64,000 nt of DNA, taken from a virus. The DNA lies in the IMG/VR virus record IMGVR_UViG_3300021963_000086, positions 1 to 64,000 of that record. One strand, 5' to 3'. Below the pieces are notes generated by a model, which saw nothing but the letters and a program-made list of their open reading frames with translations, made no database searches and was not told the DNA's origin. A program made the translations under genes and the position numbers. Positions 1 through 64,000 of this stretch are shown here, piece after piece (positions within the stretch are counted from its first letter, which is position 1; the number at the start of each line of letters is the position of its first letter).

Positions 1-59
1 CCCATAAAGGGTAACTACCTACGCCGGGAATTTCTATTTTTTGAGCCATTATCTACGCA

Positions 60-67
60 TATAAATA
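60..67 (+). promoter_or_regulatory. T4-type late promoter TATAAATA
   Basis: Exact T4 gp55 consensus about 40 nt upstream of a structural gene; a gp55 homolog is in the window. Confidence 0.65.
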
Positions 68-106
68 AACGTGTAGTTCAACACATATATATTTATTGGA
101 GTAAAA

Positions 107-979
107 ATGAACCAAAATAACCAGTTCAACCCACTGGCTCAGTACACACGCAGAACAGCTAGATATGTAAAATTGCCTAGCGGAGGGCAATTTTATACTA
201 AAGGTATCGATTTGGCTGATAACGGAGAACTTGCAGTTTATCCTATGACTGCTAAAGACGAGCTTTTACTTAAGAGTCCCGATGCTTTATTAAACGGCGA
301 AGCTGTAAAAACAGTTTTACGCAACTGTGTTCCCGGCATTGCTGATCCAGGCGAAATTCCTACTATTGACTTAGAACTTATCCTAGTTGCAATCCGCATG
401 TCAACTTATGGTGATAATATGGATATGGAAGTTACTCACCAGTGTAGTCCAGATAAAGAACATACCAGTACTGCATCTGTTAATCTAGGCAACCTATTAG
501 ATTCTGCAACTTATTACAGCGGTGATCCAATGGTAATTCGTATGCCAAATGGATTGCTTGCAGAAATTCGTCCTTATACCATGAGTGACAGAAATAAAGT
601 GTCAATGGCTACATGGGAACAAATGAGTCACATGAATCAAGTCGACAACGACAAAACTGCTGATGCTACTAAGAAACTTAAAGAAGCAAGTGCAGGAGTC
701 AGCAAGTTAATCACTGTAACGTTAGACATTGTATGTAATTCTGTAATTAAAGTAACAACCCCAGACGGTACTGAAGTAACAGATCAACGCTTTATCAAAG
801 ATTGGGTTAATAATCTAGAAAAATCAGAGTTTGACATTATCGATAAAGGTATTAAAAGTCTAATGGATATCGGCATTGCAAAAGAAATGCATCTAAAGTG
901 CGAGAATTGCGGAGAAGACTTTACTACTACTATTAATTTTAACCCTAGCGATTTTTTCGCGCAAGGCTTACCGAGCTAA
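107..979 (+). CDS. Baseplate hub assembly protein / tail assembly chaperone, T4 gp26-like
   Basis: LPSGG-FY start, PMTAKDELLL, DLELILVAIR..TYG, C-terminal CxxC and ...DFF; GGAG RBS. Confidence 0.75.
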   Translation: MNQNNQFNPLAQYTRRTARYVKLPSGGQFYTKGIDLADNGELAVYPMTAKDELLLKSPDALLNGEAVKTVLRNCVPGIADPGEIPTIDLELILVAIRMSTYGDNMDMEVTHQCSPDKEHTSTASVNLGNLLDSATYYSGDPMVIRMPNGLLAEIRPYTMSDRNKVSMATWEQMSHMNQVDNDKTADATKKLKEASAGVSKLITVTLDIVCNSVIKVTTPDGTEVTDQRFIKDWVNNLEKSEFDIIDKGIKSLMDIGIAKEMHLKCENCGEDFTTTINFNPSDFFAQGLPS

Positions 980-1038
980 AAGAACAGCCAGCTGAGCTAG
1001 CCAAATTTGTATCAGGGCTAGAAGAGGACGGGAAAGCC

Positions 1039-1191
1039 ATGAAAACAGACCTCATGACGTTGGCCATAGTATCAAACATGTCGTACGATAGCATTGTTGA
1101 AATGAGTAATGATGAAAGAAATGCTTTAGCAGATGCCCTTAAAGCCAGAGCAGAAGCAGAAGAAAAGGCATATAAATCAGCGAAACGCTAA
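1039..1191 (+). CDS. Small gp51/gpE'-like chaperone segment (50 aa), possibly made as a -1 frameshift extension of 107..979
   Basis: Not in the ORF track; frame open from 952 to TAA at 1189-1191; MSYDSIVEMSNDERNAL resembles gp51/GT-type tails. Confidence 0.55.
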   Translation: MKTDLMTLAIVSNMSYDSIVEMSNDERNALADALKARAEAEEKAYKSAKR

Positions 1192-1696
1192 TCTATTATG
1201 TCGGCTGTGTAAACACAGCCTAATCTTCATGTTACTTCGTAACATTCGATTAATTTTTTATCTATCGAACGAAGATCATATATTTTTAGAATGATTAAGT
1301 ATTATCCTGAGTTCAGTCACACTTAGCCTTAAGCACAAGGCTAAGATGTTTGACATTATCCTTCATCCATATGTCACACTCTAATTAAGCAACTTGTATT
1401 GACCAAGAAAGGGCGGTCACGCTGTACCCTTTTATGCTAGACTTTGACGCAATCACACAACACTATTAGAGCAGTTTGTGTAACCTGTGAGTTGTAATTG
1501 TTCACCAGAGCTCACTCGTTTTAGCTTTACGTATACTAAACCCAGTTCTTTTCAAGCAATTGAACTTCGTCCTGTTAAGGATAGTGGTTTTAGTCTCTGC
1601 TACGGCGCAGAAGTTCCGTCCCTGTGCTCACGCCTGGCCAGGTCTAGGGCGCATAGTAATCAGCCTGCGCTAGCTTATCCGTAGTGTTAGCCTGTA
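1192..1696 (-). ncRNA. Candidate large structured non-coding element (ncRNA or origin); strand inferred
   Basis: 505 nt without a credible gene in a gene-dense genome, with about ten hairpins (e.g. 1203-1220, 1229-1245, 1322-1345, 1408-1432, 1649-1670). Confidence 0.5.
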
Positions 1697-2131
1697 TTAG
1701 CCGTTTAATTTGTCTTTAATATGGGAGCCATGTACTCGAACCTGGATGTGACCGTTGTACCAGTCTGCAGATTCTAAAACCTTATGTGTAAATTGTTCTC
1801 TAGCCTCTATGTATGAGCATTCTGCCTTTGATTTGCAATAGTATAAAATTTCTCGTGTAAAATTTTCTTTGCCTAGGTTTTGTACGTCTTTGTTGAGTTG
1901 ATCGTTTGAGCCATAGTAGTCGCGCCAATCTGAATCAATCTTGGAGCGAATCTTCTTTTTCTTTTTGTTGCCGTTTTTAAGTTTTACTGTTTTGTATGTG
2001 GTTTTTGAGAATTTTGCTAGTTTTTTGCCTATATATTTGCGTCCGTTAGTGTTATTAGTAATAAGATACACGAATCCTATACAATCTTCCGGAAGTGTTT
2101 CTACAGGAATACCTTGAAATAACCATGTCAT
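1697..2131 (-). CDS. Stand-alone GIY-YIG family endonuclease-like protein
   Basis: GFVYLITN...YIGKK motif, YYGS, conserved E..EQ and YN; basic KKKKKIR insert. Confidence 0.8.
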   Translation of the reverse strand: MTWLFQGIPVETLPEDCIGFVYLITNNTNGRKYIGKKLAKFSKTTYKTVKLKNGNKKKKKIRSKIDSDWRDYYGSNDQLNKDVQNLGKENFTREILYYCKSKAECSYIEAREQFTHKVLESADWYNGHIQVRVHGSHIKDKLNG

Positions 2132-2149
2132 ACCCTACTAGTTATCTGT

Positions 2150-2806
2150 TTAGATCTGTCCTATCAGATCTTTGAGATTGGGCCGTGTATAGTAAATGAA
2201 TGTTACTGCGGCACGTTCATAAACACGATTTACTTCTTCTACCGTATTACACTCGTTTATTTCCCTAACCGTTTGTAAACGGGCCATTTCAAGTTTGTAT
2301 AGTGTTGTATCTTCTTCTTCTAATTTGAATTTGATTAATTTGATTGCCTGTTCATGTGTAATTTTGTGTGCCTTAGCGAACCCGTGTACCCATTTGTTAT
2401 CCCAGTCATTATTTTTTTGAATAGTTAAGTAACGATTGAAAGTTTCCTTGTCATCAAAACTTCTTGCCATTGTATAGATAAATTCTAAGCTGTTAATAAA
2501 GTATGCAAGTGCATAGCACTTGGCTTTAATAGTATAAACTTGTTGTCTTTTCTCTTCTGTAACATAATGAAAATCGTCTCTTAACTCTACTTTTTCAGGG
2601 CCAAGGTTATAAACTCTAAAATTGTTAATTTCATTGTACATATTAAAATTTACATAACCTCTGTAAATTTTTAAATTTAATCCTAAATGCGCTACAGGCG
2701 GTACAGTGATATCACTGCTAACGTCAGTAGTGTACCAAATAACCAAGTTAGTATCTTGGAGACAAAGCATTTTACATCTATGATAAAAATGACTAGGTGC
2801 TTTCAT
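2150..2806 (-). CDS. Partner protein of AsnB-like ligase with a C-terminal tail-fibre-chaperone-like helical domain
   Basis: C-terminal EQAIKLIKFK..E.ARL...INECNTVEEV parallels 49703..50323; 4-nt overlap with the upstream ligase gene. Confidence 0.5.
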   Translation of the reverse strand: MKAPSHFYHRCKMLCLQDTNLVIWYTTDVSSDITVPPVAHLGLNLKIYRGYVNFNMYNEINNFRVYNLGPEKVELRDDFHYVTEEKRQQVYTIKAKCYALAYFINSLEFIYTMARSFDDKETFNRYLTIQKNNDWDNKWVHGFAKAHKITHEQAIKLIKFKLEEEDTTLYKLEMARLQTVREINECNTVEEVNRVYERAAVTFIYYTRPNLKDLIGQI

Positions 2807-3873
2807 ATGATTATAAGATCAGTAATATCATCAGTAGATTTAAACTGTCCGTCTTGTTTGTATATAATTGTCTTTTGCATAGTGCGTACAGTATGCTTTT
2901 GGCTGTAGAGCTTTTCCTTGTTCTTAACGTAGGCTTCGTCTTTGGTAAAATCAAAGATATATCTTTTCGGAAAATCTCTAAAGTCGCTGGTACTTTTAAA
3001 AGTAGGATTAGTGCTCATATACTCAAATGAATATGTAGCAAACTCATGATCGTAATAAAATCTAAAGACCTTATGATCATCATTATCAATACCCGTTACA
3101 TCGTAGTCTGACCAAACATAGGGTCTTACTAATTCATCTTGCCCGGCAAAGGCCTGACTAAACCACCAAGCCAGTTGACTAACAGAATTAATTTCAAAAG
3201 GCGCATGTTCTCTTAATCCTTCGATCACAGGTTCCACACATTTGCCTTCTGGATCGATTGCTCTCCAAACTTTTTCTAGTTCTTCTTTAGGTAAGTCAAT
3301 TGACTTACCCCCGTCAGGCCACCATTGATGTAGATCTTGAGTACCTATAATATAGTCTCCGATGTCACCAGTAATCAGCATTAGATTAGGATCATTCATA
3401 TCTCGCTGATGATCCATAGCCATAATGGGAATGTTAGGAAGTATAAATTCGTAGAATAGTTTAGAGTATTCTAAGATGCTACTGCTGGTCATGTTAAGTA
3501 CAAACTGCCCAGCTTCTAGTTTTTCTTTAAATCTAGGATGTTGTGCTAGAGCACATAGAACCTGTACGCTGTCAATACCTCCGCTATAACAAAGACTAAT
3601 AACTCTATCACCTGCTATACGATATATTTTGTCAGCAACAGAATCAGTAATTGCCACATATCTATCATACCAATCATTGGTCAAATTTGATAGATTATAT
3701 GTTACGGGTTTCATAATTACTTCTGCTTTAAGATCTCTTACGTTTTTTAATACGCCAAAACGATCTGCACCGAATTCGTAATGATTCGATATAAGTCTGT
3801 AATTCTTACGCCAACTAGGACTGTTAAATCTTAATGCAGACCAATTGGCCCATACATAGGTACGTTCACTCAT
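2803..3873 (-). CDS. AsnB synthetase-domain-like (PP-loop) ATP-dependent ligase, subtype A
   Basis: YSGGIDS PP-loop plus LITGDIGD (compare AsnB SGEGADE); no glutaminase domain. Confidence 0.7.
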   Translation of the reverse strand: MSERTYVWANWSALRFNSPSWRKNYRLISNHYEFGADRFGVLKNVRDLKAEVIMKPVTYNLSNLTNDWYDRYVAITDSVADKIYRIAGDRVISLCYSGGIDSVQVLCALAQHPRFKEKLEAGQFVLNMTSSSILEYSKLFYEFILPNIPIMAMDHQRDMNDPNLMLITGDIGDYIIGTQDLHQWWPDGGKSIDLPKEELEKVWRAIDPEGKCVEPVIEGLREHAPFEINSVSQLAWWFSQAFAGQDELVRPYVWSDYDVTGIDNDDHKVFRFYYDHEFATYSFEYMSTNPTFKSTSDFRDFPKRYIFDFTKDEAYVKNKEKLYSQKHTVRTMQKTIIYKQDGQFKSTDDITDLIII

Positions 3874-5443
3874 CTGTGTAAATGTTGTCTTTTAAGTATT
3901 GGTATAGGGTCGGTGAATTATTTGCGGCCTCTTGCCATCTTGCTTTTTTAATCTCAAAACTTTCAACTATTCCATTAACGTCAGGTAACTGATTATCTAG
4001 TTTAATGTCTACAGAATCTAATAGCAAGTAATTTAATCCTGTAGAAATCCAGGTTATACCTTGTGTGGGGTCTATGGAATTAATATGCATCTTTGTATCA
4101 GCCAAAGGATAAAAGCCTTGACCAGTATTTGGTTTAAGGTTTTCAATTCCTGGACAATATGTACGATTAGCATTGGCCTTCCAGTACTCTGTATCGTCCC
4201 TTACACTGAGAGCATAATGTTGTGCCACAAATTCTGCAAAGTTCCTAAAGATTGCAAAAGTAGAAGCGTTATAAGCATCTTTTTCCCATTGTGTAATAGC
4301 AGGACGTTGTAAAACTTTTATTAACTTGAATAAGAATTGGTGAACACTAAACAATCCGTTGGATTCTAAAGGTTCAATGAATCCTGCACTTAACCCAATC
4401 GCAACTACGTTTTTAACAAAGGTGCGTTCATGAATACCTACACGCATTTCGATATTTTTGTATTCTAGCGCATCTACTTCTTCTCTAGTTCGAGGATATA
4501 ACATTTTATCACTCATTAGATATTGTTTGAATTGCTCTAGTGCATCAGCATCATTAATAAACTTATCACTATAAACATAGCCTGTACCTAAACGCGACCA
4601 TAATGGAATATTCCAAACCCAGCCATTGTCAATAGCAGTACAGTTTGTAAACGGCTCTAATTCTGTTTCTTTATTTTTATAAGGTAAACGAGTTGCCCAT
4701 GCCTTGTTATTAGGTAGCATATCACTATAACTGATAAATGGTTCATTGAGTGCGTTTAGCAACAAACTCTTAAATCCAGTGCAATCAATAAACAAATCGC
4801 CCTCGACTCTATTCAACGGATTGCTTTCAAGTTGTAAACTTTGTATACCATGTTGTCTTACGTGTACATAAACAACATCATCTTCAATACGTTTAACACC
4901 CCGCGGCAAACAATAACGATCACGCAACCATGCACCAAACTTTGTAGCATCAAAATGATATGCGACATCTCTATTTGGGTTGAAGTTGTCAAATGTCATA
5001 TCTTTGTTAGGATTATATTTGTTGTTTTCAAATAATGCGGCACTAGGGAAATAGCATCGCGCAAAATCTTGTACAGGTGTTTCAGGGTGAACATGTTTCT
5101 TGTAATACCAATCGTAGATTCCTGTCTGCGTCCCGTCTAATAACACCCGGCCAAATGGATAATGGAAGCTACCGGCATTCTTTTCATAAAAATCCGTAAA
5201 CTTGATACTAAGTTTGTAGCTAGCATCAGTAAATTCCATAAAGTCTTTTTCGTCTATTTCTAACCAATTAGTATAGTCTCTAATGCCACCAATAGTACTT
5301 TCGCCTACTCCAATAATAGGAATGTTAGGACTTTCAATTACTGTAATATCTTTGTCAGGAAATGTTTTAATAAGAATAGCGGCTGTCATCCAACCAGCAG
5401 ATCCTCCTCCTACAATTACAATTTTGTTGTTTGGTTTAATCAT
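3866..5443 (-). CDS. Flavin-dependent tryptophan halogenase family protein
   Basis: GGGSAGW FAD motif, GVGEST, ASYKLSIKF (catalytic Lys position), FIDCTGF, WVWNIP, FIEPLES. Confidence 0.9.
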   Translation of the reverse strand: MIKPNNKIVIVGGGSAGWMTAAILIKTFPDKDITVIESPNIPIIGVGESTIGGIRDYTNWLEIDEKDFMEFTDASYKLSIKFTDFYEKNAGSFHYPFGRVLLDGTQTGIYDWYYKKHVHPETPVQDFARCYFPSAALFENNKYNPNKDMTFDNFNPNRDVAYHFDATKFGAWLRDRYCLPRGVKRIEDDVVYVHVRQHGIQSLQLESNPLNRVEGDLFIDCTGFKSLLLNALNEPFISYSDMLPNNKAWATRLPYKNKETELEPFTNCTAIDNGWVWNIPLWSRLGTGYVYSDKFINDADALEQFKQYLMSDKMLYPRTREEVDALEYKNIEMRVGIHERTFVKNVVAIGLSAGFIEPLESNGLFSVHQFLFKLIKVLQRPAITQWEKDAYNASTFAIFRNFAEFVAQHYALSVRDDTEYWKANANRTYCPGIENLKPNTGQGFYPLADTKMHINSIDPTQGITWISTGLNYLLLDSVDIKLDNQLPDVNGIVESFEIKKARWQEAANNSPTLYQYLKDNIYTDE

Positions 5444-6557
5444 CTGTTCTCTCCGGTGTTTGTGTTGCTAATGTTATTTCCACTAGTTTTGTAGACTTTA
5501 ACACTATAGGATCTTTGCCCTCTATTAAATTGATCATTTCTTTGATAGGTAGTATTACTGCTTGTTTGTTATCGTCATTAACACCTGCCGCAGTTTTTAA
5601 TATATCTGTGTAATGCTTCATACGACTCTTAGGTAACTTGTTAATAAAGTTATCACGCATAACATTACCATACAGTTGTTCAAAGCCTGTATACTTGCGA
5701 GTAGGAATCATTTCTGGAAAGTGGCTCAACGCCATTTGCGGTTTAAACAAATAATGGAAACATCGCCACCAAGTGGCAGGATTTGGATGCCATACGCAGA
5801 ATGTGTCATAAATCATATCCTGTGCTCTATAATAGTTTTGCATAACAGGATCAGTTAAGTAGCTGTGGATTAGTTCTGGGCTCCACATATAAAATTTACT
5901 AGTACCCTCAAACCCGCTTTCAATCATGTGCTGTTCAATAGGCAAGGGTTTCATATACCAAGTTGGTGTGGAAAGACCATTAGACATTAAAGGTAATGAT
6001 TGGTTAGGGCAACTTGCAGGATTTACAACTACCATCATAATGTCACCGCCAGCCATGATATAGCAACGGTCTTTACAATGATCCATAGCCGCGGTCTGCA
6101 CAATAGTTTCAGCATTACTCATGCCGTATTTTTTAGCGTACTCTACACCTTTACCAGTATAATGTTTAGGCAAATCTAATACAAGTTCTTCGTAAGGTAC
6201 ATTAAACTTTTTGCAAAACTTATAAGCATTGTCTGTATCGTGACTATTAATAACGTTATTAAATTCGTCTTTATAAGTAACGATTAATGCAGTAAAAGGT
6301 ACTTTGGCTTCTATTAAGCTAAGGCAAACCATTTGACTATCGCTACCACCACTTAGTCCAACTACAATAGGTTTTGTTGTATTATTTGCAATGTCTTTGG
6401 AGGCCTGTACACATTCGTGGCGAAAGCCCAATGACGGGCGACTTAGTGTACCTATAGTAATTTTGTAGGGTTCGTCTGGAACTCGACGACCAAACCATTC
6501 ATCTCCCCAGCCCCATTTGTAATGGTTGTCTTTACTATACTGGAATTTAGGCTCCAT
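5436..6557 (-). CDS. AsnB-like PP-loop ligase, subtype B
   Basis: LSGGSDS; C-terminal RKYTGFE resembles the AsnB R.K.GF motif. Confidence 0.65.
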   Translation of the reverse strand: MEPKFQYSKDNHYKWGWGDEWFGRRVPDEPYKITIGTLSRPSLGFRHECVQASKDIANNTTKPIVVGLSGGSDSQMVCLSLIEAKVPFTALIVTYKDEFNNVINSHDTDNAYKFCKKFNVPYEELVLDLPKHYTGKGVEYAKKYGMSNAETIVQTAAMDHCKDRCYIMAGGDIMMVVVNPASCPNQSLPLMSNGLSTPTWYMKPLPIEQHMIESGFEGTSKFYMWSPELIHSYLTDPVMQNYYRAQDMIYDTFCVWHPNPATWWRCFHYLFKPQMALSHFPEMIPTRKYTGFEQLYGNVMRDNFINKLPKSRMKHYTDILKTAAGVNDDNKQAVILPIKEMINLIEGKDPIVLKSTKLVEITLATQTPERTDD

Positions 6558-7083
6558 GAGACCCCCACCATTGTCTAGATCTAGAGCCTATAGAAAAGAA
6601 AGGATAATCTATATCTAGTTTTAATTTATGCATCAAGTAAGATGTAAATGTATTGCAGTTATTTGTTAACAAGTTAAATTCTGTATTCTTAAAAGGATAC
6701 TCGTCACACGCAGATACAAAATCTTCATAATAAAGTTCTTTGTGCCAAGATCCAGGATTGCTTGCAGTATATACAAGTTTAGGATCAGCACCAAACCATC
6801 TGGCATTAGGATGTCTTATACTAATAAATGGCGCATGATCATAATATGAATCAGTACCATGATAAAGGATAGTTGCTTTTTGTACATCTAACGTTTCTCT
6901 ATCAGTGTATTCGACTGTTATATAATCTTTGTGTTTTTTAGACCATAGAGTAATATACGAATGCTTGCCACCTAAATAACCTTTAAGGTGCCATGCTCGT
7001 GCATTAATATAATGTATGCCGGTAGTACTTAATTCCATCGGCACTAAACTTTGATCACAAATACGCCAATCTTTAAAAATCAT
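6547..7083 (-). CDS. PPPDE / permuted papain-like (NlpC/P60) thiol peptidase
   Basis: His (KHSYI) precedes the FNLLTNNCNTF Cys motif. Confidence 0.7.
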   Translation of the reverse strand: MIFKDWRICDQSLVPMELSTTGIHYINARAWHLKGYLGGKHSYITLWSKKHKDYITVEYTDRETLDVQKATILYHGTDSYYDHAPFISIRHPNARWFGADPKLVYTASNPGSWHKELYYEDFVSACDEYPFKNTEFNLLTNNCNTFTSYLMHKLKLDIDYPFFSIGSRSRQWWGSHGA

Positions 7084-7919
7084 GCAGTTACCTTTTCAAA
7101 TTCCTTATAAGGGCTTGCAGGAGATTGCTCCATAAAGTAATAATTGTCATGTTGACGATCATAGGCTTTGCGCCAATTGGATTTATCAGTCTCCCAATCG
7201 CCAGTTGGTTGAGGATCGTGAATCATGTAATTATAAGTATCAACACCAGAAACCATTACTGTAGATTCTGGTGCTCTATTTAAAATAGGTTTACATTCTG
7301 TACTTGCAAAAATCATACCCATAGCAACACGACTAGTAGATGCTCTATTAGGACCAGATCCATGAATAATATAAGGACTGTGCAATAGTACGCTACCAGC
7401 CGGTACTGTAGTTTTAACACGCTCCTTAGGTAAATCTTCGTCCACAGTTTGGCCGCGCATTAAAAGATTAGTGTCAGTTTTAACATCTTTGTGTCTACGT
7501 TGAAAAACTCTATGACTGCCTTGTACATATTCAAGACTGCCGTGTTCAGGTACAACATCATCGAATGCGAACCATGCGGTAACTGCTAGATGTTTCTTGT
7601 CAAAGTTCCAATAAGTAGCATCTTGGTGGAAACTAACATCCTTGCCATCACCCGGCTTTTTAATCCAAAATAACGTGTCCCAACAATGAATATTCGGCCC
7701 AATAAGTTCAGTTAAGGCTTCTATCAGCTTAGGACTGCGACTAATGCGATCGACAAAAGGAAACAACACATTACTTTTACAACGATAGTCGCTGTTCATT
7801 AGTTTTAGTTGATCTTCGGTATCTAGTGCAATTTCTTTATAAGCTAGTGCTTCTTCTCTTGACATAATTTGAATAGGCCCCACCCATCCATTTTGTTCAA
7901 ATTGTTCTTTTAATGTCAT
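7080..7919 (-). CDS. Phytanoyl-CoA dioxygenase (PhyH) family Fe/2OG oxygenase
   Basis: FHQDATYW, AWFAFDD, GSLEYVQGSH, HGSGPN, R motifs. Confidence 0.9.
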   Translation of the reverse strand: MTLKEQFEQNGWVGPIQIMSREEALAYKEIALDTEDQLKLMNSDYRCKSNVLFPFVDRISRSPKLIEALTELIGPNIHCWDTLFWIKKPGDGKDVSFHQDATYWNFDKKHLAVTAWFAFDDVVPEHGSLEYVQGSHRVFQRRHKDVKTDTNLLMRGQTVDEDLPKERVKTTVPAGSVLLHSPYIIHGSGPNRASTSRVAMGMIFASTECKPILNRAPESTVMVSGVDTYNYMIHDPQPTGDWETDKSNWRKAYDRQHDNYYFMEQSPASPYKEFEKVTA

Positions 7920-8377
7920 GTTATATCCTTTTCAGTTCGATGAAACGTTATTCTTTTTCCTAAAGCAGTTAACGTATCCATCATCTTTTTGTTTTGAGAA
8001 TGCACATCGCTTCTCATTTTTTTACAACCTGCGGCTTTACCTAATGCTTCTAAATGTGTGTGTAAAAATTTATAAATTCCCCGGCCTCTAAACGGTTGTT
8101 CTACAGCGCCAGCATAAATTTGTATTAACTTGATATGTGCATCATCTTTAATTTCAAATGCAATCTCACCTACAACTTGACCATTTATTTCTGCATAAAT
8201 CACCTGTGTTCTATTGGTTGCAAGAAATATAGGTAACGACCAACCCTTGTCCATTAATTCTGCATGGTGTCTCATAAAAGGACTTATTGCCGGAGTGTAA
8301 GCAATTTGAGTAGAATGTTTGATAATTACTTCTGCTCCTTTTTTATCTGTAACGGTTGCTATAATTTTTTCAGTCAA
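7916..8377 (-). CDS. GNAT family acyltransferase
   Basis: FRGRGIY motif A; VHSQN. Confidence 0.8.
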   Translation of the reverse strand: MTEKIIATVTDKKGAEVIIKHSTQIAYTPAISPFMRHHAELMDKGWSLPIFLATNRTQVIYAEINGQVVGEIAFEIKDDAHIKLIQIYAGAVEQPFRGRGIYKFLHTHLEALGKAAGCKKMRSDVHSQNKKMMDTLTALGKRITFHRTEKDIT

Positions 8378-8840
8378 GATGTTTCACCATTCTAATAAAC
8401 TCAGGGACCATACCAACTTTAGCACAACTTTCTTGTCGTACTATGTTATTAACATGTACAATACTACCAATTCTATCACATCCTTCTTCTTTGGCAATTT
8501 TTTCTAACCAAGGATGTAAGGCAGTATATACACCTTTTCCTCTGTGTGTATCTTCTACACAACTTAATAAAATATACAACATTCTTTGTGTTGGGTGAAT
8601 TTCGTATATTATGGCCCCAACAATTGATCCCTTAAGGGTAGCGTAAACAGCACTACTATTATTAGATCCGCTCATAACTTGAAGTGCATGATCATTGTCA
8701 ATAAGTTGAGCCATATGGCGCATATAAAAACTACACACAGGGCTCATAGCAAGAGATTGACAGTCCCATAATTCAAGAACGTTTCCGTCCTTGTCTTTTG
8801 CTTTTGCAATAGCCCGATCTTTAGGAATTATCTTACTCAT
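8370..8840 (-). CDS. GNAT family acyltransferase
   Basis: HRGKGVY motif A; VHVNN. Confidence 0.8.
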   Translation of the reverse strand: MSKIIPKDRAIAKAKDKDGNVLELWDCQSLAMSPVCSFYMRHMAQLIDNDHALQVMSGSNNSSAVYATLKGSIVGAIIYEIHPTQRMLYILLSCVEDTHRGKGVYTALHPWLEKIAKEEGCDRIGSIVHVNNIVRQESCAKVGMVPEFIRMVKHLD

Positions 8841-10615
8841 ACTTCAATCATATCAACATCAAAACCAAATGTTGTAAATCCATTTTCTTTAGTTACTTGT
8901 AGGATAGTATTTACACGGCCCACCAATTCGTCTCTGTGCGAAATCAAAAACACATTTTTCTTTTGTTCACGACCCATTTTCTTAAGTACACCTAAGGCAC
9001 TATCTACTCCGTTTGGATCCATACCGCTATCTACCATTTCATCAATAAACAAAAGATTCAGCGGGCTGTTCAAACTTTCAAAAACATCACGGAATGCCCA
9101 GCTTAAACCTAGGATAAGTCTATTGCGTTCTCCTCTCGATAAATTATCAAAATCAAACTCTTGTCCTAACTGTGTAATGCTTACAGATAAATCACTTTCA
9201 AATCTAACTTCGTGTGGTAAGTTTAGCTCTGTTAGATAGTGTTCTAGTCTGTGATTTAAGTAACTAAGATTCTGCTCAATGATCTTACGACGAATAAAGC
9301 TATCTTTGTTTGTTAACAGTTTGAGCAAAAACTCTTGATGTTCAAGTAGCTTACTTAATTGGTTAACTTTAGTCCAATCAATCTCAACTAATGCACTATT
9401 TTGTAAAACTACAATCTGTTCGTGGTAAGGATCACTTTCTGTGTACCTTGTTTCTAACTGCTGATGTAAATTACTTAACGTAGTCTTATGGTTGATTGCA
9501 TCATCGATACTAATATACTTAACCTTGGGTTGGGTACCCATGGACCCAGTTAGCTCTTGGAGCTTAACTTCTGTTTGCTCTAGAGCAAGTCGGTTTTCTT
9601 CTAACTCAGTACGAACAACACCTATTGCACTTTCGAGTTCTGCAAGCATCTTGTCGTGACTTTGATCGTGCAACTCTTGACCGCAAGCATGACACTTGTG
9701 ATCTTTAGTGGTATTAAGTGCAGTAGTTAAATCAGTCAATTGAGTAGTCAAACGTTTAACTGCTGATTGCTCGGTTGCAAGATCCTTGTTTAGTCTTTTT
9801 AACTGTGATTCTTGTTCTTTCCACACAGTTAACGCCGCATGGTTTGCAAGCTCTTGTTCGATATCAATAGCATCGAGTTCATTGATTGCGGCTGTTAGCT
9901 TTTCAATATCTTCATCTCTCTTGCGTAACCAAACACCTGCTCTGCGTTCTAAATCTTCAATGCTAGTTTTAATTTTAGTATTGCTTTCTTGTTGTGCTTT
10001 GATACGGAACTCTTCTTCCTTGATACTATCCTTTACAGACTTACTTTGCTCTTTAAGCAATTCTGCCTTTTCAGACAGTAATGTAATCCCTAGTAATTGT
10101 TCAATAATAGACCGTTGGTCATTGGCTTTCATTCCTAGAAAAGGTTCTGTAAAGGTGTTCAAGGCCACAATATGTTTGAACATATCATAGCCAATACCTA
10201 ACACTTGCTCTATGTGCTCTTGGGTAAGTCTGTTTTCCCCTTGTCCTTCATCTGTACCGGCGTCATTAACCTCGCTATCGTCGACGATGAATTTAAAGAT
10301 GTTTGGCTTGCGACCTCTTTCAATTCTGTAGTTGTGTCCGTTTTTTTCGAACTCGATAGTAACCAACATACCTTTTGAGTTTGTTTTGTTAACAAGATTA
10401 TCTTTCCTAATGTTAGTAATGGCTTGTCCATACAAACCATAACACAGAGCATTGACCAGTGTGGTCTTACCTGTACCGTTACGACTGCCGTCTCCGCCTA
10501 GGTCCATATTCTTACCCAGAACCAACGTTAGTCCGTGTTCATTAAGTTTGACAGCCTGGGTTACATTACCCACGCTCATAAAGTTTTTGACTGTTATATT
10601 TTTTACAGTTATCAT
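8837..10615 (-). CDS. Recombination endonuclease ATPase subunit, T4 gp46 / SbcC / Rad50-like
   Basis: Walker A NGTGKTT, CHAC zinc hook, LSRGE signature, FIDE Walker B, ISH. Confidence 0.95.
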   Translation of the reverse strand: MITVKNITVKNFMSVGNVTQAVKLNEHGLTLVLGKNMDLGGDGSRNGTGKTTLVNALCYGLYGQAITNIRKDNLVNKTNSKGMLVTIEFEKNGHNYRIERGRKPNIFKFIVDDSEVNDAGTDEGQGENRLTQEHIEQVLGIGYDMFKHIVALNTFTEPFLGMKANDQRSIIEQLLGITLLSEKAELLKEQSKSVKDSIKEEEFRIKAQQESNTKIKTSIEDLERRAGVWLRKRDEDIEKLTAAINELDAIDIEQELANHAALTVWKEQESQLKRLNKDLATEQSAVKRLTTQLTDLTTALNTTKDHKCHACGQELHDQSHDKMLAELESAIGVVRTELEENRLALEQTEVKLQELTGSMGTQPKVKYISIDDAINHKTTLSNLHQQLETRYTESDPYHEQIVVLQNSALVEIDWTKVNQLSKLLEHQEFLLKLLTNKDSFIRRKIIEQNLSYLNHRLEHYLTELNLPHEVRFESDLSVSITQLGQEFDFDNLSRGERNRLILGLSWAFRDVFESLNSPLNLLFIDEMVDSGMDPNGVDSALGVLKKMGREQKKNVFLISHRDELVGRVNTILQVTKENGFTTFGFDVDMIEV

Positions 10616-10623
10616 AGATTACT

Positions 10624-10652
10624 ATATTACGCTAAACTATTGTAAATGTCAA
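10624..10652 (-). promoter_or_regulatory. sigma70-type promoter for gp46 (near-leaderless)
   Basis: TTGACA-17-TAATAT, 8 nt before the ATG at 10615. Confidence 0.5.
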
Positions 10653-11646
10653 CTAGCATCTGCTTGTCTATTACTTCACTATCGATTGCAGTAAGCTGAT
10701 TTAGAACAATAGTATCAACACTTTCAAATTTGATTTCACCGCCGTCCCATTCAGTTGCGTGTTCATCTTTCTTAGACGGTATGAAATTGATTTCTCGTAG
10801 ACTGTAAGTTTCTAAAAAGTTTTCTTTTAAGAAATTTGCTTCTTCATAGCTAATATCTACATCAACAGTAACACGAGCAAATGTGTTACTGTCTAAGTGT
10901 TTATCTGGGTCTTCTATTAGTTGACTTAGGGTAAGAGTGCGAAACTTTGGAGCCCCGGGCCAAGTTTTATATTCTGGTTTCTTACCCCACTCTAACAACA
11001 TCATACCTCGATCGTCATCTCCTGCATCGGCAAAGTTATGTGGGAAAGCGTTTCCGATATAATGTACATTGCCGCTAGATTGTCTTTTATGAAAGTGCCC
11101 GCTGAATACATATTCTTGGTTAGGGAAGTGTTGATGGTTAAGTCCGCCATGGTCCGGCATCTGTACCATAGCATTCATGTAGAAGTTAGGTAATTCAAAG
11201 TGACCAAAAACATATTTGCTTTTAATCTCTTTCATAGCTTTCCATTCTTCTTCTACTAACCAAGGACATAGTGTAACATTTCCTTCAGTCATAATCTCAT
11301 TGACCATAACAATATTGTTAATAGTACGAGTAAACGGAAGACTGTTGATTTCGCGTTTTTCTCTGTAATATAGATCGTGATTGCCTGCAATAAAGTAAAC
11401 AGTCTTAAAATTATTGCTCAATGTTTCTAAGTTACTAACAGTATAGTTTAAGGTACTAACGTTAACTGTTGCACGATGATGGTGCCAATCGCCTAAGAAG
11501 ATGCAGGTTTCGGCACCTTCTGCTTTTGCTGTTTCGCAAAACCAATTAACAAAGTTTTCACAGTCTTGATTATGTGCTCGACTATTTTGTCGCATACCAA
11601 AGTGAATGTCTGTGAAACATGCTACCTTCTTAAACAAATTACTCAT
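10627..11646 (-). CDS. Recombination endonuclease nuclease subunit, T4 gp47 / SbcD / Mre11-like
   Basis: DIHFG, GD, GNHD, GHFE, SGHFH metallophosphoesterase motifs; adjacent to gp46. Confidence 0.95.
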   Translation of the reverse strand: MSNLFKKVACFTDIHFGMRQNSRAHNQDCENFVNWFCETAKAEGAETCIFLGDWHHHRATVNVSTLNYTVSNLETLSNNFKTVYFIAGNHDLYYREKREINSLPFTRTINNIVMVNEIMTEGNVTLCPWLVEEEWKAMKEIKSKYVFGHFELPNFYMNAMVQMPDHGGLNHQHFPNQEYVFSGHFHKRQSSGNVHYIGNAFPHNFADAGDDDRGMMLLEWGKKPEYKTWPGAPKFRTLTLSQLIEDPDKHLDSNTFARVTVDVDISYEEANFLKENFLETYSLREINFIPSKKDEHATEWDGGEIKFESVDTIVLNQLTAIDSEVIDKQMLVDIYNSLA

Positions 11647-11810
11647 ACCAGTTCCTCAACAATGCCTAGCACTTCTGCTAGTATAAGGCAAACGCCTGCC
11701 ATTAGCAAGTTTCCTGTCATCAGCCAGCAACCTGCTCCTATGCGAATAAAACTTTTAGCAAGACTAACATAAAAATGTCCCCGGCTTGTGTCCTTAGGTT
11801 GTACTTCCAT
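11643..11810 (-). CDS. Small hydrophobic membrane protein (55 aa)
   Basis: Not in the ORF track: MEVQPKDTSRGHFYVSLAKSFIRIGAG...LAEVLGIVEELV; fills the gap, ATGA overlap with gp47. Confidence 0.7.
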   Translation of the reverse strand: MEVQPKDTSRGHFYVSLAKSFIRIGAGCWLMTGNLLMAGVCLILAEVLGIVEELV

Positions 11811-12708
11811 CTTCAACTGGCTCCTTTAGTGCATTATTGCGTTCACGTTCTTCGGCCATTGCGGCTTCGTGTTCTAGCTGGCGTGTGTAGCTAGGCATTT
11901 GTCCTGACTCAATTAACAGGTCATCGCGGATAACTTGATTCTTCTTCTCAATGTTAAGAATACGAGTAAAGCTATTAGTGATTGCGGCCGTGTAATAAGC
12001 AAACGGATTTTCTGATTTTGATTCATCAAACTGTAGACCGATTTGACTTAGTTGTAATAATGCTTGTCCGCGCATTTCTTCTACATAAGTGTAACCACGC
12101 CAGTTAGAGCGCATACTGTAACGTTCGCAGAGTTTGATATACATTTCTGCTAGTCGTCTGGTTGTCTTACCGTGGTCTACACAAAATTCTCCGTCATCGG
12201 GTGTACCCTTCCAGTGGCTACGGGCTACTTCCTCCCATTTACCTTTTATTTTAGCATAATGCTTATATGGCGGAAAGTTAATCTTTGCGTGATAATCACT
12301 AATTAACTTAGGTTTGTTTTTACGTCCAGGCTCTTGGGGAATATGATCAAATGTGGTTACGCGAAATACTAGGTCTTCTAGATTAAATGATTCGGGGTCT
12401 GGTTTAAAGTTTATCAGCTTAGGCTTTTCGCCCTTGCTACCCCTAGCTTCCCACTCTTTTACGGCCTGCTCCCAAAGCTCTGCGCCTACACGATCTGAGC
12501 GTGTTTTGCGAGCTTCGGCTAATGGCCCGTTTTCCCATTTAGCTGTCGGTGTGTTTGGTTCGTTGTCTAGCATGTCTAGGTTAGGAACAATAAGGTCGTA
12601 GTAATAATACTGCTGGTCCATACACCATGTGTAAGTCATCTTACTTTTATGGATTTCCTTTAAAATGTCCTTGTTACCTAAATATACTGTTTTTTTAGTT
12701 GTGGTCAT
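11794..12708 (-). CDS. Late transcription sigma factor, T4 gp55-like (enlarged)
   Basis: YLGNKDILKEI N-terminus; NWRGYTYVEEM, FDESKSENPFAYYT, F.R.L..EKK; synteny gp55-gp47-gp46; ATG 12708 preferred over TTG 12744. Confidence 0.88.
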   Translation of the reverse strand: MTTTKKTVYLGNKDILKEIHKSKMTYTWCMDQQYYYYDLIVPNLDMLDNEPNTPTAKWENGPLAEARKTRSDRVGAELWEQAVKEWEARGSKGEKPKLINFKPDPESFNLEDLVFRVTTFDHIPQEPGRKNKPKLISDYHAKINFPPYKHYAKIKGKWEEVARSHWKGTPDDGEFCVDHGKTTRRLAEMYIKLCERYSMRSNWRGYTYVEEMRGQALLQLSQIGLQFDESKSENPFAYYTAAITNSFTRILNIEKKNQVIRDDLLIESGQMPSYTRQLEHEAAMAEERERNNALKEPVEDGSTT

Positions 12709-12714
12709 AAGATT

Positions 12715-12744
12715 ATTGTAGCAGATTAGCAACACAAAAGTCAA
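12715..12744 (-). promoter_or_regulatory. sigma70-type promoter for gp55 (leaderless)
   Basis: TTGACT-18-TACAAT, 6 nt before the ATG. Confidence 0.55.
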
Positions 12745-12778
12745 CGTTTTATTCGCAAAAACGGTAAAAATTTAACGC

Positions 12779-12786
12779 CATAAATA
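12779..12786 (+). promoter_or_regulatory. Late promoter (CATAAATA)
   Basis: TAAATA core at the head of the + strand tail operon. Confidence 0.55.
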
Positions 12787-12806
12787 TGTGATAAGGATAA
12801 AGTTCT

Positions 12807-13424
12807 ATGCGTCTCAATGAAATCGAATCTAAGTTTTTAGTAGTTTACCCTGGTCGTTTCCAGCCTTTTCACATAGGGCATCGTAAGGTTTACGACAGTT
12901 TAGTGAAACAATTTCGCTCTAGCCCCGTTTTTATTGCTACTAGTAATAAAGTTGAACTACCAAAAAGCCCATTTAACTTTGAAGAAAAGAAGCAAATGAT
13001 GCTGTCTACAGGTGTACCTAACCAAGCAATCGTGCAATGCAGAGTACCTTATCAACCCGTAGAAATTACTGAAAAATATGATCCTGAAAAAGTAATCCTT
13101 GTGTTTGCAGTAAGCCAAAAAGATATGGAAACTGATCCTCGTTTCAGTTTTAAACCCAAGAAGGACGGATCACCTAGCTATTTACAACCTTTTTCAGGAA
13201 CAGAAGAATACCAGCCATTTGCTAAACACGGATACGTTATTGTATCTGAAACGTTTCCGTTTACCGTAGCAGGTAAGCCAGCAACAGGAGCGACACAAAT
13301 TAGAGAACTATATGCAAACGCAAACGAAGAAACACGCATGAAGATTGTTACAGATTTATACGGCAACTTTAATCAAGACATTTACACGTTGTTCAACGAA
13401 AAACTAGGAGCACAAAATGGCTGA
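12807..13424 (+). CDS. HIGH-superfamily nucleotidyltransferase (cytidyltransferase-like)
   Basis: GRFQPFHIGH, SPFNFEEK, GATQIR. Confidence 0.85.
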   Translation: MRLNEIESKFLVVYPGRFQPFHIGHRKVYDSLVKQFRSSPVFIATSNKVELPKSPFNFEEKKQMMLSTGVPNQAIVQCRVPYQPVEITEKYDPEKVILVFAVSQKDMETDPRFSFKPKKDGSPSYLQPFSGTEEYQPFAKHGYVIVSETFPFTVAGKPATGATQIRELYANANEETRMKIVTDLYGNFNQDIYTLFNEKLGAQNG

Positions 13425-14025
13425 TAGACGTGCCAGTATATTATTAAAAAGAGGTGCAAGAGATCCTTTACTTAGCGGTCCGTTATTAGCACCATTGCAA
13501 AAATTTGGCGGTGTAGTATTTCCGTTTACTCCTCAGATTACATATAACGTACAGTCTGAATGGCAACCATTTAACTTAGTTCACACAAATTATCAACCAC
13601 AAATTTATGCTAGAACAAAGAACCCTGTTATTTCTATTAATAATGCAACATTTACAGCAACAACAGAAGAAGATGCAAAGTATATGTTTGCCGTAACACA
13701 TTTCTTTAAGACTGTTACTAAGATGAGTTTTGGTGTTAAAGATCCTAATAGAGGTAGCCCTCCTCCTGTACTTAATTTTAGTGCTTACGGAGATGCTATG
13801 TTTAGAGATGTTCCTATCGTTATTACAGATTTTAACATGGTATATGATAATCAAGTTGACTACGTTAAGTTTACAGTAGGTGGAAGTGAAATTAATATGC
13901 CTATCAAGATGGATATTACTGTTAACCTATTAGTTAACATGCCAATGAATGACATTAAAAACAACTTTACATTAAAAGACTTTGCTAACGGAAATCTAAT
14001 TAAACAGAAAAAAGGATACATCTAA
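13417..14025 (+). CDS. Baseplate / tail tube initiator protein (gp48/gp54-like)
   Basis: FPFTPQI, G.PPPVL.FSAYG, VPIVIT; lies before the LysM wedge and hub genes. Confidence 0.65.
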   Translation: MADRRASILLKRGARDPLLSGPLLAPLQKFGGVVFPFTPQITYNVQSEWQPFNLVHTNYQPQIYARTKNPVISINNATFTATTEEDAKYMFAVTHFFKTVTKMSFGVKDPNRGSPPPVLNFSAYGDAMFRDVPIVITDFNMVYDNQVDYVKFTVGGSEINMPIKMDITVNLLVNMPMNDIKNNFTLKDFANGNLIKQKKGYI

Positions 14026-14316
14026 ATGGAATATTTAAACTCTAGTCCTTACACAGATACTAAGGTATACAAATTTTATTTAGACATTGCAAATCTACCA
14101 GTTATCTCACCCGACGGTACAGAATTTGAAGCACCTATAGATGCAAAGTACCATAACAGGCCAGATCTGCTTGCATACGAAGCATACGGGTCTAGTCGAT
14201 TGTGGTGGGTGTTTTCGGCTCTAAATCCAGATGTTCTTAAAGACCCTGTTTTTGATTTTACATCTGGTACAGTGATTAAATTATTAAGCAAAGAACGAGC
14301 ACAGGCACTACTATAA
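14026..14316 (+). CDS. Baseplate wedge protein, gp53/LysM-like
   Basis: RPDLLAYEAYGSSRLWWVF..LN motif. Confidence 0.8.
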   Translation: MEYLNSSPYTDTKVYKFYLDIANLPVISPDGTEFEAPIDAKYHNRPDLLAYEAYGSSRLWWVFSALNPDVLKDPVFDFTSGTVIKLLSKERAQALL

Positions 14317-16724
14317 TGGGATTAATGGACGCATGGGCCAAAGGTAAAGAGGCCGAAAAACAACAAGCTATTGACAAGGCCAGAGCAGACGGAACTCTAG
14401 GCCAAAATGGCCAGCCTCCGTCAAATCCTGAAGAAGCTAAAAAGAATGCCGCAAAAAATCGCTGGTCTGCTTCTATTAGAGATGAGTCGTCTAGACTAGA
14501 TCAAGCCAAAGAACGTTATGATTCAGGTACAGACAAAACCGCCGGTGTAGCAGATATTGATGCACAATTAGCAGACAAGGCCGTATTTAGAGATAATGTA
14601 TTAATGAACTATGAAAGTTTTAGTTACTATCTAAGACTTACTATGATTAATCCTAGCCTTGCAGGAGACTTTGATCCTACACAAGGTGTAGTAGTTGCCG
14701 AAACAGGTGTGACTACAGAATTCTCTATAGATAATTGCGAACTCAAACACATTGTAGGATGGAGCGACAAAAGTCAGGGTGCGTTTGGTCATAGCGGTAG
14801 TATGACTATTGTTGAACCATCTGGAGTTAAATTTTTAGATAAACTAGTTAAGACAGCGTCTTTCCTTCGTATTCCTAATCACACTCAAGCAAGATACTTT
14901 TTAGAAGTTACTTTTAAAGGCACTGATCCTACGACCGGTGACAGCAAGTTTATTCCAGGACTGTACTATATTTGGAGCCTTGCATTTACTAAAGTAGAAA
15001 TGACCGTTACTGAAAAGGGCGGCGAATACAGAGTACAATTTGTATTAACACAAGAAGGTGCCACAGAAAGTATTGTAGAAAATTTACGTGCAGTTGTTAA
15101 CGTTCCTAGTACCACTGTTGGTGAATACTTTAAAGGACTAGAAACAGCATTAAACAAAAGAGAAGAGTCTAATATTGGTATTACAAAATTTGTACCTAAT
15201 GAATATATCTTTAAGGTAGATGACGAAATTGCTAAAATGCCGTTTGCTAACTTTGATCCAGGCACTATTTCTCAAAATAAAAAAGTACAAACGTCAGATG
15301 GTAAGACGTTGCCGACGTTTCGTGAAGGCACTGGCATATTAGGATTGATTAATATTATTCTAGCAGGTACCAACGACTTTCAACAGTTCCGAAAGGAAAA
15401 TAATAAATCAACACAAGCACCAAACAGCGATCTAAAAGATAAAAAGAAGGGCACCGATCCGTCTGTGGCGGCTGACTTGTACAGTTTCTTTAGAGTACAA
15501 ACTTGGTGTGACTTTACTGATTACGATTTCTTTACCCGTGACTGGGGTAGAAAAGTAACGTACTTTATTTTTCCTAGTATTACACCACAAATCATGACTC
15601 CTAGCGATCAAGATGAATTTGCAGGTAAGGATGCTAAAGCTGTTACTAAAAAACGTATAGAGAATTTGAGAAAAAAACGTGAAACAGAAAAAGAAAAAAA
15701 TATACAGTTGTTAGCAAAACGTTATGATTATTTTTATACAGGACTTAATAATTCTGTAATGAACTTTTCTATCAAGCTAAACAATGCTTACTTGTCTGCT
15801 ATACCTCCTACCGATAGTGTTATGGATAATGCACAGTATGGAGATAAAATTAAGAACGACCCTAAGAAACCTAAACCTTTAAGTGAGCTAACTGCGGCCG
15901 AGGCAAGAACACGATGGGCCAGTAACGCACAAGAACTTAAAAAAGAAGAGCTTAAAGGCGAATCAGGTGATAAGTCTAAGATAGATAAACTGACAGCAGA
16001 AAACAAAGAATTAGGATCAGTGTTTACTCAAGAACAAGCAGATAAAAAGAAAAGACTAGGCCCTCTGGCAAGAACGGGCATTACTCCACAAGGAGCAGAC
16101 CCAACAAAACTTCGTATTGATCCAAGGATGAAATACACAGATAGTCAAGAAATTCTTAAAGACGACGCTGTAGATCCTGGGTTCCTCCAAGTTAGATTCC
16201 ACGAAGACGATTCAGGAAATGAAACACAGCAAGGTGTTGAAGGCCCTTTTAGTAAGAGCCGAGGTAGTTTTGGATACATTTTTAATCAGCTAAAACAAAG
16301 TGCAGACCTAGTAAACATTGATGTAGATATCATTGGAGATCCTTATTGGTTCGGAGTTCCTAATAGCATTATTAAAGACAGGGTATTGAAAGCACAAAAC
16401 GGCAATAATAGCTTAATGAAAACGGCCGCTAATTTTGAAGTTGGTGCAAACTATTTTTACATAACAGTAAACACACCGCAACCATATGATCCTGCTACGG
16501 GAGTAATGACGTTTGATCGAAATGATATGATTAGCGGATATTATGTTGTAAGAGAAGTGAAATCTAAATTTACCAACAACGGACAGTTTTCGCAATCGCT
16601 AAACGGTATTAGAGATGTGGGTATTGTTACAGCATTTATTCCTAAGAGCGATGCACAGTTAGCAAAAGAAATTCGCGATGAAGACCGACGTCGAGAAGAC
16701 GAAAAGAAAAGAGCAAAGAAGTAA
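14316..16724 (+). CDS. Baseplate hub protein, gp27-like
   Basis: IIGDPYW, SGYYVVREVKSKF..GQFSQ.L C-terminus; position before gp5. Confidence 0.7.
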   Translation: MGLMDAWAKGKEAEKQQAIDKARADGTLGQNGQPPSNPEEAKKNAAKNRWSASIRDESSRLDQAKERYDSGTDKTAGVADIDAQLADKAVFRDNVLMNYESFSYYLRLTMINPSLAGDFDPTQGVVVAETGVTTEFSIDNCELKHIVGWSDKSQGAFGHSGSMTIVEPSGVKFLDKLVKTASFLRIPNHTQARYFLEVTFKGTDPTTGDSKFIPGLYYIWSLAFTKVEMTVTEKGGEYRVQFVLTQEGATESIVENLRAVVNVPSTTVGEYFKGLETALNKREESNIGITKFVPNEYIFKVDDEIAKMPFANFDPGTISQNKKVQTSDGKTLPTFREGTGILGLINIILAGTNDFQQFRKENNKSTQAPNSDLKDKKKGTDPSVAADLYSFFRVQTWCDFTDYDFFTRDWGRKVTYFIFPSITPQIMTPSDQDEFAGKDAKAVTKKRIENLRKKRETEKEKNIQLLAKRYDYFYTGLNNSVMNFSIKLNNAYLSAIPPTDSVMDNAQYGDKIKNDPKKPKPLSELTAAEARTRWASNAQELKKEELKGESGDKSKIDKLTAENKELGSVFTQEQADKKKRLGPLARTGITPQGADPTKLRIDPRMKYTDSQEILKDDAVDPGFLQVRFHEDDSGNETQQGVEGPFSKSRGSFGYIFNQLKQSADLVNIDVDIIGDPYWFGVPNSIIKDRVLKAQNGNNSLMKTAANFEVGANYFYITVNTPQPYDPATGVMTFDRNDMISGYYVVREVKSKFTNNGQFSQSLNGIRDVGIVTAFIPKSDAQLAKEIRDEDRRREDEKKRAKK

Positions 16725-16727
16725 CCC

Positions 16728-18605
16728 ATGGCACTATCAGTAAGAGCAGGACAAGTTAGAAGTCATCTTAAAGACGATCCCGGTGGCAGAATTAATTCAG
16801 CCTCGGGCGTTTATATTGCTATTGTTAAAAACAATAAAGATGATTTAAACATGGGCCGCTTGCAAGTATGGGTGCCCGAGATGAAAGGTAACCCAGACGA
16901 TGCTTCTAATTGGATCTGGGTAAGCTATTGCAGTCCTTTTGCAGGAGCCACTAATCCAGAATCATTAGGTGGTGATGTTAAAACTAGTTCGCAACTTGCT
17001 TATGGATTTTGGGCTGTGCCCCCTGACTTAAACAATGAAGTCATAGTTGCATTTCCTAGCGGAGATACTGCAAAGGGTGTTTGGATAGGCGGGTTATTCC
17101 AGCAGGCAAATACTTATTCTGTTCCGGGGCTACCTAGGGGTAAGGTATATGCAGGAGATAATACAGGGGAATTGCCTAGTGCTGAAAAGAGCAAACGAGA
17201 TTTAGATAATGATGCAAGTTTGCGCCCTAAGCATTCCACGCTAGCAGATGCACTACAACAACAAGGTTTAGATAAAGATTATATTAGAGGTTTAACTGAT
17301 AGCGGAGCACATAGAGAAAGCCCGAGTCAGGTCGTAGGCTTATTAACACCAGGACAACATCAGTTTGTAATGGATGATGCTGGCAACAATAATGGTATTA
17401 GATTACGTACAGCACACGGCGCACAGATTTTTATTAGTGATGCCTTTGGTATGGTTTATATCATTAATAGAGATGGTACTGCATGGTTTGAGTTGAGTGC
17501 CGACGGTCACATTGATGCTTACAGCGATAGCGGTATAAACTTTCACACTAACGGTGACTTTAATATACGTGCAGGCGGTAACGTTAACATCGAAGCAGGT
17601 GCAGGCATTAACATGGCCGCCGGCGGAGACTGGAAACTAAGTGCCGCAGGTACTGGTAACATTGGTGTTGCCCAAAAGTTAATTATAGCCGGCTCAGAAA
17701 CACACATCAATGGAGAAGCTCCTGGTGTTCCTACAGTACACGGCCTAGCAGTTAACAGCGGTATTAGAAATAGTGTTGCCAGTCGTGTGCCAGAACACGA
17801 ACCATGGAGAGGACACGTTAACGTACCGCCTCCTGCCCTTGCAGGATCAAATGCGGCTATTACACCAACTTCTGACCCTAACGCATCTAGCGAACCCCTT
17901 AACACAGATGACATTAATCCAAGCGAAAACGTTGACAATATCACTTGTAAGCCACTACAAGAACTACACATCAGCAAGCAAGGTGTAGATTTTATTTTAG
18001 GTCTCGAAAGTTATCGTCCTATCGACTACTGGGATTATAGATATAACAGTATTGGTTTTGGACATTTACAACAACCTGGTATTGCTCATGACAAACCTGG
18101 GGAGTTCGACAACGGCTTAACATACGACGAAGCATACAATAAGTTCCTACAAGACATACAGGCATTTGAAAAGAGTGTTAAAAGTCGTTGGAGTAAAACA
18201 AAATGTATGACCCAGCCGCAATTTGATGCAATTATCAGTGGATGCTACAACATGGGTGTAGGTGGTTTTAGTGGTATACAATACAAAGGTAAAAGTATAT
18301 CTGAGTGGGGCGCCGATGGTAACTGGGATGCCGTTGCACAAGGCATGACAGAATGTAAAGCTGAAAACGGTCGTAGATTAAAAGAAGTACAAGTATTAAA
18401 AGCTGGCAGTTATCCCCAAGGCATAACTAAAGCCGCATTAGAAAATACAGGCAAGACAGTTGTTAAACGTCAGATTGAAGGCGGTACAGGTGCACCTATT
18501 AAAGGACCAGAAGTGGGTCCTGGACGATATAAACCTATTATTGGAACGCCAACTGAAAGACAAAAACGTCAGTGGCAAGAAGCTAAGAAAAGAGCAGGCT
18601 GGTAA
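16728..18605 (+). CDS. Baseplate spike gp5-like with OB-fold, beta-helix and C-terminal GH24-type lysozyme
   Basis: GRLQVWVP..W..VPP..VIVAF..GD; G-rich beta repeats; E..D..SIGFGH, QFDAIIS..YN.G, RR..E. Confidence 0.85.
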   Translation: MALSVRAGQVRSHLKDDPGGRINSASGVYIAIVKNNKDDLNMGRLQVWVPEMKGNPDDASNWIWVSYCSPFAGATNPESLGGDVKTSSQLAYGFWAVPPDLNNEVIVAFPSGDTAKGVWIGGLFQQANTYSVPGLPRGKVYAGDNTGELPSAEKSKRDLDNDASLRPKHSTLADALQQQGLDKDYIRGLTDSGAHRESPSQVVGLLTPGQHQFVMDDAGNNNGIRLRTAHGAQIFISDAFGMVYIINRDGTAWFELSADGHIDAYSDSGINFHTNGDFNIRAGGNVNIEAGAGINMAAGGDWKLSAAGTGNIGVAQKLIIAGSETHINGEAPGVPTVHGLAVNSGIRNSVASRVPEHEPWRGHVNVPPPALAGSNAAITPTSDPNASSEPLNTDDINPSENVDNITCKPLQELHISKQGVDFILGLESYRPIDYWDYRYNSIGFGHLQQPGIAHDKPGEFDNGLTYDEAYNKFLQDIQAFEKSVKSRWSKTKCMTQPQFDAIISGCYNMGVGGFSGIQYKGKSISEWGADGNWDAVAQGMTECKAENGRRLKEVQVLKAGSYPQGITKAALENTGKTVVKRQIEGGTGAPIKGPEVGPGRYKPIIGTPTERQKRQWQEAKKRAGW

Positions 18606-18842
18606 TTAGCCTTTTAGCTTTTCGATGAACATTTCTTTTGCTTTGTCTTTAACAAGTTCTTCTTCAGCTTCTAGTATGTCTAAGGTAATACTTGATAGTA
18701 ATTCTTCTAGTTGTTTCCTACCATCATCGGTCCAATTACTATACTTAAGGCCAACACTACTTTTATAGAAGAATGATTTATTGTTCATCATCTCTACCAT
18801 ACTGCCGTAGAGTATATCTTTAATTGCTTGTTTCTTTTTCAT
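18606..18842 (-). CDS. Hypothetical protein
   Basis: Likely start MKKKQ at 18842; the longer track ORF overlaps the next gene. Confidence 0.6.
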   Translation of the reverse strand: MKKKQAIKDILYGSMVEMMNNKSFFYKSSVGLKYSNWTDDGRKQLEELLSSITLDILEAEEELVKDKAKEMFIEKLKG

Positions 18843-19206
18843 CTTGTACTTTATCCTTAACTTTGTTACGCGAAGAAATATTCCCGCTGTTGAGTGATTC
18901 CACATCGCTGACAGCTTCTTTAATGGTTGTTGCATAGTTTAGTGCGCTCTGTTTGTTAAGGATAATTGTAGTCTCAAAGTCAGTATAACCGCGAGTCAAC
19001 AAACGCCAAATATGGAACCAGCGTGACTTGCTCCAGAAGTTTGTACGAGTGGTAGTATAGATGGTTACTGTGACTTGGTTGTCGGCTTCAATGTCAATAG
19101 TATGTGTACAGTCGTCATTGCCACACTCGCACACGGCCTTGTACATTTTACTGGTGCCCCAGTCATTGACTAGGAGTACACCTTTAGCTGGCTTTTGTGG
19201 TTTCAT
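18820..19206 (-). CDS. Hypothetical protein (CECG..C.H possible metal site)
   Basis: 128-aa ORF in a packed - strand run. Confidence 0.65.
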   Translation of the reverse strand: MKPQKPAKGVLLVNDWGTSKMYKAVCECGNDDCTHTIDIEADNQVTVTIYTTTRTNFWSKSRWFHIWRLLTRGYTDFETTIILNKQSALNYATTIKEAVSDVESLNSGNISSRNKVKDKVQDEKETSN

Positions 19207-19436
19207 TGCATTACTGGTTGTTCAATTCTTTGAACTTTATCTTTCTTTTCTACAATGCCGTCTACTAATTTGTCAAAATCAGAATCAGATAGAACAGTTT
19301 TATAAATGGTCATAGCCTGAGCTAGCATGACTCCTGCTAATACCGTAGGGTCATATTCATTTTTAGAAAGATGGGAAGTTAGTTCCCAGTATAGTTGATA
19401 TGCGTTTTCTAAATTTTTGTCCATATTAGCAACCAT
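19203..19436 (-). CDS. Hypothetical protein
   Basis: ATGA overlap with the next gene; start may be 19424. Confidence 0.6.
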   Translation of the reverse strand: MVANMDKNLENAYQLYWELTSHLSKNEYDPTVLAGVMLAQAMTIYKTVLSDSDFDKLVDGIVEKKDKVQRIEQPVMQ

Positions 19437-20031
19437 TATTGTTCAATGATCGAACTACATCGTCAAACGCAGGATTGTTTGCTAGTCTAATAGCAAATGC
19501 AACTCTGCAATTTTCATTAGTACGATTATCTATAGAATGCCAAAAATCTACTTTAAATGCAGTAGGACCACTGGCATCACACTCGTCGATAATTTCCCAA
19601 TCCTTAGGATCAGCTTGATTAGCTCCTTCAGGGAATCCTGCACGTGGCCCGTTACGATAATCAAAGAAACCTAATTTATATTGATCGGCACGTACCCAAA
19701 CCATTCTACTCCCGTTACATCCTCGTAAAGGTAAGTTAATGGTTGCATGACGAGGATCATGTGCTCTATCAATATGCAATCCGCCCATGACTTTTTCTCG
19801 GCACACAAATATATTGATGTGATCAACACTCAAGCCTGCTGTATACAAGTCTCTAATAATTTCTAGATCCGTACCTAAATCTTCTAGGACTTCCATAGTA
19901 AAAGGATCCCAATAATGGTTTCTTTTTACAGTATCTCTTCGTTCAACCATTGCGTCGATGTCTTTGCTAAATTTAGCATTAATTTTTGCTATATCATCGG
20001 CGTATGATTTTTGTAAATGATAATAGTTCAT
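19426..20031 (-). CDS. Cupin / Fe-2OG oxygenase-like protein
   Basis: LHID ... WHSIDN ... RVAFAIR facial-triad pattern. Confidence 0.6.
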   Translation of the reverse strand: MNYYHLQKSYADDIAKINAKFSKDIDAMVERRDTVKRNHYWDPFTMEVLEDLGTDLEIIRDLYTAGLSVDHINIFVCREKVMGGLHIDRAHDPRHATINLPLRGCNGSRMVWVRADQYKLGFFDYRNGPRAGFPEGANQADPKDWEIIDECDASGPTAFKVDFWHSIDNRTNENCRVAFAIRLANNPAFDDVVRSLNNNGC

Positions 20032-20483
20032 TACCCACCCCTTGGTAGCTCTTTATATGCTTTGTAGTAAAGCAGTTCCCTACCTGTTTCTTTTACGTTT
20101 TTAATGGCTACATCATTATTTACATGTACAAGGCTGGAGATTGATTTCTTCCCTCGTTCAACTTGAATACTTTCAAATAATACATACATGGCTTTGTGCA
20201 AGCCCCTGCCTCTGTAACTAGGTACAACAGAAGTCAATGTAATCCATACTGTTTCGGCATCCCCGTCTTGATAACAAAGGTACCCTACACATTTATTTGA
20301 TTCAGGATCTATAACGGCAACTACTTTAGATGTGCTCTGCCAGCCCTGAATAGGTTGGGCCCAACCTTTATCTACCATTTCTGCCCATGCAATAAGATGC
20401 ATACTATAGCACGGACTGTTATCTAACGGACCATGATATATTTTGTAATCTCTATTAAACTTGTCTTTGAGTCTGTATTTCAT
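20031..20483 (-). CDS. GNAT family acyltransferase
   Basis: YRGRGLH; VHVNN; AEMVDKGW shared with 7916..8377. Confidence 0.8.
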   Translation of the reverse strand: MKYRLKDKFNRDYKIYHGPLDNSPCYSMHLIAWAEMVDKGWAQPIQGWQSTSKVVAVIDPESNKCVGYLCYQDGDAETVWITLTSVVPSYRGRGLHKAMYVLFESIQVERGKKSISSLVHVNNDVAIKNVKETGRELLYYKAYKELPRGG

Positions 20484-20637
20484 TCTTAGTTTGGAACCTG
20501 TATTCGCGTCTCAGCCACCACTTATACTTATCAAAGTATTCTTTCATGGAATACGGCAATTCGTTAAAATTTTCGTGCTCGGCGCAGTTGTCAAGCCAAA
20601 TGTTACGCAACCAATTTTGGAAATGACTATTTTTCAT
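20455..20637 (-). CDS. Hypothetical protein
   Basis: 60-aa ORF in operon, overlapping neighbours. Confidence 0.6.
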   Translation of the reverse strand: MKNSHFQNWLRNIWLDNCAEHENFNELPYSMKEYFDKYKWWLRREYRFQTKNEIQTQRQV

Positions 20638-20711
20638 TTGTTAAGAAACTCGATAATATCTGGTGCAAATACAAAGCACCAAAATCCGGCCCACACAATT
20701 ACAACTACCAT
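20634..20711 (-). CDS. 25-aa hydrophobic micropeptide
   Basis: MVVVIVWAGFWCFVFAPDIIEFLNK with AGGAG RBS and ATGA overlap. Confidence 0.5.
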   Translation of the reverse strand: MVVVIVWAGFWCFVFAPDIIEFLNK

Positions 20712-20713
20712 AG

Positions 20714-20872
20714 TTAACTCCTAAGCTCAAATAATTCTGCGTATTCCTCGGCATCTGATTTGTCTCGAAATGGCCGCATTTCTACTAAGTTATCGTCCTC
20801 ATCAAAAATCATAACTTGCCATACAGTACGAACTTCGTCCATATCTAAACATACTTCTGCATATTTTGTCAT
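20714..20872 (-). CDS. Hypothetical acidic protein (52 aa)
   Basis: Not in the ORF track; MTKYAEV...ELRS, GGAG RBS, ATGA overlap. Confidence 0.6.
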   Translation of the reverse strand: MTKYAEVCLDMDEVRTVWQVMIFDEDDNLVEMRPFRDKSDAEEYAELFELRS

Positions 20873-21096
20873 TCTTCAACTCCGAAATGTTCTTTAATCA
20901 AATCAAACGCTTGACCACGACTGACCATATCACGCAACATAGGACTCAAGGCTACACCACATTCCCTCACAATCAACTCGGCGAACTTTTCAACTTCGGT
21001 GCCCAACAACACATTGGCAGACTTGTATTCGTCCTGTGAAGCCAATGCTTCTTTTGGACGACAGGATCTATATAGTTCTGTTAATCGTTCGTTCAC
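20869..21096 (-). CDS. Hypothetical phage protein (EKFAELIVREC...IKEHFGVEE type)
   Basis: ORF with AGGAG RBS, overlapping the ligase stop. Confidence 0.7.
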   Translation of the reverse strand: MNERLTELYRSCRPKEALASQDEYKSANVLLGTEVEKFAELIVRECGVALSPMLRDMVSRGQAFDLIKEHFGVEE

Positions 21097-22406
21097 AGTT
21101 TTTCTCCTGCTTCAAAGCCACGGAATCGAAGGAAACGGGGGAAACGTAGACTGTAAGTGCCATCTTGATTTTGTGTTACTGCATCAGCACGGACTTCAAC
21201 AACCTGTCCAAACAGTTTATTACGGTTGCCCCAATATTGATCTCGATTGTCATCAGTAAAGCCCGAACCTACGTTAACAGTAATGTCCTTACCGTCATCA
21301 TGACCTTCGCAAATAATTGCACCTAGCTTACCTACGTTCTTGCCTGTGCCTTCTTCAACACCAACAACATTCAAACTAACTTCAATAAAAGGCTTGAGCT
21401 TGAGCCAGCTGGTAGTGCGTTTACATTCGTATTTGGCATTAGGATCTTTAATCATAATACCTTCATAGCCACCTTGAATAGCTTTGGCATTAATTTCTTT
21501 GAAACGCTTCTTACCTTCAGCTGTACCCAAATCTACTTCTTCGTGATCAAGGATAGCAACGTTAGGAGTTTCTGCGTCCCACAAGTCTTTCCATGCTCTG
21601 AGTTTAGCAGAGCGATCTACTTGTTTGCGGTCCCACTTGCCGATGTTAAAATCTTTCAGCGGAATAAAATCAAATAAGTGCAGTACAGCATCACCGGCAG
21701 ACACATCGCTTTTACGATGCACTTGCTTCATAAGATCCTGAAATGAGCTGGACATAACTTCGCCATCAAACACTACAGGCTCAGTGATACCAGTTACAGT
21801 TTTTGCAAATTGCTTTTTGATATGCTCAAAGTTTACAAGTTCTTTGCCGTTGCGGCTGAATTGATCAACACGGCCATCAGGATATACAATAGTAAGGACA
21901 CGCACTCCATCAAGTTTAACTTCGATGAGTTTTCTGCCGCCAACTTTGCTCTCATGATTAGCACTATCGTGAGCAAGCTGACAACTAAAAACAGGGACAC
22001 TATAATTAGCATATTTTTTTCCTACTACATTATTGATAGTTTTTTCACTAACACCACAACGCAGATCTTTAATAAGAATGCGGCGATACCAATTATTCCA
22101 TTCGTCTTGTTTAGCGGCACTTAGGCAAAGCTCAATGGCGTCCTTGGCCGCATGACCGGTTAGATTGCGATTAGCAAGATCATCTGCTAGTGCTTTGAAC
22201 GCAGACCAGGGTAAGCCTTGCCCATCAGGTCCACCGTGTGTAGGTACTTTCTTAACACCAAAAGTTACCATGCAGTCAAGTGCCATACAAGCACCTTCAA
22301 AAAACTCTGTATTGCCAGCTTCGGCTTCTTGGGCAATAATTGCCTCTTTAACTAGGCGGCTGTTATCTGCTTCTAGGCTAGCAATAACTTCCCAAGGTTT
22401 ACGCAT
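21093..22406 (-). CDS. ATP-dependent DNA ligase
   Basis: KLDGVR adenylation motif, FDGE, EGIMIK, WLKLK, VGSGF, SLRFPRF. Confidence 0.95.
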   Translation of the reverse strand: MRKPWEVIASLEADNSRLVKEAIIAQEAEAGNTEFFEGACMALDCMVTFGVKKVPTHGGPDGQGLPWSAFKALADDLANRNLTGHAAKDAIELCLSAAKQDEWNNWYRRILIKDLRCGVSEKTINNVVGKKYANYSVPVFSCQLAHDSANHESKVGGRKLIEVKLDGVRVLTIVYPDGRVDQFSRNGKELVNFEHIKKQFAKTVTGITEPVVFDGEVMSSSFQDLMKQVHRKSDVSAGDAVLHLFDFIPLKDFNIGKWDRKQVDRSAKLRAWKDLWDAETPNVAILDHEEVDLGTAEGKKRFKEINAKAIQGGYEGIMIKDPNAKYECKRTTSWLKLKPFIEVSLNVVGVEEGTGKNVGKLGAIICEGHDDGKDITVNVGSGFTDDNRDQYWGNRNKLFGQVVEVRADAVTQNQDGTYSLRFPRFLRFRGFEAGEKL

Positions 22407-22548
22407 ATTCTTTCTCCGGCCGGTAGCCTTGATGTTTATCTAGCCACTCATTATATTCTTTGCAGAACTCTGCATACTCTTCGGGAGTCATTTCATAAAG
22501 TGCAGGAATGCACTCGTCGCATTGAATTTCAGTATCAAAATTGTCCAT
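22399..22548 (-). CDS. Hypothetical protein
   Basis: Likely start MDNFDTE; overlaps the ligase start. Confidence 0.5.
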   Translation of the reverse strand: MDNFDTEIQCDECIPALYEMTPEEYAEFCKEYNEWLDKHQGYRPEKEYA

Positions 22549-22558
22549 GATGGTTACC

Positions 22559-22879
22559 TTAAGCAAGAGCCAATTCTTTCGCACCAAAACGAATCACGCC
22601 TTCGTACTCTAACTGGCTCTTTTCGAACTCAGTGAGGTAGTCGTCGGCTACAACTTCCCAGTCGATAATATGCTCGCGGAAAGCATCATTGTCGGATTCA
22701 ATCTGCGAACGCAGAGCCCTCACGACTTCAGTAACACGACCAAAATCCTTAAAGTTCTTAACCACATAGTCCGAACCGCCCTTGGCCTTCCAATAGGCGT
22801 TCTCGCCAGTGCCCAAGGAGCCGTCTTCCATCCAAGCATAGTTTTCGTAAACTTGGGTAGTAATCAGCAGTTTAGCCAT
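22559..22879 (-). CDS. Hypothetical early protein (TQ..ENY..YWK.KGG..Y type)
   Basis: Own promoter and AGGAG RBS. Confidence 0.75.
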   Translation of the reverse strand: MAKLLITTQVYENYAWMEDGSLGTGENAYWKAKGGSDYVVKNFKDFGRVTEVVRALRSQIESDNDAFREHIIDWEVVADDYLTEFEKSQLEYEGVIRFGAKELALA

Positions 22880-22910
22880 TTTCGAACTCCTTTTGCGTTA
22901 CAATATCAAT

Positions 22911-22939
22911 ATTATACAACAAATTGGATTTATTGTCAA
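22911..22939 (-). promoter_or_regulatory. sigma70 early promoter
   Basis: Perfect TTGACA-17-TATAAT. Confidence 0.85.
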
Positions 22940-23361
22940 GCCACGGTATAGGGCTTGTTCCAAGCGCCAACACTCAGATGCGTATAAAATGCAGTATCAA
23001 AATAATCGGTCATTGCGTCCGAATTGTCGTAAAACTTTTTACCACCTGCACGGCCTGGAGCATTGTGCATGATTTCGTTAATTTTGGTAAGAGCATCACA
23101 AGCCTTTTTATTGTGACCCCAATGATCTTTGATCCAGTACTGGTTGATTTGCAAGGAACGGTTTTTGCGAGCATACTCTGCTTCGCGGGCATCAACACCC
23201 TTGGCACAATATGCTTCAATAAAGTCAACATTGCCCTGTTGAACGGTTACATCAACTGACAGGCCACCCCCGGTCTTACGAACGCTGAACTTCCACTTAG
23301 GAAAGTGTTGCTTGAGTTCTGTACGAATTGCTTTGACATCTTCTGCGGAAATGTAAGCCAT
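22936..23361 (-). CDS. LPD29-like (large polyvalent protein-associated domain) early protein
   Basis: IRTELKQHFP..KFSVR N-terminus and YDNSDAMTDYFD C-terminus. Confidence 0.7.
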   Translation of the reverse strand: MAYISAEDVKAIRTELKQHFPKWKFSVRKTGGGLSVDVTVQQGNVDFIEAYCAKGVDAREAEYARKNRSLQINQYWIKDHWGHNKKACDALTKINEIMHNAPGRAGGKKFYDNSDAMTDYFDTAFYTHLSVGAWNKPYTVA

Positions 23362-23393
23362 TTATGGACTCCTGTTTGTTAACGTATGCCATA

Positions 23394-23422
23394 ATTATAG
23401 CAAAATACGAATATTTGGTCAA
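23394..23422 (-). promoter_or_regulatory. sigma70 early promoter
   Basis: TTGACC-17-TATAAT with extended -10 TG. Confidence 0.8.
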
Positions 23423-23432
23423 CCACTATTTT

Positions 23433-23450
23433 TGTGGCTTTTTTGCAACA
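23433..23450. promoter_or_regulatory. 18-bp palindromic operator-like site
   Basis: TGTGGCTTTTTTGCAACA, matching three TGTTG-N8-CAACA copies elsewhere. Confidence 0.55.
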
Positions 23451-23462
23451 TTTTTAGCTGTA

Positions 23463-23684
23463 CTACTTAGGTATTACACCGCTTAAAGTTTGCAAAAACT
23501 CTTCTTCTTGTGGCAAATATGCAACAGGTTTAACCCAACCCTTGTTGACACATTGCACAAGAATCTGCTTATACATATCCGGGCAGGCTTCGTCGATTTC
23601 TATCGCGGCTCGTCTAAACAATACAGGTCCTTCGATCCAGGTCCATTCTTTGTCGCCTGCTTTAATTGTTTTTGCCATATTCAT
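23463..23684 (-). CDS. Hypothetical protein
   Basis: Likely start MNMAKT. Confidence 0.6.
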   Translation of the reverse strand: MNMAKTIKAGDKEWTWIEGPVLFRRAAIEIDEACPDMYKQILVQCVNKGWVKPVAYLPQEEEFLQTLSGVIPK

Positions 23685-23765
23685 CCAATCGGTGTAGATG
23701 TTAAATATAGTTGATGCTACAATAAACACTTTACACTCACTTGCATCATTTGTAAAGAGATAATT

Positions 23766-24305
23766 ATGTCAGACACATTAGTTTTGAACGCAGACTACAG
23801 CCCACTATGCTTAGTACCATTAAGTGTAATTGATTGGCAAACCGCAGTAAAGGCGGTATTTTCCGACAAAGTCACAGTAATCAAAAATTACGATGATTGG
23901 GTAGTACATAGTCAGCATTTGGCATTTCCTGTGCCAAGCATTGTTGTGACTAACACATACATTAAACCAGAATATACTGTTGCGTTTAACCGCAAGATGG
24001 TATATCTGCGCGACCGTCATACTTGCCAATACTGTGGCGGGAAATTTGAACACAAGGATTTAACTTTTGACCATGTAATGCCTCGCTCTAAAGGAGGAGA
24101 AACTACATGGGACAACGTTGTTACTGCTTGTGTTACCTGTAACTTCTTAAAAGGTACACAGCTTATCGACCCGTTAAACGAGCCTCGAGCTCCTACATAT
24201 TGGGAAATGGCGAAGTTAGTACGCAGAACCCATATTCATATCAAGGATCCGGCCTGGAATGAATACTTAAATTGGCCAGATGAGCTAATAAGAGCAGTAG
24301 GATAA
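23766..24305 (+). CDS. HNH endonuclease (McrA-like)
   Basis: LVLNADY.P, RD..TCQYCG, TFDHV.PRSKGG..W.N.V.AC..CN..K. Confidence 0.92.
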   Translation: MSDTLVLNADYSPLCLVPLSVIDWQTAVKAVFSDKVTVIKNYDDWVVHSQHLAFPVPSIVVTNTYIKPEYTVAFNRKMVYLRDRHTCQYCGGKFEHKDLTFDHVMPRSKGGETTWDNVVTACVTCNFLKGTQLIDPLNEPRAPTYWEMAKLVRRTHIHIKDPAWNEYLNWPDELIRAVG

Positions 24306-24326
24306 AAAGCCCCTCGGGGCTTTTTA
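24303..24326. terminator. Bidirectional intrinsic terminator
   Basis: TAAAAAGCCCC-TC-GGGGCTTTTTA between convergent genes. Confidence 0.85.
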
Positions 24327-24542
24327 TTTGGCTCCGTTAAATTTTCTATCGTTGCCCCAAACAAGTGACATGATCAATTGATCATTCTTGTCGGCAAAGT
24401 ACCATGTCATGACCTTTTCGTTCAATTCTGTGGTATACTTGTCTCCGGGTAACCCGAACTGTTCTATAACCCAAATGCAGACTTCGTTCCAATGCTCCAT
24501 GTGAGGGTTATTATCCCATTCTAACGATACTGGGTTATTCAT
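24324..24542 (-). CDS. Hypothetical protein
   Basis: 72-aa ORF overlapping the upstream stop. Confidence 0.65.
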   Translation of the reverse strand: MNNPVSLEWDNNPHMEHWNEVCIWVIEQFGLPGDKYTTELNEKVMTWYFADKNDQLIMSLVWGNDRKFNGAK

Positions 24543-25392
24543 AGATCTCTTTGTTCTCTAAGGCAGACACAAAGATCTTAAACACATTAACGGCATCAGC
24601 AGTAGCTAGTACTTTGTCGCCGTTAACGTATGCTCGAGATTTTTGGAATTTAGCATCTAGTCCGTTTTTAACACAAACATCAGTAAACGATTTTCTAAAG
24701 GTCGGCGTATCTGATTTACCAGCATGCCAAATGTCAACAAAGTAGCCTTCGGTTTTGTAAGGTACAATACCAACGTTCATACCAGTATTGCCTACGTTAT
24801 TTTTGCTACAGTATCGACCTGTTACGTTAGTAAATAATCCGCTGTTGTCATTAAACAACTGTTGTAGATGATCTGCTTTGTTTTGGTCAATTTCATTTAC
24901 AGTAGCACTCTTACGTACAACTTTCTTATCGGCAAGTTGAGTAGGACGAATAAGAGGGACAAATTCGCAATGCAGATCTTTTGCCGTTTGGAAGATTAAA
25001 ACACTTACTAATGTAACACGCAATGGTGTATTCTCGTTGACCCATTTAACATAACCTTTGATATGTTCGTCGGCATCTTCGCATATAAGGACTCCGTCGT
25101 CACATTTTTTATCATACATGTAATAGGTAATTTTACTAGCATGAACGGCATCTAGCCACCCAGATGCATCTTGACTTTCAACGCATAATACTATTTCGTC
25201 ATCGCTGTCACGAATAACAAGGTCTACTCGTTTACTGTGGCTTGTGTGTTCTTCTGGGGTGACTTTATATCCGTCTTCGTAGGACAAATCAAGGGCATTA
25301 AGTAATCGAGTAGATGTTTCGGGATTGTTAGCGATAAACTTTGTAAATGCTACTTCGCCCCCAAAGCCATCTTTAATGTTAGTACGTTTCAT
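24535..25392 (-). CDS. PD-(D/E)xK-like nuclease-fold protein
   Basis: E...RVDLVI...VESQ...D..H..K.I.Y pattern. Confidence 0.55.
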   Translation of the reverse strand: MKRTNIKDGFGGEVAFTKFIANNPETSTRLLNALDLSYEDGYKVTPEEHTSHSKRVDLVIRDSDDEIVLCVESQDASGWLDAVHASKITYYMYDKKCDDGVLICEDADEHIKGYVKWVNENTPLRVTLVSVLIFQTAKDLHCEFVPLIRPTQLADKKVVRKSATVNEIDQNKADHLQQLFNDNSGLFTNVTGRYCSKNNVGNTGMNVGIVPYKTEGYFVDIWHAGKSDTPTFRKSFTDVCVKNGLDAKFQKSRAYVNGDKVLATADAVNVFKIFVSALENKEIYE

Positions 25393-25775
25393 GATTTACC
25401 TTTCATACGATTGAAGTCACCATTTAGCTGTCCTTTTAGTTTGTGACAAATAGGACATAGTTCTTCTAAATTAGACGGGTCATTGTTATTTCTGTCTCGA
25501 TCCTTATGATCGATTTCTGTCATCCCCTTGGCCCACTCTGGAATTTTAGAATAGTCAAGGGGGCATGGGAAATTTAGATGACCGTCGGTGTTACTACACT
25601 TACCGGTTTTAAAAGGAGTTACCCCTGCGGCATGGGGGTATTTTCCGTAGCTTGCGGCTTGACAATGCCCGCAATGAATGCGATAGCGTTTATTGCCTTG
25701 CTCGTCTTTACCGGAATATGTAACAGGTTTGTCACATCCGTAGTTGATACAAGTTGGACGAATTTCTGTTGTCAT
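25389..25775 (-). CDS. Zn-finger HNH endonuclease-like protein
   Basis: EIDHKDRDRNNNDPSNLEELCPICH..K; N-terminal Cys pairs; likely start MTTEIRP. Confidence 0.8.
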   Translation of the reverse strand: MTTEIRPTCINYGCDKPVTYSGKDEQGNKRYRIHCGHCQAASYGKYPHAAGVTPFKTGKCSNTDGHLNFPCPLDYSKIPEWAKGMTEIDHKDRDRNNNDPSNLEELCPICHKLKGQLNGDFNRMKGKS

Positions 25776-25776
25776 A

Positions 25777-26163
25777 TTATCTCCGCATACTTGAAATTTC
25801 CACGGCTTGCTCATCGGTAAAGATGGGTACAGCATTTGACTTGTGCATTGTACCGATACCTTTTATAGCAGTACCGGTATAGACTTTGTCTGGTGACTTG
25901 AGACAAGGGCTCATGTCTGCAGGATCTCGACTAGGGATTTTTGGTCCTGTATCACGAATGTATGTTTTGGGTGTAGACAGTAAAGGAGCAGTTAGGGCTT
26001 GCTTGCGCTTCTTTTCTTCTTTAATTCCGTGGGCGTTTTTAATGCGTTCCCATGACTCTGCAAGCTCGCGAGATTTACGTGCTTCTTCAGCATTTTTGAA
26101 CTTTTTCTTACCTTTTTTCTTGCCCGTAGTACTGAGCCAAGGACCCTCTAAGTGCATAGACAT
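25777..26163 (-). CDS. Conserved basic T4-like phage protein (YTG..I.GI.TMHKSNAVP)
   Basis: Recognisable C-terminal motif; GGAGG RBS; own promoter. Confidence 0.75.
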   Translation of the reverse strand: MSMHLEGPWLSTTGKKKGKKKFKNAEEARKSRELAESWERIKNAHGIKEEKKRKQALTAPLLSTPKTYIRDTGPKIPSRDPADMSPCLKSPDKVYTGTAIKGIGTMHKSNAVPIFTDEQAVEISSMRR

Positions 26164-26199
26164 AGTGCAAAAACCTCCAAAATTAACACCAATAAATAT

Positions 26200-26228
26200 A
26201 GTATAACATCAAATTTTTAATTTGTCAA
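26200..26228 (-). promoter_or_regulatory. sigma70 promoter
   Basis: TTGACA-17-TATACT. Confidence 0.75.
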
Positions 26229-26229
26229 G

Positions 26230-26460
26230 ATGGAAAATCCTCAAGGATATCAATGTGATGCAACAGACTGCGGCATTATTATTAAAGCCGACGGTCGGGT
26301 TGAACTGGTTTATCCTGTAGATTCTACAGGGACATCGGTGCCACAGCACGTAATGGTTTTTAAGAAAATGGTAGAATTAGTAAACGAACATATTTTACAC
26401 GAAGATGAAATAACTGAGTTAACAGATTCTATTAGATCTTCCGATCGAACTTTGCATTAA
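26230..26460 (+). CDS. Hypothetical protein
   Basis: 76-aa ORF downstream of an AATAAATA late-like element. Confidence 0.55.
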   Translation: MENPQGYQCDATDCGIIIKADGRVELVYPVDSTGTSVPQHVMVFKKMVELVNEHILHEDEITELTDSIRSSDRTLH

Positions 26461-26493
26461 AATATAAGATAATTTTACTGGTAAATATGGTAT

Positions 26494-26862
26494 ATGGCTA
26501 AGTTTAGATACAAAGGTTTTTCAACATTAACAGCAGGTAATAGACTGTATGATATTTCATTAGCAAAACAAGACCTGTTGAATCAAATTATGACTAAAAA
26601 AGGCGAGCGTGTAATGGCTCCTGAATTTGGTTGTATCGTATGGGACTATTTGTTTGATCCGTTAACGCCTGCCATACAAAAAGTTATTAGGGATGACATA
26701 ATTCGTATTGTTTCAGAAGATGTTAGATTTTCTACCATTAGTATTGACCTAACTGAACAAAACAGTGGATTTACGTTAACTATTAACCTACTATATATTC
26801 CTGAGGATTTGACTGATATGTTAGTTGTAGAATTTGATAAAACAAGAAGTGAGGCTAGATAA
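26494..26862 (+). CDS. Baseplate wedge subunit, gp25-like
   Basis: T.KGERVM.PEFG..VWDYLFDP; TAAATA 6 nt before the ATG. Confidence 0.9.
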   Translation: MAKFRYKGFSTLTAGNRLYDISLAKQDLLNQIMTKKGERVMAPEFGCIVWDYLFDPLTPAIQKVIRDDIIRIVSEDVRFSTISIDLTEQNSGFTLTINLLYIPEDLTDMLVVEFDKTRSEAR

Positions 26863-29800
26863 TGGCACAGGCTCAAAGACAAGATAACCTGTTTGCGGCA
26901 GAGGACTGGAAAGCAGTTTATCAAAGTTTCCGTAATGCTGATTTTAAGGCATACGACTTTGATACTCTACGTGACGCAATGATCTCCTATGTGAGATTAA
27001 ACTATCCTGAAGATTTCAACGACTGGATCCAGTCCAGTGAATTCGTTGCGCTCATTGACTTGGTTGCATTCCTAGGACAAAACTTAGCATTCCGTATTGA
27101 TCTAAATAGCCGCGAAAACTTTATTGATACAGCAGAACGTAAAGAAAGTATTTTACGTCTAGCACGTTTCCTAAGCTACAACCCTAAACGTAACTTGGCC
27201 GCATCTGGCTTATTAAAAATTAAATCAATCAAAACAACAGAAAATATATTAGACAGTCAAGGTAACAATCTAAGTAACAAGGTGATTCAATGGGGTGGTG
27301 CAAACGATCCTGAGAGTTTTGAAAAATTTGTTGCAGTAATCAATGCGGCATTACCTGTTAACCACTTATTTGGTAGTCCTGTTAAGTCAGGTAATGTTTC
27401 GGGAGTAACAACGCAACTGTATAATTTAAATTCCGTACCGGGCAACCAAGTTACTGTTTCATTCAGTGCAACCGTTGGCGGTGCTGAGGATAACTTTGAA
27501 ATCTGTAACAGCGACTTTGAAGATTTAGCTTACTATAAAGAAGCTAATCCAGATCCTTTTGCACCTTGGAATATTATCTATCGTAATGATGGTAGAGGTA
27601 ATACTAGCGTTAATACCGGTTTCTTTGTACTGTTCAAACAAGGTACATTAAACAAAAAAGATTTTTATATTACAGATTACGTTGAGAATCGTGTAGTAGA
27701 TATTGACACCTCAATGATCAACGAAAATGATGTACATGTTCAAAAAATTAACGACAATGGTACATTAGTAGAAACATGGACCAAAGTTCCTAATCTAGTT
27801 GGTAACAACATTATCTATAATAACATTGAACAAGGTCAACGTAAAGTTTATTCTGTAATAACTAGAGAAAACGACCAAATAAGTATCAAGTTTGGCGATG
27901 GATTATTCAGTGACGTTCCACGCGGCATTTTCCGCGTATGGTCTCGTTCAAGCAACGGCCAAACGTATATGATTCGCCCAGATGATATGAAAAATATCAC
28001 TTGGGATATTCAGTATTTTGACAAGGGTGGCCGTCAGCAGAGTATTACATTTACTGCCGACTTAGAAATCCCTGTCAACAATAGTACTCCTACAGAAAGT
28101 CTAACTAGTATCCGAGAAAATGCTCCTAATGTATATTACAGCCAAGATCGCATGGTTACTGCACAAGACTATACAGTATATCCTGTTACACAAAACAGCA
28201 ACGTCCTAAAGATTAAAGCAGTTAATAGAGTACACAGTGGATTTAGCAGGTATCAAAATATTGTTGATCCGACGGGCACTTATCAAAGTGTAGACATCTT
28301 TACTGATGATATGTATATCTATAAAGAGAACACATACAATACTACATTCAAAACTGTTAACCAAGGTTTCTTTGTTAGAGATTTAATAGTTCAAGCTATC
28401 GAAGGATTGTTAATTAACTCTGAAGTATTGAACTTGTACTACGACAATTACCCTGCTATAGATATTAGTACTAATGACGCAAGTATCCCTGGACAAAATC
28501 TAGAATACGTTGAATGGAAGCGACAAACAGTTGGCTACGGAGTTTCTACCGGTTACTGGTCACGCAACGGAAAGCCTATCAAAGTTGGCAAAGCAACCAC
28601 AGGCAAAGATAGACAACTACAACCTGGCGCAGTTGCTGAAGTAATTTATGCTCCGTACGACAATACAGCTAAAATCGAATGGGTTGGCATTAGTAGCGTA
28701 TATGGCAACGGCCTAGGCTTAGATACTTCTGAAGGTCAAAGCACTGGTCTAAAAGCAGACGGTACAGGTGTTATTGCCCTTAATAAAACTATTACCAGTG
28801 GCGCCCGCATAAGACGATTAATTCCAACATTTAAACAACAGTTTGGACCTGCAGAATATGATGCAATTAAAAATAACTTAGACCAACGAAACACTTTTGC
28901 TATTCGTTATGACTATAACACTCAAACATATAAAGTTGTAAACGTTAATGACATTGGAGTTAATCAGTTTTTTGGATTAGCCAATGCTGGTAATGCAGAA
29001 GGATTATTCAAAGATAATAGTTGGATGATTAAGGTTGCATATCAAGACGGACAATACGTGTTGACCAGTAAGGTAGTGCGATACATTATAGGTAGCGAAG
29101 CAAAAATACGTTTCTTTAACGAAAACTTTAGAAAAACGTTTGATGCAAAAATGAAAAAGATAGAAAAAGATACTATTAGTATTCTTAGCATTAATCCACC
29201 GCCTGGTTTGCAAGTACCGTTCTATTCAAAAGACTTTAAGTTTAAAACCGATAGATATTACAAATACAGCGACGGCTGGACAGATAACACTAAGATTGTT
29301 GTTGGCATTGCTGACGATAACAGTGATTATATGCCGGACGATCCTTACGCATTCAAGAAGCTAGTAGAAACCGGAACCATTTATCTATCACCAGTTACAG
29401 TTAACGGCATTACTTATGCAACACCAAATAATACTAATACAGGAACTCAGTACAGTGGCCGTAAGGGACTAAAAGCTCATTGGCACCACGTTGCAGAAAC
29501 AGATCAGCGTATTGATCCTGCACAAGTAAACATTATTGATATTTTTGTGTTGACACAAAATTATGAAACAGATTTCCGTAGATGGGTTAAGAACGGTGCA
29601 ATAGAAGCAACAAGACCACAACCACCTACTCCGGCAACACTATATGCAGACTTTGCGGACTTAGAGCGAGTTAAAACTTCTAGTGATACAATCGTATTCC
29701 GTCCAGCAAAGTACAAGTTACTGTTTGGTCAAGGTGCAGATGCAAGTCTACAAGCTAAGTTTAAAGTAATTAAGATGCCTGGTACTAGCAGAACAGACAA

Positions 29801-30089
29801 TGAGATTCGTTCTAAGGTACTAGCCGCTGTTGAAAGCTTCTTTGATATTAAGAATTGGACATTTGGCGAGACATTTTATTTTACAGAATTAGCCGCATAT
29901 ATACATACACAGTTAGCTGGTGCAATTAGTTCTGTGGTATTAGTACCACAAGGTAGTTATTCTAGTTTTGGCGACTTATTTCAAGTAGGAGCCGCAGTTG
30001 ATGAACTGTTTGCCAGTTGTGCAACAGTAGATGATATTCAAATTATCAGTCAAATTAGCGACATTGCAATTAAGCAAATAAAGGCATAA
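26862..30089 (+). CDS. Baseplate wedge subunit, gp6-like
   Basis: YDFDTLR, DFND...S, E.FIDTA....S...LA..L.Y.P, KFGDG, ESLTSIRENAP..Y..Q.R.VTAQDY. Confidence 0.9.
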   Translation: MAQAQRQDNLFAAEDWKAVYQSFRNADFKAYDFDTLRDAMISYVRLNYPEDFNDWIQSSEFVALIDLVAFLGQNLAFRIDLNSRENFIDTAERKESILRLARFLSYNPKRNLAASGLLKIKSIKTTENILDSQGNNLSNKVIQWGGANDPESFEKFVAVINAALPVNHLFGSPVKSGNVSGVTTQLYNLNSVPGNQVTVSFSATVGGAEDNFEICNSDFEDLAYYKEANPDPFAPWNIIYRNDGRGNTSVNTGFFVLFKQGTLNKKDFYITDYVENRVVDIDTSMINENDVHVQKINDNGTLVETWTKVPNLVGNNIIYNNIEQGQRKVYSVITRENDQISIKFGDGLFSDVPRGIFRVWSRSSNGQTYMIRPDDMKNITWDIQYFDKGGRQQSITFTADLEIPVNNSTPTESLTSIRENAPNVYYSQDRMVTAQDYTVYPVTQNSNVLKIKAVNRVHSGFSRYQNIVDPTGTYQSVDIFTDDMYIYKENTYNTTFKTVNQGFFVRDLIVQAIEGLLINSEVLNLYYDNYPAIDISTNDASIPGQNLEYVEWKRQTVGYGVSTGYWSRNGKPIKVGKATTGKDRQLQPGAVAEVIYAPYDNTAKIEWVGISSVYGNGLGLDTSEGQSTGLKADGTGVIALNKTITSGARIRRLIPTFKQQFGPAEYDAIKNNLDQRNTFAIRYDYNTQTYKVVNVNDIGVNQFFGLANAGNAEGLFKDNSWMIKVAYQDGQYVLTSKVVRYIIGSEAKIRFFNENFRKTFDAKMKKIEKDTISILSINPPPGLQVPFYSKDFKFKTDRYYKYSDGWTDNTKIVVGIADDNSDYMPDDPYAFKKLVETGTIYLSPVTVNGITYATPNNTNTGTQYSGRKGLKAHWHHVAETDQRIDPAQVNIIDIFVLTQNYETDFRRWVKNGAIEATRPQPPTPATLYADFADLERVKTSSDTIVFRPAKYKLLFGQGADASLQAKFKVIKMPGTSRTDNEIRSKVLAAVESFFDIKNWTFGETFYFTELAAYIHTQLAGAISSVVLVPQGSYSSFGDLFQVGAAVDELFASCATVDDIQIISQISDIAIKQIKA

Positions 30090-30094
30090 GATAG

Positions 30095-33000
30095 ATGGAC
30101 AACAATCGTTTTTCAGCTACTCCAGTAGTACCCGTTAATAATACAGTACCTGGGGAAGGCTCAGGTAAAGTTGTAGATACAGTATCTAGTAATTTCTTGC
30201 CTCAATACTATAAAACAGACGGAAATGTAAAATTTTTAAGAAACACTTTAGATCAGTTAATTAGTAAAGGTGCTCAAGAACAAGTTAACTTATATGTTGG
30301 TAAAAAAAGCGGAACAGTTTATAAACCGGCCACTGATTTTTATTTAAAAGAATCAAGACAAGACCGTTCTGACTATCAATTAGAAGTAGGTATAGTAACA
30401 AAGGATGCCGATGATAACATCACATCTACATTAACCTATGACGATATCATTCAAGAGCTTAAAGTAAACTGGCCGCTAACTAAACCTGATCAATTTGATA
30501 GCGAATATTACAGCTATACTCCTCCTGTAGACTATGATAAATTTGTTAACTTTACTAGCTACAATTGGATGAAATTAGGCCTTCCTGGCATTATGATCGA
30601 AGGCGACATTAATATTGAAACAGACATCATTGGCAAAATTAACTATACTACGCCGGTGCAACGCAACGGAAAAACTATAACGTTCCAGAACGGGATGAAA
30701 GTCTATTTTATTAACAATGGAGCAGATCCCCAAGGTTTAGTTATTCCAAATTGGTACGTAAGCGAAAAGAATCCTGTAATTACTAATGAAGACGGAAATC
30801 CGTTGCTGACCCAAGACGGTGCAGAACTAATGAGCACCAACGAAGATGCCGAGCCTACGTATTTTATTGTAGAGGGTGTTGGCGAATCTATTATGCTTAT
30901 ACCTGCAGAGTACATGGATGCACGTATCCCAGGTAGTTTAATGGCTCCAGTTCCATGGGATTCTGTACCATGGGATCGCAAGAAATTTGATACTTCAGAG
31001 CCCGCGCCAGCAGAAAAAGAATATGTAGTAATACAAAGAGGTTCGGTCGACAAAAACGCATGGAGCCGAATTAATAATTGGTATCATATTGATACAATTA
31101 AAGATGTATACAATTATTTAGGTCTTAACCACGCAGACTATGTTACCTTAGCTGATAGAGGTAATAGACCTATTATTGAATTTAAGAAAGATACTCAACT
31201 ATACAATGCAGGATCTTTCATGTCTGACATTCAAGCAGACTTTGTTTGGTACGGCGGAAAGATCAGCGACTTTAGTTTAAAAACATCTGTTACAGTTGAC
31301 GGCGTAGATGTATTCCCCGGCGCAAAAGTGTTATTCATTAATAGTCCTGAGCCGCAGTTAAACAATAAATTAATTCGTTTGTATAAGATTACTGAAGGTA
31401 CAGGTTTTTATTGGGAAGAAATCACAGAATCATGGCCTGCTCCAGAAGTAGGTCAAAAGTTGTTTATACAAAATGGTACAGAGTACAAGTATCTAGAATT
31501 AACATGGAATGGTACTGACTGGTATGTTGGTCAAAATAAAATGACCAGAAATCAGCCACCGTTGTTTGTTATGTACGATGCAGAGGGTGTAAGATTAGAC
31601 GACGAAATAAAATATCCAGACAACGATTTTAGAGGATCCTCGTTATTCCAATACACAGAAGGTAACTTCTACGACAAGGAACTTGGTCTAAATGTAATGT
31701 TAGAAAGCTCTAACTATGATATAGTATCAAACACTAGTCCTTTCTCTAAAACCTTTACTAACTTAACCTTTACAAATACTGCTTCTAATAGTAACTATTA
31801 CAAAGGCAGTAAAGGTACTCGCGATGCTATACCGGGTAATTATTACTGGAAAACGGTAGATGGATTTACTAATACTTCTAAGTACGAAAACGGTTGGGTA
31901 CGTAATGCCGAACCTCCTAAAACATATCAACGTGTCGGCAAAATTGTAGAAGATGTAACTTCTCAAAATAGTATTATTGTGCCGGCAGACTCTGGCGCAT
32001 GGTATGTATTTGCGGCAACACTAAAAGAGGGAAAAATTAGATTCTATTCGTTAAGTAAAAACAATGAATGGGAGTTGTTTGATTGGTCCACAAATACACT
32101 TACTCTTGCCGCAGGACAAGAATTCGTAATATACAATTATACAGGACAAGAATTCTTCAATGTAAAACTAAATGGATTGCTTCCACCTGGAGTTGCTAAC
32201 GAAGGTAGTGTAGTATACGGTACACCGCAAGATGTAGGAATGTGGCAATACAGTACTGCCGGAATTTCTGGTTATATCAATATCATTGATCCTAAAACTG
32301 ATACTAGAACATTTAAAGTTAGAGTCAATGGTAAGGACACTACTGATTACACAACTGAATTAGTTAACAACTATACAGGATTACAAATTAATGTCACTGC
32401 TGATTTAGCAGTTAATGATTTAATTGAAGTATTGTTTGAATCAGCTACACCTGCAGGTTCATATGCTATTCATAGCACCCTTGAGGCTAATCCTAATAAT
32501 GAAAAAGTAGAACAGTTTACTTACAGTGATATACTAAGTCACTTTAAGAGTAAAATTACAAATCAGTCAAACTTTGAAGGAAGCGGCTACGGCTCAAATA
32601 ACTATCACAAGTTATTTAGAGATACTGGTACTGGTTGGGTAGTTCAACAACAAGTACACCCAATGGTTAAGCTAGGTGTATTATTACGCAACAATGCAAC
32701 ATTACCTAATAACGTGTTACAATATGGCGCCGAACAAAATAAACTATTCCGTCAAAAGTTTATTAACAAACTAACTAGCCTAGAGTCAACATTAGACGTT
32801 ACTAGTAAAACTGCTAGAGAATTAGTGTACGAAAGTTTAATTGCTATTAATGTAGGTAAAAATAGAGATTTTCCTTTTGCATTTAGCGATATGATCTACT
32901 ATGTAGATTCTGATGCAAAGGTTATCAAGACATATACCGCAGAATCAGTATTAACATTTAGTTTAGGAACAACCATTGACATTACTGATCCTTATAGAGA

Positions 33001-36000
33001 TCATGTATATGTATATGCCAACGATGTTCAATTATTAATCGATAGAGATTACACATTAACCAACACTAGCGTTTCGATATTAACCAGTGTGCCTGTGGGA
33101 ACATCAATTAAAATTATTGTTGCAAGTAATCTAGGAAATTGTTATGTTCCTGTTTCTACTGCTAAGTTGGGATTAACAGGAGTGTATACTCCTGAGTTAT
33201 ATTACGATGTTACCAATGATACAAACTTTATTATATGCCATGACGGTAGTATGATTGTTGCATTTGGTGATTATAGAGACGATGTCATTTTAGAATTAGA
33301 AAAGAGTATCTATAACAATATATTCAGTAATTTTAGACATGAAAGAAATAAATGGCTAAAATATGAACCAGGGGCAATGAGAGTTACTAGATATAACAAG
33401 CAACAACGCTATAGTTATGTCGGCGACCGTTATAGATTATGGCGTTTACAAAATGGCGTAAACGATAATAGTAATGCACAATTTTATAGAGAAGAAAATC
33501 CCTTTACCTGGAACTATCGTGCAGTAAGCGAGCACGGAAGTTGGAGAGACATGTATCGTTACATGTTTGATACTGATCGCCCTCATACACATCCATGGGA
33601 AATGCTTGGCTTTACTAATAAACCTACATGGTGGGACACTTACTATGATTGGATCGATGGCGGCAAACGTGCGGCCTTATTAAATGCGTTAGCTATCGGT
33701 AACATTGCAGAGCCTCCTAGTATAAATGTTGATCTGCTTGTTCGTAGAGATATTACAAATATACCCGTAGACGAAAATGGAGAATTATTAGATCCAGTAA
33801 CCGCAGGCATTTGTGAAGCTCCTAGTGCAGAGCAAGCTCAATATGATTGGGAATTTGGTGATATGGGCAATCAGGAAATGACCTGGATTCGTAGCCCAGA
33901 ATACGCATGGGCACAAAGTCAGTGGCATTATTCTGTACAGCCTAACGTCTGGGTAGAAGAATGCTGGGAGCCAGAGTCATCGGGCATTGACAGTTTTAAC
34001 AGTCAACGCATTAATATTACCTTAAACCGTCGTACACGTAAAGAAGATTTATATTTCCATAGAGAATACAATGACGGTACATTCCATGTACGTTATGGTT
34101 TCCAACATATTTTAGTTGAAAATCTATTGCAAGATAATATTGATTTGACTACTAATTTATATGATAAGATTAGATATGCAACTCCTCAAGTAATGTTAAA
34201 ACTAGGAGGGTTTGCAAACAAAACAAATCTAAGTTTCTTAGCCGATACATTAAAAGTACAACAAGGTAATAACTTTATTCCTGAAGAAGATTATCACCTA
34301 AATTTACATAAAGGTTCTTCATATAGAGAATTCTTTTATAGTGGCGTTAAGGTTATATGGAACGGTGCAGGGTACGAAGTACAGGGATACAACTTAATTA
34401 ATCCATTCTTCATTGTACAACAACCTAAGTCTACTACCAGATACAAAGAAATACTATATAACGGTATCAAAGTCAAGGAGGCAATAGATTGGGAAGCAAC
34501 TCCTGCTATTGTCGAATATGGTACTGTTTTTGTAAGTAGACAAGCAGTATGGAATTTCTTGATAGGATATGGCAATTGGTTAGCTGATCAAGGAATGGTA
34601 TTCGAAGATTTAGATCCTGCACTTAACACCATTAGAGATTTCAACTTGGCCGCAAGACAGTTTTTATTCTGGAGCGAAAGTAAGTGGGATGCAGGTTATA
34701 GTATTATACTAAGCCCATGTGCTAATAAGATTATTGTTAAAAATGAAATAGGCTGGGCCGAAGATCTAAACAGCACCATCAGAGGTTATTCAAACATCCT
34801 TGACAAAGATCAAGCAGTAATTCCTACATCTGCTATTAGATTTGAACGTACAGAAGATGGTAAGAATATTATTTCTACTAGAGAAAACTATACAGGAATA
34901 TATGGCTTACGTTTGCGTTTTAGTGAATTAGAACATGTTGTTGTTTTTGACAATCAAACTATATTCAACGATGTGATCTTTGATCCTTTATATAGATTAA
35001 AACAATATCGCTTTAAGTTGATTGGAAGTCGTACCAGGGGCTGGACAGGAAGTCCTAAGGTTCCTGGTTATATGGTTTATGGCAACAGTCTAATCAGTAA
35101 CTTTGATAGAACTATCAGCGACATCAGCGATAGATATTTTAGTGTTGAAGGCTATACAGAAAACCAAAGTATAATTAATACAGCAAGACATAACATTGGC
35201 GTTCGTAATTTTGAATACTTAAACAACATTGTTCTTGACAAGACGGTTGCGTTTGAATTCCAACGAGGAATGTTGCACCAAAAGGGTACTCCTAGTGCTT
35301 ATGACAAACTGTTAAGAAGCAAAACTATTGATTCAAGTACATTAAGTAATACTAACTTAACTGTTAGTGAAGAATGGTTATTTAAGTTAGGCGACTTTGG
35401 TGGAACAGAAAACTGGCAAAGCTACGAACTTAAATTACGTCAGCGCGACATATTAGATTCTAATAAGCAATTATTTAGACTAATTCCGTTGTACGATCCT
35501 GTTACAAAACTAACCAATAAAGATCTAGATACTGATAGAGTAATTGACATTGTACCTAGCGATACTCGTTGGGTCACCAAACCAGGGGTCAATAATCTAG
35601 CCTTTAGTACCAGACCAAAGAGTCAACTAACAGATACAATCACTGAAGTCATGTATGATGATTTGCCTACTGTAGGATTTGTAAGATTAGATCAAGTTGA
35701 TTATACAGTATCAACTGCATATGATTTATATACAGTTGATGTGTCGGCATTAACCGGTATTGCATACTGGGAACAAAATATAAACTACAAAGTAGGCGAT
35801 ACTATTCGTTATAATGGTTATGTGTATGTTGCAAGTCAAGATCATAATAGTAGTACATCTTTTGTCTTATCTAATTGGACTATTAGTGTAGAACCTACTT
35901 TACCTTCTATATTGATTGGTAACTATACTAATGGATCTTGGCAAGTATTACGTGCTCAGGATCGTCGGTTATCTATTATAGGAATAGAAACATACACTGG

Positions 36001-39000
36001 TACTACATCAGGTAATACAGTATATCCTACAACGCCTAGTCTAGTTACATTTAACTATGATCATAACCTGCTAGCAGGTGATAACATTTTATTAGTTAAT
36101 ACTGACAACAGCCCTAGTGCTGATGGGTTTACTACAGTATTAGAAGTAATTGATGATACTAGTATCCTTATCGAACAAGTTACAAATACAGCAGGAACAC
36201 AAGGAAAAGCGATTGCATTTATGCCTGTACGTTTTGCTACAGAAACAGCAATGTTAGCTAGTCGAAATGATTACAGATATAATTGGCAAGACGGACAATT
36301 AGCATTTGTTGACGATGCTTCGGCTATTCATGGATATGCAGTATTCAGTTGGGAAGTCGGAGTAGACGAACAAACATTTGTTCCTTATCAACGATTTGAT
36401 AAAGTTGAATCAGAACAAGAATTAATAGATCCTTCTAAGGTATATTCTGTTTCTATCTATGACAGAAATAAAAATCGTGTACTACTAGATCTAGAAGTAT
36501 GGGATCCGTACAAAGGATTAATTCCTAAGATTGCCGACGCAGAAATTGACATTAAGAGTCCGCTAGACCTTGCTAAGTATAACTCCAGCAGTGATCCTGA
36601 CCAACCTTTAAATACCATGAACCCTTGGGGAGCTCAACAAGTTGGTACAGTATGGTGGGATCTAAGTACAGTCAAATATACAAATTACGAATCTAGTAGT
36701 TTAGCATATCGCCAATCAAACTGGGGTAAATTATTCCCTGGTAGTACTATTGATGTTTATGAATGGACAGAAAGTTCTGTTGATCCTATTGCATATAACG
36801 ATGCAGTAGAAAACGGAAAAGAAGTTGACGGCTCGATACCAACTGGAACTGCTAGAGTTATTAGCGATGCAAGTTTTAAATTGGCTAATTGGTCAACCGA
36901 TCAGTATACTGATGAGTTAAATGTTACCAGTACAAAATATTACTTCTGGGTGAAAGGTAAAGATACAGTTCCTAATAATAGACCAGAAAGACAGTTAGCA
37001 GTAACAACAATAGCAAATATTATTGAAGATCCTGCGAACATAGGTCTTCCTTGGTTCGCTCCTATTTCAACTGATGCCTTCATTATCAGTAATGTCAAAC
37101 AACTATTAAATGATAGCTCTACAACATTACAAATTCAATTAAGAAACGATACAACACCAGTACATAGCCAATGGATGCTATTAAGAGAGTACGATAATAA
37201 TACAGGAATTCCTGAATGGCTACACAAACGTCTAAAAGACAGTTTAGTAGGATTTAGTGGCATAACTTATACATCAACATGGACCGACTATGAGTATGGT
37301 GTGCGTTATAATGTCGACGACATCGTCAAAGTAGGTAATGATTACTATAGAGTATTCCGTTACTTCCAACCATATGAAGCTAGTGTTGTAACCCCTATTA
37401 ATAAAAAGCCAATGTACAAGTTAGCAGATTATACGTTATTACCTGAGAATACTATACAGCTAACACAAAACATAGAAGTACCTAATAGTAGGTTAAATGA
37501 ATTTGATCGATTTGGTAATCGTATTCGCCCAACACAACAAACATGGATCAAGGACAGAGCAAATGCTCGTAAAAACTTAATTCAATCGTTGAATGTATTG
37601 TTATTAGAACTAGATCTAATTGCAGAAATTCCAGATTGGAATGTAGTACTGGGTACTACATTCACTAAAGGTAATATTGTTTATGATCTAACAAAGTTCT
37701 GGGATTATGTAGATTACGTAAGTCCTTACTATGATACTGATAAGGCAATAGAATATAGTGTTGCTAATGATACGTTACTAGACAGTATTGCTAACCAGCT
37801 AGTCGACGGAGATTATGTGGGCGTTGGTGTACCATCTAACGGTCAATATCCTGTAGTTTACGAAAGAGCAGGTGATCAATTTGTCATTCTATATAGATTA
37901 AACGGAACTATCCAGTTTGACGAAACCTTGTTCGATAGCTTTATACAATTAGATATTTGGGACTTAGGTGGCTTTGACTTTAAGCCATGGGATAGCGAAC
38001 CTACACAAGAGTTAGAAGCTATTCTAGAAACATTCCATTCAGACATATTTGTTGGTGAGTACCAAACATACTATAACAGACTATTCTTTGCTATGGTTAA
38101 GTTTATCTATAGCGAACAAAATAATATTGATTGGATTGGTAAGAGCACTTATTTGCACGTAGATAATCTAGAAGTTTCTGGGCTAAGCCAACTTCCTTAT
38201 TACAAAGAAGATCAGGTTGAGTACTTTATTGATTATCTAAACGAAGTTAAGCCTTATCGTAGTAAACTACGAGAAGTTTTTGATACACGTAAAATTTCTG
38301 AACTAACAGATGTTACAGTTGAAGACTTAGGAACTAAAGACGAGATCCATATTGCATTTAACCGTGTAGGAATTAACCCAATTGACCCGCCTGCAGGTGA
38401 CGGTAGTTCTTTCCTAACACCTACCCCTGGCTGGGAAAACCAAGTTTGGGGTGCTGTTATCAACGGTTATGAAATTCCATGGGACGCAACATTACCTGCA
38501 ATGACGCCAGTAAACCGTTACTTGTTCTTAGGTAGCAACTTTGGAACACCTGCAAGCCTGATCGAAGCAGTTCTAGAAGGACAACATGATTATAGTGTAA
38601 ACTTAGAGGGTTACGGCGATGAACTTGCTCCGTTATTTGTAGGCGACGCAGTAGAATTATGTGTTCAAACTGATTACGACACCGGTGGAAGTTATGCCTA
38701 TAGAATTTTTAAGACTCTAGATAATAACTACGAATTTAGTAGAATCGCTAATAGTGCAAAAACTTCGCTGGCCGCGCCATTAGGATTAGAAGATACAGTA
38801 ATTGAGGTAGTTGACGGTACAGTATTTGGCGGAGTTGACTTTATACGCCAACGTCCTGGTGTAATTTTTATCAACGGAGAACGCATTGAGTTTTACCGTC
38901 GTAGTGCAAACACCCTACAAGATATTGTACGAGGAACAAAAGGAACTAGTATTAAAACCCACCCAATAAACAGCAGAGTATTTGATTCTTTACCAAGAGA

Positions 39001-39124
39001 AGAAATCCCCGTTGTTATTGCTACACCTGGAAATGTTGGCTTCAACGATCCAGGAAAAACGCTCAAAGATAGCACAAATCCGCTGGCTGTGTTCATTACG
39101 GCAAAAGAGGGTAATTTAAACTAG
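30095..39124 (+). CDS. Very large baseplate wedge / virion protein (gp7-like position), 3009 aa
   Basis: Follows gp6; FLP.YY N-terminus, YLNEVKPY, INGERI..RGTKGT C-terminus; two CBM5/12-like motifs. Confidence 0.75.
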   Translation: MDNNRFSATPVVPVNNTVPGEGSGKVVDTVSSNFLPQYYKTDGNVKFLRNTLDQLISKGAQEQVNLYVGKKSGTVYKPATDFYLKESRQDRSDYQLEVGIVTKDADDNITSTLTYDDIIQELKVNWPLTKPDQFDSEYYSYTPPVDYDKFVNFTSYNWMKLGLPGIMIEGDINIETDIIGKINYTTPVQRNGKTITFQNGMKVYFINNGADPQGLVIPNWYVSEKNPVITNEDGNPLLTQDGAELMSTNEDAEPTYFIVEGVGESIMLIPAEYMDARIPGSLMAPVPWDSVPWDRKKFDTSEPAPAEKEYVVIQRGSVDKNAWSRINNWYHIDTIKDVYNYLGLNHADYVTLADRGNRPIIEFKKDTQLYNAGSFMSDIQADFVWYGGKISDFSLKTSVTVDGVDVFPGAKVLFINSPEPQLNNKLIRLYKITEGTGFYWEEITESWPAPEVGQKLFIQNGTEYKYLELTWNGTDWYVGQNKMTRNQPPLFVMYDAEGVRLDDEIKYPDNDFRGSSLFQYTEGNFYDKELGLNVMLESSNYDIVSNTSPFSKTFTNLTFTNTASNSNYYKGSKGTRDAIPGNYYWKTVDGFTNTSKYENGWVRNAEPPKTYQRVGKIVEDVTSQNSIIVPADSGAWYVFAATLKEGKIRFYSLSKNNEWELFDWSTNTLTLAAGQEFVIYNYTGQEFFNVKLNGLLPPGVANEGSVVYGTPQDVGMWQYSTAGISGYINIIDPKTDTRTFKVRVNGKDTTDYTTELVNNYTGLQINVTADLAVNDLIEVLFESATPAGSYAIHSTLEANPNNEKVEQFTYSDILSHFKSKITNQSNFEGSGYGSNNYHKLFRDTGTGWVVQQQVHPMVKLGVLLRNNATLPNNVLQYGAEQNKLFRQKFINKLTSLESTLDVTSKTARELVYESLIAINVGKNRDFPFAFSDMIYYVDSDAKVIKTYTAESVLTFSLGTTIDITDPYRDHVYVYANDVQLLIDRDYTLTNTSVSILTSVPVGTSIKIIVASNLGNCYVPVSTAKLGLTGVYTPELYYDVTNDTNFIICHDGSMIVAFGDYRDDVILELEKSIYNNIFSNFRHERNKWLKYEPGAMRVTRYNKQQRYSYVGDRYRLWRLQNGVNDNSNAQFYREENPFTWNYRAVSEHGSWRDMYRYMFDTDRPHTHPWEMLGFTNKPTWWDTYYDWIDGGKRAALLNALAIGNIAEPPSINVDLLVRRDITNIPVDENGELLDPVTAGICEAPSAEQAQYDWEFGDMGNQEMTWIRSPEYAWAQSQWHYSVQPNVWVEECWEPESSGIDSFNSQRINITLNRRTRKEDLYFHREYNDGTFHVRYGFQHILVENLLQDNIDLTTNLYDKIRYATPQVMLKLGGFANKTNLSFLADTLKVQQGNNFIPEEDYHLNLHKGSSYREFFYSGVKVIWNGAGYEVQGYNLINPFFIVQQPKSTTRYKEILYNGIKVKEAIDWEATPAIVEYGTVFVSRQAVWNFLIGYGNWLADQGMVFEDLDPALNTIRDFNLAARQFLFWSESKWDAGYSIILSPCANKIIVKNEIGWAEDLNSTIRGYSNILDKDQAVIPTSAIRFERTEDGKNIISTRENYTGIYGLRLRFSELEHVVVFDNQTIFNDVIFDPLYRLKQYRFKLIGSRTRGWTGSPKVPGYMVYGNSLISNFDRTISDISDRYFSVEGYTENQSIINTARHNIGVRNFEYLNNIVLDKTVAFEFQRGMLHQKGTPSAYDKLLRSKTIDSSTLSNTNLTVSEEWLFKLGDFGGTENWQSYELKLRQRDILDSNKQLFRLIPLYDPVTKLTNKDLDTDRVIDIVPSDTRWVTKPGVNNLAFSTRPKSQLTDTITEVMYDDLPTVGFVRLDQVDYTVSTAYDLYTVDVSALTGIAYWEQNINYKVGDTIRYNGYVYVASQDHNSSTSFVLSNWTISVEPTLPSILIGNYTNGSWQVLRAQDRRLSIIGIETYTGTTSGNTVYPTTPSLVTFNYDHNLLAGDNILLVNTDNSPSADGFTTVLEVIDDTSILIEQVTNTAGTQGKAIAFMPVRFATETAMLASRNDYRYNWQDGQLAFVDDASAIHGYAVFSWEVGVDEQTFVPYQRFDKVESEQELIDPSKVYSVSIYDRNKNRVLLDLEVWDPYKGLIPKIADAEIDIKSPLDLAKYNSSSDPDQPLNTMNPWGAQQVGTVWWDLSTVKYTNYESSSLAYRQSNWGKLFPGSTIDVYEWTESSVDPIAYNDAVENGKEVDGSIPTGTARVISDASFKLANWSTDQYTDELNVTSTKYYFWVKGKDTVPNNRPERQLAVTTIANIIEDPANIGLPWFAPISTDAFIISNVKQLLNDSSTTLQIQLRNDTTPVHSQWMLLREYDNNTGIPEWLHKRLKDSLVGFSGITYTSTWTDYEYGVRYNVDDIVKVGNDYYRVFRYFQPYEASVVTPINKKPMYKLADYTLLPENTIQLTQNIEVPNSRLNEFDRFGNRIRPTQQTWIKDRANARKNLIQSLNVLLLELDLIAEIPDWNVVLGTTFTKGNIVYDLTKFWDYVDYVSPYYDTDKAIEYSVANDTLLDSIANQLVDGDYVGVGVPSNGQYPVVYERAGDQFVILYRLNGTIQFDETLFDSFIQLDIWDLGGFDFKPWDSEPTQELEAILETFHSDIFVGEYQTYYNRLFFAMVKFIYSEQNNIDWIGKSTYLHVDNLEVSGLSQLPYYKEDQVEYFIDYLNEVKPYRSKLREVFDTRKISELTDVTVEDLGTKDEIHIAFNRVGINPIDPPAGDGSSFLTPTPGWENQVWGAVINGYEIPWDATLPAMTPVNRYLFLGSNFGTPASLIEAVLEGQHDYSVNLEGYGDELAPLFVGDAVELCVQTDYDTGGSYAYRIFKTLDNNYEFSRIANSAKTSLAAPLGLEDTVIEVVDGTVFGGVDFIRQRPGVIFINGERIEFYRRSANTLQDIVRGTKGTSIKTHPINSRVFDSLPREEIPVVIATPGNVGFNDPGKTLKDSTNPLAVFITAKEGNLN

Positions 39125-39153
39125 GTAAATAAAGTATATTAAGGATTAAGCAA

Positions 39154-39783
39154 ATGCTTTCGAATAAAGAGTCAGTAGGGTTAAAAGTAGAAGGACACCT
39201 AAAAATTTGGGACGCAAATACAGGTGAAGTTTTACTTAATAACCGCAATGCTATTAATGCAGAAAATTTCAGTATCGCCCTTGTAAATTGCTTGGGCGAT
39301 AAAAATCAGCATTCAGCGTATGAAATGCACTTTGGTAATGGCGGAACTATTATTGATAACTTAGGTGTTATCAGCTATAAAAGTCCTAACGTTAACGGCC
39401 AAAGCGAAGAGTTATACAATCCTACTTTCTTTAAAGTAATCAATGCTGATAGTCCAACAAATACAGATCCAAACAAGAACTACATGACTGTGGAACATGT
39501 CAATGGTGTAAACTATACTGACCTAGTTGTTAACTGTGTGTTAGATTATACTGAACCTAGTATATCCGATACAGTATTCAATTTAGCAGGTGTTGCCCAA
39601 GCAGATCTAGACAATGCGGCCGATTTTAACGGTAGTTTTGTTTTTGATGAAATTGGTATCAAAAGCAAAGGTCTAGGACTAAATGAGGGTTTACTACTAA
39701 CCCATGTTACCTTTCACCCTGTGCAAAAATCAGCAAATAGATTGCTACAGATTCGATACACAATCAGAGTTCGAGTAGGCTAA
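39154..39783 (+). CDS. Virion baseplate-associated protein
   Basis: FDEIG.K, LLTHV.FHPVQKS.NR...I.YT; upstream TAAATA and AGGA RBS. Confidence 0.7.
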   Translation: MLSNKESVGLKVEGHLKIWDANTGEVLLNNRNAINAENFSIALVNCLGDKNQHSAYEMHFGNGGTIIDNLGVISYKSPNVNGQSEELYNPTFFKVINADSPTNTDPNKNYMTVEHVNGVNYTDLVVNCVLDYTEPSISDTVFNLAGVAQADLDNAADFNGSFVFDEIGIKSKGLGLNEGLLLTHVTFHPVQKSANRLLQIRYTIRVRVG

Positions 39784-39802
39784 AATTAAGAGGAAATAAG
39801 CA

Positions 39803-40807
39803 ATGGCATACGATGTCAATAAAACAAATGGTTCGTTATTAACAACTATCCCCGATGGTACACTAGATATTAGTACTAGTCTTCGCTTGCTAGGTAAGAA
39901 CTATGCAGGCTATGGCGAGATTATGGCCGAAAACTTAGTAGCAATGCTAGAGAATTTTAGTTCTGCGGCGGCCCCAGGTAACCCACTAGAAGGTCAGTTA
40001 TGGTATAACAGCGAAACTAAACGTATTTCTGTTTACGATAATTTAGGCCAATGGAAAGAACTAGCACAATTAGTCGTTCAAGAAACAGAGCCAACATATA
40101 GTGGCCGTAGAGAAGGCGACTTTTGGGTAGAATCAGATTCTAAACAACTATACATGTGGGACGGCACACAGCACGTACCGATTGGATTTGCTGGCGCAAC
40201 TACTACCATTCGTGCAGTTAAAATTCGCGACACAAGCAACAATGCTCACAATGCGCTTAAGGCAGTTGTAGGTAGTAGCGTAATAGCAATTATCAGCACC
40301 GATGCAGAATATACACCTAATGTTAGCGAGGGATTTGGTGCAGAATTTGTAACAATTGGTCCAGGTGTTAATTTACCTGCACGTACTAATGTTAAATTTC
40401 GTGGTATTGCTATGCAAGCTGAATTTGCTGACGTTGCTGAATTGTATGCCAGTGATGTAAATTATCAACCAGGTACTGTTGTTAAGATTGGCGGAGACGC
40501 AGAAATAACACAAACAACTACAGCAGACGATACAGAAGTGTTTGGTGTCATTTCTGACAATCCAGCTTACTTACTAAACAGTGGTCTTTCTCGTACAAAG
40601 TTAGCACTACCTGTTGCATTAGCAGGTCGAGTACCAGTTACAGTACATGGGCCAGTAAAGAAAGGTCAACGTTTAGTTAGCAGTCATATTCCCGGCGTTG
40701 CTAAAGCCTCTACTAACCCAGATGCATTGGCAATTATTGGTAGAGCATTAGAGTCTTCCGACGTTGAAGGAATCAAGTCAATTGAGGCAGTAGTAGGAGT
40801 CAAATAA
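39803..40807 (+). CDS. Tail fibre / baseplate protein with C-terminal peptidase G2-like autocleaving chaperone domain
   Basis: GKNYAGYG..AEN, P.EGQLWY; ADVAELY, GTVV..GG, VAL.GRVPV, IIGRALE. Confidence 0.75.
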   Translation: MAYDVNKTNGSLLTTIPDGTLDISTSLRLLGKNYAGYGEIMAENLVAMLENFSSAAAPGNPLEGQLWYNSETKRISVYDNLGQWKELAQLVVQETEPTYSGRREGDFWVESDSKQLYMWDGTQHVPIGFAGATTTIRAVKIRDTSNNAHNALKAVVGSSVIAIISTDAEYTPNVSEGFGAEFVTIGPGVNLPARTNVKFRGIAMQAEFADVAELYASDVNYQPGTVVKIGGDAEITQTTTADDTEVFGVISDNPAYLLNSGLSRTKLALPVALAGRVPVTVHGPVKKGQRLVSSHIPGVAKASTNPDALAIIGRALESSDVEGIKSIEAVVGVK

Positions 40808-41841
40808 TGTCCTATGGTGATCAAGGCACAGTTGTTTCAGCAACCGGTTGGAACGCATTAACAACAAAAGTTAATAAAGTGTTTGGGGATTTTACTCCAA
40901 ACTCAGCACCTTCAACTAATGCAGAAACACAAGAAGCATACAAGTATGGTTGGGGTAATACAGCTCAAGCAGACAATGTTTCACAAGGTGACTTGATTGA
41001 AGCCACAGTATTCAACAGCGCCATTGACGTAGTAAACGTTAGTGCTCATGTAACTGGTGACTTACCCAGTCAAGCATACTTTCAGCGTAGAGCCGAAGGC
41101 GAACTGATTAGCTTGTCCGACAGCGATTTAGGTCAAACATTACAATATTACACTAATCTAGTATACAATCATAAAAACACATTAGCCACATATCACGGAA
41201 GCATCGTGACCCCGGCCGGCGGAATCATTAATCGTACCACACCTTGGAAACGTTACATGGCGGCCAGTTTCAAGGTAACATTTGACAGTTACGACAAACT
41301 ACGTTATTTTTTTAATGCAGGTGGCCAAATTAAAATTACACCTACAGCGTCTGGCGGTACTACAGTTGGCTATACAGACTGGAAACATCTTGTAGATGCT
41401 TGCGGAGATATTATTGTAAATGTTAATGGTGCAAAAACTACAACTAATCTTGGTATATCTACCACGGTTGGAATGTACCAACTATCACAAACTTATCAAT
41501 TAATGATGACTGCATCGTCTACATATTCTAGCTATGGCGGGTACGGTGGTTATGGCGGATATGGTGGTTATGGTGGATACGGCGGTTATGGTGGTTATGG
41601 TTCCGGAATCCAAATCAAAATCTGGGGCAGACTAGTTGGTAACAATCAGCTCTTAATCAAAGTAATTTTTGATAACATGTACTTCCGTAGATGGATAAAT
41701 GGTACTACTGGTTTCCATGTAACTTACTTAAAAGCAGATCCAGAAACCAATCCACAAAATGAAAACGTTGTGTTTGATGTAGATCCTCCGACCCAATTAG
41801 AAGTATTAACTACGTTTGATACTGGTGGCGACGATTCATAA
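40807..41841 (+). CDS. Virion structural (fibre-associated) protein with a (YGG)7 loop
   Basis: YGWG, RYFFNAGGQI; TAATG coupling to the upstream gene. Confidence 0.7.
   Translation: MSYGDQGTVVSATGWNALTTKVNKVFGDFTPNSAPSTNAETQEAYKYGWGNTAQADNVSQGDLIEATVFNSAIDVVNVSAHVTGDLPSQAYFQRRAEGELISLSDSDLGQTLQYYTNLVYNHKNTLATYHGSIVTPAGGIINRTTPWKRYMAASFKVTFDSYDKLRYFFNAGGQIKITPTASGGTTVGYTDWKHLVDACGDIIVNVNGAKTTTNLGISTTVGMYQLSQTYQLMMTASSTYSSYGGYGGYGGYGGYGGYGGYGGYGSGIQIKIWGRLVGNNQLLIKVIFDNMYFRRWINGTTGFHVTYLKADPETNPQNENVVFDVDPPTQLEVLTTFDTGGDDS
41533..41601 (+). repeat. Coding 9-bp repeat encoding (YGG)7-YG
   Basis: Units vary synonymously (TAT/TAC; GGC/GGG/GGT/GGA). Confidence 0.95.
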
Positions 41842-41863
41842 ATAAACTACTAGTTTAATAAAG

Positions 41864-41901
41864 ATAACAGGTTGACTTTAACTAGCTCAACCTGTTATAC
41901 T
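41864..41901 (+). promoter_or_regulatory. 12-bp inverted repeat overlapping a sigma70 promoter
   Basis: ATAACAGGTTGA (41864-41875) / TCAACCTGTTAT (41887-41898); TTGACT-18-TATACT with extended -10 TG. Confidence 0.65.
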
Positions 41902-41926
41902 TTTAGACACAGACTCTGAGGTTATT

Positions 41927-42283
41927 ATGGATACAAGATTACAGGAAGCGTTAGACTTCAGTAACTATCGCTTAACTCTAAGCACCCAATTGGACAACTT
42001 AAAGATCAAATTAAAAAATGATCTATTGTTCACTTATCAAAATTCTATTTTTAGTGCTAATATCAATACCATAATGTATTGTGCCCTTTTACTAAAAGAA
42101 ACAACAGTAAAAGAATTTCCTTTCGAAGATACAAACGGAGCTCCGGTACTTATTACAGATATTTCAGATTTCGCTAGAAAGATGAATTCTATGTACATGG
42201 CCGCAATGGTAACATATAACACAGAATACGAAAAAATTGCCAAGGCAAGAAATATCAAAAAGATAGTAGACTACAATGGATAA
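41927..42283 (+). CDS. Hypothetical protein, tail-fibre-assembly-like helical
   Basis: D.NG.PV.I and helical C-terminus; GAGG RBS; follows fibre genes. Confidence 0.6.
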   Translation: MDTRLQEALDFSNYRLTLSTQLDNLKIKLKNDLLFTYQNSIFSANINTIMYCALLLKETTVKEFPFEDTNGAPVLITDISDFARKMNSMYMAAMVTYNTEYEKIAKARNIKKIVDYNG

Positions 42284-43172
42284 TCTAGACCGAGGCGTTG
42301 TTATGTTTGCTTATAACAACGAGAAGATTAATTACGATAGACTGGCAACAGTTTGCGCTCTTACGGTTAAGGCCAACTTAAAAAACAACAACGTTACGTT
42401 ACTAACAGATGGTGCAACTTACAAAGCCCTAGAACAAACCTGTCCTAAAGAAATTAGAGAATACTGTTTTGACCAAATTGTAGTTGACGACATTAGACAT
42501 GAAAAAAATACTAGAGTACACAGGGACTCAATTGATGTAGAGTTTGCGGCGCAATTTAGTAACGCAAACAAACATAACGTTTATAATCTTAGTCCATACA
42601 AGCAAAGTTTATTGATAGATGTTGACTATTTGTTGGGCAGTAATCGTCTAGATTTGTTATTTGAAACTAATGATGAGCTAGCACTATTTCGAAATGCACA
42701 CGGCCTTCGCGGGAATAATCCGCATCACGAAGAACAACGTTTACACCCGCTAGGTATAGACATGTGGTGGTCAACTGTAATATATTGGCGTAAAACTGAT
42801 TATAGTAAAAAATTCTTTGATATGTGGCACCATGTTAAAGAGAACTATGATTACTACAGGTTTTTATATAAGTTTCCTGGCAATATGTTTAGAACAGATT
42901 ATGCGTCTAGCATTGCCATTCACATCCTTAACGGACAAGTGGATAATAACTTAACTGTTAGCATACCTCCGGGTAGTATGAGATACATGGATCAATTAGA
43001 CGACTTGGTTGAAGTTAACAAAAAGAATGATATGTTATTTTTAGCTAATATGTTATCGGACAAACGTAAAAATATCTTAACACACATTAAAGGTGAAGAC
43101 ATCCACATGATGAACAAAATGGCTATCTTGCGGCACTACAATGATTTCCTAAACAAATATTACTATGACTAA
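42276..43172 (+). CDS. Glycosyltransferase, GT-A (GT8-like)
   Basis: LSPY..SLLIDVDY DxD motif; FRTDYA.SIA. Confidence 0.7.
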   Translation: MDNLDRGVVMFAYNNEKINYDRLATVCALTVKANLKNNNVTLLTDGATYKALEQTCPKEIREYCFDQIVVDDIRHEKNTRVHRDSIDVEFAAQFSNANKHNVYNLSPYKQSLLIDVDYLLGSNRLDLLFETNDELALFRNAHGLRGNNPHHEEQRLHPLGIDMWWSTVIYWRKTDYSKKFFDMWHHVKENYDYYRFLYKFPGNMFRTDYASSIAIHILNGQVDNNLTVSIPPGSMRYMDQLDDLVEVNKKNDMLFLANMLSDKRKNILTHIKGEDIHMMNKMAILRHYNDFLNKYYYD

Positions 43173-43953
43173 AGGAATTATTACGATTGCAACCCCTGAC
43201 TATTTAGAGTCGGCAAAGCTTCTGGCATTGACTGCTAAAAAATTTAGTAACCTACCTACCACCTTAATTACAACAGACCCTGTTGAAGCAAGTGAGTTTG
43301 ACAACATAATTGTAGTACCAGGAGATGTAACAAATGCTTTTGCTGTGGGACTATTATCGTCGCCCTATGATTACACCGCATTCATTTATGCAGACAGTTT
43401 AGTACTAAGCGATATAAAAGAATATTTTAATTTGTTAGATAAGGTTAACCTAGTAACACCGGACGCATATGATTTTAAAGGACAGAAATTAGATAGCCAG
43501 AAATTTATTGAAAGAAAGATTCTTACTAAGAACACTATGCCAGACGTTTGGACAAACTTTTTCTTATATCGTACTGAAGCCATTAAAGAAATATCAAACA
43601 CTACCTTAGACATTATTGCTGTTTGGCAAAATGTATTAAAAATGTCTTGTACAGAATACTCAGTAGATACCGAACTTAAGAACAAAATAAATTCTGCATT
43701 TGCTATTGCTCTTAAGGCATGTGGTCTAAATAACAATGCACACGGAGTTAAGTTTACTAACCTAAGCAAACAAACTAACAATACCGCATTAACACACCTG
43801 GCTAACAAAGACTGGCACCAACTATTAAGTTTTTGGGCGACTGATGATAATTTAGTTAAGATAGAAAACTATGTTCAGTCTGGCGTAGTACATTATGGTA
43901 GTACTTGGCTTAATAGCCCTAGAAGTAACAGCATTAAACAAATATGCAATTAG
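43165..43953 (+). CDS. Glycosyltransferase-like paralog (degenerate DxD)
   Basis: KGIITIA, SPYDYTAFIYADSL, VHY; resembles the upstream gene. Confidence 0.55.
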   Translation: MTKGIITIATPDYLESAKLLALTAKKFSNLPTTLITTDPVEASEFDNIIVVPGDVTNAFAVGLLSSPYDYTAFIYADSLVLSDIKEYFNLLDKVNLVTPDAYDFKGQKLDSQKFIERKILTKNTMPDVWTNFFLYRTEAIKEISNTTLDIIAVWQNVLKMSCTEYSVDTELKNKINSAFAIALKACGLNNNAHGVKFTNLSKQTNNTALTHLANKDWHQLLSFWATDDNLVKIENYVQSGVVHYGSTWLNSPRSNSIKQICN

Positions 43954-44942
43954 ATCCAAAACTATTTGGTACAAGAGAATTAACTCAACAGTTCTATATC
44001 TTCTATGATAAAGAAACAGGCCAGACGTTACACATTCTTAGACAACCTACCAAAGAACAATTAACTGATGATCATATAACTGTAGCTATAGATAACGATC
44101 TAGTTACAGCAGTAATGCAGGGTAATCTAAGTATAGGACAGTTAATAGTTGCATTCGATAAAGACTCAAATAAAAGAAGTCTATTTAAAAAGGACCAGTA
44201 TCTACGTAAGGTCCATGAAGAGAATTCTACATTACTTAAGATTGATGCTGTAAAAGAAGTAGACCCAATTACTCAGCTTGTTGTGGCGTTATACGACCAA
44301 GGTCTATTAGAAGTCAGTGTAAACAAGTCTAGCTTAGATAATTTTATTTCTATTGTAGATAACAAAAATGAAGCATATCAAGGATACGATCATCTTAACT
44401 TTTATTTTGTAAATGCAACTGATCCTGCAAAGTTATACAGTAAATTAGTAATTGATACAAATGAATTAATCAATCAAGGACGTATTAAGATCAATGCTCC
44501 TTGGTACAATGCAAAGATATCTAAAAAAGTTATAACACTAACCAAACGAGTATTTTCTACTTACCAAACAGTAAAAAGAAAAGAATACATAGACACACCT
44601 AACATACACGAAGACATGTCTATGCAATATTTGTCAGACGTTACCTCTAGCAATGATTGTCATATTAGTTTCGATATTAAAGCAGATACTGTAGAAGTTA
44701 AGAGCTTTATCATTGATCCAATGAAGTATAACATATTTGATGAAATACAATTACATGCTGTAAAGAAAAGTGATCCTAGCCAATATATAAGAACTATAAA
44801 ACTTACAGCAGACCAACTTAAAAATAATGGCACAGTAGTTCTAGAAAAAGTATTAGATGACTCTATGGTCTTGATACATGACAATCCAATGATTAAAGTA
44901 AACCTTAGGAAATTAAATGAAAGTACCAATAACAGAATTTGA
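43944..44942 (+). CDS. Hypothetical protein
   Basis: 332-aa ORF overlapping both neighbours; weak internal repeat (DP..L/Y). Confidence 0.7.
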   Translation: MQLDPKLFGTRELTQQFYIFYDKETGQTLHILRQPTKEQLTDDHITVAIDNDLVTAVMQGNLSIGQLIVAFDKDSNKRSLFKKDQYLRKVHEENSTLLKIDAVKEVDPITQLVVALYDQGLLEVSVNKSSLDNFISIVDNKNEAYQGYDHLNFYFVNATDPAKLYSKLVIDTNELINQGRIKINAPWYNAKISKKVITLTKRVFSTYQTVKRKEYIDTPNIHEDMSMQYLSDVTSSNDCHISFDIKADTVEVKSFIIDPMKYNIFDEIQLHAVKKSDPSQYIRTIKLTADQLKNNGTVVLEKVLDDSMVLIHDNPMIKVNLRKLNESTNNRI

Positions 44943-45861
44943 TATTGTATTCATGAGCTTTGACGAGCCTAATGCCGATTATAACTACGCAGATTTATTG
45001 CGTAAGGCCCCATGGGCCAAACGTAGTCACGGAGTTAAAGGATCGGATGCTTGCCATAAGGCCGCGGCCAAACTTGCAGAAACTAAACGTTTTATAACCA
45101 TAGATGCAGACAATATTGTTCGCGAGGATTTCTTTAATGCAGAAGTAGATCTAAGTCTGGTAGGAGATAATGATGTGATCAGTTGGGCGGGAAAAAATGT
45201 AGTTAATGGTTTAGTCTACGGCAACGGTGGTGTTAAGTGCTGGCCGAAGCACGTAGTAGAACAAATGAAAAGTCATGAAGCCGCAGTTAACGCTAGTAGT
45301 CAAGTAGATTTTTGTTGGGACATAAATTATATTCAGATGAATAACGTTTATAGCGATGTTATGAACAATGCTAGTCCCTTGCAAGCATGGCGAGCAGGTT
45401 TTCGCGAAGGTGTTAAGATGAGTTTAATGGGCGGAGTTACAGTTGATCCGCGTAAACTCAAACATCTAATCCATCCTAAGAATCATCAGCGTTTACTAGT
45501 TTGGTGTAGTGTAGGCGAAGATGTATTAAACGGCCTATGGGCAATGTACGGCGCACGTCTTGGATGTTACTTAACAAACCTAAAGCGTGATACATTTAAC
45601 TATGTTGATGTACGTGACTTTGATTGGTTAGTTAATTACTTTAACACAGAAGTAATCAATAAGTTTAAAGCCACAGAAGATCTTCGAGCAGAAACTTATA
45701 GACTAGGTACAATTCTACGACAAGAACTCGAGTTGGATATTGCCGACTTAGATTCTCAAGGCAGTAAGTTTTTCAAGAGTACGTATGTTAATCCTAATAG
45801 ACTAGGACCTATGATTAGAGAAAGTCAAATTTTAACAGGAGTAGGTGACAATAATGAATAA
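44917..45861 (+). CDS. Glycosyltransferase-like protein (GT-A)
   Basis: FMSFDEPNA, H.AAA, TIDADN, N.VNGL.YG.GGVK, AWRAGFRE.VK. Confidence 0.7.
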   Translation: MKVPITEFDIVFMSFDEPNADYNYADLLRKAPWAKRSHGVKGSDACHKAAAKLAETKRFITIDADNIVREDFFNAEVDLSLVGDNDVISWAGKNVVNGLVYGNGGVKCWPKHVVEQMKSHEAAVNASSQVDFCWDINYIQMNNVYSDVMNNASPLQAWRAGFREGVKMSLMGGVTVDPRKLKHLIHPKNHQRLLVWCSVGEDVLNGLWAMYGARLGCYLTNLKRDTFNYVDVRDFDWLVNYFNTEVINKFKATEDLRAETYRLGTILRQELELDIADLDSQGSKFFKSTYVNPNRLGPMIRESQILTGVGDNNE

Positions 45862-46423
45862 CATACCAGGATACTTAACTAACGGTGATTGTGAAGTTTT
45901 ACATAAGCTAGCATCTAGCGTTAATAAAAAAGATGCAGTCATTGTAGAAATAGGCAGTTTACATGGAAAGAGTTCTAGCATTATTTCAAAAGCATGTCCG
46001 TTAGGTAAAATATTTTGCATTGACACATGGAGAGGTTTTGACAGTAGTGTTAAGGGTGTTACTAAAGAAAAAGCCAAGTCTCGAGGATGGCCACTTCCGG
46101 GAACAAAAAACACCTATGAATTCTTTGAACAAAATACTAAAGACTGTAAAAATATCACAGCCATGAGAACACCTAGTCCGTATGGTCTAGAAGATTTTCA
46201 TTTACCATGTGATATGGTATTTTTAGATGCCGCACATACTAATCCTAGTGACATTGATAATATTAATTTTTGGTTGCCTAAAGTCAAGAAGGGCGGCATC
46301 TTTGCTGGTCATGACTATAGTGATGAATGGCCTGACGTAAAAGAAAATGTAGAATATCTTAAGTCTAAGGGATTTAATATTATATTAACCCCCGGATCTT
46401 TAGTTTGGTACTTCTATGTATGA
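45854..46423 (+). CDS. Class I SAM-dependent methyltransferase (Methyltransf_24-like)
   Basis: VEIGSLHGKS, IDTW, FLDAAH, GG..AGHDY. Confidence 0.85.
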   Translation: MNNIPGYLTNGDCEVLHKLASSVNKKDAVIVEIGSLHGKSSSIISKACPLGKIFCIDTWRGFDSSVKGVTKEKAKSRGWPLPGTKNTYEFFEQNTKDCKNITAMRTPSPYGLEDFHLPCDMVFLDAAHTNPSDIDNINFWLPKVKKGGIFAGHDYSDEWPDVKENVEYLKSKGFNIILTPGSLVWYFYV

Positions 46424-47075
46424 CATATTTTTTTTAACGATGGGTGAACGTGATTCTATGATTAACCTTCTTAGGTTACAAGAAAAATGCTCTCCTATTG
46501 TTATTAGAGAAGTTAAAGGTTTTTGGGAAGCACACAAAGCCTGTGCAGATGTTGCACGAACTGATTTCTTTTATGTTGTAGATGCTGATGCGTGGATAAC
46601 AGATGAGTTTGAGTTTACTCACAATGTTAAAGAAGAACGTGTACATGTATTTCGTAGTATAAATCCAGTTAACGGATTAAGATATGGATATGGTGCAGTA
46701 AAATTGTTTCCGGTATCTGCATTTGATCTCCCTAAACCGGAAGTAGATATTACAACAAGTTTAGGCGGCATAATTCCTATTAATGAAATTAGTAATGAAA
46801 CAAGATTTAATACAACTGAATACAATACTTGGAGATCTGCTTTTAGAGAATGCGTTAAGTTGTCTGGTAAGGTAATTGACAATCAAATTGATATAGCTAC
46901 AAATTATAGGTTAACAATATGGTGCAACATATTCAAACATGTACCATATTATGAACAATGTCTAGCTGGCGCAAAAAAAGGTAGAGCTTACGGTGAAGCT
47001 AATAAAAACAACATTGATGCTTTAAAATTAATAAATGACGAGCAATGGTTACTTGGTCAATATGAAAAAGTTTAA
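46416..47075 (+). CDS. Glycosyltransferase-like paralog of 44917..45861
   Basis: AH.ACA, VVDADA, NPVNGL.YGYG.VK, WRSAFRE.VK. Confidence 0.7.
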   Translation: MYDIFFLTMGERDSMINLLRLQEKCSPIVIREVKGFWEAHKACADVARTDFFYVVDADAWITDEFEFTHNVKEERVHVFRSINPVNGLRYGYGAVKLFPVSAFDLPKPEVDITTSLGGIIPINEISNETRFNTTEYNTWRSAFRECVKLSGKVIDNQIDIATNYRLTIWCNIFKHVPYYEQCLAGAKKGRAYGEANKNNIDALKLINDEQWLLGQYEKV

Positions 47076-47829
47076 CGCATATCATCTCAGTTGGCTAGCT
47101 GAAGAACTACATAAAGCTAAGTTTATTGATGTAAGTAATAGACAGTTCTATAATTGGTATAACAGTATAAACGATGGCAATCATGATAAACCTCAACCAG
47201 AAGTTTATCTATTTGCGGCCTTTGACGAGCTAATGACTATTTGTCCAAATAACCTATTCGGAAGAGTAATTAGTTTAGTAGAAGATTATCCTACAGTAAA
47301 TTGGGTAGATGCTTTTAGTAGGTTTCAAATACGTAGTAAAATAACAGCGGCCAATACGTTGTTGGCAACAGAAGCAGAGTTTGGCGACATTTGGATAATG
47401 GGGGGTTGGGTAGGAGTGTTACCTATGCTACTAACCGAAAAGTTATATCCTAATAGGTACAATACTATCGTAAGCTACGACCTAGACAATATCGCTAATC
47501 TAGCAGGCGAAAAACTAGTAAATTCTACTCGATACAGCGCAGAATTCAAGGATATCTATGCCTTAGACTATACAAACTTTTCAGGTACTGTCGTGAATAC
47601 TATCTGCGAACATTTAGACAGGTTTGATATTTGGCAAAACCAAATCCCTTCAAACACACTAATGTTACTCCAAAGCAACAACATGTTTGGAGTAGTTGAT
47701 GATCATGTTAATTGTGTGAGCAATATGGACGACTTTGTTAGTCGTTTGGATTGTAAAGAAATTATACATAAAGAAACAAGCACCTATAACGATCAATACG
47801 AACGCTATACGGTGCTTGCTATTAAGTAA
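47062..47829 (+). CDS. SAM-dependent methyltransferase-like protein
   Basis: IMGGWVG motif I, SYDLD, VNTICEH, LQSNN. Confidence 0.6.
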   Translation: MKKFNAYHLSWLAEELHKAKFIDVSNRQFYNWYNSINDGNHDKPQPEVYLFAAFDELMTICPNNLFGRVISLVEDYPTVNWVDAFSRFQIRSKITAANTLLATEAEFGDIWIMGGWVGVLPMLLTEKLYPNRYNTIVSYDLDNIANLAGEKLVNSTRYSAEFKDIYALDYTNFSGTVVNTICEHLDRFDIWQNQIPSNTLMLLQSNNMFGVVDDHVNCVSNMDDFVSRLDCKEIIHKETSTYNDQYERYTVLAIK

Positions 47830-48640
47830 TATCAGAAGTAATGATAATGTCTTGCTCTGGATATAATGCAACTAGTTCAGCACGTAATGCCTGATCTTCT
47901 TCTTGCACATTTTCAAAACCGTTGAACTTAACTCTAGGTGCAATGCCTAGATAGTGTTGATAGAAATCTGCCTTACGGTCTTTACTTGACTGCCCGTAGT
48001 TCATGGTAGGCCAAAACTCGTCATTGATCCACGCCTCAAAAACTGATTTGTCTAATTGGAAAGGTAGTGCATTACCGTCAATACCTCTGAGTCTGCGATA
48101 AATTTCTACGCTAAAGTGCATTGGTTTTTCAGTCAGTTCTACAATGTCACCTGCTTGACCTTTAAACTTTAGTTCCGGCTCACCAATACAAAGCATAGGA
48201 TAACCAAACGGCAACATAGCCTCCATCATCTTCATGTATACAAGATATTGTGGACTTGTACAACGTGTCATTTCGGCTATTTCTAAACTATGGTTTTTTT
48301 GTTCTACCCAAAGACCCACAGGATCAAAACTAATTACTCTAGGATAATATCCATGTGTCTCGCACCACTCAACTGCATGATGTGTATCGTGCTGGTTCTT
48401 ACCTGCATAATCAAAGATTATCGGAGTAAAAGGTCTACCCATATTATGCAAAATTGTAGCAACTGCTTCGCTATCTATTCCGCCACTAAGTGCAAGAACA
48501 ATATTAAAAGGAGTAACATTGCCTAGGTATGTTTCCATAGCCGTTATCCAATTGGGACTGTTGTTTGTGCGCTCTAAATTATACTCTAGAGTAGCACCAA
48601 AATCACTTACTTTAAGATGATCTAATTCAAAGTTAATCAT
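47822..48640 (-). CDS. AsnB-like PP-loop ligase, subtype B
   Basis: LSGGIDSE, N.HD...A, PRVKFNGFE. Confidence 0.65.
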   Translation of the reverse strand: MINFELDHLKVSDFGATLEYNLERTNNSPNWITAMETYLGNVTPFNIVLALSGGIDSEAVATILHNMGRPFTPIIFDYAGKNQHDTHHAVEWCETHGYYPRVISFDPVGLWVEQKNHSLEIAEMTRCTSPQYLVYMKMMEAMLPFGYPMLCIGEPELKFKGQAGDIVELTEKPMHFSVEIYRRLRGIDGNALPFQLDKSVFEAWINDEFWPTMNYGQSSKDRKADFYQHYLGIAPRVKFNGFENVQEEDQALRAELVALYPEQDIIITSDIT

Positions 48641-49706
48641 TTATTAAATTCTCCAAGTTCACTGTTTTGTGGAATTTAAAATCGTCTGTAATAAAATTAC
48701 TAACATATTTAAACCTAACCATATCGGGTAAACTGGGGACTTTAGTTTTACTAGTGTAGTATGCGCGATTACGATCAAACTCATAAATCAGCTCTTTTGC
48801 TACCCACTTGTAACTAGCCCAGTCTTTTGCAACTTTTTTATCAGGGTTGCTTACAGACCATTGTTGCCAAAGCCCAGTATTCCAGAAATGTATTAAACTA
48901 CTATTTACCCATTCATGAGTCAGCTCAACGCCCGGACAAGCATGACTTAGGATACGGAATTCTACAGCTTGCCATTTCATAGTAAAGTTAATCCACCACA
49001 TGTAATCGTGTAAACTCTTAATCCCGTTAGGGTTTAGCTTCATAACGGGCTCCATACGGGACATCATCATTTCTGCTTCTTCCTTGCTACCTAATTTTTG
49101 TGTAAAAAACTCTAGTGCAGGATCCTTATAAGGTACGTGGACTAGATCTTTATTACCTAAGCGATCCATGGCCATACCTAAAGTTAAACTGCCAAACACG
49201 TTGTCAGCCATTTCCCCCGTAAGTACAATATGATCTTCTGTTAAGTACTTTTCAAAACTGTTACTACTAGCCATGCGGAAGCGGGTAATATATTTTTTGT
49301 AGAACTCGGGGTTCTCTGCAATACTAGCTTCGTTTAAGATTACTAAGGTACGATCAAATAAGTCTTGATTGCCTAACTGCATCAAAAGTACCATCAGTAA
49401 AGTACTGTCAATGCCTCCGCTATACATGACTACAAATTGTTTGTTAGGATTGTCTTTAACATAAGCAATTATCTCTAGCATACGCTGATTGCAAATTTCT
49501 TCAAACGTTTTATCAGTCCATAAGCTAGCAGGCATAGGAAATAAATTCTTAATCTTAACAGGCCATTTGATAGTACCAGTCCTGTCGTACAAGCTAATGC
49601 TAGGATTGAACATTCGTTTGAAAGGCTCAGTTGACTTTAACTGAGGATATTGTTCTAGATTGTCCTTGCTATAAAGGTCAATGGGATTATAATACAGCAG
49701 GCTCAT
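48633..49706 (-). CDS. AsnB synthetase-domain-like ligase, subtype A
   Basis: YSGGIDST, VLTGEMADNVFG, WW.NF. Confidence 0.75.
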   Translation of the reverse strand: MSLLYYNPIDLYSKDNLEQYPQLKSTEPFKRMFNPSISLYDRTGTIKWPVKIKNLFPMPASLWTDKTFEEICNQRMLEIIAYVKDNPNKQFVVMYSGGIDSTLLMVLLMQLGNQDLFDRTLVILNEASIAENPEFYKKYITRFRMASSNSFEKYLTEDHIVLTGEMADNVFGSLTLGMAMDRLGNKDLVHVPYKDPALEFFTQKLGSKEEAEMMMSRMEPVMKLNPNGIKSLHDYMWWINFTMKWQAVEFRILSHACPGVELTHEWVNSSLIHFWNTGLWQQWSVSNPDKKVAKDWASYKWVAKELIYEFDRNRAYYTSKTKVPSLPDMVRFKYVSNFITDDFKFHKTVNLENLIND

Positions 49707-50323
49707 AGTAATACGTTTAACCAGCTTTCTCTGTGCATACGATCTTTAATCTCTTTGATCTCTTCTAGAGAGGTACATTTACGCAAGTCACGTAAGTATT
49801 GCATACGAAGACGTTCGGTGTTAGCATAGGTATCTCTAGTTAATTCAGCTTTGAATAGAATTTGATCGGCGGCCTGAGTTAATGTACAAGATGCAAATTC
49901 TGCGTAGTCTTTTACCATTTGGCAGTCTTCAGTTGATCCATTACGAACTAATCGTGCTTGCCTTTCTTTTTCTAAGTAAACAAGATCTTGTTGATTAACA
50001 ACTGGACTAATACGTACACGAGCATAGTTAATAATACTAAGAATATCATAATACGCCCATAGTTTGTTTTGCATTAATAAACTTCTATCTTTAACTGCAT
50101 CGTTGTTGGCCTTAACAAGATTGTTTTGCATTAGGCTAGGCTTATAAGACCAATTCCACGGATGTGCTTTTAAGTCTGCAACATCTGCATCACTTAATTC
50201 GTGTACTCCGAGTACCAGCTGGCAATCGCATTCGCTCTCTACTAGCCAAAGTAAATGTTTACGTTCAGGTGTTACTGATAGTACTCTATACTCTGTGTCT
50301 ACTATTAAAGGTTGATATTTCAT
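49703..50323 (-). CDS. Partner protein with a tail-fibre-chaperone-like helical domain
   Basis: Q..VYLEKERQAR...A....T..QAADQIL.KA......E.LR......C.S.EEI. Confidence 0.55.
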   Translation of the reverse strand: MKYQPLIVDTEYRVLSVTPERKHLLWLVESECDCQLVLGVHELSDADVADLKAHPWNWSYKPSLMQNNLVKANNDAVKDRSLLMQNKLWAYYDILSIINYARVRISPVVNQQDLVYLEKERQARLVRNGSTEDCQMVKDYAEFASCTLTQAADQILFKAELTRDTYANTERLRMQYLRDLRKCTSLEEIKEIKDRMHRESWLNVLL

Positions 50324-51099
50324 TTTAGAAAAGGTTTAAAAATTTTACAAGGATCAAATTCCCACCACTTGCCACTTACACCTGTTCCAAAGTCAAACGA
50401 ACGAGGTGCTTGATGATGATTGTTATGCCATCCTTGCCCCCACGCAAAGTAACCTAGTAAAGGAACATTTTGACTCCAATCTTTAGTTTCAAAGTTTCTA
50501 TAACCTGCAGGTGTAGCCCAGTGCCCATACAAGTCTACTAGGTTTTCTTGATGCTGTGCCCAGGTCATGGACATAATAAAACCGTACAAGGCCAACTTCC
50601 AACTAAGCAATGCAACGACTACTAATGTACCCCAAATAATTTTATCATAATGTTTGTGACAGAACACTTGAAATTGATCTCGCAGTAGGTCAACAGAATA
50701 TTTCATATTAACATCAGATGGTTTAAGTTTAGTCATCCATCCCATATAGGCATTCCACTTACCGTGATAGGGACTATGAAAGTCTTTTTCTGTATCAGCA
50801 TGTGGATGATGATAACCTCTGTGCATTGCACACCAAAAGATAGCACTACCTTGGCAACCAAACATACCTAGTACAGTAAGTATCTTTTGTTTCCATAACG
50901 GAACTTCTAATGCTTTGTGACTTAGAACTCTATGATAGCCTATTGCTACACCTAAGCCACTGAACAAAGTCCAACAGATTAGTGTAGCCCATAACCATAC
51001 ATAGTCTCCTAAGCTGATCATTGTTATTAGTGCAACAACAAACAACACATGAACAGGTATGGTAATACGTTGTACGTGTTGCGGAATATTTTTAATCAT
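50320..51099 (-). CDS. Membrane fatty-acyl (delta9-type) desaturase
   Basis: His boxes HRVLSH, HRGYHH, WHNNHH; D.HSP; TM segments. Confidence 0.92.
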   Translation of the reverse strand: MIKNIPQHVQRITIPVHVLFVVALITMISLGDYVWLWATLICWTLFSGLGVAIGYHRVLSHKALEVPLWKQKILTVLGMFGCQGSAIFWCAMHRGYHHPHADTEKDFHSPYHGKWNAYMGWMTKLKPSDVNMKYSVDLLRDQFQVFCHKHYDKIIWGTLVVVALLSWKLALYGFIMSMTWAQHQENLVDLYGHWATPAGYRNFETKDWSQNVPLLGYFAWGQGWHNNHHQAPRSFDFGTGVSGKWWEFDPCKIFKPFLK

Positions 51100-51715
51100 T
51101 CTTATATCCAGGTTTATATAATTGTTTTAAAACACTAACATCTGGTCTGTGTTCTTGACGCAAAATATGATGACGAATCACCATATCAGTAGGCCATAAT
51201 GTGCTTTTCATCATTACAACCCAAAATTCATCGTATGCTGGTCTTTTTAACGCAGGCACTACATGGTCAAAGTTAATGTCATACCGCTTGCGCTCAGGGA
51301 CTAGCTTACCCCAAATTCTTTCATGTGCTTTTATGTACTGAGTAGGGATACTGCTATAATACTCAAATAGGTATTTACTCTCAGCAAAGTTAATAGCATG
51401 ACTCATTAAGTCAGCAATACCCTTCATTGGCACACTCGACGAAACACCTGCATCGCTTACAACTTTTTGTAAGTACCATACAGGACGCATAGTACTTAAC
51501 TGTATGTTCAGATAACTAATTAAGTTTCCGTTATCAAAATATCCCCAGCAAAGATATGTTGGATTGCTTTCTTCCAAATACAAATGACTAAAGTTGCTTT
51601 CGCTCCAAAAATGATCAGCGCCGGCCTGACTCGTAGTTACACCTGCGTGTTTATCATGACTGATAGTGATACGCTTTAGGTCTTCTTTATATTCTTTGCC
51701 TAGTAATTTAATCAT
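51092..51715 (-). CDS. Hypothetical protein, possible divergent GNAT fold
   Basis: WGYFDNGNLISY...WYLQKV...GIADLMSHAI pattern; no clear motif A. Confidence 0.45.
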   Translation of the reverse strand: MIKLLGKEYKEDLKRITISHDKHAGVTTSQAGADHFWSESNFSHLYLEESNPTYLCWGYFDNGNLISYLNIQLSTMRPVWYLQKVVSDAGVSSSVPMKGIADLMSHAINFAESKYLFEYYSSIPTQYIKAHERIWGKLVPERKRYDINFDHVVPALKRPAYDEFWVVMMKSTLWPTDMVIRHHILRQEHRPDVSVLKQLYKPGYKND

Positions 51716-52646
51716 GTCTAAGTCTTTTAATCAATTCTGAATATTCTGTTTTTAGTATAACATCATGTTGTACGTCATTACAGTCACCTAAGTCTAGATA
51801 AACTTTGTTGTTTAAGTGCATTACGTTTTCATAACCGTGGTATTTTGGTCGTGCTTCAAAATTAAAATACTTTGCATAAACATTTGGCTTAGTACTTAAT
51901 AATCCGTATTTGTAGTCTATGCGATCGTTTACTAAATCTTGTACTAACGGGTCAATTAAGTAACTTAACATCAGCTCTGGAGTATAACTAAAGAACTCGC
52001 TAATAACTGTTTTGTTTGTTTTTAGCGAATATTTAAAATAACTCATATCGTTATCTTCTCTAACATAGTGATACCATTTATAATTGTAGGTAGAACTATT
52101 AGTTGCATAAAACTCTTTTATGTCTACTTCTCGACTCATGAAAATCTCACCGCCTAAAATGTAAATGTCATCTTTAGGCAATGTGTCAAGTGCTTTCATG
52201 ATGATCATCATTGCTAGTTGTTTGACTTGATACTCTCGATGGTAATAAAAATGTAGACCTTTGGCTACGAAGTCGGCCGGATCTATATAAAGAATTTGAT
52301 ATGGTATTTTATTAGCTTGACAGTATCGGTGTGCGTATTGTGTATCATGTTGGTTGACTCCCATGTCAACAATAATACAATCAAAAGGAATACCTGCACG
52401 TTGAAAAGCCATGACAACGATTTCGCTGTCAATGCCGCCGCTGTATAGTATACGTATTCTTTGTCCTGGTCTAGTCTTACTGAAAATTAGTCTAGCCGCA
52501 CGTTCACACTCGAAATCCCATGATCCTATCGGACCTGCACACCTACCCACTTTAAAGGAAAATATGTCGTTAGAAGATTTCCTATATGTAAAAGGTTGAC
52601 CGTTATATAAAAATTGATAGTGGTTTTTGTAAGTGAGTTCTGTCAT
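51708..52646 (-). CDS. AsnB-like PP-loop ligase, subtype B
   Basis: YSGGIDSE, N.HD..YA, FF.YTPEL, RPKYHGYE; start MTELTY 8 nt after TAAATA (52655-52660). Confidence 0.7.
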   Translation of the reverse strand: MTELTYKNHYQFLYNGQPFTYRKSSNDIFSFKVGRCAGPIGSWDFECERAARLIFSKTRPGQRIRILYSGGIDSEIVVMAFQRAGIPFDCIIVDMGVNQHDTQYAHRYCQANKIPYQILYIDPADFVAKGLHFYYHREYQVKQLAMMIIMKALDTLPKDDIYILGGEIFMSREVDIKEFYATNSSTYNYKWYHYVREDNDMSYFKYSLKTNKTVISEFFSYTPELMLSYLIDPLVQDLVNDRIDYKYGLLSTKPNVYAKYFNFEARPKYHGYENVMHLNNKVYLDLGDCNDVQHDVILKTEYSELIKRLRHD

Positions 52647-52657
52647 TATGTAGGTAT

Positions 52658-53116
52658 TTATTTCAGCTTCATACTGGCATAACAATTAGGACCAAACTCC
52701 ATGTCCTTGTCAAACCAATCTGATGTTTGTATAAATCCTACACTTTGATAAGCTGGCAAGGCAGATTGCCTTGGTACTGTCCATATATGGCTAGCATTCC
52801 AATCCTTTGCTTGAAAGATAGAATTTTCTAGCACGATTCTTGCATAACCTTTATTACGGTATAATGGATCTACCCATAGGCCTCGACTTCTAGCAGAACC
52901 ATCTGCACACATAACAACGCTATTAATTGCAACTATATCATTGTTATTACGTATAGAAAAGAAAGCAGGTACGAACTGCTGGTTTTGCATATCGTACCCG
53001 CCAAGATAACGCATTGCACTAGTAGGTTCAATCTTTGACTTGCGTCCTGGCCAAAGTTTGTCTTGCCATACACGGAATGTTTCTTCCCATGTAGCAGGTC
53101 CTACTAGTAAGTTCAT
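52658..53116 (-). CDS. GNAT family acyltransferase
   Basis: RGLWVDPLYRNKGYA; A...YQSVGF. Confidence 0.85.
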   Translation of the reverse strand: MNLLVGPATWEETFRVWQDKLWPGRKSKIEPTSAMRYLGGYDMQNQQFVPAFFSIRNNNDIVAINSVVMCADGSARSRGLWVDPLYRNKGYARIVLENSIFQAKDWNASHIWTVPRQSALPAYQSVGFIQTSDWFDKDMEFGPNCYASMKLK

Positions 53117-53994
53117 AGATCCAATTTAGACTTAAACTCTGTTAGTTCACGTTTGCTTAGGCCAAATACCTTTGCTACGTTTTCTTCACTACGTTGGTCA
53201 TTTACTAAATCATTCCATTTGTTTGCACTAATTAGTCGCTTAACAAGATCAATTTCCATACGACTTAAACGCATACAGTTTTGTTGATAGTCTTCGAATG
53301 CCTGACATACTTCCGGGAATAAAGGCTTTGCCAATTCATACATAGCATTAGCGTACTCTTGGATTTCCCATTGGGCATGGCTATCGGCACGTAGTCGAAT
53401 CATGTGGAGGAAGTTTTTGAGGTTTGCTTTCCAGTAGAGTTCTGTATAGCCGCCCACTGGGAGTACGCTTCTGGACAGTTCGCGAGTAAGGCCAGTCCCA
53501 TCCTTTCCCAAAAGCTCGGTGTATTCTTTATAAGCATTGAAAAAGCTTCGTTGGAATGCGTGTTGCACTCCTCTACGTTCTTCGAATCCCCAGTCATTAT
53601 CCTCTCTCCCTTGTTTATTAGTAGAACTTTGCTGTTGAATTTGTTCTAGTTCGGGAATATAAAATTCATCTGTCATAACAGAGTAACGAGCAGAGTATTC
53701 GTTCATACTAGCAGTACGATGACGGACTAACTGACGCATAACAAAGATAGGTAACTTAATGTGAAACTTTACTTCACACATTTCAATAGGAGTAGTATGT
53801 TCGTGGCGTACTAGGTAACGTATTAGATTGCGGTCATCTTGTACTTGTTTAGTACCTGCACCGTAACTAACACGAGCGGCCTGCACAACCGCCGCATCAC
53901 TACCCATATGATCAATGAGTCCAACGAACCCGTGATCTAATACAGGAACATAGTTCTTATCTTGTTCAAAATTAATTTCACTTCTTTTTGTCAT
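53113..53994 (-). CDS. thyX: FAD-dependent thymidylate synthase
   Basis: AARVSY, RHRTASMNEYSARY signature, LR.DSHAQWEI. Confidence 0.97.
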   Translation of the reverse strand: MTKRSEINFEQDKNYVPVLDHGFVGLIDHMGSDAAVVQAARVSYGAGTKQVQDDRNLIRYLVRHEHTTPIEMCEVKFHIKLPIFVMRQLVRHRTASMNEYSARYSVMTDEFYIPELEQIQQQSSTNKQGREDNDWGFEERRGVQHAFQRSFFNAYKEYTELLGKDGTGLTRELSRSVLPVGGYTELYWKANLKNFLHMIRLRADSHAQWEIQEYANAMYELAKPLFPEVCQAFEDYQQNCMRLSRMEIDLVKRLISANKWNDLVNDQRSEENVAKVFGLSKRELTEFKSKLDL

Positions 53995-54313
53995 TACGTT
54001 TGCCTTTTGTGGGTGTGTCGTTTAAGTGTTTTTCTAATAGGGCCGATACAAATCCTGCAACGTTTTCTTTTAGCTTTTTACTGTCCATAGTAATCTGTAC
54101 GTCTGCAATCATTTTAGAATATTCTTCTAGCCCTTTACGTGCTAAAAGATTTTTAACATTGTCCATGTCTGTTATTTCTGTTGCTTCAAAAGTCAACGTT
54201 CTACCGTCGTGTAGCACTACTGTAATTTCGGAGATGTACTGCACAGGGACTTCGTTCATAATAACATCATTAAGGATGTCGTCGAAGCTACGATCTTTTT
54301 TTCTTATTGGCAT
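53978..54313 (-). CDS. Hypothetical protein
   Basis: 111-aa ORF overlapping the thyX start. Confidence 0.7.
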   Translation of the reverse strand: MPIRKKDRSFDDILNDVIMNEVPVQYISEITVVLHDGRTLTFEATEITDMDNVKNLLARKGLEEYSKMIADVQITMDSKKLKENVAGFVSALLEKHLNDTPTKGKRNDKKK

Positions 54314-54457
54314 GATTTTATCTTTATGTTATATCGAAGATCTTTTCGTACAAGTACTTAGTACAATTGGTAACCATAACTTCATATTATCTGATGTGAC
54401 AAAAAATGACAGCAACATCGTCACTGTCATTATATTTTAACTTCTTATAAAATTTTG

Positions 54458-54997
54458 TCAAGCATCAGCATCTACTAAAGTGTCCTTACGTGGACGACCA
54501 ACTGGACGTTTGGTAGGATCTAATTCTTCTGCTTGTTTGCGAAGATCTCTAGCTTGCAAATCGTATATATCGGCTTGACGACGTAAGTCTGCCGCTAATG
54601 CTTTGTTGTCCATTGTGTCACCGCTACTAACAGGCTCATCGCCATTCATTGCGGCTAGTTGATTGTTTAGATCTTCTAATGAAATTTCCATTCCAGGACC
54701 TGGACGCATTATGATTTTCTTTGTAGGGAACTTACGTAGTAATCCCTTGTCATGTAAACCTTGTAACATAGGCTCGCCAGTTGACAAAAACTGTCTGCTA
54801 GCATAATCAAAGAAATCAATAGTTTCTTGTGCAGTTACCGTTTCAACAGCATTCATCAAATCGGTATGATAGCGATCAGGAAGGCTGTCACTTTCTACTA
54901 CAAGACAACTAGTGGGTTCGTTTGGAACCTGTCTAAAAATAACTAAAACTCTGTGGCCGGTATCTTTGTGAACACCGACGTGTCTGAGGAATGCCAT
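54458..54997 (-). CDS. Hypothetical protein with C-terminal coiled coil and GRPRK AT-hook-like motif
   Basis: Start MAFLRHVG after AGGAG RBS. Confidence 0.75.
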   Translation of the reverse strand: MAFLRHVGVHKDTGHRVLVIFRQVPNEPTSCLVVESDSLPDRYHTDLMNAVETVTAQETIDFFDYASRQFLSTGEPMLQGLHDKGLLRKFPTKKIIMRPGPGMEISLEDLNNQLAAMNGDEPVSSGDTMDNKALAADLRRQADIYDLQARDLRKQAEELDPTKRPVGRPRKDTLVDADA

Positions 54998-55007
54998 AAG
55001 TATCTCC

Positions 55008-55247
55008 TTATTGGACAACTGCGTCAGCTGGTTTTTCTTCTGCTGTTGTCTCTGGTGCTACGCCTTCTGCGGCTTTAGCTTCGGCTTCTTGCTTTGCTTG
55101 TTGCTCTGCTACTGCCTGGATAAAACCTGTGATTTTATCATAAATTGTACCTACAGCCTTTGCTTCATTGGCCTTAAATGCGCCACGTTGTGTGGCAAGG
55201 TCAATTACGCTAGCGGCTAATTGTAGATCTTGAACATTGAGTTCCAT
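55008..55247 (-). CDS. Hypothetical conserved phage protein
   Basis: L.VQDL....ID.A.QRGAFKA.E; AGGAG RBS. Confidence 0.75.
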   Translation of the reverse strand: MELNVQDLQLAASVIDLATQRGAFKANEAKAVGTIYDKITGFIQAVAEQQAKQEAEAKAAEGVAPETTAEEKPADAVVQ

Positions 55248-55272
55248 GTGTTGTCTCCTATTAAAACATGAG

Positions 55273-55503
55273 TTAATGTGTATTTTTATTTAGTCCAGTG
55301 GCCTTTTGTATCCTATCTGCCCATGCACTTAATTCAAATAAAAATGAATCCTCGGCAGAATCTAGCTCGATCTGCACACTCGTTGAAGATTCCAAAATGC
55401 GAAAAGGCCCTGTGGCATTCAGGGCCAGGTAGTCTTTGACTACCCAACTAACTTTATCTAGCTCTTCTGAGTTTGTAACAGGTATTTCATACCTATATGC
55501 CAT
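55273..55503 (-). CDS. Hypothetical protein
   Basis: TAATG coupling to the VWA gene. Confidence 0.6.
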   Translation of the reverse strand: MAYRYEIPVTNSEELDKVSWVVKDYLALNATGPFRILESSTSVQIELDSAEDSFLFELSAWADRIQKATGLNKNTH

Positions 55504-56747
55504 TATGTTTTGTGATCATAAAACGCCGTTACTCCGAACGGTGCTTCAATGTCCTCGCTAGAATTAATAATCCAAAGTGTATCACAGTAATTCTCATCAC
55601 CCCAACCACCGCATGGATATCCGTCAGTAAACACTACCAATTGTTTAGGAGTAATATCTTGTTCTTTCATGTACTCCCAGTTAACCTCAAAATCGGTACC
55701 ACCACCGCCACCTGGTTCGTAGTCTAAGATATCTCCTGAACCATCGCTAGTAAATTCTTCCTCTGCATGAATGCTGGTATCAAAGCACCAAACTTTAATA
55801 GTCCAGCTGTCATAATTGTCCATGATACCTTTTACTTCACTAAGGAAATCACGAATCATTTCTTCGCTGATTGATCCTGACGTATCGATAGCAACACAAA
55901 TATCTACATTTTCTGCTGGCAACATACCGGGCAATACAGCACCAGTATGCCAACTCTTACGACTAGGACGACTAAAAGAGTAATCATTTTTAAGAGAACT
56001 CTCTAGTTGGATACGTAGCAGATCCTTCCAGTTCATCTTAGGTTGAGTGAACTGTTTGATTAGACGAGCTACTGCGGCAGGAGTCTTTCCAGCACCTGCG
56101 GCTTGTGCGGCTTGCAGTACAGCATTTTTAATTTCGTCTTGCAGAGCCTTACGTTCTTCTTCGCTGAGTTTCTTACCAATAGCGCCATCTTCGCTTTCGC
56201 CCTTACCTTCGCCGTCCTCACCTTCACCAGTCAAGTCCAAATGTACGTCCAGGGGAAGTTTGATAGTAACAGCATTCTTCATTAGACTGTCGTAGACCTC
56301 ATCAGTAGTCATGTCCTTGTATTTGTTGTCAAGGAGAATGTCTACTTGGCGAATAACTTGTCCGATACGATCACGTTCGAGAATTAGATTAATAACATAG
56401 TCACCTGCCATGTTCCATACATCAGGTCGGCGTTCGCCTCGACGTACCATGTGTTCAAAAACACAATGCATCACTTCGTGTGCAATAAGGAACATTAGTT
56501 CGTCATCATTGAGCTGGTTGACAAAGTTGACGTTAAGGAACATATTGCGGCCGTCAACCGCCGCTGTAGGAATACGGTCGGTAGCATCAACGATACGAAG
56601 ACGAGTGGCAAGGTTGCCAAAGAAAGGATGCTGAAGCAACAAACGGACACGCACCTTGATGACACGCTCCTTAACTTTAGCAAACGCCTGAGGGTTAAGG
56701 GGTGCAATGGTGTTTTTTGGGTTTTTAGTTGCTGTTGCAGTAGTCAT
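55503..56747 (-). CDS. HExxH metallopeptidase-like plus VWA domain protein (DUF2201-like)
   Basis: AHEVMH, WN.A.D..IN, DTSGS MIDAS, GGGGTDF, FTDG. Confidence 0.9.
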   Translation of the reverse strand: MTTATATKNPKNTIAPLNPQAFAKVKERVIKVRVRLLLQHPFFGNLATRLRIVDATDRIPTAAVDGRNMFLNVNFVNQLNDDELMFLIAHEVMHCVFEHMVRRGERRPDVWNMAGDYVINLILERDRIGQVIRQVDILLDNKYKDMTTDEVYDSLMKNAVTIKLPLDVHLDLTGEGEDGEGKGESEDGAIGKKLSEEERKALQDEIKNAVLQAAQAAGAGKTPAAVARLIKQFTQPKMNWKDLLRIQLESSLKNDYSFSRPSRKSWHTGAVLPGMLPAENVDICVAIDTSGSISEEMIRDFLSEVKGIMDNYDSWTIKVWCFDTSIHAEEEFTSDGSGDILDYEPGGGGGTDFEVNWEYMKEQDITPKQLVVFTDGYPCGGWGDENYCDTLWIINSSEDIEAPFGVTAFYDHKT

Positions 56748-56771
56748 TATTTGCTCCTATGTAATAACTAT

Positions 56772-56800
56772 ATTATACTATCAATTGAATAATATGTCAA
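56772..56800 (-). promoter_or_regulatory. sigma70 early promoter
   Basis: Perfect TTGACA-17-TATAAT. Confidence 0.85.
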
Positions 56801-56803
56801 TCT

Positions 56804-56846
56804 AAAAAAATGGGAGGAGGCAAACTGATGTTCACACTCCCCCCAG
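56804..56846 (-). terminator. Intrinsic terminator after the MoxR gene
   Basis: Minus strand TGGGGGGAGTGTGAAC-ATCA-GTTTGCCTCCTCCCA followed by T7. Confidence 0.7.
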
Positions 56847-56856
56847 GAGCGCAATC

Positions 56857-57963
56857 TTACTTAGTATCAATTTCAATTACCAAGTGAGCGTACTTCTTAA
56901 AGAACTCTGGGAAGTTCTTAAGCTTCTTATGCTCAAAAGGTAGAGCATAGTTCTTAAGTGCAGTATGGGCACCCATAATAACCATTTCGGGTTCAAAATT
57001 ATCCATCATGTATTGGATAAAGAACTCGCACATTGGATGCCAATCTTCTAGCTTACCTGCCTTCTTGGCATTGTCATAAGCGTCTTTCAGCTCATAACAC
57101 ATAGAAGTAGTAAGTGAGTACATAGCGGACACTTCTTTAATGTCCAACTTAGTAACTTTGCCCTTAAGGATGTCTGACGGGTTAGGTAGTTTGCTAGCAA
57201 TCTTACGGTGTGCCATAAACTTGATAGCAAGACCTTCGCCAACGCAACCTGAAACAATATCAGTTTGGGTAGCCTCAGGCATACCGTCTTCAATCAAATC
57301 ACTAACGAAAGACCAGCTACGTGGAGTAGCAAAAGAACGGTCGTGTTGCGTAGGGTCAAAGTCGTACAGGTCGCCCTTGCTGAAAGAAAGGTAACCAACT
57401 ACGTCTGAGTGTACGCGATTCTTAAGAGCCCAACGTTGCCAGTCTTCAAAGTCTACACGGAGTTCAATATGAACGAAACGGTTTGCCAACGGACTAGGCA
57501 TGCGGTAAGTAACGCCTTTGTCAGACATACGATTACCTGCGGCAACGATACCTACACCCTTAGGCAGTTTATAAGTACCAACACGGCGGTTCAGTACAAG
57601 TTGATATGCCGCGGCCTGTGTAGCAGGTGCCGCACTTACCAATTCGTCTAAGAATAGGATATCTTCTGCGGCCTCATCAGTAGGCAATTCTGCAGGAGGT
57701 GCCCACTTCATTGTATTTTCTTGTGCATTGTAATATGGGATACCTTTAACGTCGGTGGGTTCCCAAAGATTAAGACGAACGTCAGTTACAGGACGATTAT
57801 CTTCTTGTGCAATTTCTGCAATAAGATCTGACTTGCCAATGCCGGGAGGACCCCAGATCATAACAGGACGACCTTTTGCAAGCGCCTTGCGGATAATGAA
57901 TTTAGCCTCGCTGATTTTAACAGTACGGGCTTCTGAACTATGAGATTTTGATGCTTTTGCCAA
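56857..57963 (-). CDS. MoxR-type AAA+ ATPase
   Basis: GPPGIGKS Walker A, LFLDE Walker B, AAGN, LANRF, TPRSW; TTG start with AGGAG RBS. Confidence 0.92.
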   Translation of the reverse strand: MAKASKSHSSEARTVKISEAKFIIRKALAKGRPVMIWGPPGIGKSDLIAEIAQEDNRPVTDVRLNLWEPTDVKGIPYYNAQENTMKWAPPAELPTDEAAEDILFLDELVSAAPATQAAAYQLVLNRRVGTYKLPKGVGIVAAGNRMSDKGVTYRMPSPLANRFVHIELRVDFEDWQRWALKNRVHSDVVGYLSFSKGDLYDFDPTQHDRSFATPRSWSFVSDLIEDGMPEATQTDIVSGCVGEGLAIKFMAHRKIASKLPNPSDILKGKVTKLDIKEVSAMYSLTTSMCYELKDAYDNAKKAGKLEDWHPMCEFFIQYMMDNFEPEMVIMGAHTALKNYALPFEHKKLKNFPEFFKKYAHLVIEIDTK

Positions 57964-57994
57964 TTTGCGCTCCTAAAATTGCTACAGTAACTCT

Positions 57995-58023
57995 ATTATA
58001 ACAAATTATGATTTTATGGTCAA
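57995..58023 (-). promoter_or_regulatory. sigma70 early promoter
   Basis: TTGACC-17-TATAAT. Confidence 0.8.
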
Positions 58024-58029
58024 CCACTT

Positions 58030-58386
58030 TTATTGTGGCATAACTACAACAGGGCGAGTGTTTGACCATTGCTGGCAAATGACATACCCATTGTAAGGAC
58101 ATTGTAACCCATCGCGACCGTCGATATAGACACGGTGGTTGTTTTGATAGTATGTGCCTTGCCCTTGATAGTATCCTTGATACTGGGGCTGTGGCACATA
58201 CGTAGGTGTAGGGGCGGTAAGCCTATCGCCTATTACGGCTCCAACGGCGGCCATTGCGACACGCCCATTGCCTTGACCAAACTGAGAGCCTATTAGGCCG
58301 CCAGCAACTGCACCGAGAACATCGGCTTTAGCAGACATCGCAGAGGTTGCGATAAGAAGGGTAGCAAGGACTTTAGAATATTTCAT
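58030..58386 (-). CDS. Exported glycine-zipper protein
   Basis: Signal peptide; GAVAGGLIGSQFGQGNGR..AVGAVIG. Confidence 0.8.
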   Translation of the reverse strand: MKYSKVLATLLIATSAMSAKADVLGAVAGGLIGSQFGQGNGRVAMAAVGAVIGDRLTAPTPTYVPQPQYQGYYQGQGTYYQNNHRVYIDGRDGLQCPYNGYVICQQWSNTRPVVVMPQ

Positions 58387-58403
58387 GATAGGCTCACCAT
58401 GTT

Positions 58404-58422
58404 AAAGGGCTTGCGCCCTTTT
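58404..58422 (-). terminator. GNRA-loop hairpin / terminator
   Basis: AAAAGGGC-GCAA-GCCCTTT directly after a stop codon. Confidence 0.6.
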
Positions 58423-58424
58423 GT

Positions 58425-58655
58425 TTAGGCTTCTGCAACTTTAGAAACATCGGTACCTTCGGGCAGTACCTTTGCAAGAAAGCCTTCTGCGGCAATCTCA
58501 GCCTTAGTCATCGCACGGGGAAGCTCGACGAAGTTAACGTCGGTATGGCCGTTCTTCATGAGAATCTTAATGCGAGTATTGTCGTTAGTATAACGAACTT
58601 TAGTTTTGCCCTTAAGGACAGAGGAACCGACAAAAGTGAAAGTCTTGTTAGACAT
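58425..58655 (-). CDS. Small early protein (KVRY.ND..R.K.L.K.GH...ELP..MTK type)
   Basis: AGGAG RBS, tandem promoters upstream, terminator downstream. Confidence 0.75.
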   Translation of the reverse strand: MSNKTFTFVGSSVLKGKTKVRYTNDNTRIKILMKNGHTDVNFVELPRAMTKAEIAAEGFLAKVLPEGTDVSKVAEA

Positions 58656-58708
58656 AAAGTATCTCCTGATACAAGTTAAAGAACACTAGCACCTTGCTAG
58701 TAACCATA

Positions 58709-58737
58709 ATGTTACAATCAATCCATTTATTTGTCAA
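58709..58737 (-). promoter_or_regulatory. sigma70 promoter
   Basis: TTGACA-17-TAACAT. Confidence 0.6.
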
Positions 58738-58809
58738 CCACTTTTTGAACCATTTTGGACAAAGTTGTTGTGGTGCTTTTACCTGGATCATTTGTATCAT
58801 TATTTCATT

Positions 58810-58838
58810 ATTATAGCAAAATTTGATTTTTTGGTCAA
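58810..58838 (-). promoter_or_regulatory. sigma70 early promoter
   Basis: TTGACC-17-TATAAT. Confidence 0.8.
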
Positions 58839-58869
58839 CCATTTTTTGCCATAATTTTAGCCAAAAAAG

Positions 58870-58911
58870 TGTTGTTTTTACGCAACAAAAATCTGTTGTT
58901 TTTTAGCAACA
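58870..58911. promoter_or_regulatory. Tandem 18-bp palindromic operator-like sites
   Basis: TGTTGTTTTTACGCAACA (58870-58887) and TGTTGTTTTTTAGCAACA (58894-58911). Confidence 0.6.
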
Positions 58912-59336
58912 CTTAAACTGTCAATAATTTGAGCTGTGGGCACAGAGTTTAGCTCGTACCCTTCCATCACATCATTCAGATATGAACTAGAAGGATCGGC
59001 GCAAGTGTTACCCGGTTGCATGAAGTAAACTATTGCGTCAACCAATTGATCTTTGTATCGAATTTTTACTTCTTTTCGACCATAGTAAAAAGGATATCCT
59101 TCTACCATATCCAGTGACTTAAGATGTGTAGGATTAATGCGCCATAGGACTCCGTGAACTGCTGAGCCTTTTTGTTTATACACATCAGCGTGAACAGCAA
59201 ATCTAAATTTATGATCACCTAATACAACATGCCCTAAATTTTCAGCACCCGGACATCTAGTGGCCATGCCTCTAATGTTAGTGTTCATGCCATAGGCAAA
59301 ATAATAAATGTCATTAGTCAAGGAAGATCCTTTCAA
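58878..59336 (-). CDS. Gamma-glutamylcyclotransferase (GGCT/AIG2-like) family protein
   Basis: YYFAYGMN, V.GVLW, LD..EGYP..Y.R, PS..Y. Confidence 0.85.
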   Translation of the reverse strand: MKGSSLTNDIYYFAYGMNTNIRGMATRCPGAENLGHVVLGDHKFRFAVHADVYKQKGSAVHGVLWRINPTHLKSLDMVEGYPFYYGRKEVKIRYKDQLVDAIVYFMQPGNTCADPSSSYLNDVMEGYELNSVPTAQIIDSLSVAKKQQIFVA

Positions 59337-59751
59337 TCACTTGTTTTTTATAATCATTGTCTAACACAATGATTTTGATTTCGTCTTGGTTTGTAGTTAC
59401 CATTGATTGGTGAATAGAAAAATACAATCTGTTGAACCACTCGTAACAAGACTCAGGATTGTCTCTATGAACTAATTCTCGCTTGTGAAAGTTCCAATAG
59501 GCACCTTTGTCTCTGGGTCCGTTAACAAACTTTGTAGGTAGCTCGTTACAATGTTTAAGATAATCTTTAAGCAATATATCTTGCATACCCTGCGGTAACG
59601 GGCCTGAATGCAATTTAGTTAAAAACCCTAAGACCATTTTCTTTGTAATGACCGCGGTGTTCCATACTGCCCAGCGATCGTTTAATGGAACAGGAAACTT
59701 GCTTAACGAACTCATCAGCAAGGCTTGTTCAATATAAGCTTCGTCCATCAC
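59314..59751 (-). CDS. Hypothetical protein
   Basis: 145-aa ORF overlapping neighbours. Confidence 0.6.
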   Translation of the reverse strand: MMDEAYIEQALLMSSLSKFPVPLNDRWAVWNTAVITKKMVLGFLTKLHSGPLPQGMQDILLKDYLKHCNELPTKFVNGPRDKGAYWNFHKRELVHRDNPESCYEWFNRLYFSIHQSMVTTNQDEIKIIVLDNDYKKQVIERIFLD

Positions 59752-60325
59752 CGAGGCTCCATACTAGTGTGTTGTCGTTTAAATTTTTACGTAAGTCTTC
59801 TTTAGACATATTAAAGCCGTACATTGTATATTTGGCCCAACGTTCTAAAAATCCTTCATTATTGAATCGTGATAGGCGGAGGTGACGAGTGTGCAAATCT
59901 TCGATTACTTGTTCTGTTGTATAAAATTTACCTTCGCCGTTAGTAGCTATCTGACATACAGTAAAGTCAAAGTCGTTGAACACAGATTCTAGATTAGGAA
60001 ACTTTTTCCTAACAATAATTTGAAGCTTCCATTTATTGTTGTCGTTGCACCAACCATCATCACCTTTTAAAGGAAAGTAATCAAATGTAAGAGCGTTATC
60101 TGTGCTAAAGGTAATACCAACACCTAAGTGTTCGTGGAATCTATTAGTGAGGTCTAAGATTTGTGCAGGATTTCCTACCCAGATATCAATGTCATTAATA
60201 GGTTCGTCTTGCCATAGACATCTAGCACAACCGCCAGCAATCCACGGACCTGTTTTATAATTAGGCTGTATTGCTTTTACAATTTGCTTTGGTAATTTTT
60301 TTGGACCTTGAAAGGAATAAATCAT
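59729..60325 (-). CDS. Pol-beta-family nucleotidyltransferase (CCA / poly(A) polymerase head-like)
   Basis: IAGGCAR, NDIDIW, FDFTVCQIA, R..KY...GF. Confidence 0.8.
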   Translation of the reverse strand: MIYSFQGPKKLPKQIVKAIQPNYKTGPWIAGGCARCLWQDEPINDIDIWVGNPAQILDLTNRFHEHLGVGITFSTDNALTFDYFPLKGDDGWCNDNNKWKLQIIVRKKFPNLESVFNDFDFTVCQIATNGEGKFYTTEQVIEDLHTRHLRLSRFNNEGFLERWAKYTMYGFNMSKEDLRKNLNDNTLVWSLGDGRSLY

Positions 60326-60477
60326 TCCTCTGCTTTCTTAGGGTGTTTAGGTTTGCGTTTATATGCTTTCTTTTGTTCTTCTATACGGCCGCGAAAAGGC
60401 AACGTGTTATCAAATAATGCTTGATGAGCACGTACCTTAGGAGCCTTAATAACAAAAGAAAGGGCTTTGGTTTTCAT
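60322..60477 (-). CDS. ArfA-like small basic protein (51 aa)
   Basis: Not in the ORF track: ...ALFDNTLPFRGRIEEQKKAYKRKPKHPK; compare ArfA LF..R.E..KK...Y.RK.KH. Confidence 0.5.
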   Translation of the reverse strand: MKTKALSFVIKAPKVRAHQALFDNTLPFRGRIEEQKKAYKRKPKHPKKAEE

Positions 60478-60483
60478 GATAGT

Positions 60484-60666
60484 CTATTTACTCAGATCAA
60501 AAGAACTGAAGTCGTTTTCTCTAATTTTCTTTGCTTCTTGTTTAAGAATACCTGCCATAACTTCAAGTGTTTTGGCCTGCATTTCTGAAGTGGTATTTGG
60601 ATCTCGCAAGACTTCAATACCATTGTCTAGGATGGTCTTAATACCTTCTATGCTCATATGATTCAT
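60484..60666 (-). CDS. Hypothetical protein
   Basis: Start 7 nt after a TATAAT box. Confidence 0.55.
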   Translation of the reverse strand: MNHMSIEGIKTILDNGIEVLRDPNTTSEMQAKTLEVMAGILKQEAKKIRENDFSSFDLSK

Positions 60667-60673
60667 GCTATAC

Positions 60674-60702
60674 ATTATACTGCCTTTCTTATTAAAAATC
60701 AA
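60674..60702 (-). promoter_or_regulatory. sigma70 promoter (leaderless)
   Basis: TTGATT-17-TATAAT. Confidence 0.65.
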
Positions 60703-61013
60703 GTATGCTCGATGTAGTTAATACCGGCCATTTCGATAGCACGTTGGCAAACTGGGCAAGGTTTGGCTAACAATGGCTCTCCGCTATTTCCGAACCTAGT
60801 AACTACTATCTTATGCGCCTTAGTCCAATCTCTGCACTTTACTAGTGCATCTATTTCTGCATGAAGATAAATCTTTTCGTGCAACCCAACTTGGCTTGCG
60901 ATTCGAGCTTGCAACGGATGGGTCTTAATATAACTATTCTTACCCATACCAATGATACGACCTTTCTTGTCGTAAACAATAGCAGTGATGTTCTGCTTAA
61001 CCCTAGTTTTCAT
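60699..61013 (-). CDS. Zn-dependent cytidine/nucleotide deaminase-fold protein
   Basis: HAE ... PCPVC. Confidence 0.85.
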   Translation of the reverse strand: MKTRVKQNITAIVYDKKGRIIGMGKNSYIKTHPLQARIASQVGLHEKIYLHAEIDALVKCRDWTKAHKIVVTRFGNSGEPLLAKPCPVCQRAIEMAGINYIEHT

Positions 61014-61318
61014 ACCGACAAAGTAGCCCAGAATGCTAGTTGTTGCAAGTCAGTTTCAAACTCCGGATAGACCTTATCTAGGTCTTCTTTGAAGATTTTA
61101 TTGTAACCTTTTTTGTGTTTAGAGTTTACAAGCTTCTCCATGTTCCACGTTGACGAATGATCGATGACTTTGTGTTGCAATTTCTTGCCCCGGCGCCCCC
61201 AGGCTGTGACAAAGGTACCACCCCACTTGTCGCCATTGAGTTGAATACAAACCCAGACCTTGTCGTGATTGTCTTCCCGACACCAACCAATGAAATTGTA
61301 TTCCATTAGGCGCTCCAA
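61010..61318 (-). CDS. WGR-domain-like protein
   Basis: HDKVW, WGRRG, K.KKGY. Confidence 0.75.
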   Translation of the reverse strand: MERLMEYNFIGWCREDNHDKVWVCIQLNGDKWGGTFVTAWGRRGKKLQHKVIDHSSTWNMEKLVNSKHKKGYNKIFKEDLDKVYPEFETDLQQLAFWATLSV

Positions 61319-61581
61319 TAAGTTTCACTGGAAGGACTAGCGAACCAAGGAGTGTCGTAACGCTCTTGGAACTCTACGCCAGTCATTACATTCTTACGGG
61401 TAACATAAGTTTCAACCACGTTAAAGATGTAACCGTCCTGCTTGCGATAGGTAGGATACAGAGCTTTGATCTCACGTTCCATTGCTTCGCGATCTTTGCG
61501 ATCGTAATCGTACTTGCCAACAAGGCGCTGGCCTTCTTTAGTACGGCGATCCATCTTGTAGATTTCTAGGGTGAACATCAT
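61306..61581 (-). CDS. Hypothetical early protein (C-terminal SPSSETYWS)
   Basis: AGGAG RBS before MMFTLE; own promoter. Confidence 0.7.
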   Translation of the reverse strand: MMFTLEIYKMDRRTKEGQRLVGKYDYDRKDREAMEREIKALYPTYRKQDGYIFNVVETYVTRKNVMTGVEFQERYDTPWFASPSSETYWSA

Positions 61582-61610
61582 AGCTCTCTCCTTTGCGTTA
61601 CAATACAAGT

Positions 61611-61639
61611 ATTATAGCAGAATTGGAATTATTGGTCAA
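61611..61639 (-). promoter_or_regulatory. sigma70 early promoter
   Basis: TTGACC-17-TATAAT with extended -10 TG. Confidence 0.8.
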
Positions 61640-61646
61640 CCAGTAG

Positions 61647-61673
61647 AAAAACCCTGTGGTTAGCAGGGTTTTT
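61647..61673. terminator. Intrinsic terminator after rIIB
   Basis: AAAAACCCTG-7-CAGGGTTTTT. Confidence 0.75.
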
Positions 61674-61675
61674 AG

Positions 61676-61693
61676 TGTTGTATTAATACAACA
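61676..61693. promoter_or_regulatory. Perfect 18-bp palindrome, operator-like
   Basis: TGTTGTATTAATACAACA. Confidence 0.6.
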
Positions 61694-61696
61694 GTA

Positions 61697-62518
61697 TTAC
61701 TCTTTGTTATGAGCGTCTAGTGCGGCTTTTACAGCGGCTTCTACGGCGATCTTGATAAGCTCGGCAGTAGCATCGTCGTGAACGGCATTTACTTGCACAG
61801 GAGCAATGAATGCGGCGTCTGCTTTTTCCTTGTCGATTTCACCGACAACTTCGTAGCGGCAAGCACGACCTTTGCTATTGTCATAATCACTTGGAATGCT
61901 TACAACATCACGTGGGTTGATCTTAACAATCACCGTACGGTCACCACTGAAGTGTGCTAGATAGTCTTTGCTACAAAAGTGAAGACCAGTGGAGCAAGTA
62001 CGGTCCTTGTTGTCGTCAACTTCGTTACGAACCATTTCAACAACCTTACCGACACTATTGTCCATAGTACCAGAGTGGCAGTCTAGGTAATCTGCACGAA
62101 CCCGCTTATAAGCAAGGAAGTGGCCATCTGGAGTAATAGGCAAGCTATTCTTTTCCAAGAAGCCGTAGAGTTCTTCAACTGCTCGCTTGCTTGGGTTCTC
62201 CATTAGGTTTTCCATGAACGCAACTAGCGGCTCAATTGGAAATCCGTCTTGCAACATTGCAATCATTCGCTTGGTCAGCGAAGTGTGCAATTCTTTCTCT
62301 TTCCAATACAAGGTTTCGCCTTGAATGGAAATGTTACCTTGGCCGTAGTTGAGAACAACTTTCTTAGGCTCAATAGTATCTTTTACAGTTTCCCAATCAC
62401 CTGCTTTAATCGCATCAACTACTTTTTGGTATGTGATGTGAGTTTTGCTAATGGTATGAGGCTTGTTGTCAATTACGACAACAACGTTACTTCCTTGAAT
62501 CAAAAATGGATAGCTCAT
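61697..62518 (-). CDS. rIIB: rIIB-like protein
   Basis: NPS..AV.ELY.FL, DG.FLAYK.V, CSTGLHFCS..Y, INPRDVVSIP.DY..K.R.C.Y. Confidence 0.9.
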   Translation of the reverse strand: MSYPFLIQGSNVVVVIDNKPHTISKTHITYQKVVDAIKAGDWETVKDTIEPKKVVLNYGQGNISIQGETLYWKEKELHTSLTKRMIAMLQDGFPIEPLVAFMENLMENPSKRAVEELYGFLEKNSLPITPDGHFLAYKRVRADYLDCHSGTMDNSVGKVVEMVRNEVDDNKDRTCSTGLHFCSKDYLAHFSGDRTVIVKINPRDVVSIPSDYDNSKGRACRYEVVGEIDKEKADAAFIAPVQVNAVHDDATAELIKIAVEAAVKAALDAHNKE

Positions 62519-62523
62519 TTTGC

Positions 62524-62958
62524 TTACTTTCCTGTGTGATAGGTTTGATGAAAAATATCTTTCTTAATTACACCGTAGTCATTTGGACCATGCTTTACGA
62601 TATAATCTTCTCCAGTGTTATATTGTAACTTCTCTCCCCAGCTTGTGTCAACCGTTCCGGAATGATCAGCTAGCTTTGCGACCTTCAAAATCTTTTTGGG
62701 TGTGCAAACACCGTTGCCCAAATCGTCTTTAAGTTCCGCAAACTTTTTTGGAGTGATTGGATACTTCTCTCCTTTTGGACCAGTCATGATGTAGAATCCT
62801 GCATCATATTTTACTGGCCCTTCAAGGGTTTCAATAGTACCCGGCTCCTTAGCAATCTCGTAATGTTCTTTGGCCGGCTTCTTATATGTTTCAAAGCCGT
62901 CATTGAACCAATCGTCGGTAAGAGTCTTACCTTCTACAATGTTAATATATTGTCTCAT
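62524..62958 (-). CDS. PGDYG-like protein with two internal repeats
   Basis: TLEG...G.YI..GPKGE.YPI...F and T.WG...GEDYIV..G..DY.VI...F..TY. Confidence 0.65.
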   Translation of the reverse strand: MRQYINIVEGKTLTDDWFNDGFETYKKPAKEHYEIAKEPGTIETLEGPVKYDAGFYIMTGPKGEKYPITPKKFAELKDDLGNGVCTPKKILKVAKLADHSGTVDTSWGEKLQYNTGEDYIVKHGPNDYGVIKKDIFHQTYHTGK

Positions 62959-63256
62959 TCTTTAATCTCCATACAAATAGATCGAATTTTAGTACAGTAT
63001 TCCGCCAAATCCAGTCGCGGAAGGTTTTACGCTCTGCTAACTTCCTATTCAAGTATTTTACAAATTCAGTATAAAACTTTGTTGCAAAATCAGGATTCCT
63101 TTCTAAGTCTTTGACCGTCTTATCTCGCAAGGCGATCATTTCTTTAGTTGACAACTCGGTATAAAACCGTTCTATGTCAAATGTTGGATGAGTCATACCG
63201 CCGGATTGAATATAGGTACGATACCTTTTCAATTCAGCTTCACGACTCATTTTCAT
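62942..63256 (-). CDS. Hypothetical protein
   Basis: 104-aa ORF between the rIIA-like gene and the PGDYG-like gene. Confidence 0.6.
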   Translation of the reverse strand: MKMSREAELKRYRTYIQSGGMTHPTFDIERFYTELSTKEMIALRDKTVKDLERNPDFATKFYTEFVKYLNRKLAERKTFRDWIWRNTVLKFDLFVWRLKNETIY

Positions 63257-63258
63257 TC

Positions 63259-64000
63259 TTAGAAACCTTTCTTAGCATCAATTAGATTGATATACTCGGC
63301 AATGTCTTCACCTTTAACACGGTAGCTGTTCAATTTTGATAGCAAAGGATACCGAGCATTGACATTGGTAAGTTCAGCTTGATATTTAACGATCAAATCA
63401 TCTGGACTCATGCTAGTGTCTTCACCTAGGAATCGCTTGCACAATTTTGAAATAGTGTACTTGTTAGCAGAAGTCTTTGGAACGTTCTTAAACACTTCCA
63501 TAAACTTAGCATACGGACTCTTAGGATCAATCATGGCGCATACTTTTGCATTGTCAGTTAGCGTCATAATGTCATTATCATCCAATGATGACTTAACAAT
63601 ACTCATTAATGTCTTTTGCAAAGATGCTTTAAGCACCCTAGCAATATGCACTTCCAAGTTAACCCAGTTCACTTGTTGCTTAACCCATTCGAGGTCTGTT
63701 TTACGAACTCCGTAAACGGAACCTTCAAACAAGTTATCCACTGACGTAATTTCATCTAGCAGTTCCTTGCCACTACTGTAACCTTTGTCACTGATCATAT
63801 TAAAACCAGACAAAGGAACATAGTAGTAAGTGCGATTGGAATCAAATTCGTCAGCCTTGCCTGCATCACGCCACACCATTTCACGACTGCGATGATAGTT
63901 TCGGCCACCACGTTCTTCAAGACGCATAATAGTAACGTCTTTGCCTAGGCTACTTGACTTACGTTCTTTTGCCAACAACGAGCTAGCAGGAAAGATACGA
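63259..64000 (-). CDS. C-terminal part of a probable rIIA-like protein (5' end outside window)
   Basis: Frame open to the window edge; ...YPLL...YINLID C-terminus; upstream of rIIB. Confidence 0.55.
   Translation of the reverse strand, partial: RIFPASSLLAKERKSSSLGKDVTIMRLEERGGRNYHRSREMVWRDAGKADEFDSNRTYYYVPLSGFNMISDKGYSSGKELLDEITSVDNLFEGSVYGVRKTDLEWVKQQVNWVNLEVHIARVLKASLQKTLMSIVKSSLDDNDIMTLTDNAKVCAMIDPKSPYAKFMEVFKNVPKTSANKYTISKLCKRFLGEDTSMSPDDLIVKYQAELTNVNARYPLLSKLNSYRVKGEDIAEYINLIDAKKGF

What the first reader, a model, noticed from the sequence alone, without database searches (positions are those of the whole stretch)
1192..2131. About 500-nt hairpin-dense non-coding element directly behind a stand-alone GIY-YIG gene
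Seen: the largest gene-free stretch in the window starts right after the GIY-YIG stop on the - strand and is packed with stems: GCGCA/TGCGC 1649-1670, CCTGGCCAGG 1633-1642, TCTGC/GCAGA 1596-1611, AGTTC/GAACT, GTGAG/CTCAC 1487-1515, AAAGGG/CCCTTT 1408-1432, CTTAGCCTT/AAGGCTAAG 1322-1345, a three-way junction 1223-1276 and GGCTGTG/CACAGCC 1203-1220. It is GC-richer than other intergenic DNA here. The 144-aa nuclease lacks the usual homing-endonuclease DNA-binding tail but has a Lys-rich insert. Inference: a large phage ncRNA that may form an RNP with the minimal nuclease (compare HEARO/OMEGA-type nuclease-RNA pairs), or a nuclease-processed origin. I do not recognise it as a known family.
Basis: partly seen in the sequence, partly recalled or inferred. 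Interest (0 to 1): 0.8.

Follow-up and report, generated by a model that had tools for sequence, protein, structure and literature searches.

The report
Extended Polynucleobacter-1 twin-box phage RNA
The gene-free 500 bases behind a small nuclease gene of this uncultured giant T4-like phage encode a real, knotted non-coding RNA; its first third is an orphan RNA motif catalogued in 2010, it looks like a gene of its own and not a guide for the nuclease, and its job is unknown.

Summary
Window 1192-1696 is by far the largest ORF-free stretch and encodes, on the minus strand, a structured RNA of about 490 nt (about 1686 to 1200). Weinberg et al. 2010 already placed that motif downstream of a gene family like PSSM2_218, which I show is this GIY-YIG family. 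The remaining 350 nt are conserved too. On 35 diverged relatives, 87 pairs in 20 helices, including two pseudoknots, are 93.5% paired against about 40% in slid controls, and 69 pairs show compensatory changes. The 3' domain carries one short word twice (here AGGAUAAU at 1362-1355 and 1308-1301). The two copies are identical in 34 of 35 and 102 of 102 RNAs, although the word changed at least 11 times. The nuclease-RNA particle idea is not supported. The RNA occurs without the nuclease in Polynucleobacter islands, and the nuclease family occurs without the RNA in cultured phages. Unrelated genes are inserted between the two, no complement of the word is found, and no nuclease residue tracks it. 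This scan found the same RNA before on other DNA. Function remains unknown.

The parts
1200..1686 (-). Full-length structured RNA of about 490 nt (extended Polynucleobacter-1). The ends are inferred: the 5' end lies about 11 nt after the GIY-YIG stop, and the 3' end is at the terminal hairpin or at the terminator-like hairpin further on.
   Evidence: Alignments A1 and A4 with covariation; nhmmer finds the 5' and 3' domains at constant spacing in relatives.
1535..1675 (-). 5' domain, equal to Rfam RF01718 Polynucleobacter-1 RNA, model positions 1-141
   Evidence: cmscan 98.4 bits against a gathering score of 37, E 1e-21
1487..1515 (-). Hairpin GUGAG/CUCAC of the variable middle domain
   Evidence: Compensatory GUGAG/CUCAC to GUAGG/CCUAC in relatives of the window type
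1452..1484 (-). Long variable hairpin (GUUACACAA / UUGUGUGAU)
   Evidence: Covarying helix, columns 213-225 with 238-249 of A4; its equivalent in A1 is helix 10
1410..1433 (-). Conserved hairpin AGGGU...GCCCU. In relatives its loop forms a pseudoknot with an upstream strand.
   Evidence: Helices 13 and 16; GUUGU/ACAAC changes to GUCAU/AUGAC, GUCAG/CUGAC and GUUGA/UCAAC
1355..1362 (-). Twin box 1, AGGAUAAU, preceded by AGUGUGAC at 1380-1373
1322..1345 (-). Conserved hairpin between the two boxes (CUUAGCCU / AGGCUAAG)
   Evidence: Helix 17; nearly invariant in sequence
1301..1308 (-). Twin box 2, AGGAUAAU, preceded by AGUGUGAC at 1323-1316
   Evidence: the boxes are identical in 34/35 and 102/102 relatives
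1221..1253 (-). Hairpin with a GA/GAA internal loop (UUAAUC-GA-AUGUUAC GAA GUAACAU-GAA-GAUUA)
   Evidence: Covariation in A4, columns 519-528 with 542-552; its equivalent in A1 is helices 18-19
1203..1220 (-). Terminal hairpin GGCUGUG/CACAGCC
   Evidence: Helix 20: all 8 pairs show compensatory changes
1172..1196 (-). Terminator-like hairpin plus a T-rich tail on the minus strand. It overlaps the end of the converging ORF 1039-1191 and is a possible 3' end of the transcript.
   Evidence: Consensus scan only
1697..2131 (-). Stand-alone GIY-YIG nuclease-domain gene (144 aa; phrog_447, mislabelled 'NAD synthetase' in many phage records). It is a neighbour of the RNA, not shown to be its partner.
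   Evidence: Pfam PF19835 E 1.4e-34; PHROG 2.5e-38; AlphaFold2 pLDDT 96; I-TevI catalytic domain Z 8.5

Best explanation
Window 1686-1200 (minus strand) is a gene for a folded, multiply pseudoknotted non-coding RNA of about 490 nt.

Shown:
- Its 5' third is a full member of the orphan Rfam family Polynucleobacter-1.
- It has a lineage-variable middle and a conserved 3' domain that Rfam does not model.
- It is read in the same direction as the GIY-YIG gene, and no sigma-70-like promoter lies between them.
- The 3' domain holds one 7-9-nt word twice, on repeated AGUGUGAC-N7-10-box modules.

Inferred:
- It is probably made by read-through from the GIY-YIG gene and then cut out, or from a phage-specific promoter.
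- It acts in trans as a gene of its own. A rigid knotted scaffold shows two identical recognition words to one two-sited or dimeric partner.
- That partner is more likely a nucleic acid from outside the phage than a conserved protein, because the words change fast and always together.
- The word then serves as an element-specific specificity tag.

The GIY-YIG protein is a conserved neighbour in this phage clade, not the RNA's obligate partner. I put the identity of the element at about 0.95 and the trans-acting display mechanism at about 0.3.
For: - Family membership: RF01718 at 98.4 bits, full length.
- Spread: 54 of 80 relatives fetched through the protein carry RF01718 above the cut-off. 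The 3' domain is found in 68 of 81 at constant spacing.
- Structure: 87 pairs in 20 helices are 93.5% paired against 32-41% when slid. 69 pairs have changes on both sides, and 0 of 500 shuffles reach the observed values. Two pseudoknots are included. Helices of the window's own subtype covary too.
- Strand: many G-U pairs (for example 35/35 U-G at columns 355/367) fix the strand.
- Twin boxes: identical in 34/35 and 102/102 RNAs, in more than 15 word variants. There are at least 11 changes on a tree built without the box columns.
- Independence from the nuclease:
  - 18 bacterial loci have the RNA and no GIY-YIG.
  - Four cultured phages with homologs of 50% identity or less have no RNA.
  - At least five unrelated ORF families are inserted between the gene and the RNA in about 12 loci.
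  - No GIY-YIG column tracks the box.
- Specificity tag: two RNA copies in one Polynucleobacter chromosome carry different words.
Against: - No transcript data exist; the RNA ends and the promoter are inferred.
- No partner for the boxes was found: not in the RNA, not in the flanks, and not in an 86%-complete 285-kb phage record. The trans-partner step is therefore pure inference.
- Within the phage clade the RNA follows the GIY-YIG gene in 24 of 25 and 82 of 92 RNA-first loci, so a functional link inside phages is not excluded.
- In some subtypes part of a box can pair locally.
- The single-sequence fold is only z -2.36.
Confidence: 0.75

Rival explanations
1. Nuclease-RNA particle. The GIY-YIG protein consists of a catalytic domain only. 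It would bind the RNA, which would supply target recognition through the twin boxes, as omega RNAs do for IscB/TnpB.
For: - Tight same-strand adjacency in phages: 24/25 and 82/92.
- The protein has no DNA-binding tail.
- The protein is far better conserved (75-89% identity) than the neighbouring baseplate hub (24-50%).
- The boxes are variable and specificity-like.
Against: - The RNA occurs without the nuclease in 18 bacterial loci.
- The nuclease family occurs without the RNA in cultured phages.
- Unrelated ORFs are inserted between the two.
- No complement of the box exists in the flanks or in a near-complete phage genome.
- No protein residue covaries with the box.
- No RNA-guided GIY-YIG enzyme appears in the searched literature.
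Confidence: 0.05
2. General RNA cofactor of small DNA-breaking or DNA-joining enzymes. The twin identical boxes would pair with the identical core sequence of two DNA partners and bring them together. The enzyme would be the GIY-YIG nuclease in phages and the 188-aa tyrosine recombinase in bacterial islands, loosely like an IS110 bridge RNA.
For: - In bacteria a catalytic-domain-sized tyrosine recombinase (Pfam Phage_integrase, E 1.2e-25; 188 aa) lies on the same strand, its start about 300-900 nt past the RNA's end, in 9 of 18 loci.
- Two identical words fit two sites that share a core.
- Two islands in one genome carry different words.
Against: - No copy or complement of the box sits at a fixed place in 8-kb bacterial loci.
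- No tRNA or att-like landmark is seen.
- FimB/FimE-type recombinases of about 200 aa work without RNA (established knowledge).
- The DUF6641 gene is the more constant bacterial neighbour (15/18), and its fold is uninformative.
Confidence: 0.05
3. Homing target. The GIY-YIG gene would be a Seg-like selfish endonuclease that has settled beside a conserved RNA gene and cuts that gene in phages lacking it, as T4 SegB does in the tRNA cluster.
For: - Pfam calls it a SegE-type domain.
- The fold is closest to I-TevI (Z 8.5).
- The gene-RNA junction is a hot spot for insertions.
Against: - It lacks the C-terminal DNA-binding domain of Seg proteins.
- It sits at the same locus in phages whose baseplate hub is only 24-50% identical, and it is itself 75-89% identical. 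Selfish genes are usually sporadic and decaying.
- It is syntenic with a tryptophan halogenase gene even in P-SSM2.
Confidence: 0.05
4. A cis-acting element: a 3' UTR that stabilises or terminates the GIY-YIG message, or a replication origin processed by the nuclease.
For: - It starts right at the stop codon of whichever ORF precedes it.
- Hairpins lie between converging transcription units.
- In T4, oriF lies near genes 25/26 (recalled knowledge, not tested here).
Against: - About 490 nt with 20 covarying helices and pseudoknots is far beyond what a terminator or origin needs.
- The same RNA stands alone, divergent from its upstream gene, in bacteria.
- The G-U asymmetry argues for an RNA-level structure, not a DNA-level one.
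Confidence: 0.04

Closest known systems
Polynucleobacter-1 RNA motif (Rfam RF01718; Weinberg et al. 2010, Genome Biol 11:R31, PMC2864571)
   Same: The 5' 141 nt are a full-length member at 98.4 bits. It has the same gene context: downstream of the GOS11034/PSSM2_218-like gene, shown here to be a GIY-YIG domain protein. It comes from the same freshwater and Burkholderiales milieu. Its function is equally unknown.
   Different: The Rfam model covers only the first third. The conserved 3' domain, the pseudoknots and the twin boxes are not modelled or described. The 2010 paper found no example in any purified phage, whereas this one lies on a T4-like phage contig.
HEARO / omega RNAs of IscB and TnpB (OMEGA systems)
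   Same: A large structured RNA encoded next to a small nuclease gene on a mobile or viral genome.
   Different: The nuclease fold differs (GIY-YIG, not RuvC/HNH). There is no terminal guide segment and no transposon ends. The RNA and the nuclease each occur without the other. No DNA match to the variable word was found.
GOLLD and ROOL large RNAs of phages and prophages
   Same: Large, ornate, pseudoknotted orphan RNAs carried by phages, with no known function and no obligate protein partner.
   Different: There is no sequence or model similarity: no Rfam hit other than RF01718. The twin co-varying boxes are not a described feature of those RNAs.
RNA-based immunity of satellite phage P4 (CI RNA with seqA/seqC) and of P1/P7 (c4 RNA)
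   Same: Short sequence words are present more than once and change together between related elements, setting element-specific specificity. This comparison rests on my recall of the literature.
   Different: In those systems the complementary word lies on the same element. Here no complement was found in the RNA, its flanks or a near-complete phage genome. Those RNAs are also small and simple.
IS110-family bridge RNA
   Same: One folded RNA with two specificity loops that could hold two nucleic-acid partners, encoded next to a recombinase in the bacterial islands.
   Different: The recombinase class differs (tyrosine, not DEDD/serine). The two loops here are identical, not target and donor. 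No matching DNA sites were found, and the RNA is about three times larger.

Membership tests
Rfam RF01718 Polynucleobacter-1 RNA | Covariance-model score at or above the curated gathering score (37 bits) | tested here: met
   98.4 bits, E 1.2e-21, minus strand 1675-1535
Rfam RF01718 Polynucleobacter-1 RNA | Full-length match with the model's helices kept by compensatory changes | tested here: met
   Model positions 1-141 of 141 are matched. Helices 1-8 are 91-100% paired; 23 of their 30 pairs have changes on both sides.
Rfam RF01718 Polynucleobacter-1 RNA | Lies downstream of a GOS11034 / PSSM2_218-like gene (context noted by its authors) | tested here: met
   The upstream gene is 34% identical to PSSM2_218 (E 1e-18). 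The text of the 2010 supplement is.
OMEGA-type RNA-guided nuclease systems (IscB/TnpB with omega RNA; HEARO) | Nuclease of the RuvC (with or without HNH) IscB/TnpB lineage | tested here: not met
   Pfam finds the SegE GIY-YIG domain only. The fold matches I-TevI, PD-T4-3, UvrC-N and EndoII.
OMEGA-type RNA-guided nuclease systems (IscB/TnpB with omega RNA; HEARO) | The RNA and the nuclease always occur together | tested here: not met
   The RNA occurs without the nuclease in 18 bacterial loci. The nuclease family occurs without the RNA in 4 cultured phages.
OMEGA-type RNA-guided nuclease systems (IscB/TnpB with omega RNA; HEARO) | A variable guide segment that matches target DNA | tested here: inconclusive
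   Variable words exist, but no complement is found in the flanks or in a 285-kb phage record. Host genomes could not be tested meaningfully with words of 7-9 nt.
T4 Seg-type free-standing GIY-YIG homing endonucleases | N-terminal GIY-YIG catalytic domain | tested here: met
   PF19835 E 1.4e-34; I-TevI catalytic domain Z 8.5, rmsd 2.7 over 82 residues
T4 Seg-type free-standing GIY-YIG homing endonucleases | C-terminal DNA-binding domain of about 100 aa | tested here: not met
   The protein is 144 aa and the domain covers residues 3-129. The model is a single domain. Relatives are 130-165 aa.
T4 Seg-type free-standing GIY-YIG homing endonucleases | Sporadic presence among related genomes | tested here: not met
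   The gene sits at the same locus next to the gp26-like gene in dozens of contigs whose gp26 is 24-50% identical, while the nuclease is 75-89% identical.
Group I intron carrying a GIY-YIG homing endonuclease gene | Intron core recognisable and interrupting a host gene | tested here: not met
   The element lies between converging genes, and only 18 nt separate the nuclease start from the preceding gene. No RF00028 match at E up to 10; taken alone, that absence is inconclusive.
tmRNA / tRNA-like RNAs | tRNA-like domain and tag reading frame detectable | tested here: inconclusive
   ARAGORN finds no tRNA or tmRNA in the window, and Rfam finds no such family.
T4 endonuclease II (DenA) | Closest structural relative among GIY-YIG enzymes | tested here: inconclusive
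   2wsh Z 5.5, below I-TevI at 8.5 and PD-T4-3 at 7.4. No sequence match to it in the PDB search.

The most novel reading that the evidence does not exclude
The twin boxes are programmable recognition words. The knotted RNA would pair through them with two copies of one short sequence on DNA or RNA. It would thereby direct, or bridge substrates for, small catalytic-domain-only DNA enzymes: the GIY-YIG nuclease in giant phages and the 188-aa tyrosine recombinase in Polynucleobacter islands. That would be a new class of RNA-guided DNA-cutting and DNA-joining system.
Probability: 0.05. Interest if true: 0.9.

Novelty: new variant of a known kind. Interest (0 to 1): 0.5.

Why it matters
Large, intricately folded RNAs with no known function are rare, and past examples have turned out to be ribozymes, riboswitches or guide RNAs. 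This one is very abundant: the neighbouring protein family alone gave at least 8000 clusters at 90% identity in public data, the limit of what that search scored. It is shared between giant freshwater phages and genomic islands of their likely hosts. It shows an unusual signature: two words that stay identical while changing often. That signature points to a sequence-specific reader and gives experimenters a precise handle, namely mutating one box or both. For annotation, it shows that RF01718 models only a third of the molecule. It also shows that the phrog_447 label 'NAD synthetase' on the neighbouring gene is wrong; the gene encodes a GIY-YIG nuclease domain.

Tried and rejected
- blastn of 1000-2300 against cultured phage records: no match.
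- Rfam at E up to 10 on 900-2400: nothing credible besides RF01718. ARAGORN: nothing.
- Hammerhead-like reading of UGAGC-GNNA-GCGAAA: rejected by inspection. The flanks pair with each other, so it is a hairpin with a GA/GAA internal loop.
- Intramolecular partner of the boxes: only a U-rich stretch that already pairs elsewhere scores, and only with G-U allowed. No Watson-Crick site was found, and no third column has high mutual information with box position 1.
- Complement of the box at a fixed place in phage flanks, in bacterial flanks, or anywhere in a 285-kb phage record: none.
- tRNA idea. Every variant reads 'triplet + A', like a T-box Specifier. It does not explain the concerted changes at positions 1-2, and the full complement would put a pyrimidine at tRNA position 37 in most variants. 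tRNA genes are absent from 15 of the 16 bacterial loci scanned.
- -10-promoter-like reading of GATAAT, CATAAT and AATAAT: it fails for the bacterial boxes and the GUGUCAAGU-type boxes.
- CsrA-type GGA sites: rejected, because many RNAs have AGA in both boxes.
- T4 EndoII orthology of the nuclease: not supported over I-TevI.
- DUF6641, the bacterial neighbour: model pLDDT 74 and only generic helical matches at Z about 5; no literature.
- Literature on an RNA-guided GIY-YIG enzyme: nothing relevant.
- A third pseudoknot (AUCGCUUCGCUC with the GAGCG...AGCGAA loop): plausible, but nearly invariant, so untested.

Full report
**What is in the window**

ORF listing shows a 144-aa ORF on the minus strand at 2131-1697. 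Then no ORF of 70 aa or more follows until the converging gp26-like baseplate hub gene at 107-979 (Pfam T4_baseplate; PHROG baseplate hub). A 50-aa ORF lies at 1039-1191. The stretch 980-1696 is the largest ORF-free region of the 64-kb window; the next is 222 nt. It is richer in G+C than its surroundings.

The window is the first 64 kb of a 79-kb IMG/VR virus record rated 22% complete. Relatives of its nuclease lie on contigs of up to about 350 kb. The source is therefore probably a giant T4-like phage; this is an inference.

**Identity of the RNA**

A permissive Rfam scan finds one strong match. This is RF01718, Polynucleobacter-1 RNA, on the minus strand at 1675-1535, at 98.4 bits against a cut-off of 37, covering model positions 1-141. 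It is the only Rfam family above threshold in the whole window.

The only paper in the searched library that names this motif is Weinberg et al. 2010. Its supplement makes three points:
- Most examples lie downstream of genes of family GOS11034, with possible homology to PSSM2_218 of cyanophage P-SSM2.
- The 3' half is not always detected.
- No example was found in a purified phage.

I fetched PSSM2_218. It is a 145-aa gene next to a tryptophan halogenase and is 34% identical to the window's nuclease (E 1e-18). The window also has a tryptophan halogenase gene two genes upstream. What is new here is that the gene encodes a GIY-YIG domain.

**The RNA is larger than the Rfam model**

The flanks printed in the 2010 alignment already show conserved sequence 3' of the motif. 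Those stretches match the window's hairpins at 1345-1322 and 1433-1410. I tested this on relatives.

The protein query returned at least 576 viral contigs, of which 80 were fetched. RF01718 is above the cut-off in 54 of those 80 records. Iterated nhmmer finds the 5' domain in 58 and a conserved 3' domain in 68 of 81 sequences, at constant spacing, with a sequence-variable middle.

A 35-sequence full-length alignment (A1), with a structure I set by hand from the RNAalifold consensus and a covariation dot plot, gives the following:
- 87 pairs in 20 helices, with 93.5% of cells paired against 32-41% when the partners are slid.
- 69 pairs with changes on both sides, against 20-30 in the slid controls.
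- 431 compensated cells, against 50-69.
- 0 of 500 shuffles reach any observed measure.

Two helices are pseudoknots. One joins a hairpin loop to a strand about 140 columns downstream, and all four pairs of its main helix show compensatory changes. The other pairs GUUGU with ACAAC inside another hairpin's loop. This pair changes to GUCAU/AUGAC, GUCAG/CUGAC, GUUGA/UCAAC and GUUAG/CUAAC in different lineages. Frequent G-U pairs would be A-C on the other strand, so they fix the minus strand as the RNA strand.

The window belongs to a subtype with a different middle domain.

The window sequence folded alone is only modestly better than shuffles (z -2.36). The case therefore rests on comparison, not on thermodynamics.

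**Twin boxes**

Earlier notes of this scan call this RNA 'twin-box'. I tested that claim myself.

In A1, a 7-nt word following CUC and a second copy following UCU, about 55 nt apart, are identical in 34 of 35 RNAs. Eight words occur: GGAUGAA, AGAUGAA, AGAUAAU, GGAUAAU, AGCUGAA, GGUUAAU, GGAUGAU and AGAUGAU. On a tree built without the box columns, the word changes at least 11 times, 7 of them at position 1. Close relatives such as L068 against L057 and L066 differ in both copies.

A second, independent sample was fetched with a 14-nt motif of the 3' domain. All 102 genuine RNAs in it have identical boxes, and new words appear (GCAUAAU, GAAUAAU, AGAUGAG). Bacterial members carry AGCGAAA, GGAGAAA, AGAGAAA or AUCAAAA. 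Another phage subtype carries 8-9-nt words such as GUGUCAAGU.

In the window the word is AGGAUAAU, at 1362-1355 and 1308-1301. Each copy is preceded by AGUGUGAC.

**What reads the boxes**

I could not find it.
- No Watson-Crick complement exists at a conserved place in the RNA.
- No third column covaries with box position 1.
- No complement sits at a fixed place in the phage flanks or the bacterial flanks.
- The 9-nt word of one subtype occurs only as the two boxes themselves in an 86%-complete 285-kb phage record.
- No residue of the GIY-YIG protein tracks the box state.
- Two RNA copies in one Polynucleobacter chromosome carry different words. This fits an element-specific tag.

**Is the nuclease the partner?**

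Within phages the linkage is strong. An RNA-first pattern scan of viral contigs gave 29 loci. Of the 25 that hold a real RNA and upstream DNA, 24 have the GIY-YIG gene directly upstream on the same strand. The second RNA-first sample gave 82 of 92, and at least four of the ten exceptions are chance pattern hits.

Four observations argue against an obligate pair:
1. The same pattern found 18 loci in bacterial genomes, mostly Polynucleobacter and other Burkholderiales, none with a GIY-YIG gene. There the RNA is flanked by a divergent DUF6641 gene in 15 of 18 loci. In 9 of 18, a 188-aa tyrosine recombinase lies downstream on the same strand.
2. The protein family (phrog_447) is widespread in cultured T4-like phages at 50% identity or less. 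In these phages no large gap follows the gene, and the four whole genomes tested have no RF01718 match.
3. In about a dozen relatives, ORFs from at least five unrelated families sit between the nuclease gene and the RNA, and the RNA then begins at the inserted ORF's stop.
4. No guide-like complementarity was found (see above).

**The nuclease itself**

It is a single GIY-YIG domain: Pfam residues 3-129 and an AlphaFold2 model at pLDDT 96. It is closest in fold to the I-TevI catalytic domain (Z 8.5). The next matches are PD-T4-3 (7.4), UvrC-N (5.8) and T4 EndoII (5.5). The Lys-rich insert forms a beta-hairpin.

Its conservation is striking: 75-89% identity between phages whose baseplate hub is 24-50% identical. 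That does not fit a decaying selfish homing gene. The label 'NAD synthetase' carried by this family in many records is a misnomer.

**How it most likely works**

Shown: a folded, pseudoknotted RNA of the RF01718 family, transcribed from the minus strand, with no sigma-70-like promoter between it and the upstream gene.

Inferred: a trans-acting scaffold that shows two identical words to a two-sited reader, probably a nucleic acid from outside the phage, with the word acting as a specificity tag. I put this mechanism at about 0.3. The RNA-guided nuclease, recombinase-cofactor, homing-target and cis-element readings get about 0.05 each.

**Novelty**

The family and its gene context are known. The full-length architecture, the pseudoknots, the twin boxes, the phage origin and the identity of the neighbouring gene are not in Rfam or in the literature I could search. 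This scan has reached the same conclusion on other windows.

Noticed in passing
L013, L016, L021, L029, L034, L047, L052, L053, L056, L061, L068, L079 (about 3300-4400 in each locus): The junction between the GIY-YIG gene and the RNA is an insertion hot spot. ORFs of 200-340 aa from at least five mutually unrelated families, none with a Pfam match, sit there in different phages. Where an RNA 5' domain is found (L016, L029, L034, L047, L068, L079), it begins at the inserted ORF's stop.
   Followed up: partly
L086-L103 (for example L091:1017-1583 minus strand, L091:2593-3030 plus strand): In Polynucleobacter and related genomes the RNA lies in a conserved island. A DUF6641 gene (145 aa, 79-99% identical among hundreds of copies) lies divergent upstream. 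Downstream are a 188-aa FimB/Xer-like tyrosine recombinase and two further conserved ORFs without Pfam matches. One chromosome holds two copies with different box words.
   Followed up: partly
window 1697-2131 (-) against window 107-979 (+), and loci L002-L081: The small nuclease is 75-89% identical across contigs whose adjacent baseplate hub protein is only 24-50% identical. This is unusually strong conservation, or recent spread, for a phage accessory gene.
   Followed up: partly
Phage records (for example NC_006883 PSSM2_218, NC_028945 gp310, NC_041997 gp020): This GIY-YIG family (phrog_447) is labelled 'NAD synthetase' in many deposited phage genomes. Pfam and the predicted fold show a GIY-YIG nuclease domain.
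   Followed up: yes
window 945-1191 (+): The gp26-like ORF ends at 979, and a 50-aa ORF follows at 1039-1191. I did not test it.
   Followed up: no
L107, L112, L116, L126 (prophage-like contigs): The 26-nt core pattern of the RNA's 5' domain matches exactly, but the rest of the RNA is absent: nhmmer finds nothing, and in L107 and L112 a long ORF starts 114 nt downstream. This may be a fragment or a shared module.
   Followed up: no
window 2150-2806 (-): The 218-aa protein just upstream of the nuclease has a weak, sub-threshold match to the Acb2/Tad1 hairpin domain (E 0.0028, 18 bits against a cut-off of 27). This may be an anti-defence sponge lead or may be chance.
   Followed up: no

Follow-up and report, generated by a model that had tools for sequence, protein, structure and literature searches.

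What does a phage do with eight overlapping genes that together resemble a biosynthetic gene cluster, and do these genes form a single pathway at all? The locus lies in the window, i.e. the whole stretch of 64,000 nucleotides that was analysed (IMG/VR record IMGVR_UViG_3300021963_000086). Its source is an uncultured jumbo T4-like phage, whose own record comprises 79 kb and is only 22% complete. Among cultured phages, its gp46 comes closest to that of Phosso and PA5oct (49% identity), jumbo phages of Sinorhizobium and Pseudomonas; the phage is not a cyanophage. The locus, here termed operon A, occupies a variable slot downstream of gp47/gp46. The earlier note had described eight overlapping genes directly behind gp46, and the coordinates of the ORF list agree: operon A consists of eight minus-strand ORFs (2150-8840), neighbouring pairs overlap by 4-11 nt, and the start of the first gene (A1) overlaps the stop of the gp46-like gene by 4 nt.

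8837..10615, minus strand: gp46-like SbcC/Rad50 recombination nuclease subunit, the upstream anchor (Pfam AAA_23, 5.4e-10; SMC_N)
8370..8840, minus strand: A1, GNAT acyltransferase, 156 aa (Pfam Acetyltransf_1, 5.6e-9)
7916..8377, minus strand: A2, second GNAT, 153 aa, TTG start (Pfam, 2.1e-9)
7080..7919, minus strand: A3, PhyH-family Fe(II)/2-oxoglutarate dioxygenase, 279 aa (Pfam PhyH, 8.6e-24)
6547..7083, minus strand: A4, DUF3750/PPPDE-like papain-fold thiol enzyme, 178 aa (Pfam DUF3750, 28.1 bits)
5436..6557, minus strand: A5 (PPb), PP-loop ATP pyrophosphatase, 373 aa (SGGSDS and weak Pfam PP-loop matches)
3866..5443, minus strand: A6, VirX1-type flavin-dependent halogenase, 525 aa (Pfam Trp_halogenase, 1.8e-102)
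2803..3873, minus strand: A7 (PPa), glutaminase-less AsnB-class amide synthetase-like enzyme, 356 aa (motifs and modelled fold)
2150..2806, minus strand: A8, putative partner of PPa, 218 aa (adjacency and complex model)
1697..2131, minus strand: SegE-like GIY-YIG homing endonuclease (Pfam SegE_GIY-YIG, 1.4e-34)
47822..53116, minus strand: operon B, with GNAT, PPb, B3 domain, Delta9-type desaturase, partner, PPa and PPb (Pfam and paralogy)

Enzyme motifs in seven of the eight genes, as previously proposed, are borne out by Pfam matches and, for PPa, by motifs and an AsnB-type fold; genes 7 and 8 (A7, A8) have no Pfam family. Degeneracy of the catalytic residues had been named as a possible objection, but all catalytic motifs of the operon A enzymes are intact, and the key residues of A3 and A4 are invariant in their homologues. 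The ORFs are real genes and not chance ORFs, because homologues of each occur in viral contigs and their order is kept in five relatives. In these five viral contigs (L003, L004, L006, L007 and L009), whose gp46-like protein is 62-75% identical, the order GNAT-PhyH-PPPDE-PPb-PPa-partner-segE is retained behind gp46. Co-occurrence in relatives therefore holds for six of the eight families in constant order, but neither for the halogenase nor for the second GNAT. The rates of divergence differ widely: PhyH is 75-96% identical to its counterparts, its flanking genes 24-58%, and the partner evolves fast (24-26%, versus 75% for gp46). The SegE-like endonuclease takes the equivalent position in the relatives (81-88% identity); it marks the downstream boundary of operon A and stands outside the pathway.

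Two genes, A2 and A6, are specific to this lineage. A1 carries an RGKG acyl-CoA-type motif and is 40-45% identical to the sole GNAT of the relatives. A2 aligns with A1 at 31% identity (E 8e-25) and is a diverged duplicate specific to this lineage, since the relatives carry one GNAT. A6 aligns over its full length with VirX1 (6QGM; E 6e-99; 38% identity by tblastn) and shows the motifs GxGxxG at 12, the YK(L)SI lysine at 77 and WxWxIP at 275. However, a halogenase was found neither within the syntenic block nor anywhere else in the records of the five relatives, and at none of 70 viral halogenase loci does a further operon gene lie within 6 kb. On these grounds A6 is a later, independent and lineage-specific insertion precisely between PPb and PPa, not a conserved member of the pathway. 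Halogenation as part of a biosynthetic cluster, as the earlier note had pictured it, thus rests on a lineage-specific insertion and is not upheld. A6 may or may not act on the substrate of operon A.

Among the remaining tailoring enzymes, A3 has H98-x-D100, H186 and R197 invariant in 7 homologues and is of the hydroxylase type (HxD, not HxA/G). As PhyH is far better conserved than its neighbours, its evolution may not be tied to that of the ligases, and its function could be separate. A4 exceeds the DUF3750 cut-off (28.1 bits versus 25), while its match to Peptidase_C97 stays below that family's cut-off (21.9 bits); across 5 homologues neither the GxHS histidine (residue 41) nor the NCNTF cysteine (residue 143) varies.

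The gene labelled a ligase in the earlier note, A7, deserves this label because both SGGIDS (97-102) and TGDIGD (168-173) are present and its model (pLDDT 90.9) adopts an AsnB-type fold. In fold comparisons it comes closest to TsnB9 (Z 13.0), followed by human ASNS (12.8), beta-lactam synthetase (12.5) and AsnB (9.9), while generic PP-loop enzymes reach about 7-8; this similarity gives the class of PPa, not its substrate specificity. The alignments to AsnB-class synthetase domains span 195-255 residues at 7-12% sequence identity, and PPa falls below the Pfam Asn_synthase threshold. A glutaminase domain (N-terminal Ntn, active or degenerate) is absent from PPa. The family comprises 1,440 representative clusters; with the nearest Atlas clusters about 94% viral, it is essentially confined to viral contigs, and PPa is the conserved core enzyme of operon A.

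In its model (pLDDT 84.9) the neighbouring A8 begins with a beta domain and continues with a helical one, and it has no informative fold, PDB or Pfam match; a likeness to tail-fibre chaperones is not supported, as no significant fold or Pfam match was obtained. The three partner clusters represent a single superfamily (hhalign 95-98%), which is virus-only and fast-evolving. A same-strand partner gene adjoins PPa in 71 of the 96 PPa genes (82 loci). The complex model of the two proteins reaches an ipSAE of 0.79 against 0.01 for the best control. Of 80 solved complexes, 58 attain the mark for this score; of 110 mismatched pairs, 2 do. At least 73% of the contacts agree between runs, with a partner pLDDT of at least 78; the helical domain of the partner lies against PPa, and its C-terminal tail (208-218) is off the interface. 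The modelling supports binding of PPa and the partner, and together they form the conserved heart of operon A.

The other PP-loop enzyme, PPb, carries SGGSDS at 69-74 and matches several Pfam families weakly (tRNA_Me_trans, NAD_synthase and PP-loop families). In a profile search of the PDB, the PP-loop region of NcsA and NadE was the only part matched (1.6e-7). All of its 86 metagenomic homologues are without names, and the nearest Atlas clusters are 93-100% viral, which points to a virus-only family.

The same parts recur within the window. The reuse in 47822-53116 that had been noticed before is confirmed by the paralogous pairs A5 and B2 (51708-52685; 3e-23), A7 and B6 (48633-49706; 1e-4) and A8 and B5 (49703-50323; 2e-5); B7 (47822-48640) is a further paralogue of PPb. 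Modules of the operon B type occur in about 20 viral loci. Recurrent neighbours of the PPa-partner pair are PPb (24 loci), a desaturase (20), a cupin (29) and radical SAM (14), furthermore FA_hydroxylase, Asp/Asn beta-hydroxylase and GNAT. One contig (L062) contains ACP-PPb-B3-desaturase-x-hydroxylase-radical SAM/SPASM-x-GNAT-partner-PPa in one overlapping operon, and in another (L016) the PhyH/PPPDE type and the desaturase type are adjacent. An ACP adjoins the module in only 2 of the 34 records searched, and none was found in the phage's own, incomplete 79-kb record. Operon A and the desaturase-type module have in common the PPa, partner, PPb and GNAT families, a tight operon and tailoring by an iron oxygenase. 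They differ in that soluble PhyH and DUF3750/PPPDE enzymes replace the membrane desaturase and the B3 domain, the partner stands downstream of PPa instead of upstream, the GNAT is duplicated and a halogenase was acquired. Operon A is hence the PhyH/PPPDE variant of an amide-ligase module; for the desaturase-type combination of amide ligase, GNAT and desaturase in phages, no publication was found in the literature.

Regarding expression, the T4-type late promoter TATAAATA has a single copy in the 64 kb, ahead of a baseplate gene, versus 8.8 occurrences expected by chance, and is absent from operon A; the operon is therefore probably expressed in the infected cell together with the early/middle recombination genes. 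Scans for promoters and terminators stayed at chance level, and the boundaries of the operon therefore follow only from gene overlaps.

What the module makes is suggested by its enzyme classes. We tentatively favour, at slightly less than even confidence, a phage-specific amide-forming pathway that acts on an acylated amino-acid-like or carrier-bound substrate. PPa would adenylate a carboxylate with ATP, and attack by an amine or ammonia would yield the amide, as inferred from the enzyme class. The partner would take the position of the glutaminase domain of cellular relatives and probably presents or selects the substrate or nucleophile. PPb would be a second adenylating enzyme, unrelated to PPa beyond the PP-loop. 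The GNATs may place an acyl cap onto an amine, PhyH may add a hydroxylation step, and the DUF3750/PPPDE thiol enzyme may transfer or remove an acyl or amide group. The substrate is the least certain step: an N-acylated compound resembling an amino acid is the likeliest candidate, and it may be carrier-bound or lipid-like. An acylated substrate is proposed because PPa, partner, PPb and GNAT are elsewhere operonic with ACP, Delta9 desaturase, fatty-acid hydroxylase and LpxO-type hydroxylases; the SPASM radical-SAM and Asp/Asn-hydroxylase neighbours would fit a peptide as well as a lipid.

A protein or ribosomal peptide substrate is accordingly a competing explanation, which we regard as unlikely. 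PPa would then form an isopeptide, macrolactam or C-terminal amide by the logic of lasso cyclases or thiopeptide amidases, trimming or deconjugation would fall to the thiol peptidase, residues would be modified by GNAT, hydroxylase, radical-SAM enzyme and halogenase, and the partner would be a recognition or scaffold subunit or the substrate itself, as proposed for QatB with the QueC-like QatC. Some members of the AsnB class act on peptides, the papain-fold thiol peptidase motifs are intact, and the Asp/Asn beta-hydroxylase family, SPASM radical-SAM enzymes and small tandem ORFs (cluster c54) lie near the module elsewhere. A protein serving as partner or substrate of a PP-loop enzyme has a precedent (PMC13376578), and the fast evolution of the partner is consistent with protein recognition. 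Operon A has, however, no space for a precursor ORF, because all its genes overlap; the modelled binding is through the partner's helices and not its tail, the ACP, desaturase and FA-hydroxylase neighbours suggest acyl chemistry, and a late promoter of the kind that would suggest virion maturation is missing.

Distinctly unlikely is the absence of any single pathway, with the slot behind gp46 as a hypervariable island that collects unrelated accessory genes (GNATs, PhyH, halogenase, PP-loop enzymes) and the tight packing as mere genome economy. The independent insertion of the halogenase would agree with this, and so would the frequent position of halogenases beside gp46/gp47-type genes in other phages, the deviating divergence of PhyH, the chance-level promoter and terminator scans, and the contigs that possess the PPa-partner pair without the other operon genes (L005, L010, L015, L019). 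Yet the six-gene order persists in relatives whose versions of these proteins are 25-60% different, and PPa, partner, PPb, GNAT and an iron oxygenase recur in varied order in operon B and distant contigs. Modification of nucleic acid appears very unlikely, and among the targets named in the earlier note (virion protein, peptide or acyl-amide, nucleic acid) it is disfavoured. Here the PP-loop enzymes would modify a base in the manner of QueC, TilS or MnmA, e.g. by amidating 7-carboxy-7-deazaguanine or a tRNA base, and the GNAT would be Mom-like. A5, B2 and B7 have weak QueC, MnmA and TilS matches, FolE occurs in this genome and three close relatives, and PPa homologues of the cultured phage Cygsa01 are annotated mnmA near a tRNA gene. 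But the weak matches span only the roughly 70-residue PP-loop, and PPa is closer to the AsnB class (Z 13) than to TilS, QueC, MnmA-type and TtuA enzymes (Z 4.6-7.1, with QueC at 4.6). Neither the phage's own record nor five PPa-bearing records yielded TGT/DpdA, one of the five, a complete 165-kb genome, lacks FolE too, the window contains zero tRNA genes, and a single invariant cysteine makes an Fe-S thiolase role for PPb unlikely. Of the undescribed modification pathway proposed earlier, a coherent undescribed module stands, by its conserved order, invariant residues and PPa-partner pairing, and membership of the halogenase in it is not supported; operon A is a genuine, phage-specific enzyme module.

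Known systems resemble the module in part. In NAGGN pathways the AsnB-like amidotransferase AsnO works alongside a GNAT; ectoine-type pathways employ EctA (a GNAT), EctC (a cupin) and EctD (a PhyH-family hydroxylase). The phage module unites the same classes, i.e. GNAT, AsnB-like amidotransferase, PhyH hydroxylase and cupin, but has no ATP-grasp enzyme and no EctB; weak NCBIfam/Pfam echoes (EctD 6e-6 for A3, NAGGN amidotransferase 0.022 for B6, Ectoine_synth 0.0017 for the cupin adjoining PPa in other loci) are all far below the family cut-offs, and the likeness is an analogy of logic only. VirX1 from cyanophage Syn10 is phage-borne like A6 and has the GxGxxG, WxWxIP and catalytic-lysine motifs in common with it; its in-vitro substrate scope is broad (PMC8407142). 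Unlike at A6, none of the 70 other viral halogenase loci has the halogenase between two amide-ligase genes. With the AsnB class (AsnB, human ASNS, beta-lactam synthetase, carbapenam synthetase and the hydroxyamidotransferase TsnB9), PPa has in common the SGGxDS PP-loop, the TGDxGD motif and the expected chemistry of carboxylate adenylation followed by amide formation; it differs in lacking the Ntn glutaminase domain and in its obligate-looking, virus-only partner protein. A PP-loop enzyme with a small protein partner is also known from QatC-QatB of the QatABCD defence, a heterodimer of a PP-loop ATP pyrophosphatase and a small protein without recognisable motif (PMC13376578), and from Cap9 CBASS. 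In contrast to these, PPa falls into the AsnB and not the QueC class (Cap9 reaches Z 4.8 against the PPa model) and is phage-encoded instead of part of a host defence, and its modelled interface with the partner is formed by the partner's helices, not by a terminus in the active site.

Operon A fills positions 2150-8840 without a gap: its eight minus-strand reading frames (A1-A8) overlap their neighbours by 4-11 nt and lie directly behind the genes for gp47 and gp46. Three families recur in operon B, namely PPa (A7, B6), a glutaminase-less PP-loop enzyme resembling the AsnB class, PPb (A5, B2, B7), a second PP-loop family, and the partner family (A8, B5).

Genes of operons A and B and their neighbours (window positions)
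10627-11646, gp47-like Mre11 phosphoesterase, upstream of the gp46-like gene
8837-10615, gp46-like SbcC/Rad50 gene, its stop overlapped by A1
8370-8840, minus strand, A1, GNAT (Pfam)
7916-8377, minus strand, A2, GNAT (Pfam), TTG start
7080-7919, minus strand, A3, PhyH (Pfam, 8.6e-24)
6547-7083, minus strand, A4, DUF3750 above the Pfam cut-off, PPPDE sub-threshold
5436-6557, minus strand, A5, weak PP-loop families only (Pfam)
3866-5443, minus strand, A6, Trp_halogenase (Pfam, 1.8e-102)
2803-3873, minus strand, A7, no Pfam family
2150-2806, minus strand, A8, no Pfam family
1697-2131, minus strand, SegE-type GIY-YIG endonuclease, closing the array after operon A
47822-53116, operon B: GNAT, PPb paralogue (B2), unknown domain (B3), Delta9-type desaturase, partner paralogue (B5), PPa paralogue (B6), third PPb-type enzyme (B7)

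The source record is a 79-kb viral contig rated 22% complete by CheckV, which points to a probable jumbo phage with a genome of about 360 kb. By gp46 it stands closest, at 49%, to jumbo phages infecting Sinorhizobium, Pseudomonas or Agrobacterium and not to cyanophages, and nearby baseplate, gp5-lysozyme and DNA ligase genes confirm a T4-like architecture. Neither a megablast search of the operon against cultured phages nor the scan of metagenome contigs returned a match; the closest homologues, P0002 and P0037, stand at 83% and 85% identity. Scans for promoters and terminators, and for repeats within positions 1-12000, gave no signal above chance. The exact T4-type late promoter box, TATAAATA, occurs a single time in the 64 kb, at window 60-67 (plus strand), 40 nt before a T4_baseplate-family gene (107-979), while 8.8 occurrences are expected by chance and each of 100 shuffles contained at least one. 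The box appears to be used here and avoided elsewhere. Operon A has no exact match to it, and because the sole copy precedes a baseplate gene, it can be argued, weakly, that operon A may be expressed with the early/middle recombination genes.

Several further genes of the window deserve mention. The conserved homing endonuclease at 1697-2131 stands beside a hyper-divergent cassette and might promote cassette exchange. A third GNAT (20031-20483, minus strand), which clusters by sequence with A1 and A2, overlaps a gene for a 201-aa protein (19426-20031) that has no family assignment and does not resemble the partner family. A cytidylyltransferase-like (nucleotidyltransferase) gene at 12807-13424 (plus strand) is oriented away from the gp47 transcription unit and is possibly an accessory gene of the NMN/NaMN adenylyltransferase type.

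A7, a protein of 356 aa, carries the PP-loop motif SGGxDS as SGGIDS at residues 97-102, invariant in 26 family members, and a second motif, TGDIGD. Its AlphaFold model, built from 26 relatives, is confident (pLDDT 90.9) and matches TsnB9 (Z 13.0), human ASNS (12.8), beta-lactam synthetase (12.5), the carbapenam synthetase CarA (10.3) and E. coli AsnB (9.9), whereas FAD synthase, GMP synthase, NadE, TilS and LarE reach Z 8.7 or less. The same AsnB-class families hold the top Foldseek ranks, and the fold match begins near residue 50. The modelled structure thus shows an AsnB-class fold for PPa. At the sequence level, A7 gives no hit with Asn_synthase (PF00733), and no more than two of the 26 family members get as far as E 0.045. 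A word search found no fused or longer PPa form, and the longer representatives from the profile search contain neither a Pfam domain nor a partner domain.

The PPa profile recovers 1,440 representative clusters (about 1,400, counted at the 50% identity level) among 1.8 billion proteins, and in the closest Atlas clusters the viral share is about 94%. No cellular PPa turned up when GTDB genomes were scanned with a single pattern, which is weak evidence. Among cultured phages, the sole match of B6 is Pseudomonas phage Cygsa01 (L083; PP179332.1, 11421-13570), the only one found with any PPa-like gene. It has two, preceded by baseplate and large hypothetical genes and followed by a tRNA gene; both are annotated as 'tRNA-specific 2-thiouridylase MnmA', probably wrongly. 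Cygsa01 is a possible model phage for experiments.

Scanning IMG/VR with a pattern for the A7 family yielded 80 loci, and all their ORFs were clustered together with those of the Cygsa01 locus and the window. The strongest association of PPa is with a gene family of about 210 aa, to which both A8 and B5 belong and whose three sequence clusters prove homologous when their profiles are compared (95-98%). In 71 of 96 cases the partner gene is directly adjacent to PPa on the same strand; it lies upstream in 54 cases and downstream, as in operon A, in 18. The partner family has no match in Pfam or, by profile search, among PDB sequences, and no informative Foldseek or fold match. The A8 model (pLDDT 84.9) starts with a beta domain at the N-terminus and also has a domain of long helices. 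Two candidate assignments were discarded: an Acb2/Tad1 hairpin match of A8 (E 0.0028) was put down to chance, being shared by none of 58 other family members, and a 'tail-fibre chaperone' role had as its basis only a Foldseek row at E 1.9.

The predicted A7-A8 complex scores 0.79 against 0.01 for the best control; 58 of 80 solved complexes attain this mark, compared with 2 of 110 mismatched pairs. At least 73% of contacts are common to the runs, the partner has a pLDDT of 78 or higher, and A7 residues 129-154 and 327-335 are placed against partner helices 147-203. The modelling supports binding of PPa to its partner, short of proof. No other gene of the operon evolves as fast as the partner: window and relatives share 24-26% identity in this gene, compared with 62-75% in gp46 and 81-88% in segE, and among the relatives themselves the values are 34-79% for the partner and 70-100% for gp46. 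Divergence this rapid is what one would expect of a subunit that confers specificity or interacts with the host.

The genes of operon A are real, intact and co-inherited. In five IMG/VR loci (L003, L004, L006, L007 and L009) the order gp47-gp46-GNAT-PhyH-PPPDE-PPb-PPa-partner-segE is identical, so the expectation that the operon genes occur together in relatives holds for six families, the halogenase excepted. Operons A and B are significantly paralogous in their PPb, PPa and partner genes, and the earlier note was right that the second operon reuses the same parts. The PhyH gene A3 is 75-96% identical to its relatives, in contrast to 40-42% for the GNAT, 46-58% for PPPDE, 42-45% for PPb, 40-46% for PPa and 24-26% for the partner. 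Such a mosaic suggests that recombination took place within the operon or that constraints differ strongly from gene to gene.

Across loci, the PPa-partner pair has recurrent companions: PPb at 24 loci, a cupin immediately downstream of PPa at 29, a desaturase at 20 and a radical-SAM enzyme at 14. Further companions are GNATs and two hydroxylase families, one for fatty acids and one of the Asp/Asn (LpxO) type. Of all versions of the module seen, the fullest is an 11-gene overlapping operon in L062 (3010-10849) with the order ACP-PPb-B3-like-desaturase-unknown-Asp/Asn-hydroxylase-radical SAM/SPASM-unknown-GNAT-partner-PPa, in which the SPASM match of the radical-SAM protein is N-terminal. In L016 (2200-13500), modules of the desaturase type and the PhyH/PPPDE type lie back to back, with four PPb-type and two PPa genes. 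From these companions and from L062 and L016 a general design emerges, as read from sequence: one or two putative adenylating enzymes are combined with a partner, a GNAT and an oxidising enzyme of iron or radical type that can be exchanged. Operon A represents its soluble variant, with PhyH and PPPDE. B3 (window 51092-51715) has two sets of homologues: proteins of 389 aa, which it matches in their N-terminal half and which have a GNAT domain as their C-terminal half, and a family of about 214 aa found between PPb and desaturase in other loci (hhalign 97.6%). A carrier-protein search of 34 records found an ACP in four; in L062 it lies directly upstream of PPb and overlaps the PPb start, and in L076 it lies within about 2 kb of PPa. 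The 79-kb record of the window itself (22% complete) has no PF00550 carrier protein.

The earlier gene calls, including the two 'ligases' A5 and A7, proved correct by Pfam, intact motifs and the A7 model fold; the catalytic residues are not degenerate, all motifs being present and invariant wherever homologues exist. Both GNATs have the R-G-x-G motif. A3 scores 85.4 bits with PhyH (PF05721; cut-off 22) and has the facial triad H98-x-D100 and H186 and the 2OG-binding R197, invariant in seven homologues; the HxD form marks it as a putative hydroxylase and not a SyrB2-type halogenase. A4 passes the cut-off of DUF3750, which is related to PPPDE (28.1 bits against 25), and stays under the gathering score of Peptidase_C97/PPPDE itself (PF05903; 21.9 bits against 29.2); its catalytic dyad, H41 in GKHS and C143 in NCNTF, is invariant in five homologues. 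A5 contains the PP-loop motif SGGSDS. It belongs to a different family from A7, the common part being the PP-loop region only; among solved structures it matches only the first 70 or so residues of NcsA, NadE and MnmA, and a tblastn search with it gave no match.

The halogenase has a different history. A6 scores 344 bits with Trp_halogenase (PF04820; cut-off 21), contains GxGxxG at residue 12, the YK(L)SI lysine at 77 and WxWxIP at 275, and is, judged by family and motifs, a flavin-dependent halogenase of the tryptophan type. The five syntenic loci possess no halogenase and one GNAT each; in them PPb and PPa overlap directly. The Pfam halogenase model also gives no match anywhere in the full records of five contigs with the PPa-partner pair of the operon A form, two of which are syntenic relatives (231 and 184 kb). 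Conversely, at 70 IMG/VR loci with A6 relatives (39-67% identity) the other operon genes are absent within 6 kb. Many of these loci contain two or three halogenase paralogues or are adjacent to gp47/gp46, and Synechococcus phage S-B64 likewise has its halogenase beside gp47/gp46. Because it is absent from the relatives and the 70 halogenase loci lack the other operon genes, A6 is a mobile accessory gene of phages that entered an already existing operon of six families, and not a conserved pathway step; its membership in the pathway, as proposed before, is not supported. Two or three divergent flavin halogenase paralogues stand in side-by-side arrays in L087, L088, L091 and other loci of uncultured phages.

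On another reading, the whole array is an island of unrelated genes that serve no single pathway. This would explain the halogenase and may also explain PhyH, whose 75-96% identity departs from the 24-58% of its neighbours, but it does not account for the way in which these families turn up together again and again in varying order. Three targets had been proposed for a common pathway: virion proteins, a peptide or acyl-amide metabolite, and nucleic acid. The last is disfavoured by fold, PPa being structurally far from TilS, QueC, MnmA-type and TtuA enzymes, and by gene content: neither the window's own record nor five PPa-bearing records, one of them a complete 165-kb genome, contain TGT/DpdA, an absence that is suggestive only, since the other records are fragments. 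QueC (PF06508) does give scores with the PPb enzymes (A5 15.5 bits, B2 12.9 bits, B7 a borderline 21.7-22.1), but these are limited to the PP-loop, at model positions 2-70 of 210; with no gathering-score match over most of the model and no TGT/DpdA found, a deazaguanine/QueC pathway is disfavoured as well. Three records with the pair in its operon A form (G001-G003, the whole records of L003, L007 and L012) each include a GTP cyclohydrolase I (FolE); no TGT/DpdA occurs in their 125-231 kb of sequence.

A peptide or protein substrate is a serious rival, because a thiol peptidase, a SPASM radical-SAM enzyme and an Asp/Asn hydroxylase occur among the module's enzymes. Within operon A, the overlapping genes leave no free space or small ORF for a lasso-type precursor peptide, which may be encoded elsewhere. 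We prefer the acyl-amide. On this preferred reading, PPa would adenylate a carboxylate and then form an amide, as expected from its enzyme class, and the partner, given the missing glutaminase domain and the modelled complex, would have an accessory or specificity role. The substrate may be an amino-acid-like compound that bears an acyl group and is possibly lipid-like or attached to a carrier; this step, drawn from the neighbours in other phages, is the weakest.

A bolder version of the acyl-amide reading, which we regard as possible but doubtful, is that PPa and its hypervariable partner form a new, virus-only two-subunit amide synthetase, in which the partner replaces the glutaminase domain and dictates the nucleophile or macromolecular target. 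Giant-phage cassettes, in which iron oxygenases, GNATs and in this case a halogenase can be exchanged, would then make unseen acyl-amides or tag host envelope or defence components. If true, phages would carry a 'natural product' pathway whose tailoring is specific to the lineage and may include halogenation; the odds that the two-subunit enzyme and its products are really new are worth taking seriously. The PPa, PPb and partner families and their operons are absent from Pfam, the function labels of PHROGs and the searchable literature, in which we also found no described phage system of an AsnB-like enzyme, GNAT and desaturase. PPa is usually accompanied by redox and acyl-transfer enzymes. 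Should the operons make or remodel a metabolite, a lipid or a protein mark, they would represent a large unexplored phage-encoded chemistry in uncultured jumbo phages, to which the window adds the soluble PhyH/PPPDE version of the module.

The finding is an AsnB-class amide-synthetase cluster, with enzymes from known superfamilies. Unlike A7, AsnB-class synthetases possess an N-terminal Ntn glutaminase domain (Cys1), active or degenerate. The closest comparison for A6 is VirX1, the solved cyanophage halogenase (6QGM), with which it aligns over its full length (E 6e-99), including the lysine motif. For VirX1, the in-vitro scope alone is known and the natural substrate is not (PMC8407142); a halogenase of this type, spliced naturally into an amide-ligase operon, offers a concrete candidate context for finding it.

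Follow-up and report, generated by a model that had tools for sequence, protein, structure and literature searches.

A PP-loop ligase of ~360 aa and a protein of ~210 aa, encoded side by side in two places of one viral record, were found together in well over 100 independent loci, and this pairing exceeds chance. On balance, we favour the interpretation that the two proteins are subunits of a single amide ligase, in which the ~210-aa protein (hereafter the partner) would serve as an obligate accessory subunit.

Two gene pairs in the window

The window is the whole stretch of DNA that was analysed, i.e., positions 1 to 64,000 of the IMG/VR record IMGVR_UViG_3300021963_000086. All four ORFs, two ligases and two partners, were present on the minus strand where a preliminary description of this DNA had placed them. 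That description also reported that each of the two ligases, which it called subtype A, overlaps a gene of ~210 aa by 4 nt; direct reading of the sequence bore this out, and both junctions proved to be ATGA (Table 1).

Table 1. Positions of the two gene pairs, their junctions and adjacent genes in the window
Feature	Position	Strand	Description
Ligase A1 (ligA1)	2803..3873	-	356 aa; divergent relative of ligA2 within one ligase family
Partner 1	2150..2806	-	218 aa; divergent partner-family member; minority order (ligase, then partner)
ATGA overlap, operon 1	2803..2806	-	ligase A1 stop / partner 1 start; sequence read directly
Partner 2	49703..50323	-	206 aa; canonical partner-family member
Ligase A2 (ligA2)	48633..49706	-	357 aa; AsnB-class PP-loop synthetase without a glutaminase domain; SGGIDS at residues 96-101
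ATGA overlap, operon 2	49703..49706	-	partner 2 stop (TGA) / ligase A2 start (ATG); sequence read directly
Fatty-acid-desaturase-like membrane di-iron protein	50320..51099	-	directly upstream of partner 2; Pfam FA_desaturase, E 4.5e-10
X207	51092..51715	-	207 aa; in the recurring block ligB-X207-desaturase
ligB, second-type PP-loop ligase	51708..52685	-	325 aa; weak Asn_synthase and PP-loop matches

The C-terminal pattern that the preliminary description saw in both partners corresponds to the invariant columns A141, Q150, A151, I155, K158, and E170. Its authors had allowed for the partners being unrelated; three comparisons instead connected them, namely BLASTP (30% identity over 63 C-terminal residues, E 1e-6), hhalign of the partner 1 family against the partner 2 family (probability 71–73%, E 3e-5, 64–70 columns), and an iterated partner HMM that had been built without partner 1 and recovered it at E 1.6e-13 over residues 59–200. 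Judged from these alignments, the two partners are true but distant homologues. Only four close homologues of partner 1 were found, and the distant members picked up by the family profile of partner 2 were 23–33% identical to it. The two ligases are 21% identical over 274 aa (E 9e-6), and a ligase profile built without ligA1 retrieved ligA1 at E 2e-20, while the other three PP-loop genes of the window gave no match to the ligA profile. On the ligase tree, ligA1 occupies a long branch whose placement is poorly supported (0.41).

Co-occurrence and co-divergence within one ligase clade

Searches seeded with the partner revealed an adjoining ligase in all 46 loci that carried sufficient flanking DNA to be counted; in one example, the adjacent ligase was 33% identical to ligA2 (E 1e-64). 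The module is widespread, as the viral scan confirmed at least 500 relatives of the ligase profile. Among the best 80 of these viral loci, 79 contained a partner and the 80th a weak candidate; among the genome loci of the ligase-seeded search, a partner was present in 32 of 79. The partnered genes formed a single clade in the ligase tree (116 tips, support 0.97); clustering splits it into 73 groups at a 70% identity cut-off and into at least 29 at 50%. Partners accompany 112 of the 115 non-window tips, and within this clade subtype-A ligases are thus not usually partnerless. Members of the sister clade, from Bacteroidota and Proteobacteria, lack the partner and have a cupin instead. Neither that cupin (~215 aa) nor a 132-aa ORF found beside partnerless ligases could be accepted as a cryptic partner (hhalign probability ~1% or less). 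It is worth noting that ligases of the sister clade work without this partner, which counts against a subunit role for it.

The carriers of the pair are many uncultured viruses and contigs of CPR bacteria, one of the latter being a complete 859-kb chromosome record, and the partner family amounts to 270 representative clusters. In the GenBank collection of cultured phages there was no DNA match, and no tblastn match to either of two partner queries. The sole cultured phage with ligase homologues was Pseudomonas phage Cygsa01, which encodes two distant ones that are annotated as MnmA and have no partner.

Gene order and spacing were examined in 121 pairs. The partner lies upstream of the ligase in 113 and downstream in eight, and retention of the pair in both orders, initially noted for the two operons of the window, extends across one whole ligase clade. 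In the partner-first pairs, the gap has a median of -4 nt and stays within -30 to +20 nt in 107 of 113; 4-nt overlaps were seen in 44 and 1-nt overlaps in 18 of these 113. Such stop-start overlaps were kept across at least 29 deep lineages, and translational coupling of partner and ligase is usual. The distance matrices of partner and ligase were correlated (r = 0.89, Mantel p = 0.001, n = 109). A weak search among longer proteins yielded no partner-ligase fusion. Conserved adjacency and co-divergence would also fit with two sequential enzymes of one pathway, or with an enzyme and its substrate.

The ligase model has an AsnB-class synthetase fold

The AF2 model of ligase A2 (pLDDT 88.5) was compared with known structures using two approaches. 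Foldseek returned CarA, TsnB9, ASNS, and beta-lactam synthetase at E values of 1.5e-4 to 1e-3; all seven matches with E ≤1e-3 were AsnB-class, six of them with a probability of 1.0. VIA gave Z-scores of 12.6 for TsnB9 (252 aligned residues), 11.5 for beta-lactam synthetase, 11.4 for ASNS, 9.8 for CarA, and 9.5 for AsnB. The top five VIA matches were all AsnB-class with 197–252 aligned residues, and other PP-loop families reached Z ≤8.4. Residues S96, G97, G98, D100, and S101, which make up the SGGxDS PP-loop, do not vary across an alignment of 23 ligases that contains ligA1 and ligA2, and several lysines are likewise invariant. The family also possesses motifs of its own, DRTGT near the N-terminus, WWINF.LKWQ, and FQLWS.

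An N-terminal Ntn glutaminase or glutaminase-like domain is absent, as evidenced by the length of 357 aa, by structural alignments that begin at target residues 133–205, and by the lack of a GATase match in Pfam. In the same database, ligase A2 produced only the sub-threshold matches ATP_bind_3 (E 0.01) and NAD_synthase (E 0.043), ligase A1 produced none, and the Asn_synthase model exceeded its threshold for neither; the match in a PDB profile search was confined to the PP-loop. Based on the modelled fold, the ligase is a glutaminase-less synthetase domain of the AsnB class, and it probably joins molecules through amide bonds.

Fold and conservation of the partner

The AF2 model of partner 2 (pLDDT 82) consists of an N-terminal alpha/beta domain (approximately residues 1–71) followed by a helical bundle (residues 75–205). 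No solved structure resembling the partner was identified by sequence, and a fold search of the PDB yielded generic helical bundles whose Z-scores (≤10.8) fall short of a meaningful value for helical folds. Since the fold has no informative match, the partner might itself be catalytic. Conservation falls on Lys, Arg, Gln, Tyr, and Glu positions (K87, R102, Q112, Y116, K119, Y140, E170, and R173), and the family alignment contains no conserved Cys, Ser, or His nucleophile. Neither partner matched a Pfam or NCBIfam family. Partner 2 matches phrog_21671 at E 1.5e-3, and among 45 partner-family members, 33 matched phrog_8983 (best E 4.5e-10) and six matched phrog_21671; both PHROGs are without functional annotation.

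AsnB-class enzymes activate carboxylates, and the partner could in principle be the substrate or carrier rather than a subunit. The ligase would then adenylate a carboxylate of the partner, e.g., its C-terminus or a conserved Glu, and amidate it or ligate it to an amine, similar to the activation of protein C-termini in other systems. The C-terminus is moderately conserved, with the form [E/D]-x-aromatic-x-N-x-x-hydrophobic-COOH, the last residue being hydrophobic in 111 of 157 representatives and in 92 of 119 loci; E170 is invariant, and strict 1:1 coupling with co-divergence would be appropriate for an enzyme and its dedicated substrate. However, N-x-x-hydrophobic ends were found in just 25–38% of the partners and the end of partner 1 differs, and the many polar residues conserved in the interior of a folded 200-aa sequence are more suggestive of a binding subunit. 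We therefore regard a substrate role as unlikely.

The partner is not recognizably a tail-fibre chaperone

The preliminary description likened the partner to tail-fibre chaperones and envisaged a two-component enzyme directed to fibre proteins. Tfa proteins measure ~200 aa and combine an N-terminal part that varies with a helical C-terminal part that is conserved (PMC7882524). The partner resembles those with a DUF4376 domain (the TfaMu or Mu gene U type, and gp27 of Alteromonas phage V22) in its size range of ~200–225 aa, in being phage-borne, and in having a variable N-terminal and a conserved, helical C-terminal part. The partner could accordingly derive from such a chaperone and steer the ligase toward fibre proteins, or other proteins of the virion, which would then be modified post-translationally. 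Clusters that a language model scored as look-alikes of the partner (0.88–0.93) included HI1402_helical, Phage_YomQ_N, Caudo_TAP_N, Caudo_TAP, and a "tail protein family," and BFVD returned weak rows for DUF4376 proteins (E 0.13–0.16) and a Tfa U protein (E 0.34); we treated both as leads and not as tests. In one soil-phage lineage the pair sits among virion structural genes, and operon 2 of the window lies ~6 kb past fibre-like genes.

In contrast, HMM and profile-profile comparisons gave no similarity. Neither partner matched DUF4376 (PF14301) or Caudo_TAP (PF02413) at E values up to 0.1, nor did any of 45 partner-family members at 0.01, and a PF14301 search of the complete 79-kb record stayed empty even with the E cut-off raised to 10. 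When four partner alignments were compared by hhalign with seven DUF4376 Tfa proteins, taken from Rhizobium, Agrobacterium, Pectobacterium, and Pseudomonas phages and one bacterial genome, the probabilities were 0.05–0.6%; no Caudo_TAP seeds were found in 400 genomes. Homology to tail-fibre chaperones was accordingly rejected at the level of sequence. The genomic setting also differs. The DUF4376 Tfa genes that were examined directly follow fibre or tail-collar genes, whereas the partner gene directly precedes the ligase in most pairs; no fibre gene was a recurrent neighbour across 111 partner-bearing loci, and the partner is found in bacterial chromosomes as well, away from tail genes. In the CPR contigs, including the complete chromosome, the pair is accompanied by YcaO, a phosphoribosyltransferase/beta-propeller fusion, and a sodium:solute symporter. 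A chaperone-derived targeting factor is thus highly improbable. Of the original proposal, the coupled two-component unit stands, given the clade-wide pairing, the overlaps, and the co-divergence; targeting to fibres is not supported, and the recurrent neighbours are enzymes and a symporter.

Tailoring genes surround the pair

The pairs of the window are flanked by a desaturase-like gene, ligases, and a GIY-YIG endonuclease. Across the 111 partner-bearing loci, the recurrent neighbours were a second PP-loop ligase, a fatty-acid-desaturase-like protein, a cupin, a fatty-acid hydroxylase, ThyX, and a sodium:solute symporter, and the neighbours in phages comprised the second ligase type, di-iron oxygenases, cupins, GNATs, and a halogenase. 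The ligB cluster, which includes the window genes at 47822–48640 and 5436–6557, is a frequent companion of the pair (38 loci), and ligB gave no match to the ligA profile. Relatives of the desaturase occur close to the pair in 34 loci. The cluster of X207 (c6) was present in 30 loci, in 15 of which the window X207 itself matches the members; it has no Pfam or PHROG match, and it was considered as a partner homologue and dismissed, there being no relation to the partner family. These tailoring-gene neighbours point to a small-molecule, lipid, or nucleotide-like substrate and not to tail fibres.

The recurrence of ligB and the desaturase could also mean that ligase and partner perform consecutive steps of one pathway, or are simply inherited as one operon, and do not interact physically. 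The ability of the sister clade to function without a partner, and the prospect that the partner is an unrecognized enzyme, would agree with this. However, no other neighbour comes near the almost universal presence and fixed spacing of the partner. Where the ligB-X207-desaturase block is shifted or inverted, partner and ligase remain together. The deep conservation of stop-start overlaps and the lack of a catalytic-type nucleophile in the partner argue in the same direction, and we consider separate steps to be improbable.

Proposed mechanism and significance

In the two-subunit interpretation that we favour, the ligase would bind ATP at the SGGIDS loop, adenylate a carboxylate, and allow an amine to attack and form the amide. 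It would represent the synthetase half only, lacking the N-terminal domain of ~200 residues carried by the solved AsnB-class members. The partner, which is about the size of that missing domain and is predicted to have an unrelated fold, would bind to the ligase as an obligate, non-catalytic subunit and may help to choose or present the substrate or the nucleophile, or may close the active site; the module would act within variable sets of tailoring genes. A more far-reaching proposal, which we put forward tentatively, is that the partner is a new, non-homologous stand-in for the AsnB N-terminal domain, giving a split ligase in which the partner sets the nucleophile or substrate. The module could then form the centre of a tailoring pathway, so far undescribed, in many uncultured phages, CPR (Patescibacteria), and Bdellovibrio-like bacteria, acting alongside di-iron oxygenases, cupins, YcaO, and a phosphoribosyltransferase, and its product might be a modified lipid, nucleotide, or peptide-like compound.

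The class of ligase is known, and a partner-dependent form devoid of glutaminase is not described in Pfam, NCBIfam, PHROGs, or the literature covered by a limited search. The module is present in very small CPR genomes, where few accessory enzymes persist. Knowing the identity of the product would explain why a block of tailoring genes recurs in marine T4-like phages, and the module could reveal a new route to specificity in AsnB-type amide synthetases, enzymes that are relevant to natural-product and biocatalysis work.

Comparison with known systems

A separately encoded partner is also a feature of the WbuX type, a stand-alone, glutaminase-less PP-loop enzyme of ~370 aa that needs separately encoded HisH/HisF-like subunits. 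Its family is TIGR03573, the N-acetyl-sugar amidotransferases; neither this nor any other NCBIfam model matched ligA1, ligA2, or a homologue from soil at E values up to 0.01. The present ligase shares with the WbuX type the lack of a glutaminase and a probable reliance on a second gene product, and differs from it in that the partner is not HisH/HisF-like. The systems that align best with the ligase model are the C-terminal synthetase domains of AsnB/ASNS, beta-lactam synthetase, CarA, and the hydroxyamidotransferase TsnB9, and the SGGxDS motif is common to all of them. Unlike these enzymes, the ligase has no Ntn glutaminase-type domain and its likeness in sequence is limited to the PP-loop; it is distinguished further by its family-specific motifs and by a separate, unrelated partner protein of ~210 aa.

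Two partner-ligase pairs in the window

The window covers 64 kb from the start of an IMG/VR virus contig 79 kb long (CheckV completeness 22%). The contig is that of a T4-like myovirus, with baseplate genes (gp25-like and gp6-like), a 3009-aa giant ORF, gp46/gp47-like genes, a segE-type GIY-YIG endonuclease and ThyX. Two minus-strand operons together encode five PP-loop proteins, three GNATs, a PhyH dioxygenase, a tryptophan-halogenase homologue, a PPPDE/DUF3750 protein and a fatty-acid-desaturase-like protein. The two subtype-A ligases (ligA1, ligA2) and their partners (partner1, partner2) lie where the preliminary description had placed them, and reading of the sequence confirmed a 4-nt overlap, an ATGA stop/start, at both junctions. 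The C-terminal likeness noted between the partners was also borne out (30% identity, 63 aa, E 1e-6). Judged from sequence, their homology gave a modest signal initially (71-73% probability between the two families in hhalign) and is firm after enlargement of the family: an iterated partner HMM from 159 other loci, built without partner1 sequences, recovered partner1 at E 1.6e-13 over residues 59-200. LigA1 and ligA2 are distantly homologous (21% identity over 274 aa, E 9e-6), and a ligase profile made without ligA1 matched it at E 2e-20. Since the remaining three PP-loop genes of the window did not match the ligase profile, subtype A is a real subfamily.

Window features and recurrent neighbours of partner-ligase pairs
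Feature	Position	Strand	Loci as recurrent neighbour	Remark
segE-type GIY-YIG endonuclease	1697-2131	-		directly downstream of partner1
partner1	2150-2806	-		218 aa, operon 1
ligA1	2803-3873	-		356 aa, operon 1
ligA2	48633-49706	-		357 aa, operon 2
partner2	49703-50323	-		206 aa, operon 2
Partner C-terminal tip	49703-49730	-		e.g. ESWLNVLL
ligB-X207-desaturase-like block	50320-52685	-		~30 viral loci
Fatty-acid-desaturase-like protein	50320-51099	-	34	
X207, 207-aa protein of no known function	51092-51715	-	30	
ligB, second PP-loop ligase type	51708-52685	-	38	
Cupin			31	
Fatty-acid hydroxylase			22	
ThyX			19	
Sodium:solute symporter			17	

Homologues of the window endonuclease (at most 55% identity) adjoin partner-ligase pairs at eight other viral loci, and such a homing endonuclease could aid transfer of the module among phages.

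Co-occurrence of partner and ligase

A search with the partner alignment yielded 6 viral and 45 metagenomic loci. Wherever the flanking DNA sufficed (46 of 46 loci), a ligA2 homologue adjoins the partner, and the other five loci stop at a contig edge; the ligase of a high-GC soil virus, for example, matched ligA2 at 33% identity over 354 aa (E 1e-64). Partner and ligase were the only gene families present in 26/26 of these loci of at least 5 kb. A search with the ligase alignment gave 79 loci in genomes of Patescibacteria (CPR), Bdellovibrionales, Bacteroidota, Proteobacteria, Acidobacteriota and Chloroflexota; of at least 500 confirmed viral matches, the best 80 were taken. According to the iterated HMM, the partner is present at 32 of the 79 genome loci and at 79 of the best 80 viral loci, so that this co-occurrence count, proposed in the preliminary description, shows partnerless ligases to be rare among the latter. 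The sole viral exception has an upstream 195-aa ORF that ends in FFTNILL and matches weakly (E 0.0098). Many loci derive from MAGs, where binning errors could put viral contigs into bacterial bins; one locus lies inside a complete 859-kb Kaiserbacteria chromosome record. Eight contigs hold two or three copies of partner and/or ligase, including tandem partner-ligase-partner-ligase arrays, which parallels the two pairs of the window.

When the ligases were placed on a maximum-likelihood tree, those with a partner formed one clade of 116 tips (support 0.97), with a partner at 112 of its 115 non-window tips, and 43 partnerless ligases formed a separate clade (support 0.99); ligA1, on a long branch, was unplaced. 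Clustering divided the partnered ligases into 73 groups at 70% identity and no fewer than 29 at 50%, and the pairing is therefore no artefact of sampling close relatives.

The loci of the partnerless clade belong to Bacteroidota, Proteobacteria, Acidobacteriota and Chloroflexota genomes. Loci of this sister clade carry a ~215-aa cupin and a 132-aa ORF in the partner's stead, both rejected as partner relatives; in Bacteroidota the two lie upstream of the ligase, the cupin with His-rich motifs. Cupins occur near many partnered ligases too. Among cultured phages of the GenBank collection, ligase relatives occur solely in Pseudomonas phage Cygsa01 (PP179332.1, 11421-13570), which has two distant copies and no partner. 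These lie just past a baseplate-wedge gene and three large hypothetical proteins, and their annotation as the tRNA 2-thiouridylase MnmA is probably wrong.

The partner preceded the ligase in 113 retrieved pairs and followed it in 8, which makes the order of operon 2 canonical and that of operon 1 rare. Gap length had a median of -4 nt (44 overlaps of 4 nt, 18 of 1 nt), and 107 of the 113 partner-upstream pairs had gaps from -30 to +20 nt. Across 109 loci, partner and ligase pairwise distances were correlated (r = 0.89, Mantel p = 0.001), the partner evolving faster. Among marine T4-like relatives, ligB-X207-desaturase stands directly upstream of the pair or inverted on its far side, and partner and ligase stay together in every such rearrangement. 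These data support an obligate two-gene module. Mere consecutive pathway steps, or operon neighbours inherited together without physical contact, would be another way to read the pairing, an unlikely one in our judgement.

The partner family and the fibre-chaperone reading

Word-indexed searches found 17 relatives of partner2 and 4 of partner1; an exhaustive HMMER search, run with the profile of the partner2 family, brought up 270 representative clusters (50% identity), 104 of them at E 1e-10 or better and nearly all 180-260 aa long. The family motif is QE.VY..K..QA..FK..GY.E....PYV.QYA....S..QAAD.IL.KA.L....LAKTE.LRL.Y. Pfam and NCBIfam gave no match to the family; the PHROGs matched, phrog_8983 (by 33 of 45 members) and phrog_21671, are both without assigned function. 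In the partner2 model (pLDDT 82.4), residues 1-71 form a small alpha/beta domain and residues 75-205 a helical bundle. PDB searches with the partner returned only generic three-helix bundles; in BFVD, uncharacterised phage proteins ranked first (best E 8e-14).

The preliminary description had likened the partner to a tail-fibre chaperone that targets the ligase to fibre proteins. Tfa-type chaperones share a conserved C-terminus, DUF4376 (PMC7882524, PMC7289586). Of seven genuine DUF4376 proteins used for comparison, four are encoded immediately behind a gene whose annotation reads tail fibre, tail-collar domain protein or long tail fibre subunit; three of them bear the annotation putative tail fibre assembly protein themselves. 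Four partner alignments scored below 1% probability against all seven in hhalign, and the Pfam DUF4376 and Caudo_TAP models did not match the partners. Of the likeness there remain low-scoring BFVD matches (DUF4376 at E 0.13-0.16, Tfa U at E 0.34) and language-model look-alike clusters, part of which carry HI1402_helical, Phage_YomQ_N, Caudo_TAP_N or Caudo_TAP (scores 0.88-0.93); both count as leads only. Genomic context argues against a fibre role: the recurrent neighbours are those of the table, and the pair lies amid virion structural genes in one soil-phage lineage only. Of the proposed fibre-targeted two-component unit, the two-gene coupling stands on genetic evidence, and fibre targeting is very unlikely from HMM, hhalign and neighbouring genes.

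Genomic company of the module

The company of the module suggests a role in small-molecule, lipid or nucleotide-like tailoring. The ligB-X207-desaturase block, often accompanied by ThyX and fatty-acid hydroxylase, looks like a larger cassette for tailoring, borne by marine T4-like phages. CPR genomes and several related metagenomic contigs share the gene order YcaO, a phosphoribosyltransferase/PQQ-propeller fusion, partner, ligase and often a sodium:solute symporter; where identified (two metagenome contigs), a nitroreductase-family protein lies between YcaO and the fusion. YcaO precedes the pair in six CPR MAG contigs and these two metagenome contigs, most of which also have the fusion, with its PQQ-type beta-propeller, before the pair. 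In organisms whose genomes are very small, such a gene cluster is undescribed.

Relation to AsnB-type ligases

At the sequence level nothing of the ligase beyond its PP-loop was recognized. Its model (pLDDT 88.5) resembles the synthetase domains of TsnB9, beta-lactam synthetase, human ASNS, CarA and E. coli AsnB, and AsnB-class structures (VIA Z 12.6 to 9.5; Foldseek E 1.5e-4 to 1e-3) scored by Z well above other PP-loop families. Conservation in the partner falls on Lys, Arg, Gln, Tyr and Glu, and the family alignment shows no nucleophile that is conserved. The main rival, that the partner itself is substrate or carrier of the ligase, draws on the moderate conservation of its C-terminal tail, and we think it improbable, to the same degree as the reading of mere consecutive steps or co-inheritance. 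The tip reads [E/D]-x-aromatic-x-N-x-x-hydrophobic, the final residue being hydrophobic in 71-77% of members. We lean towards a split AsnB-type amide ligase in which the partner would serve as an accessory subunit with no catalytic role. TsnB9, beta-lactam synthetase, ASNS, CarA and AsnB possess an N-terminal glutaminase-type domain, whereas the ligase has none; by gene order and size the partner would occupy the place of that domain, with a different fold.
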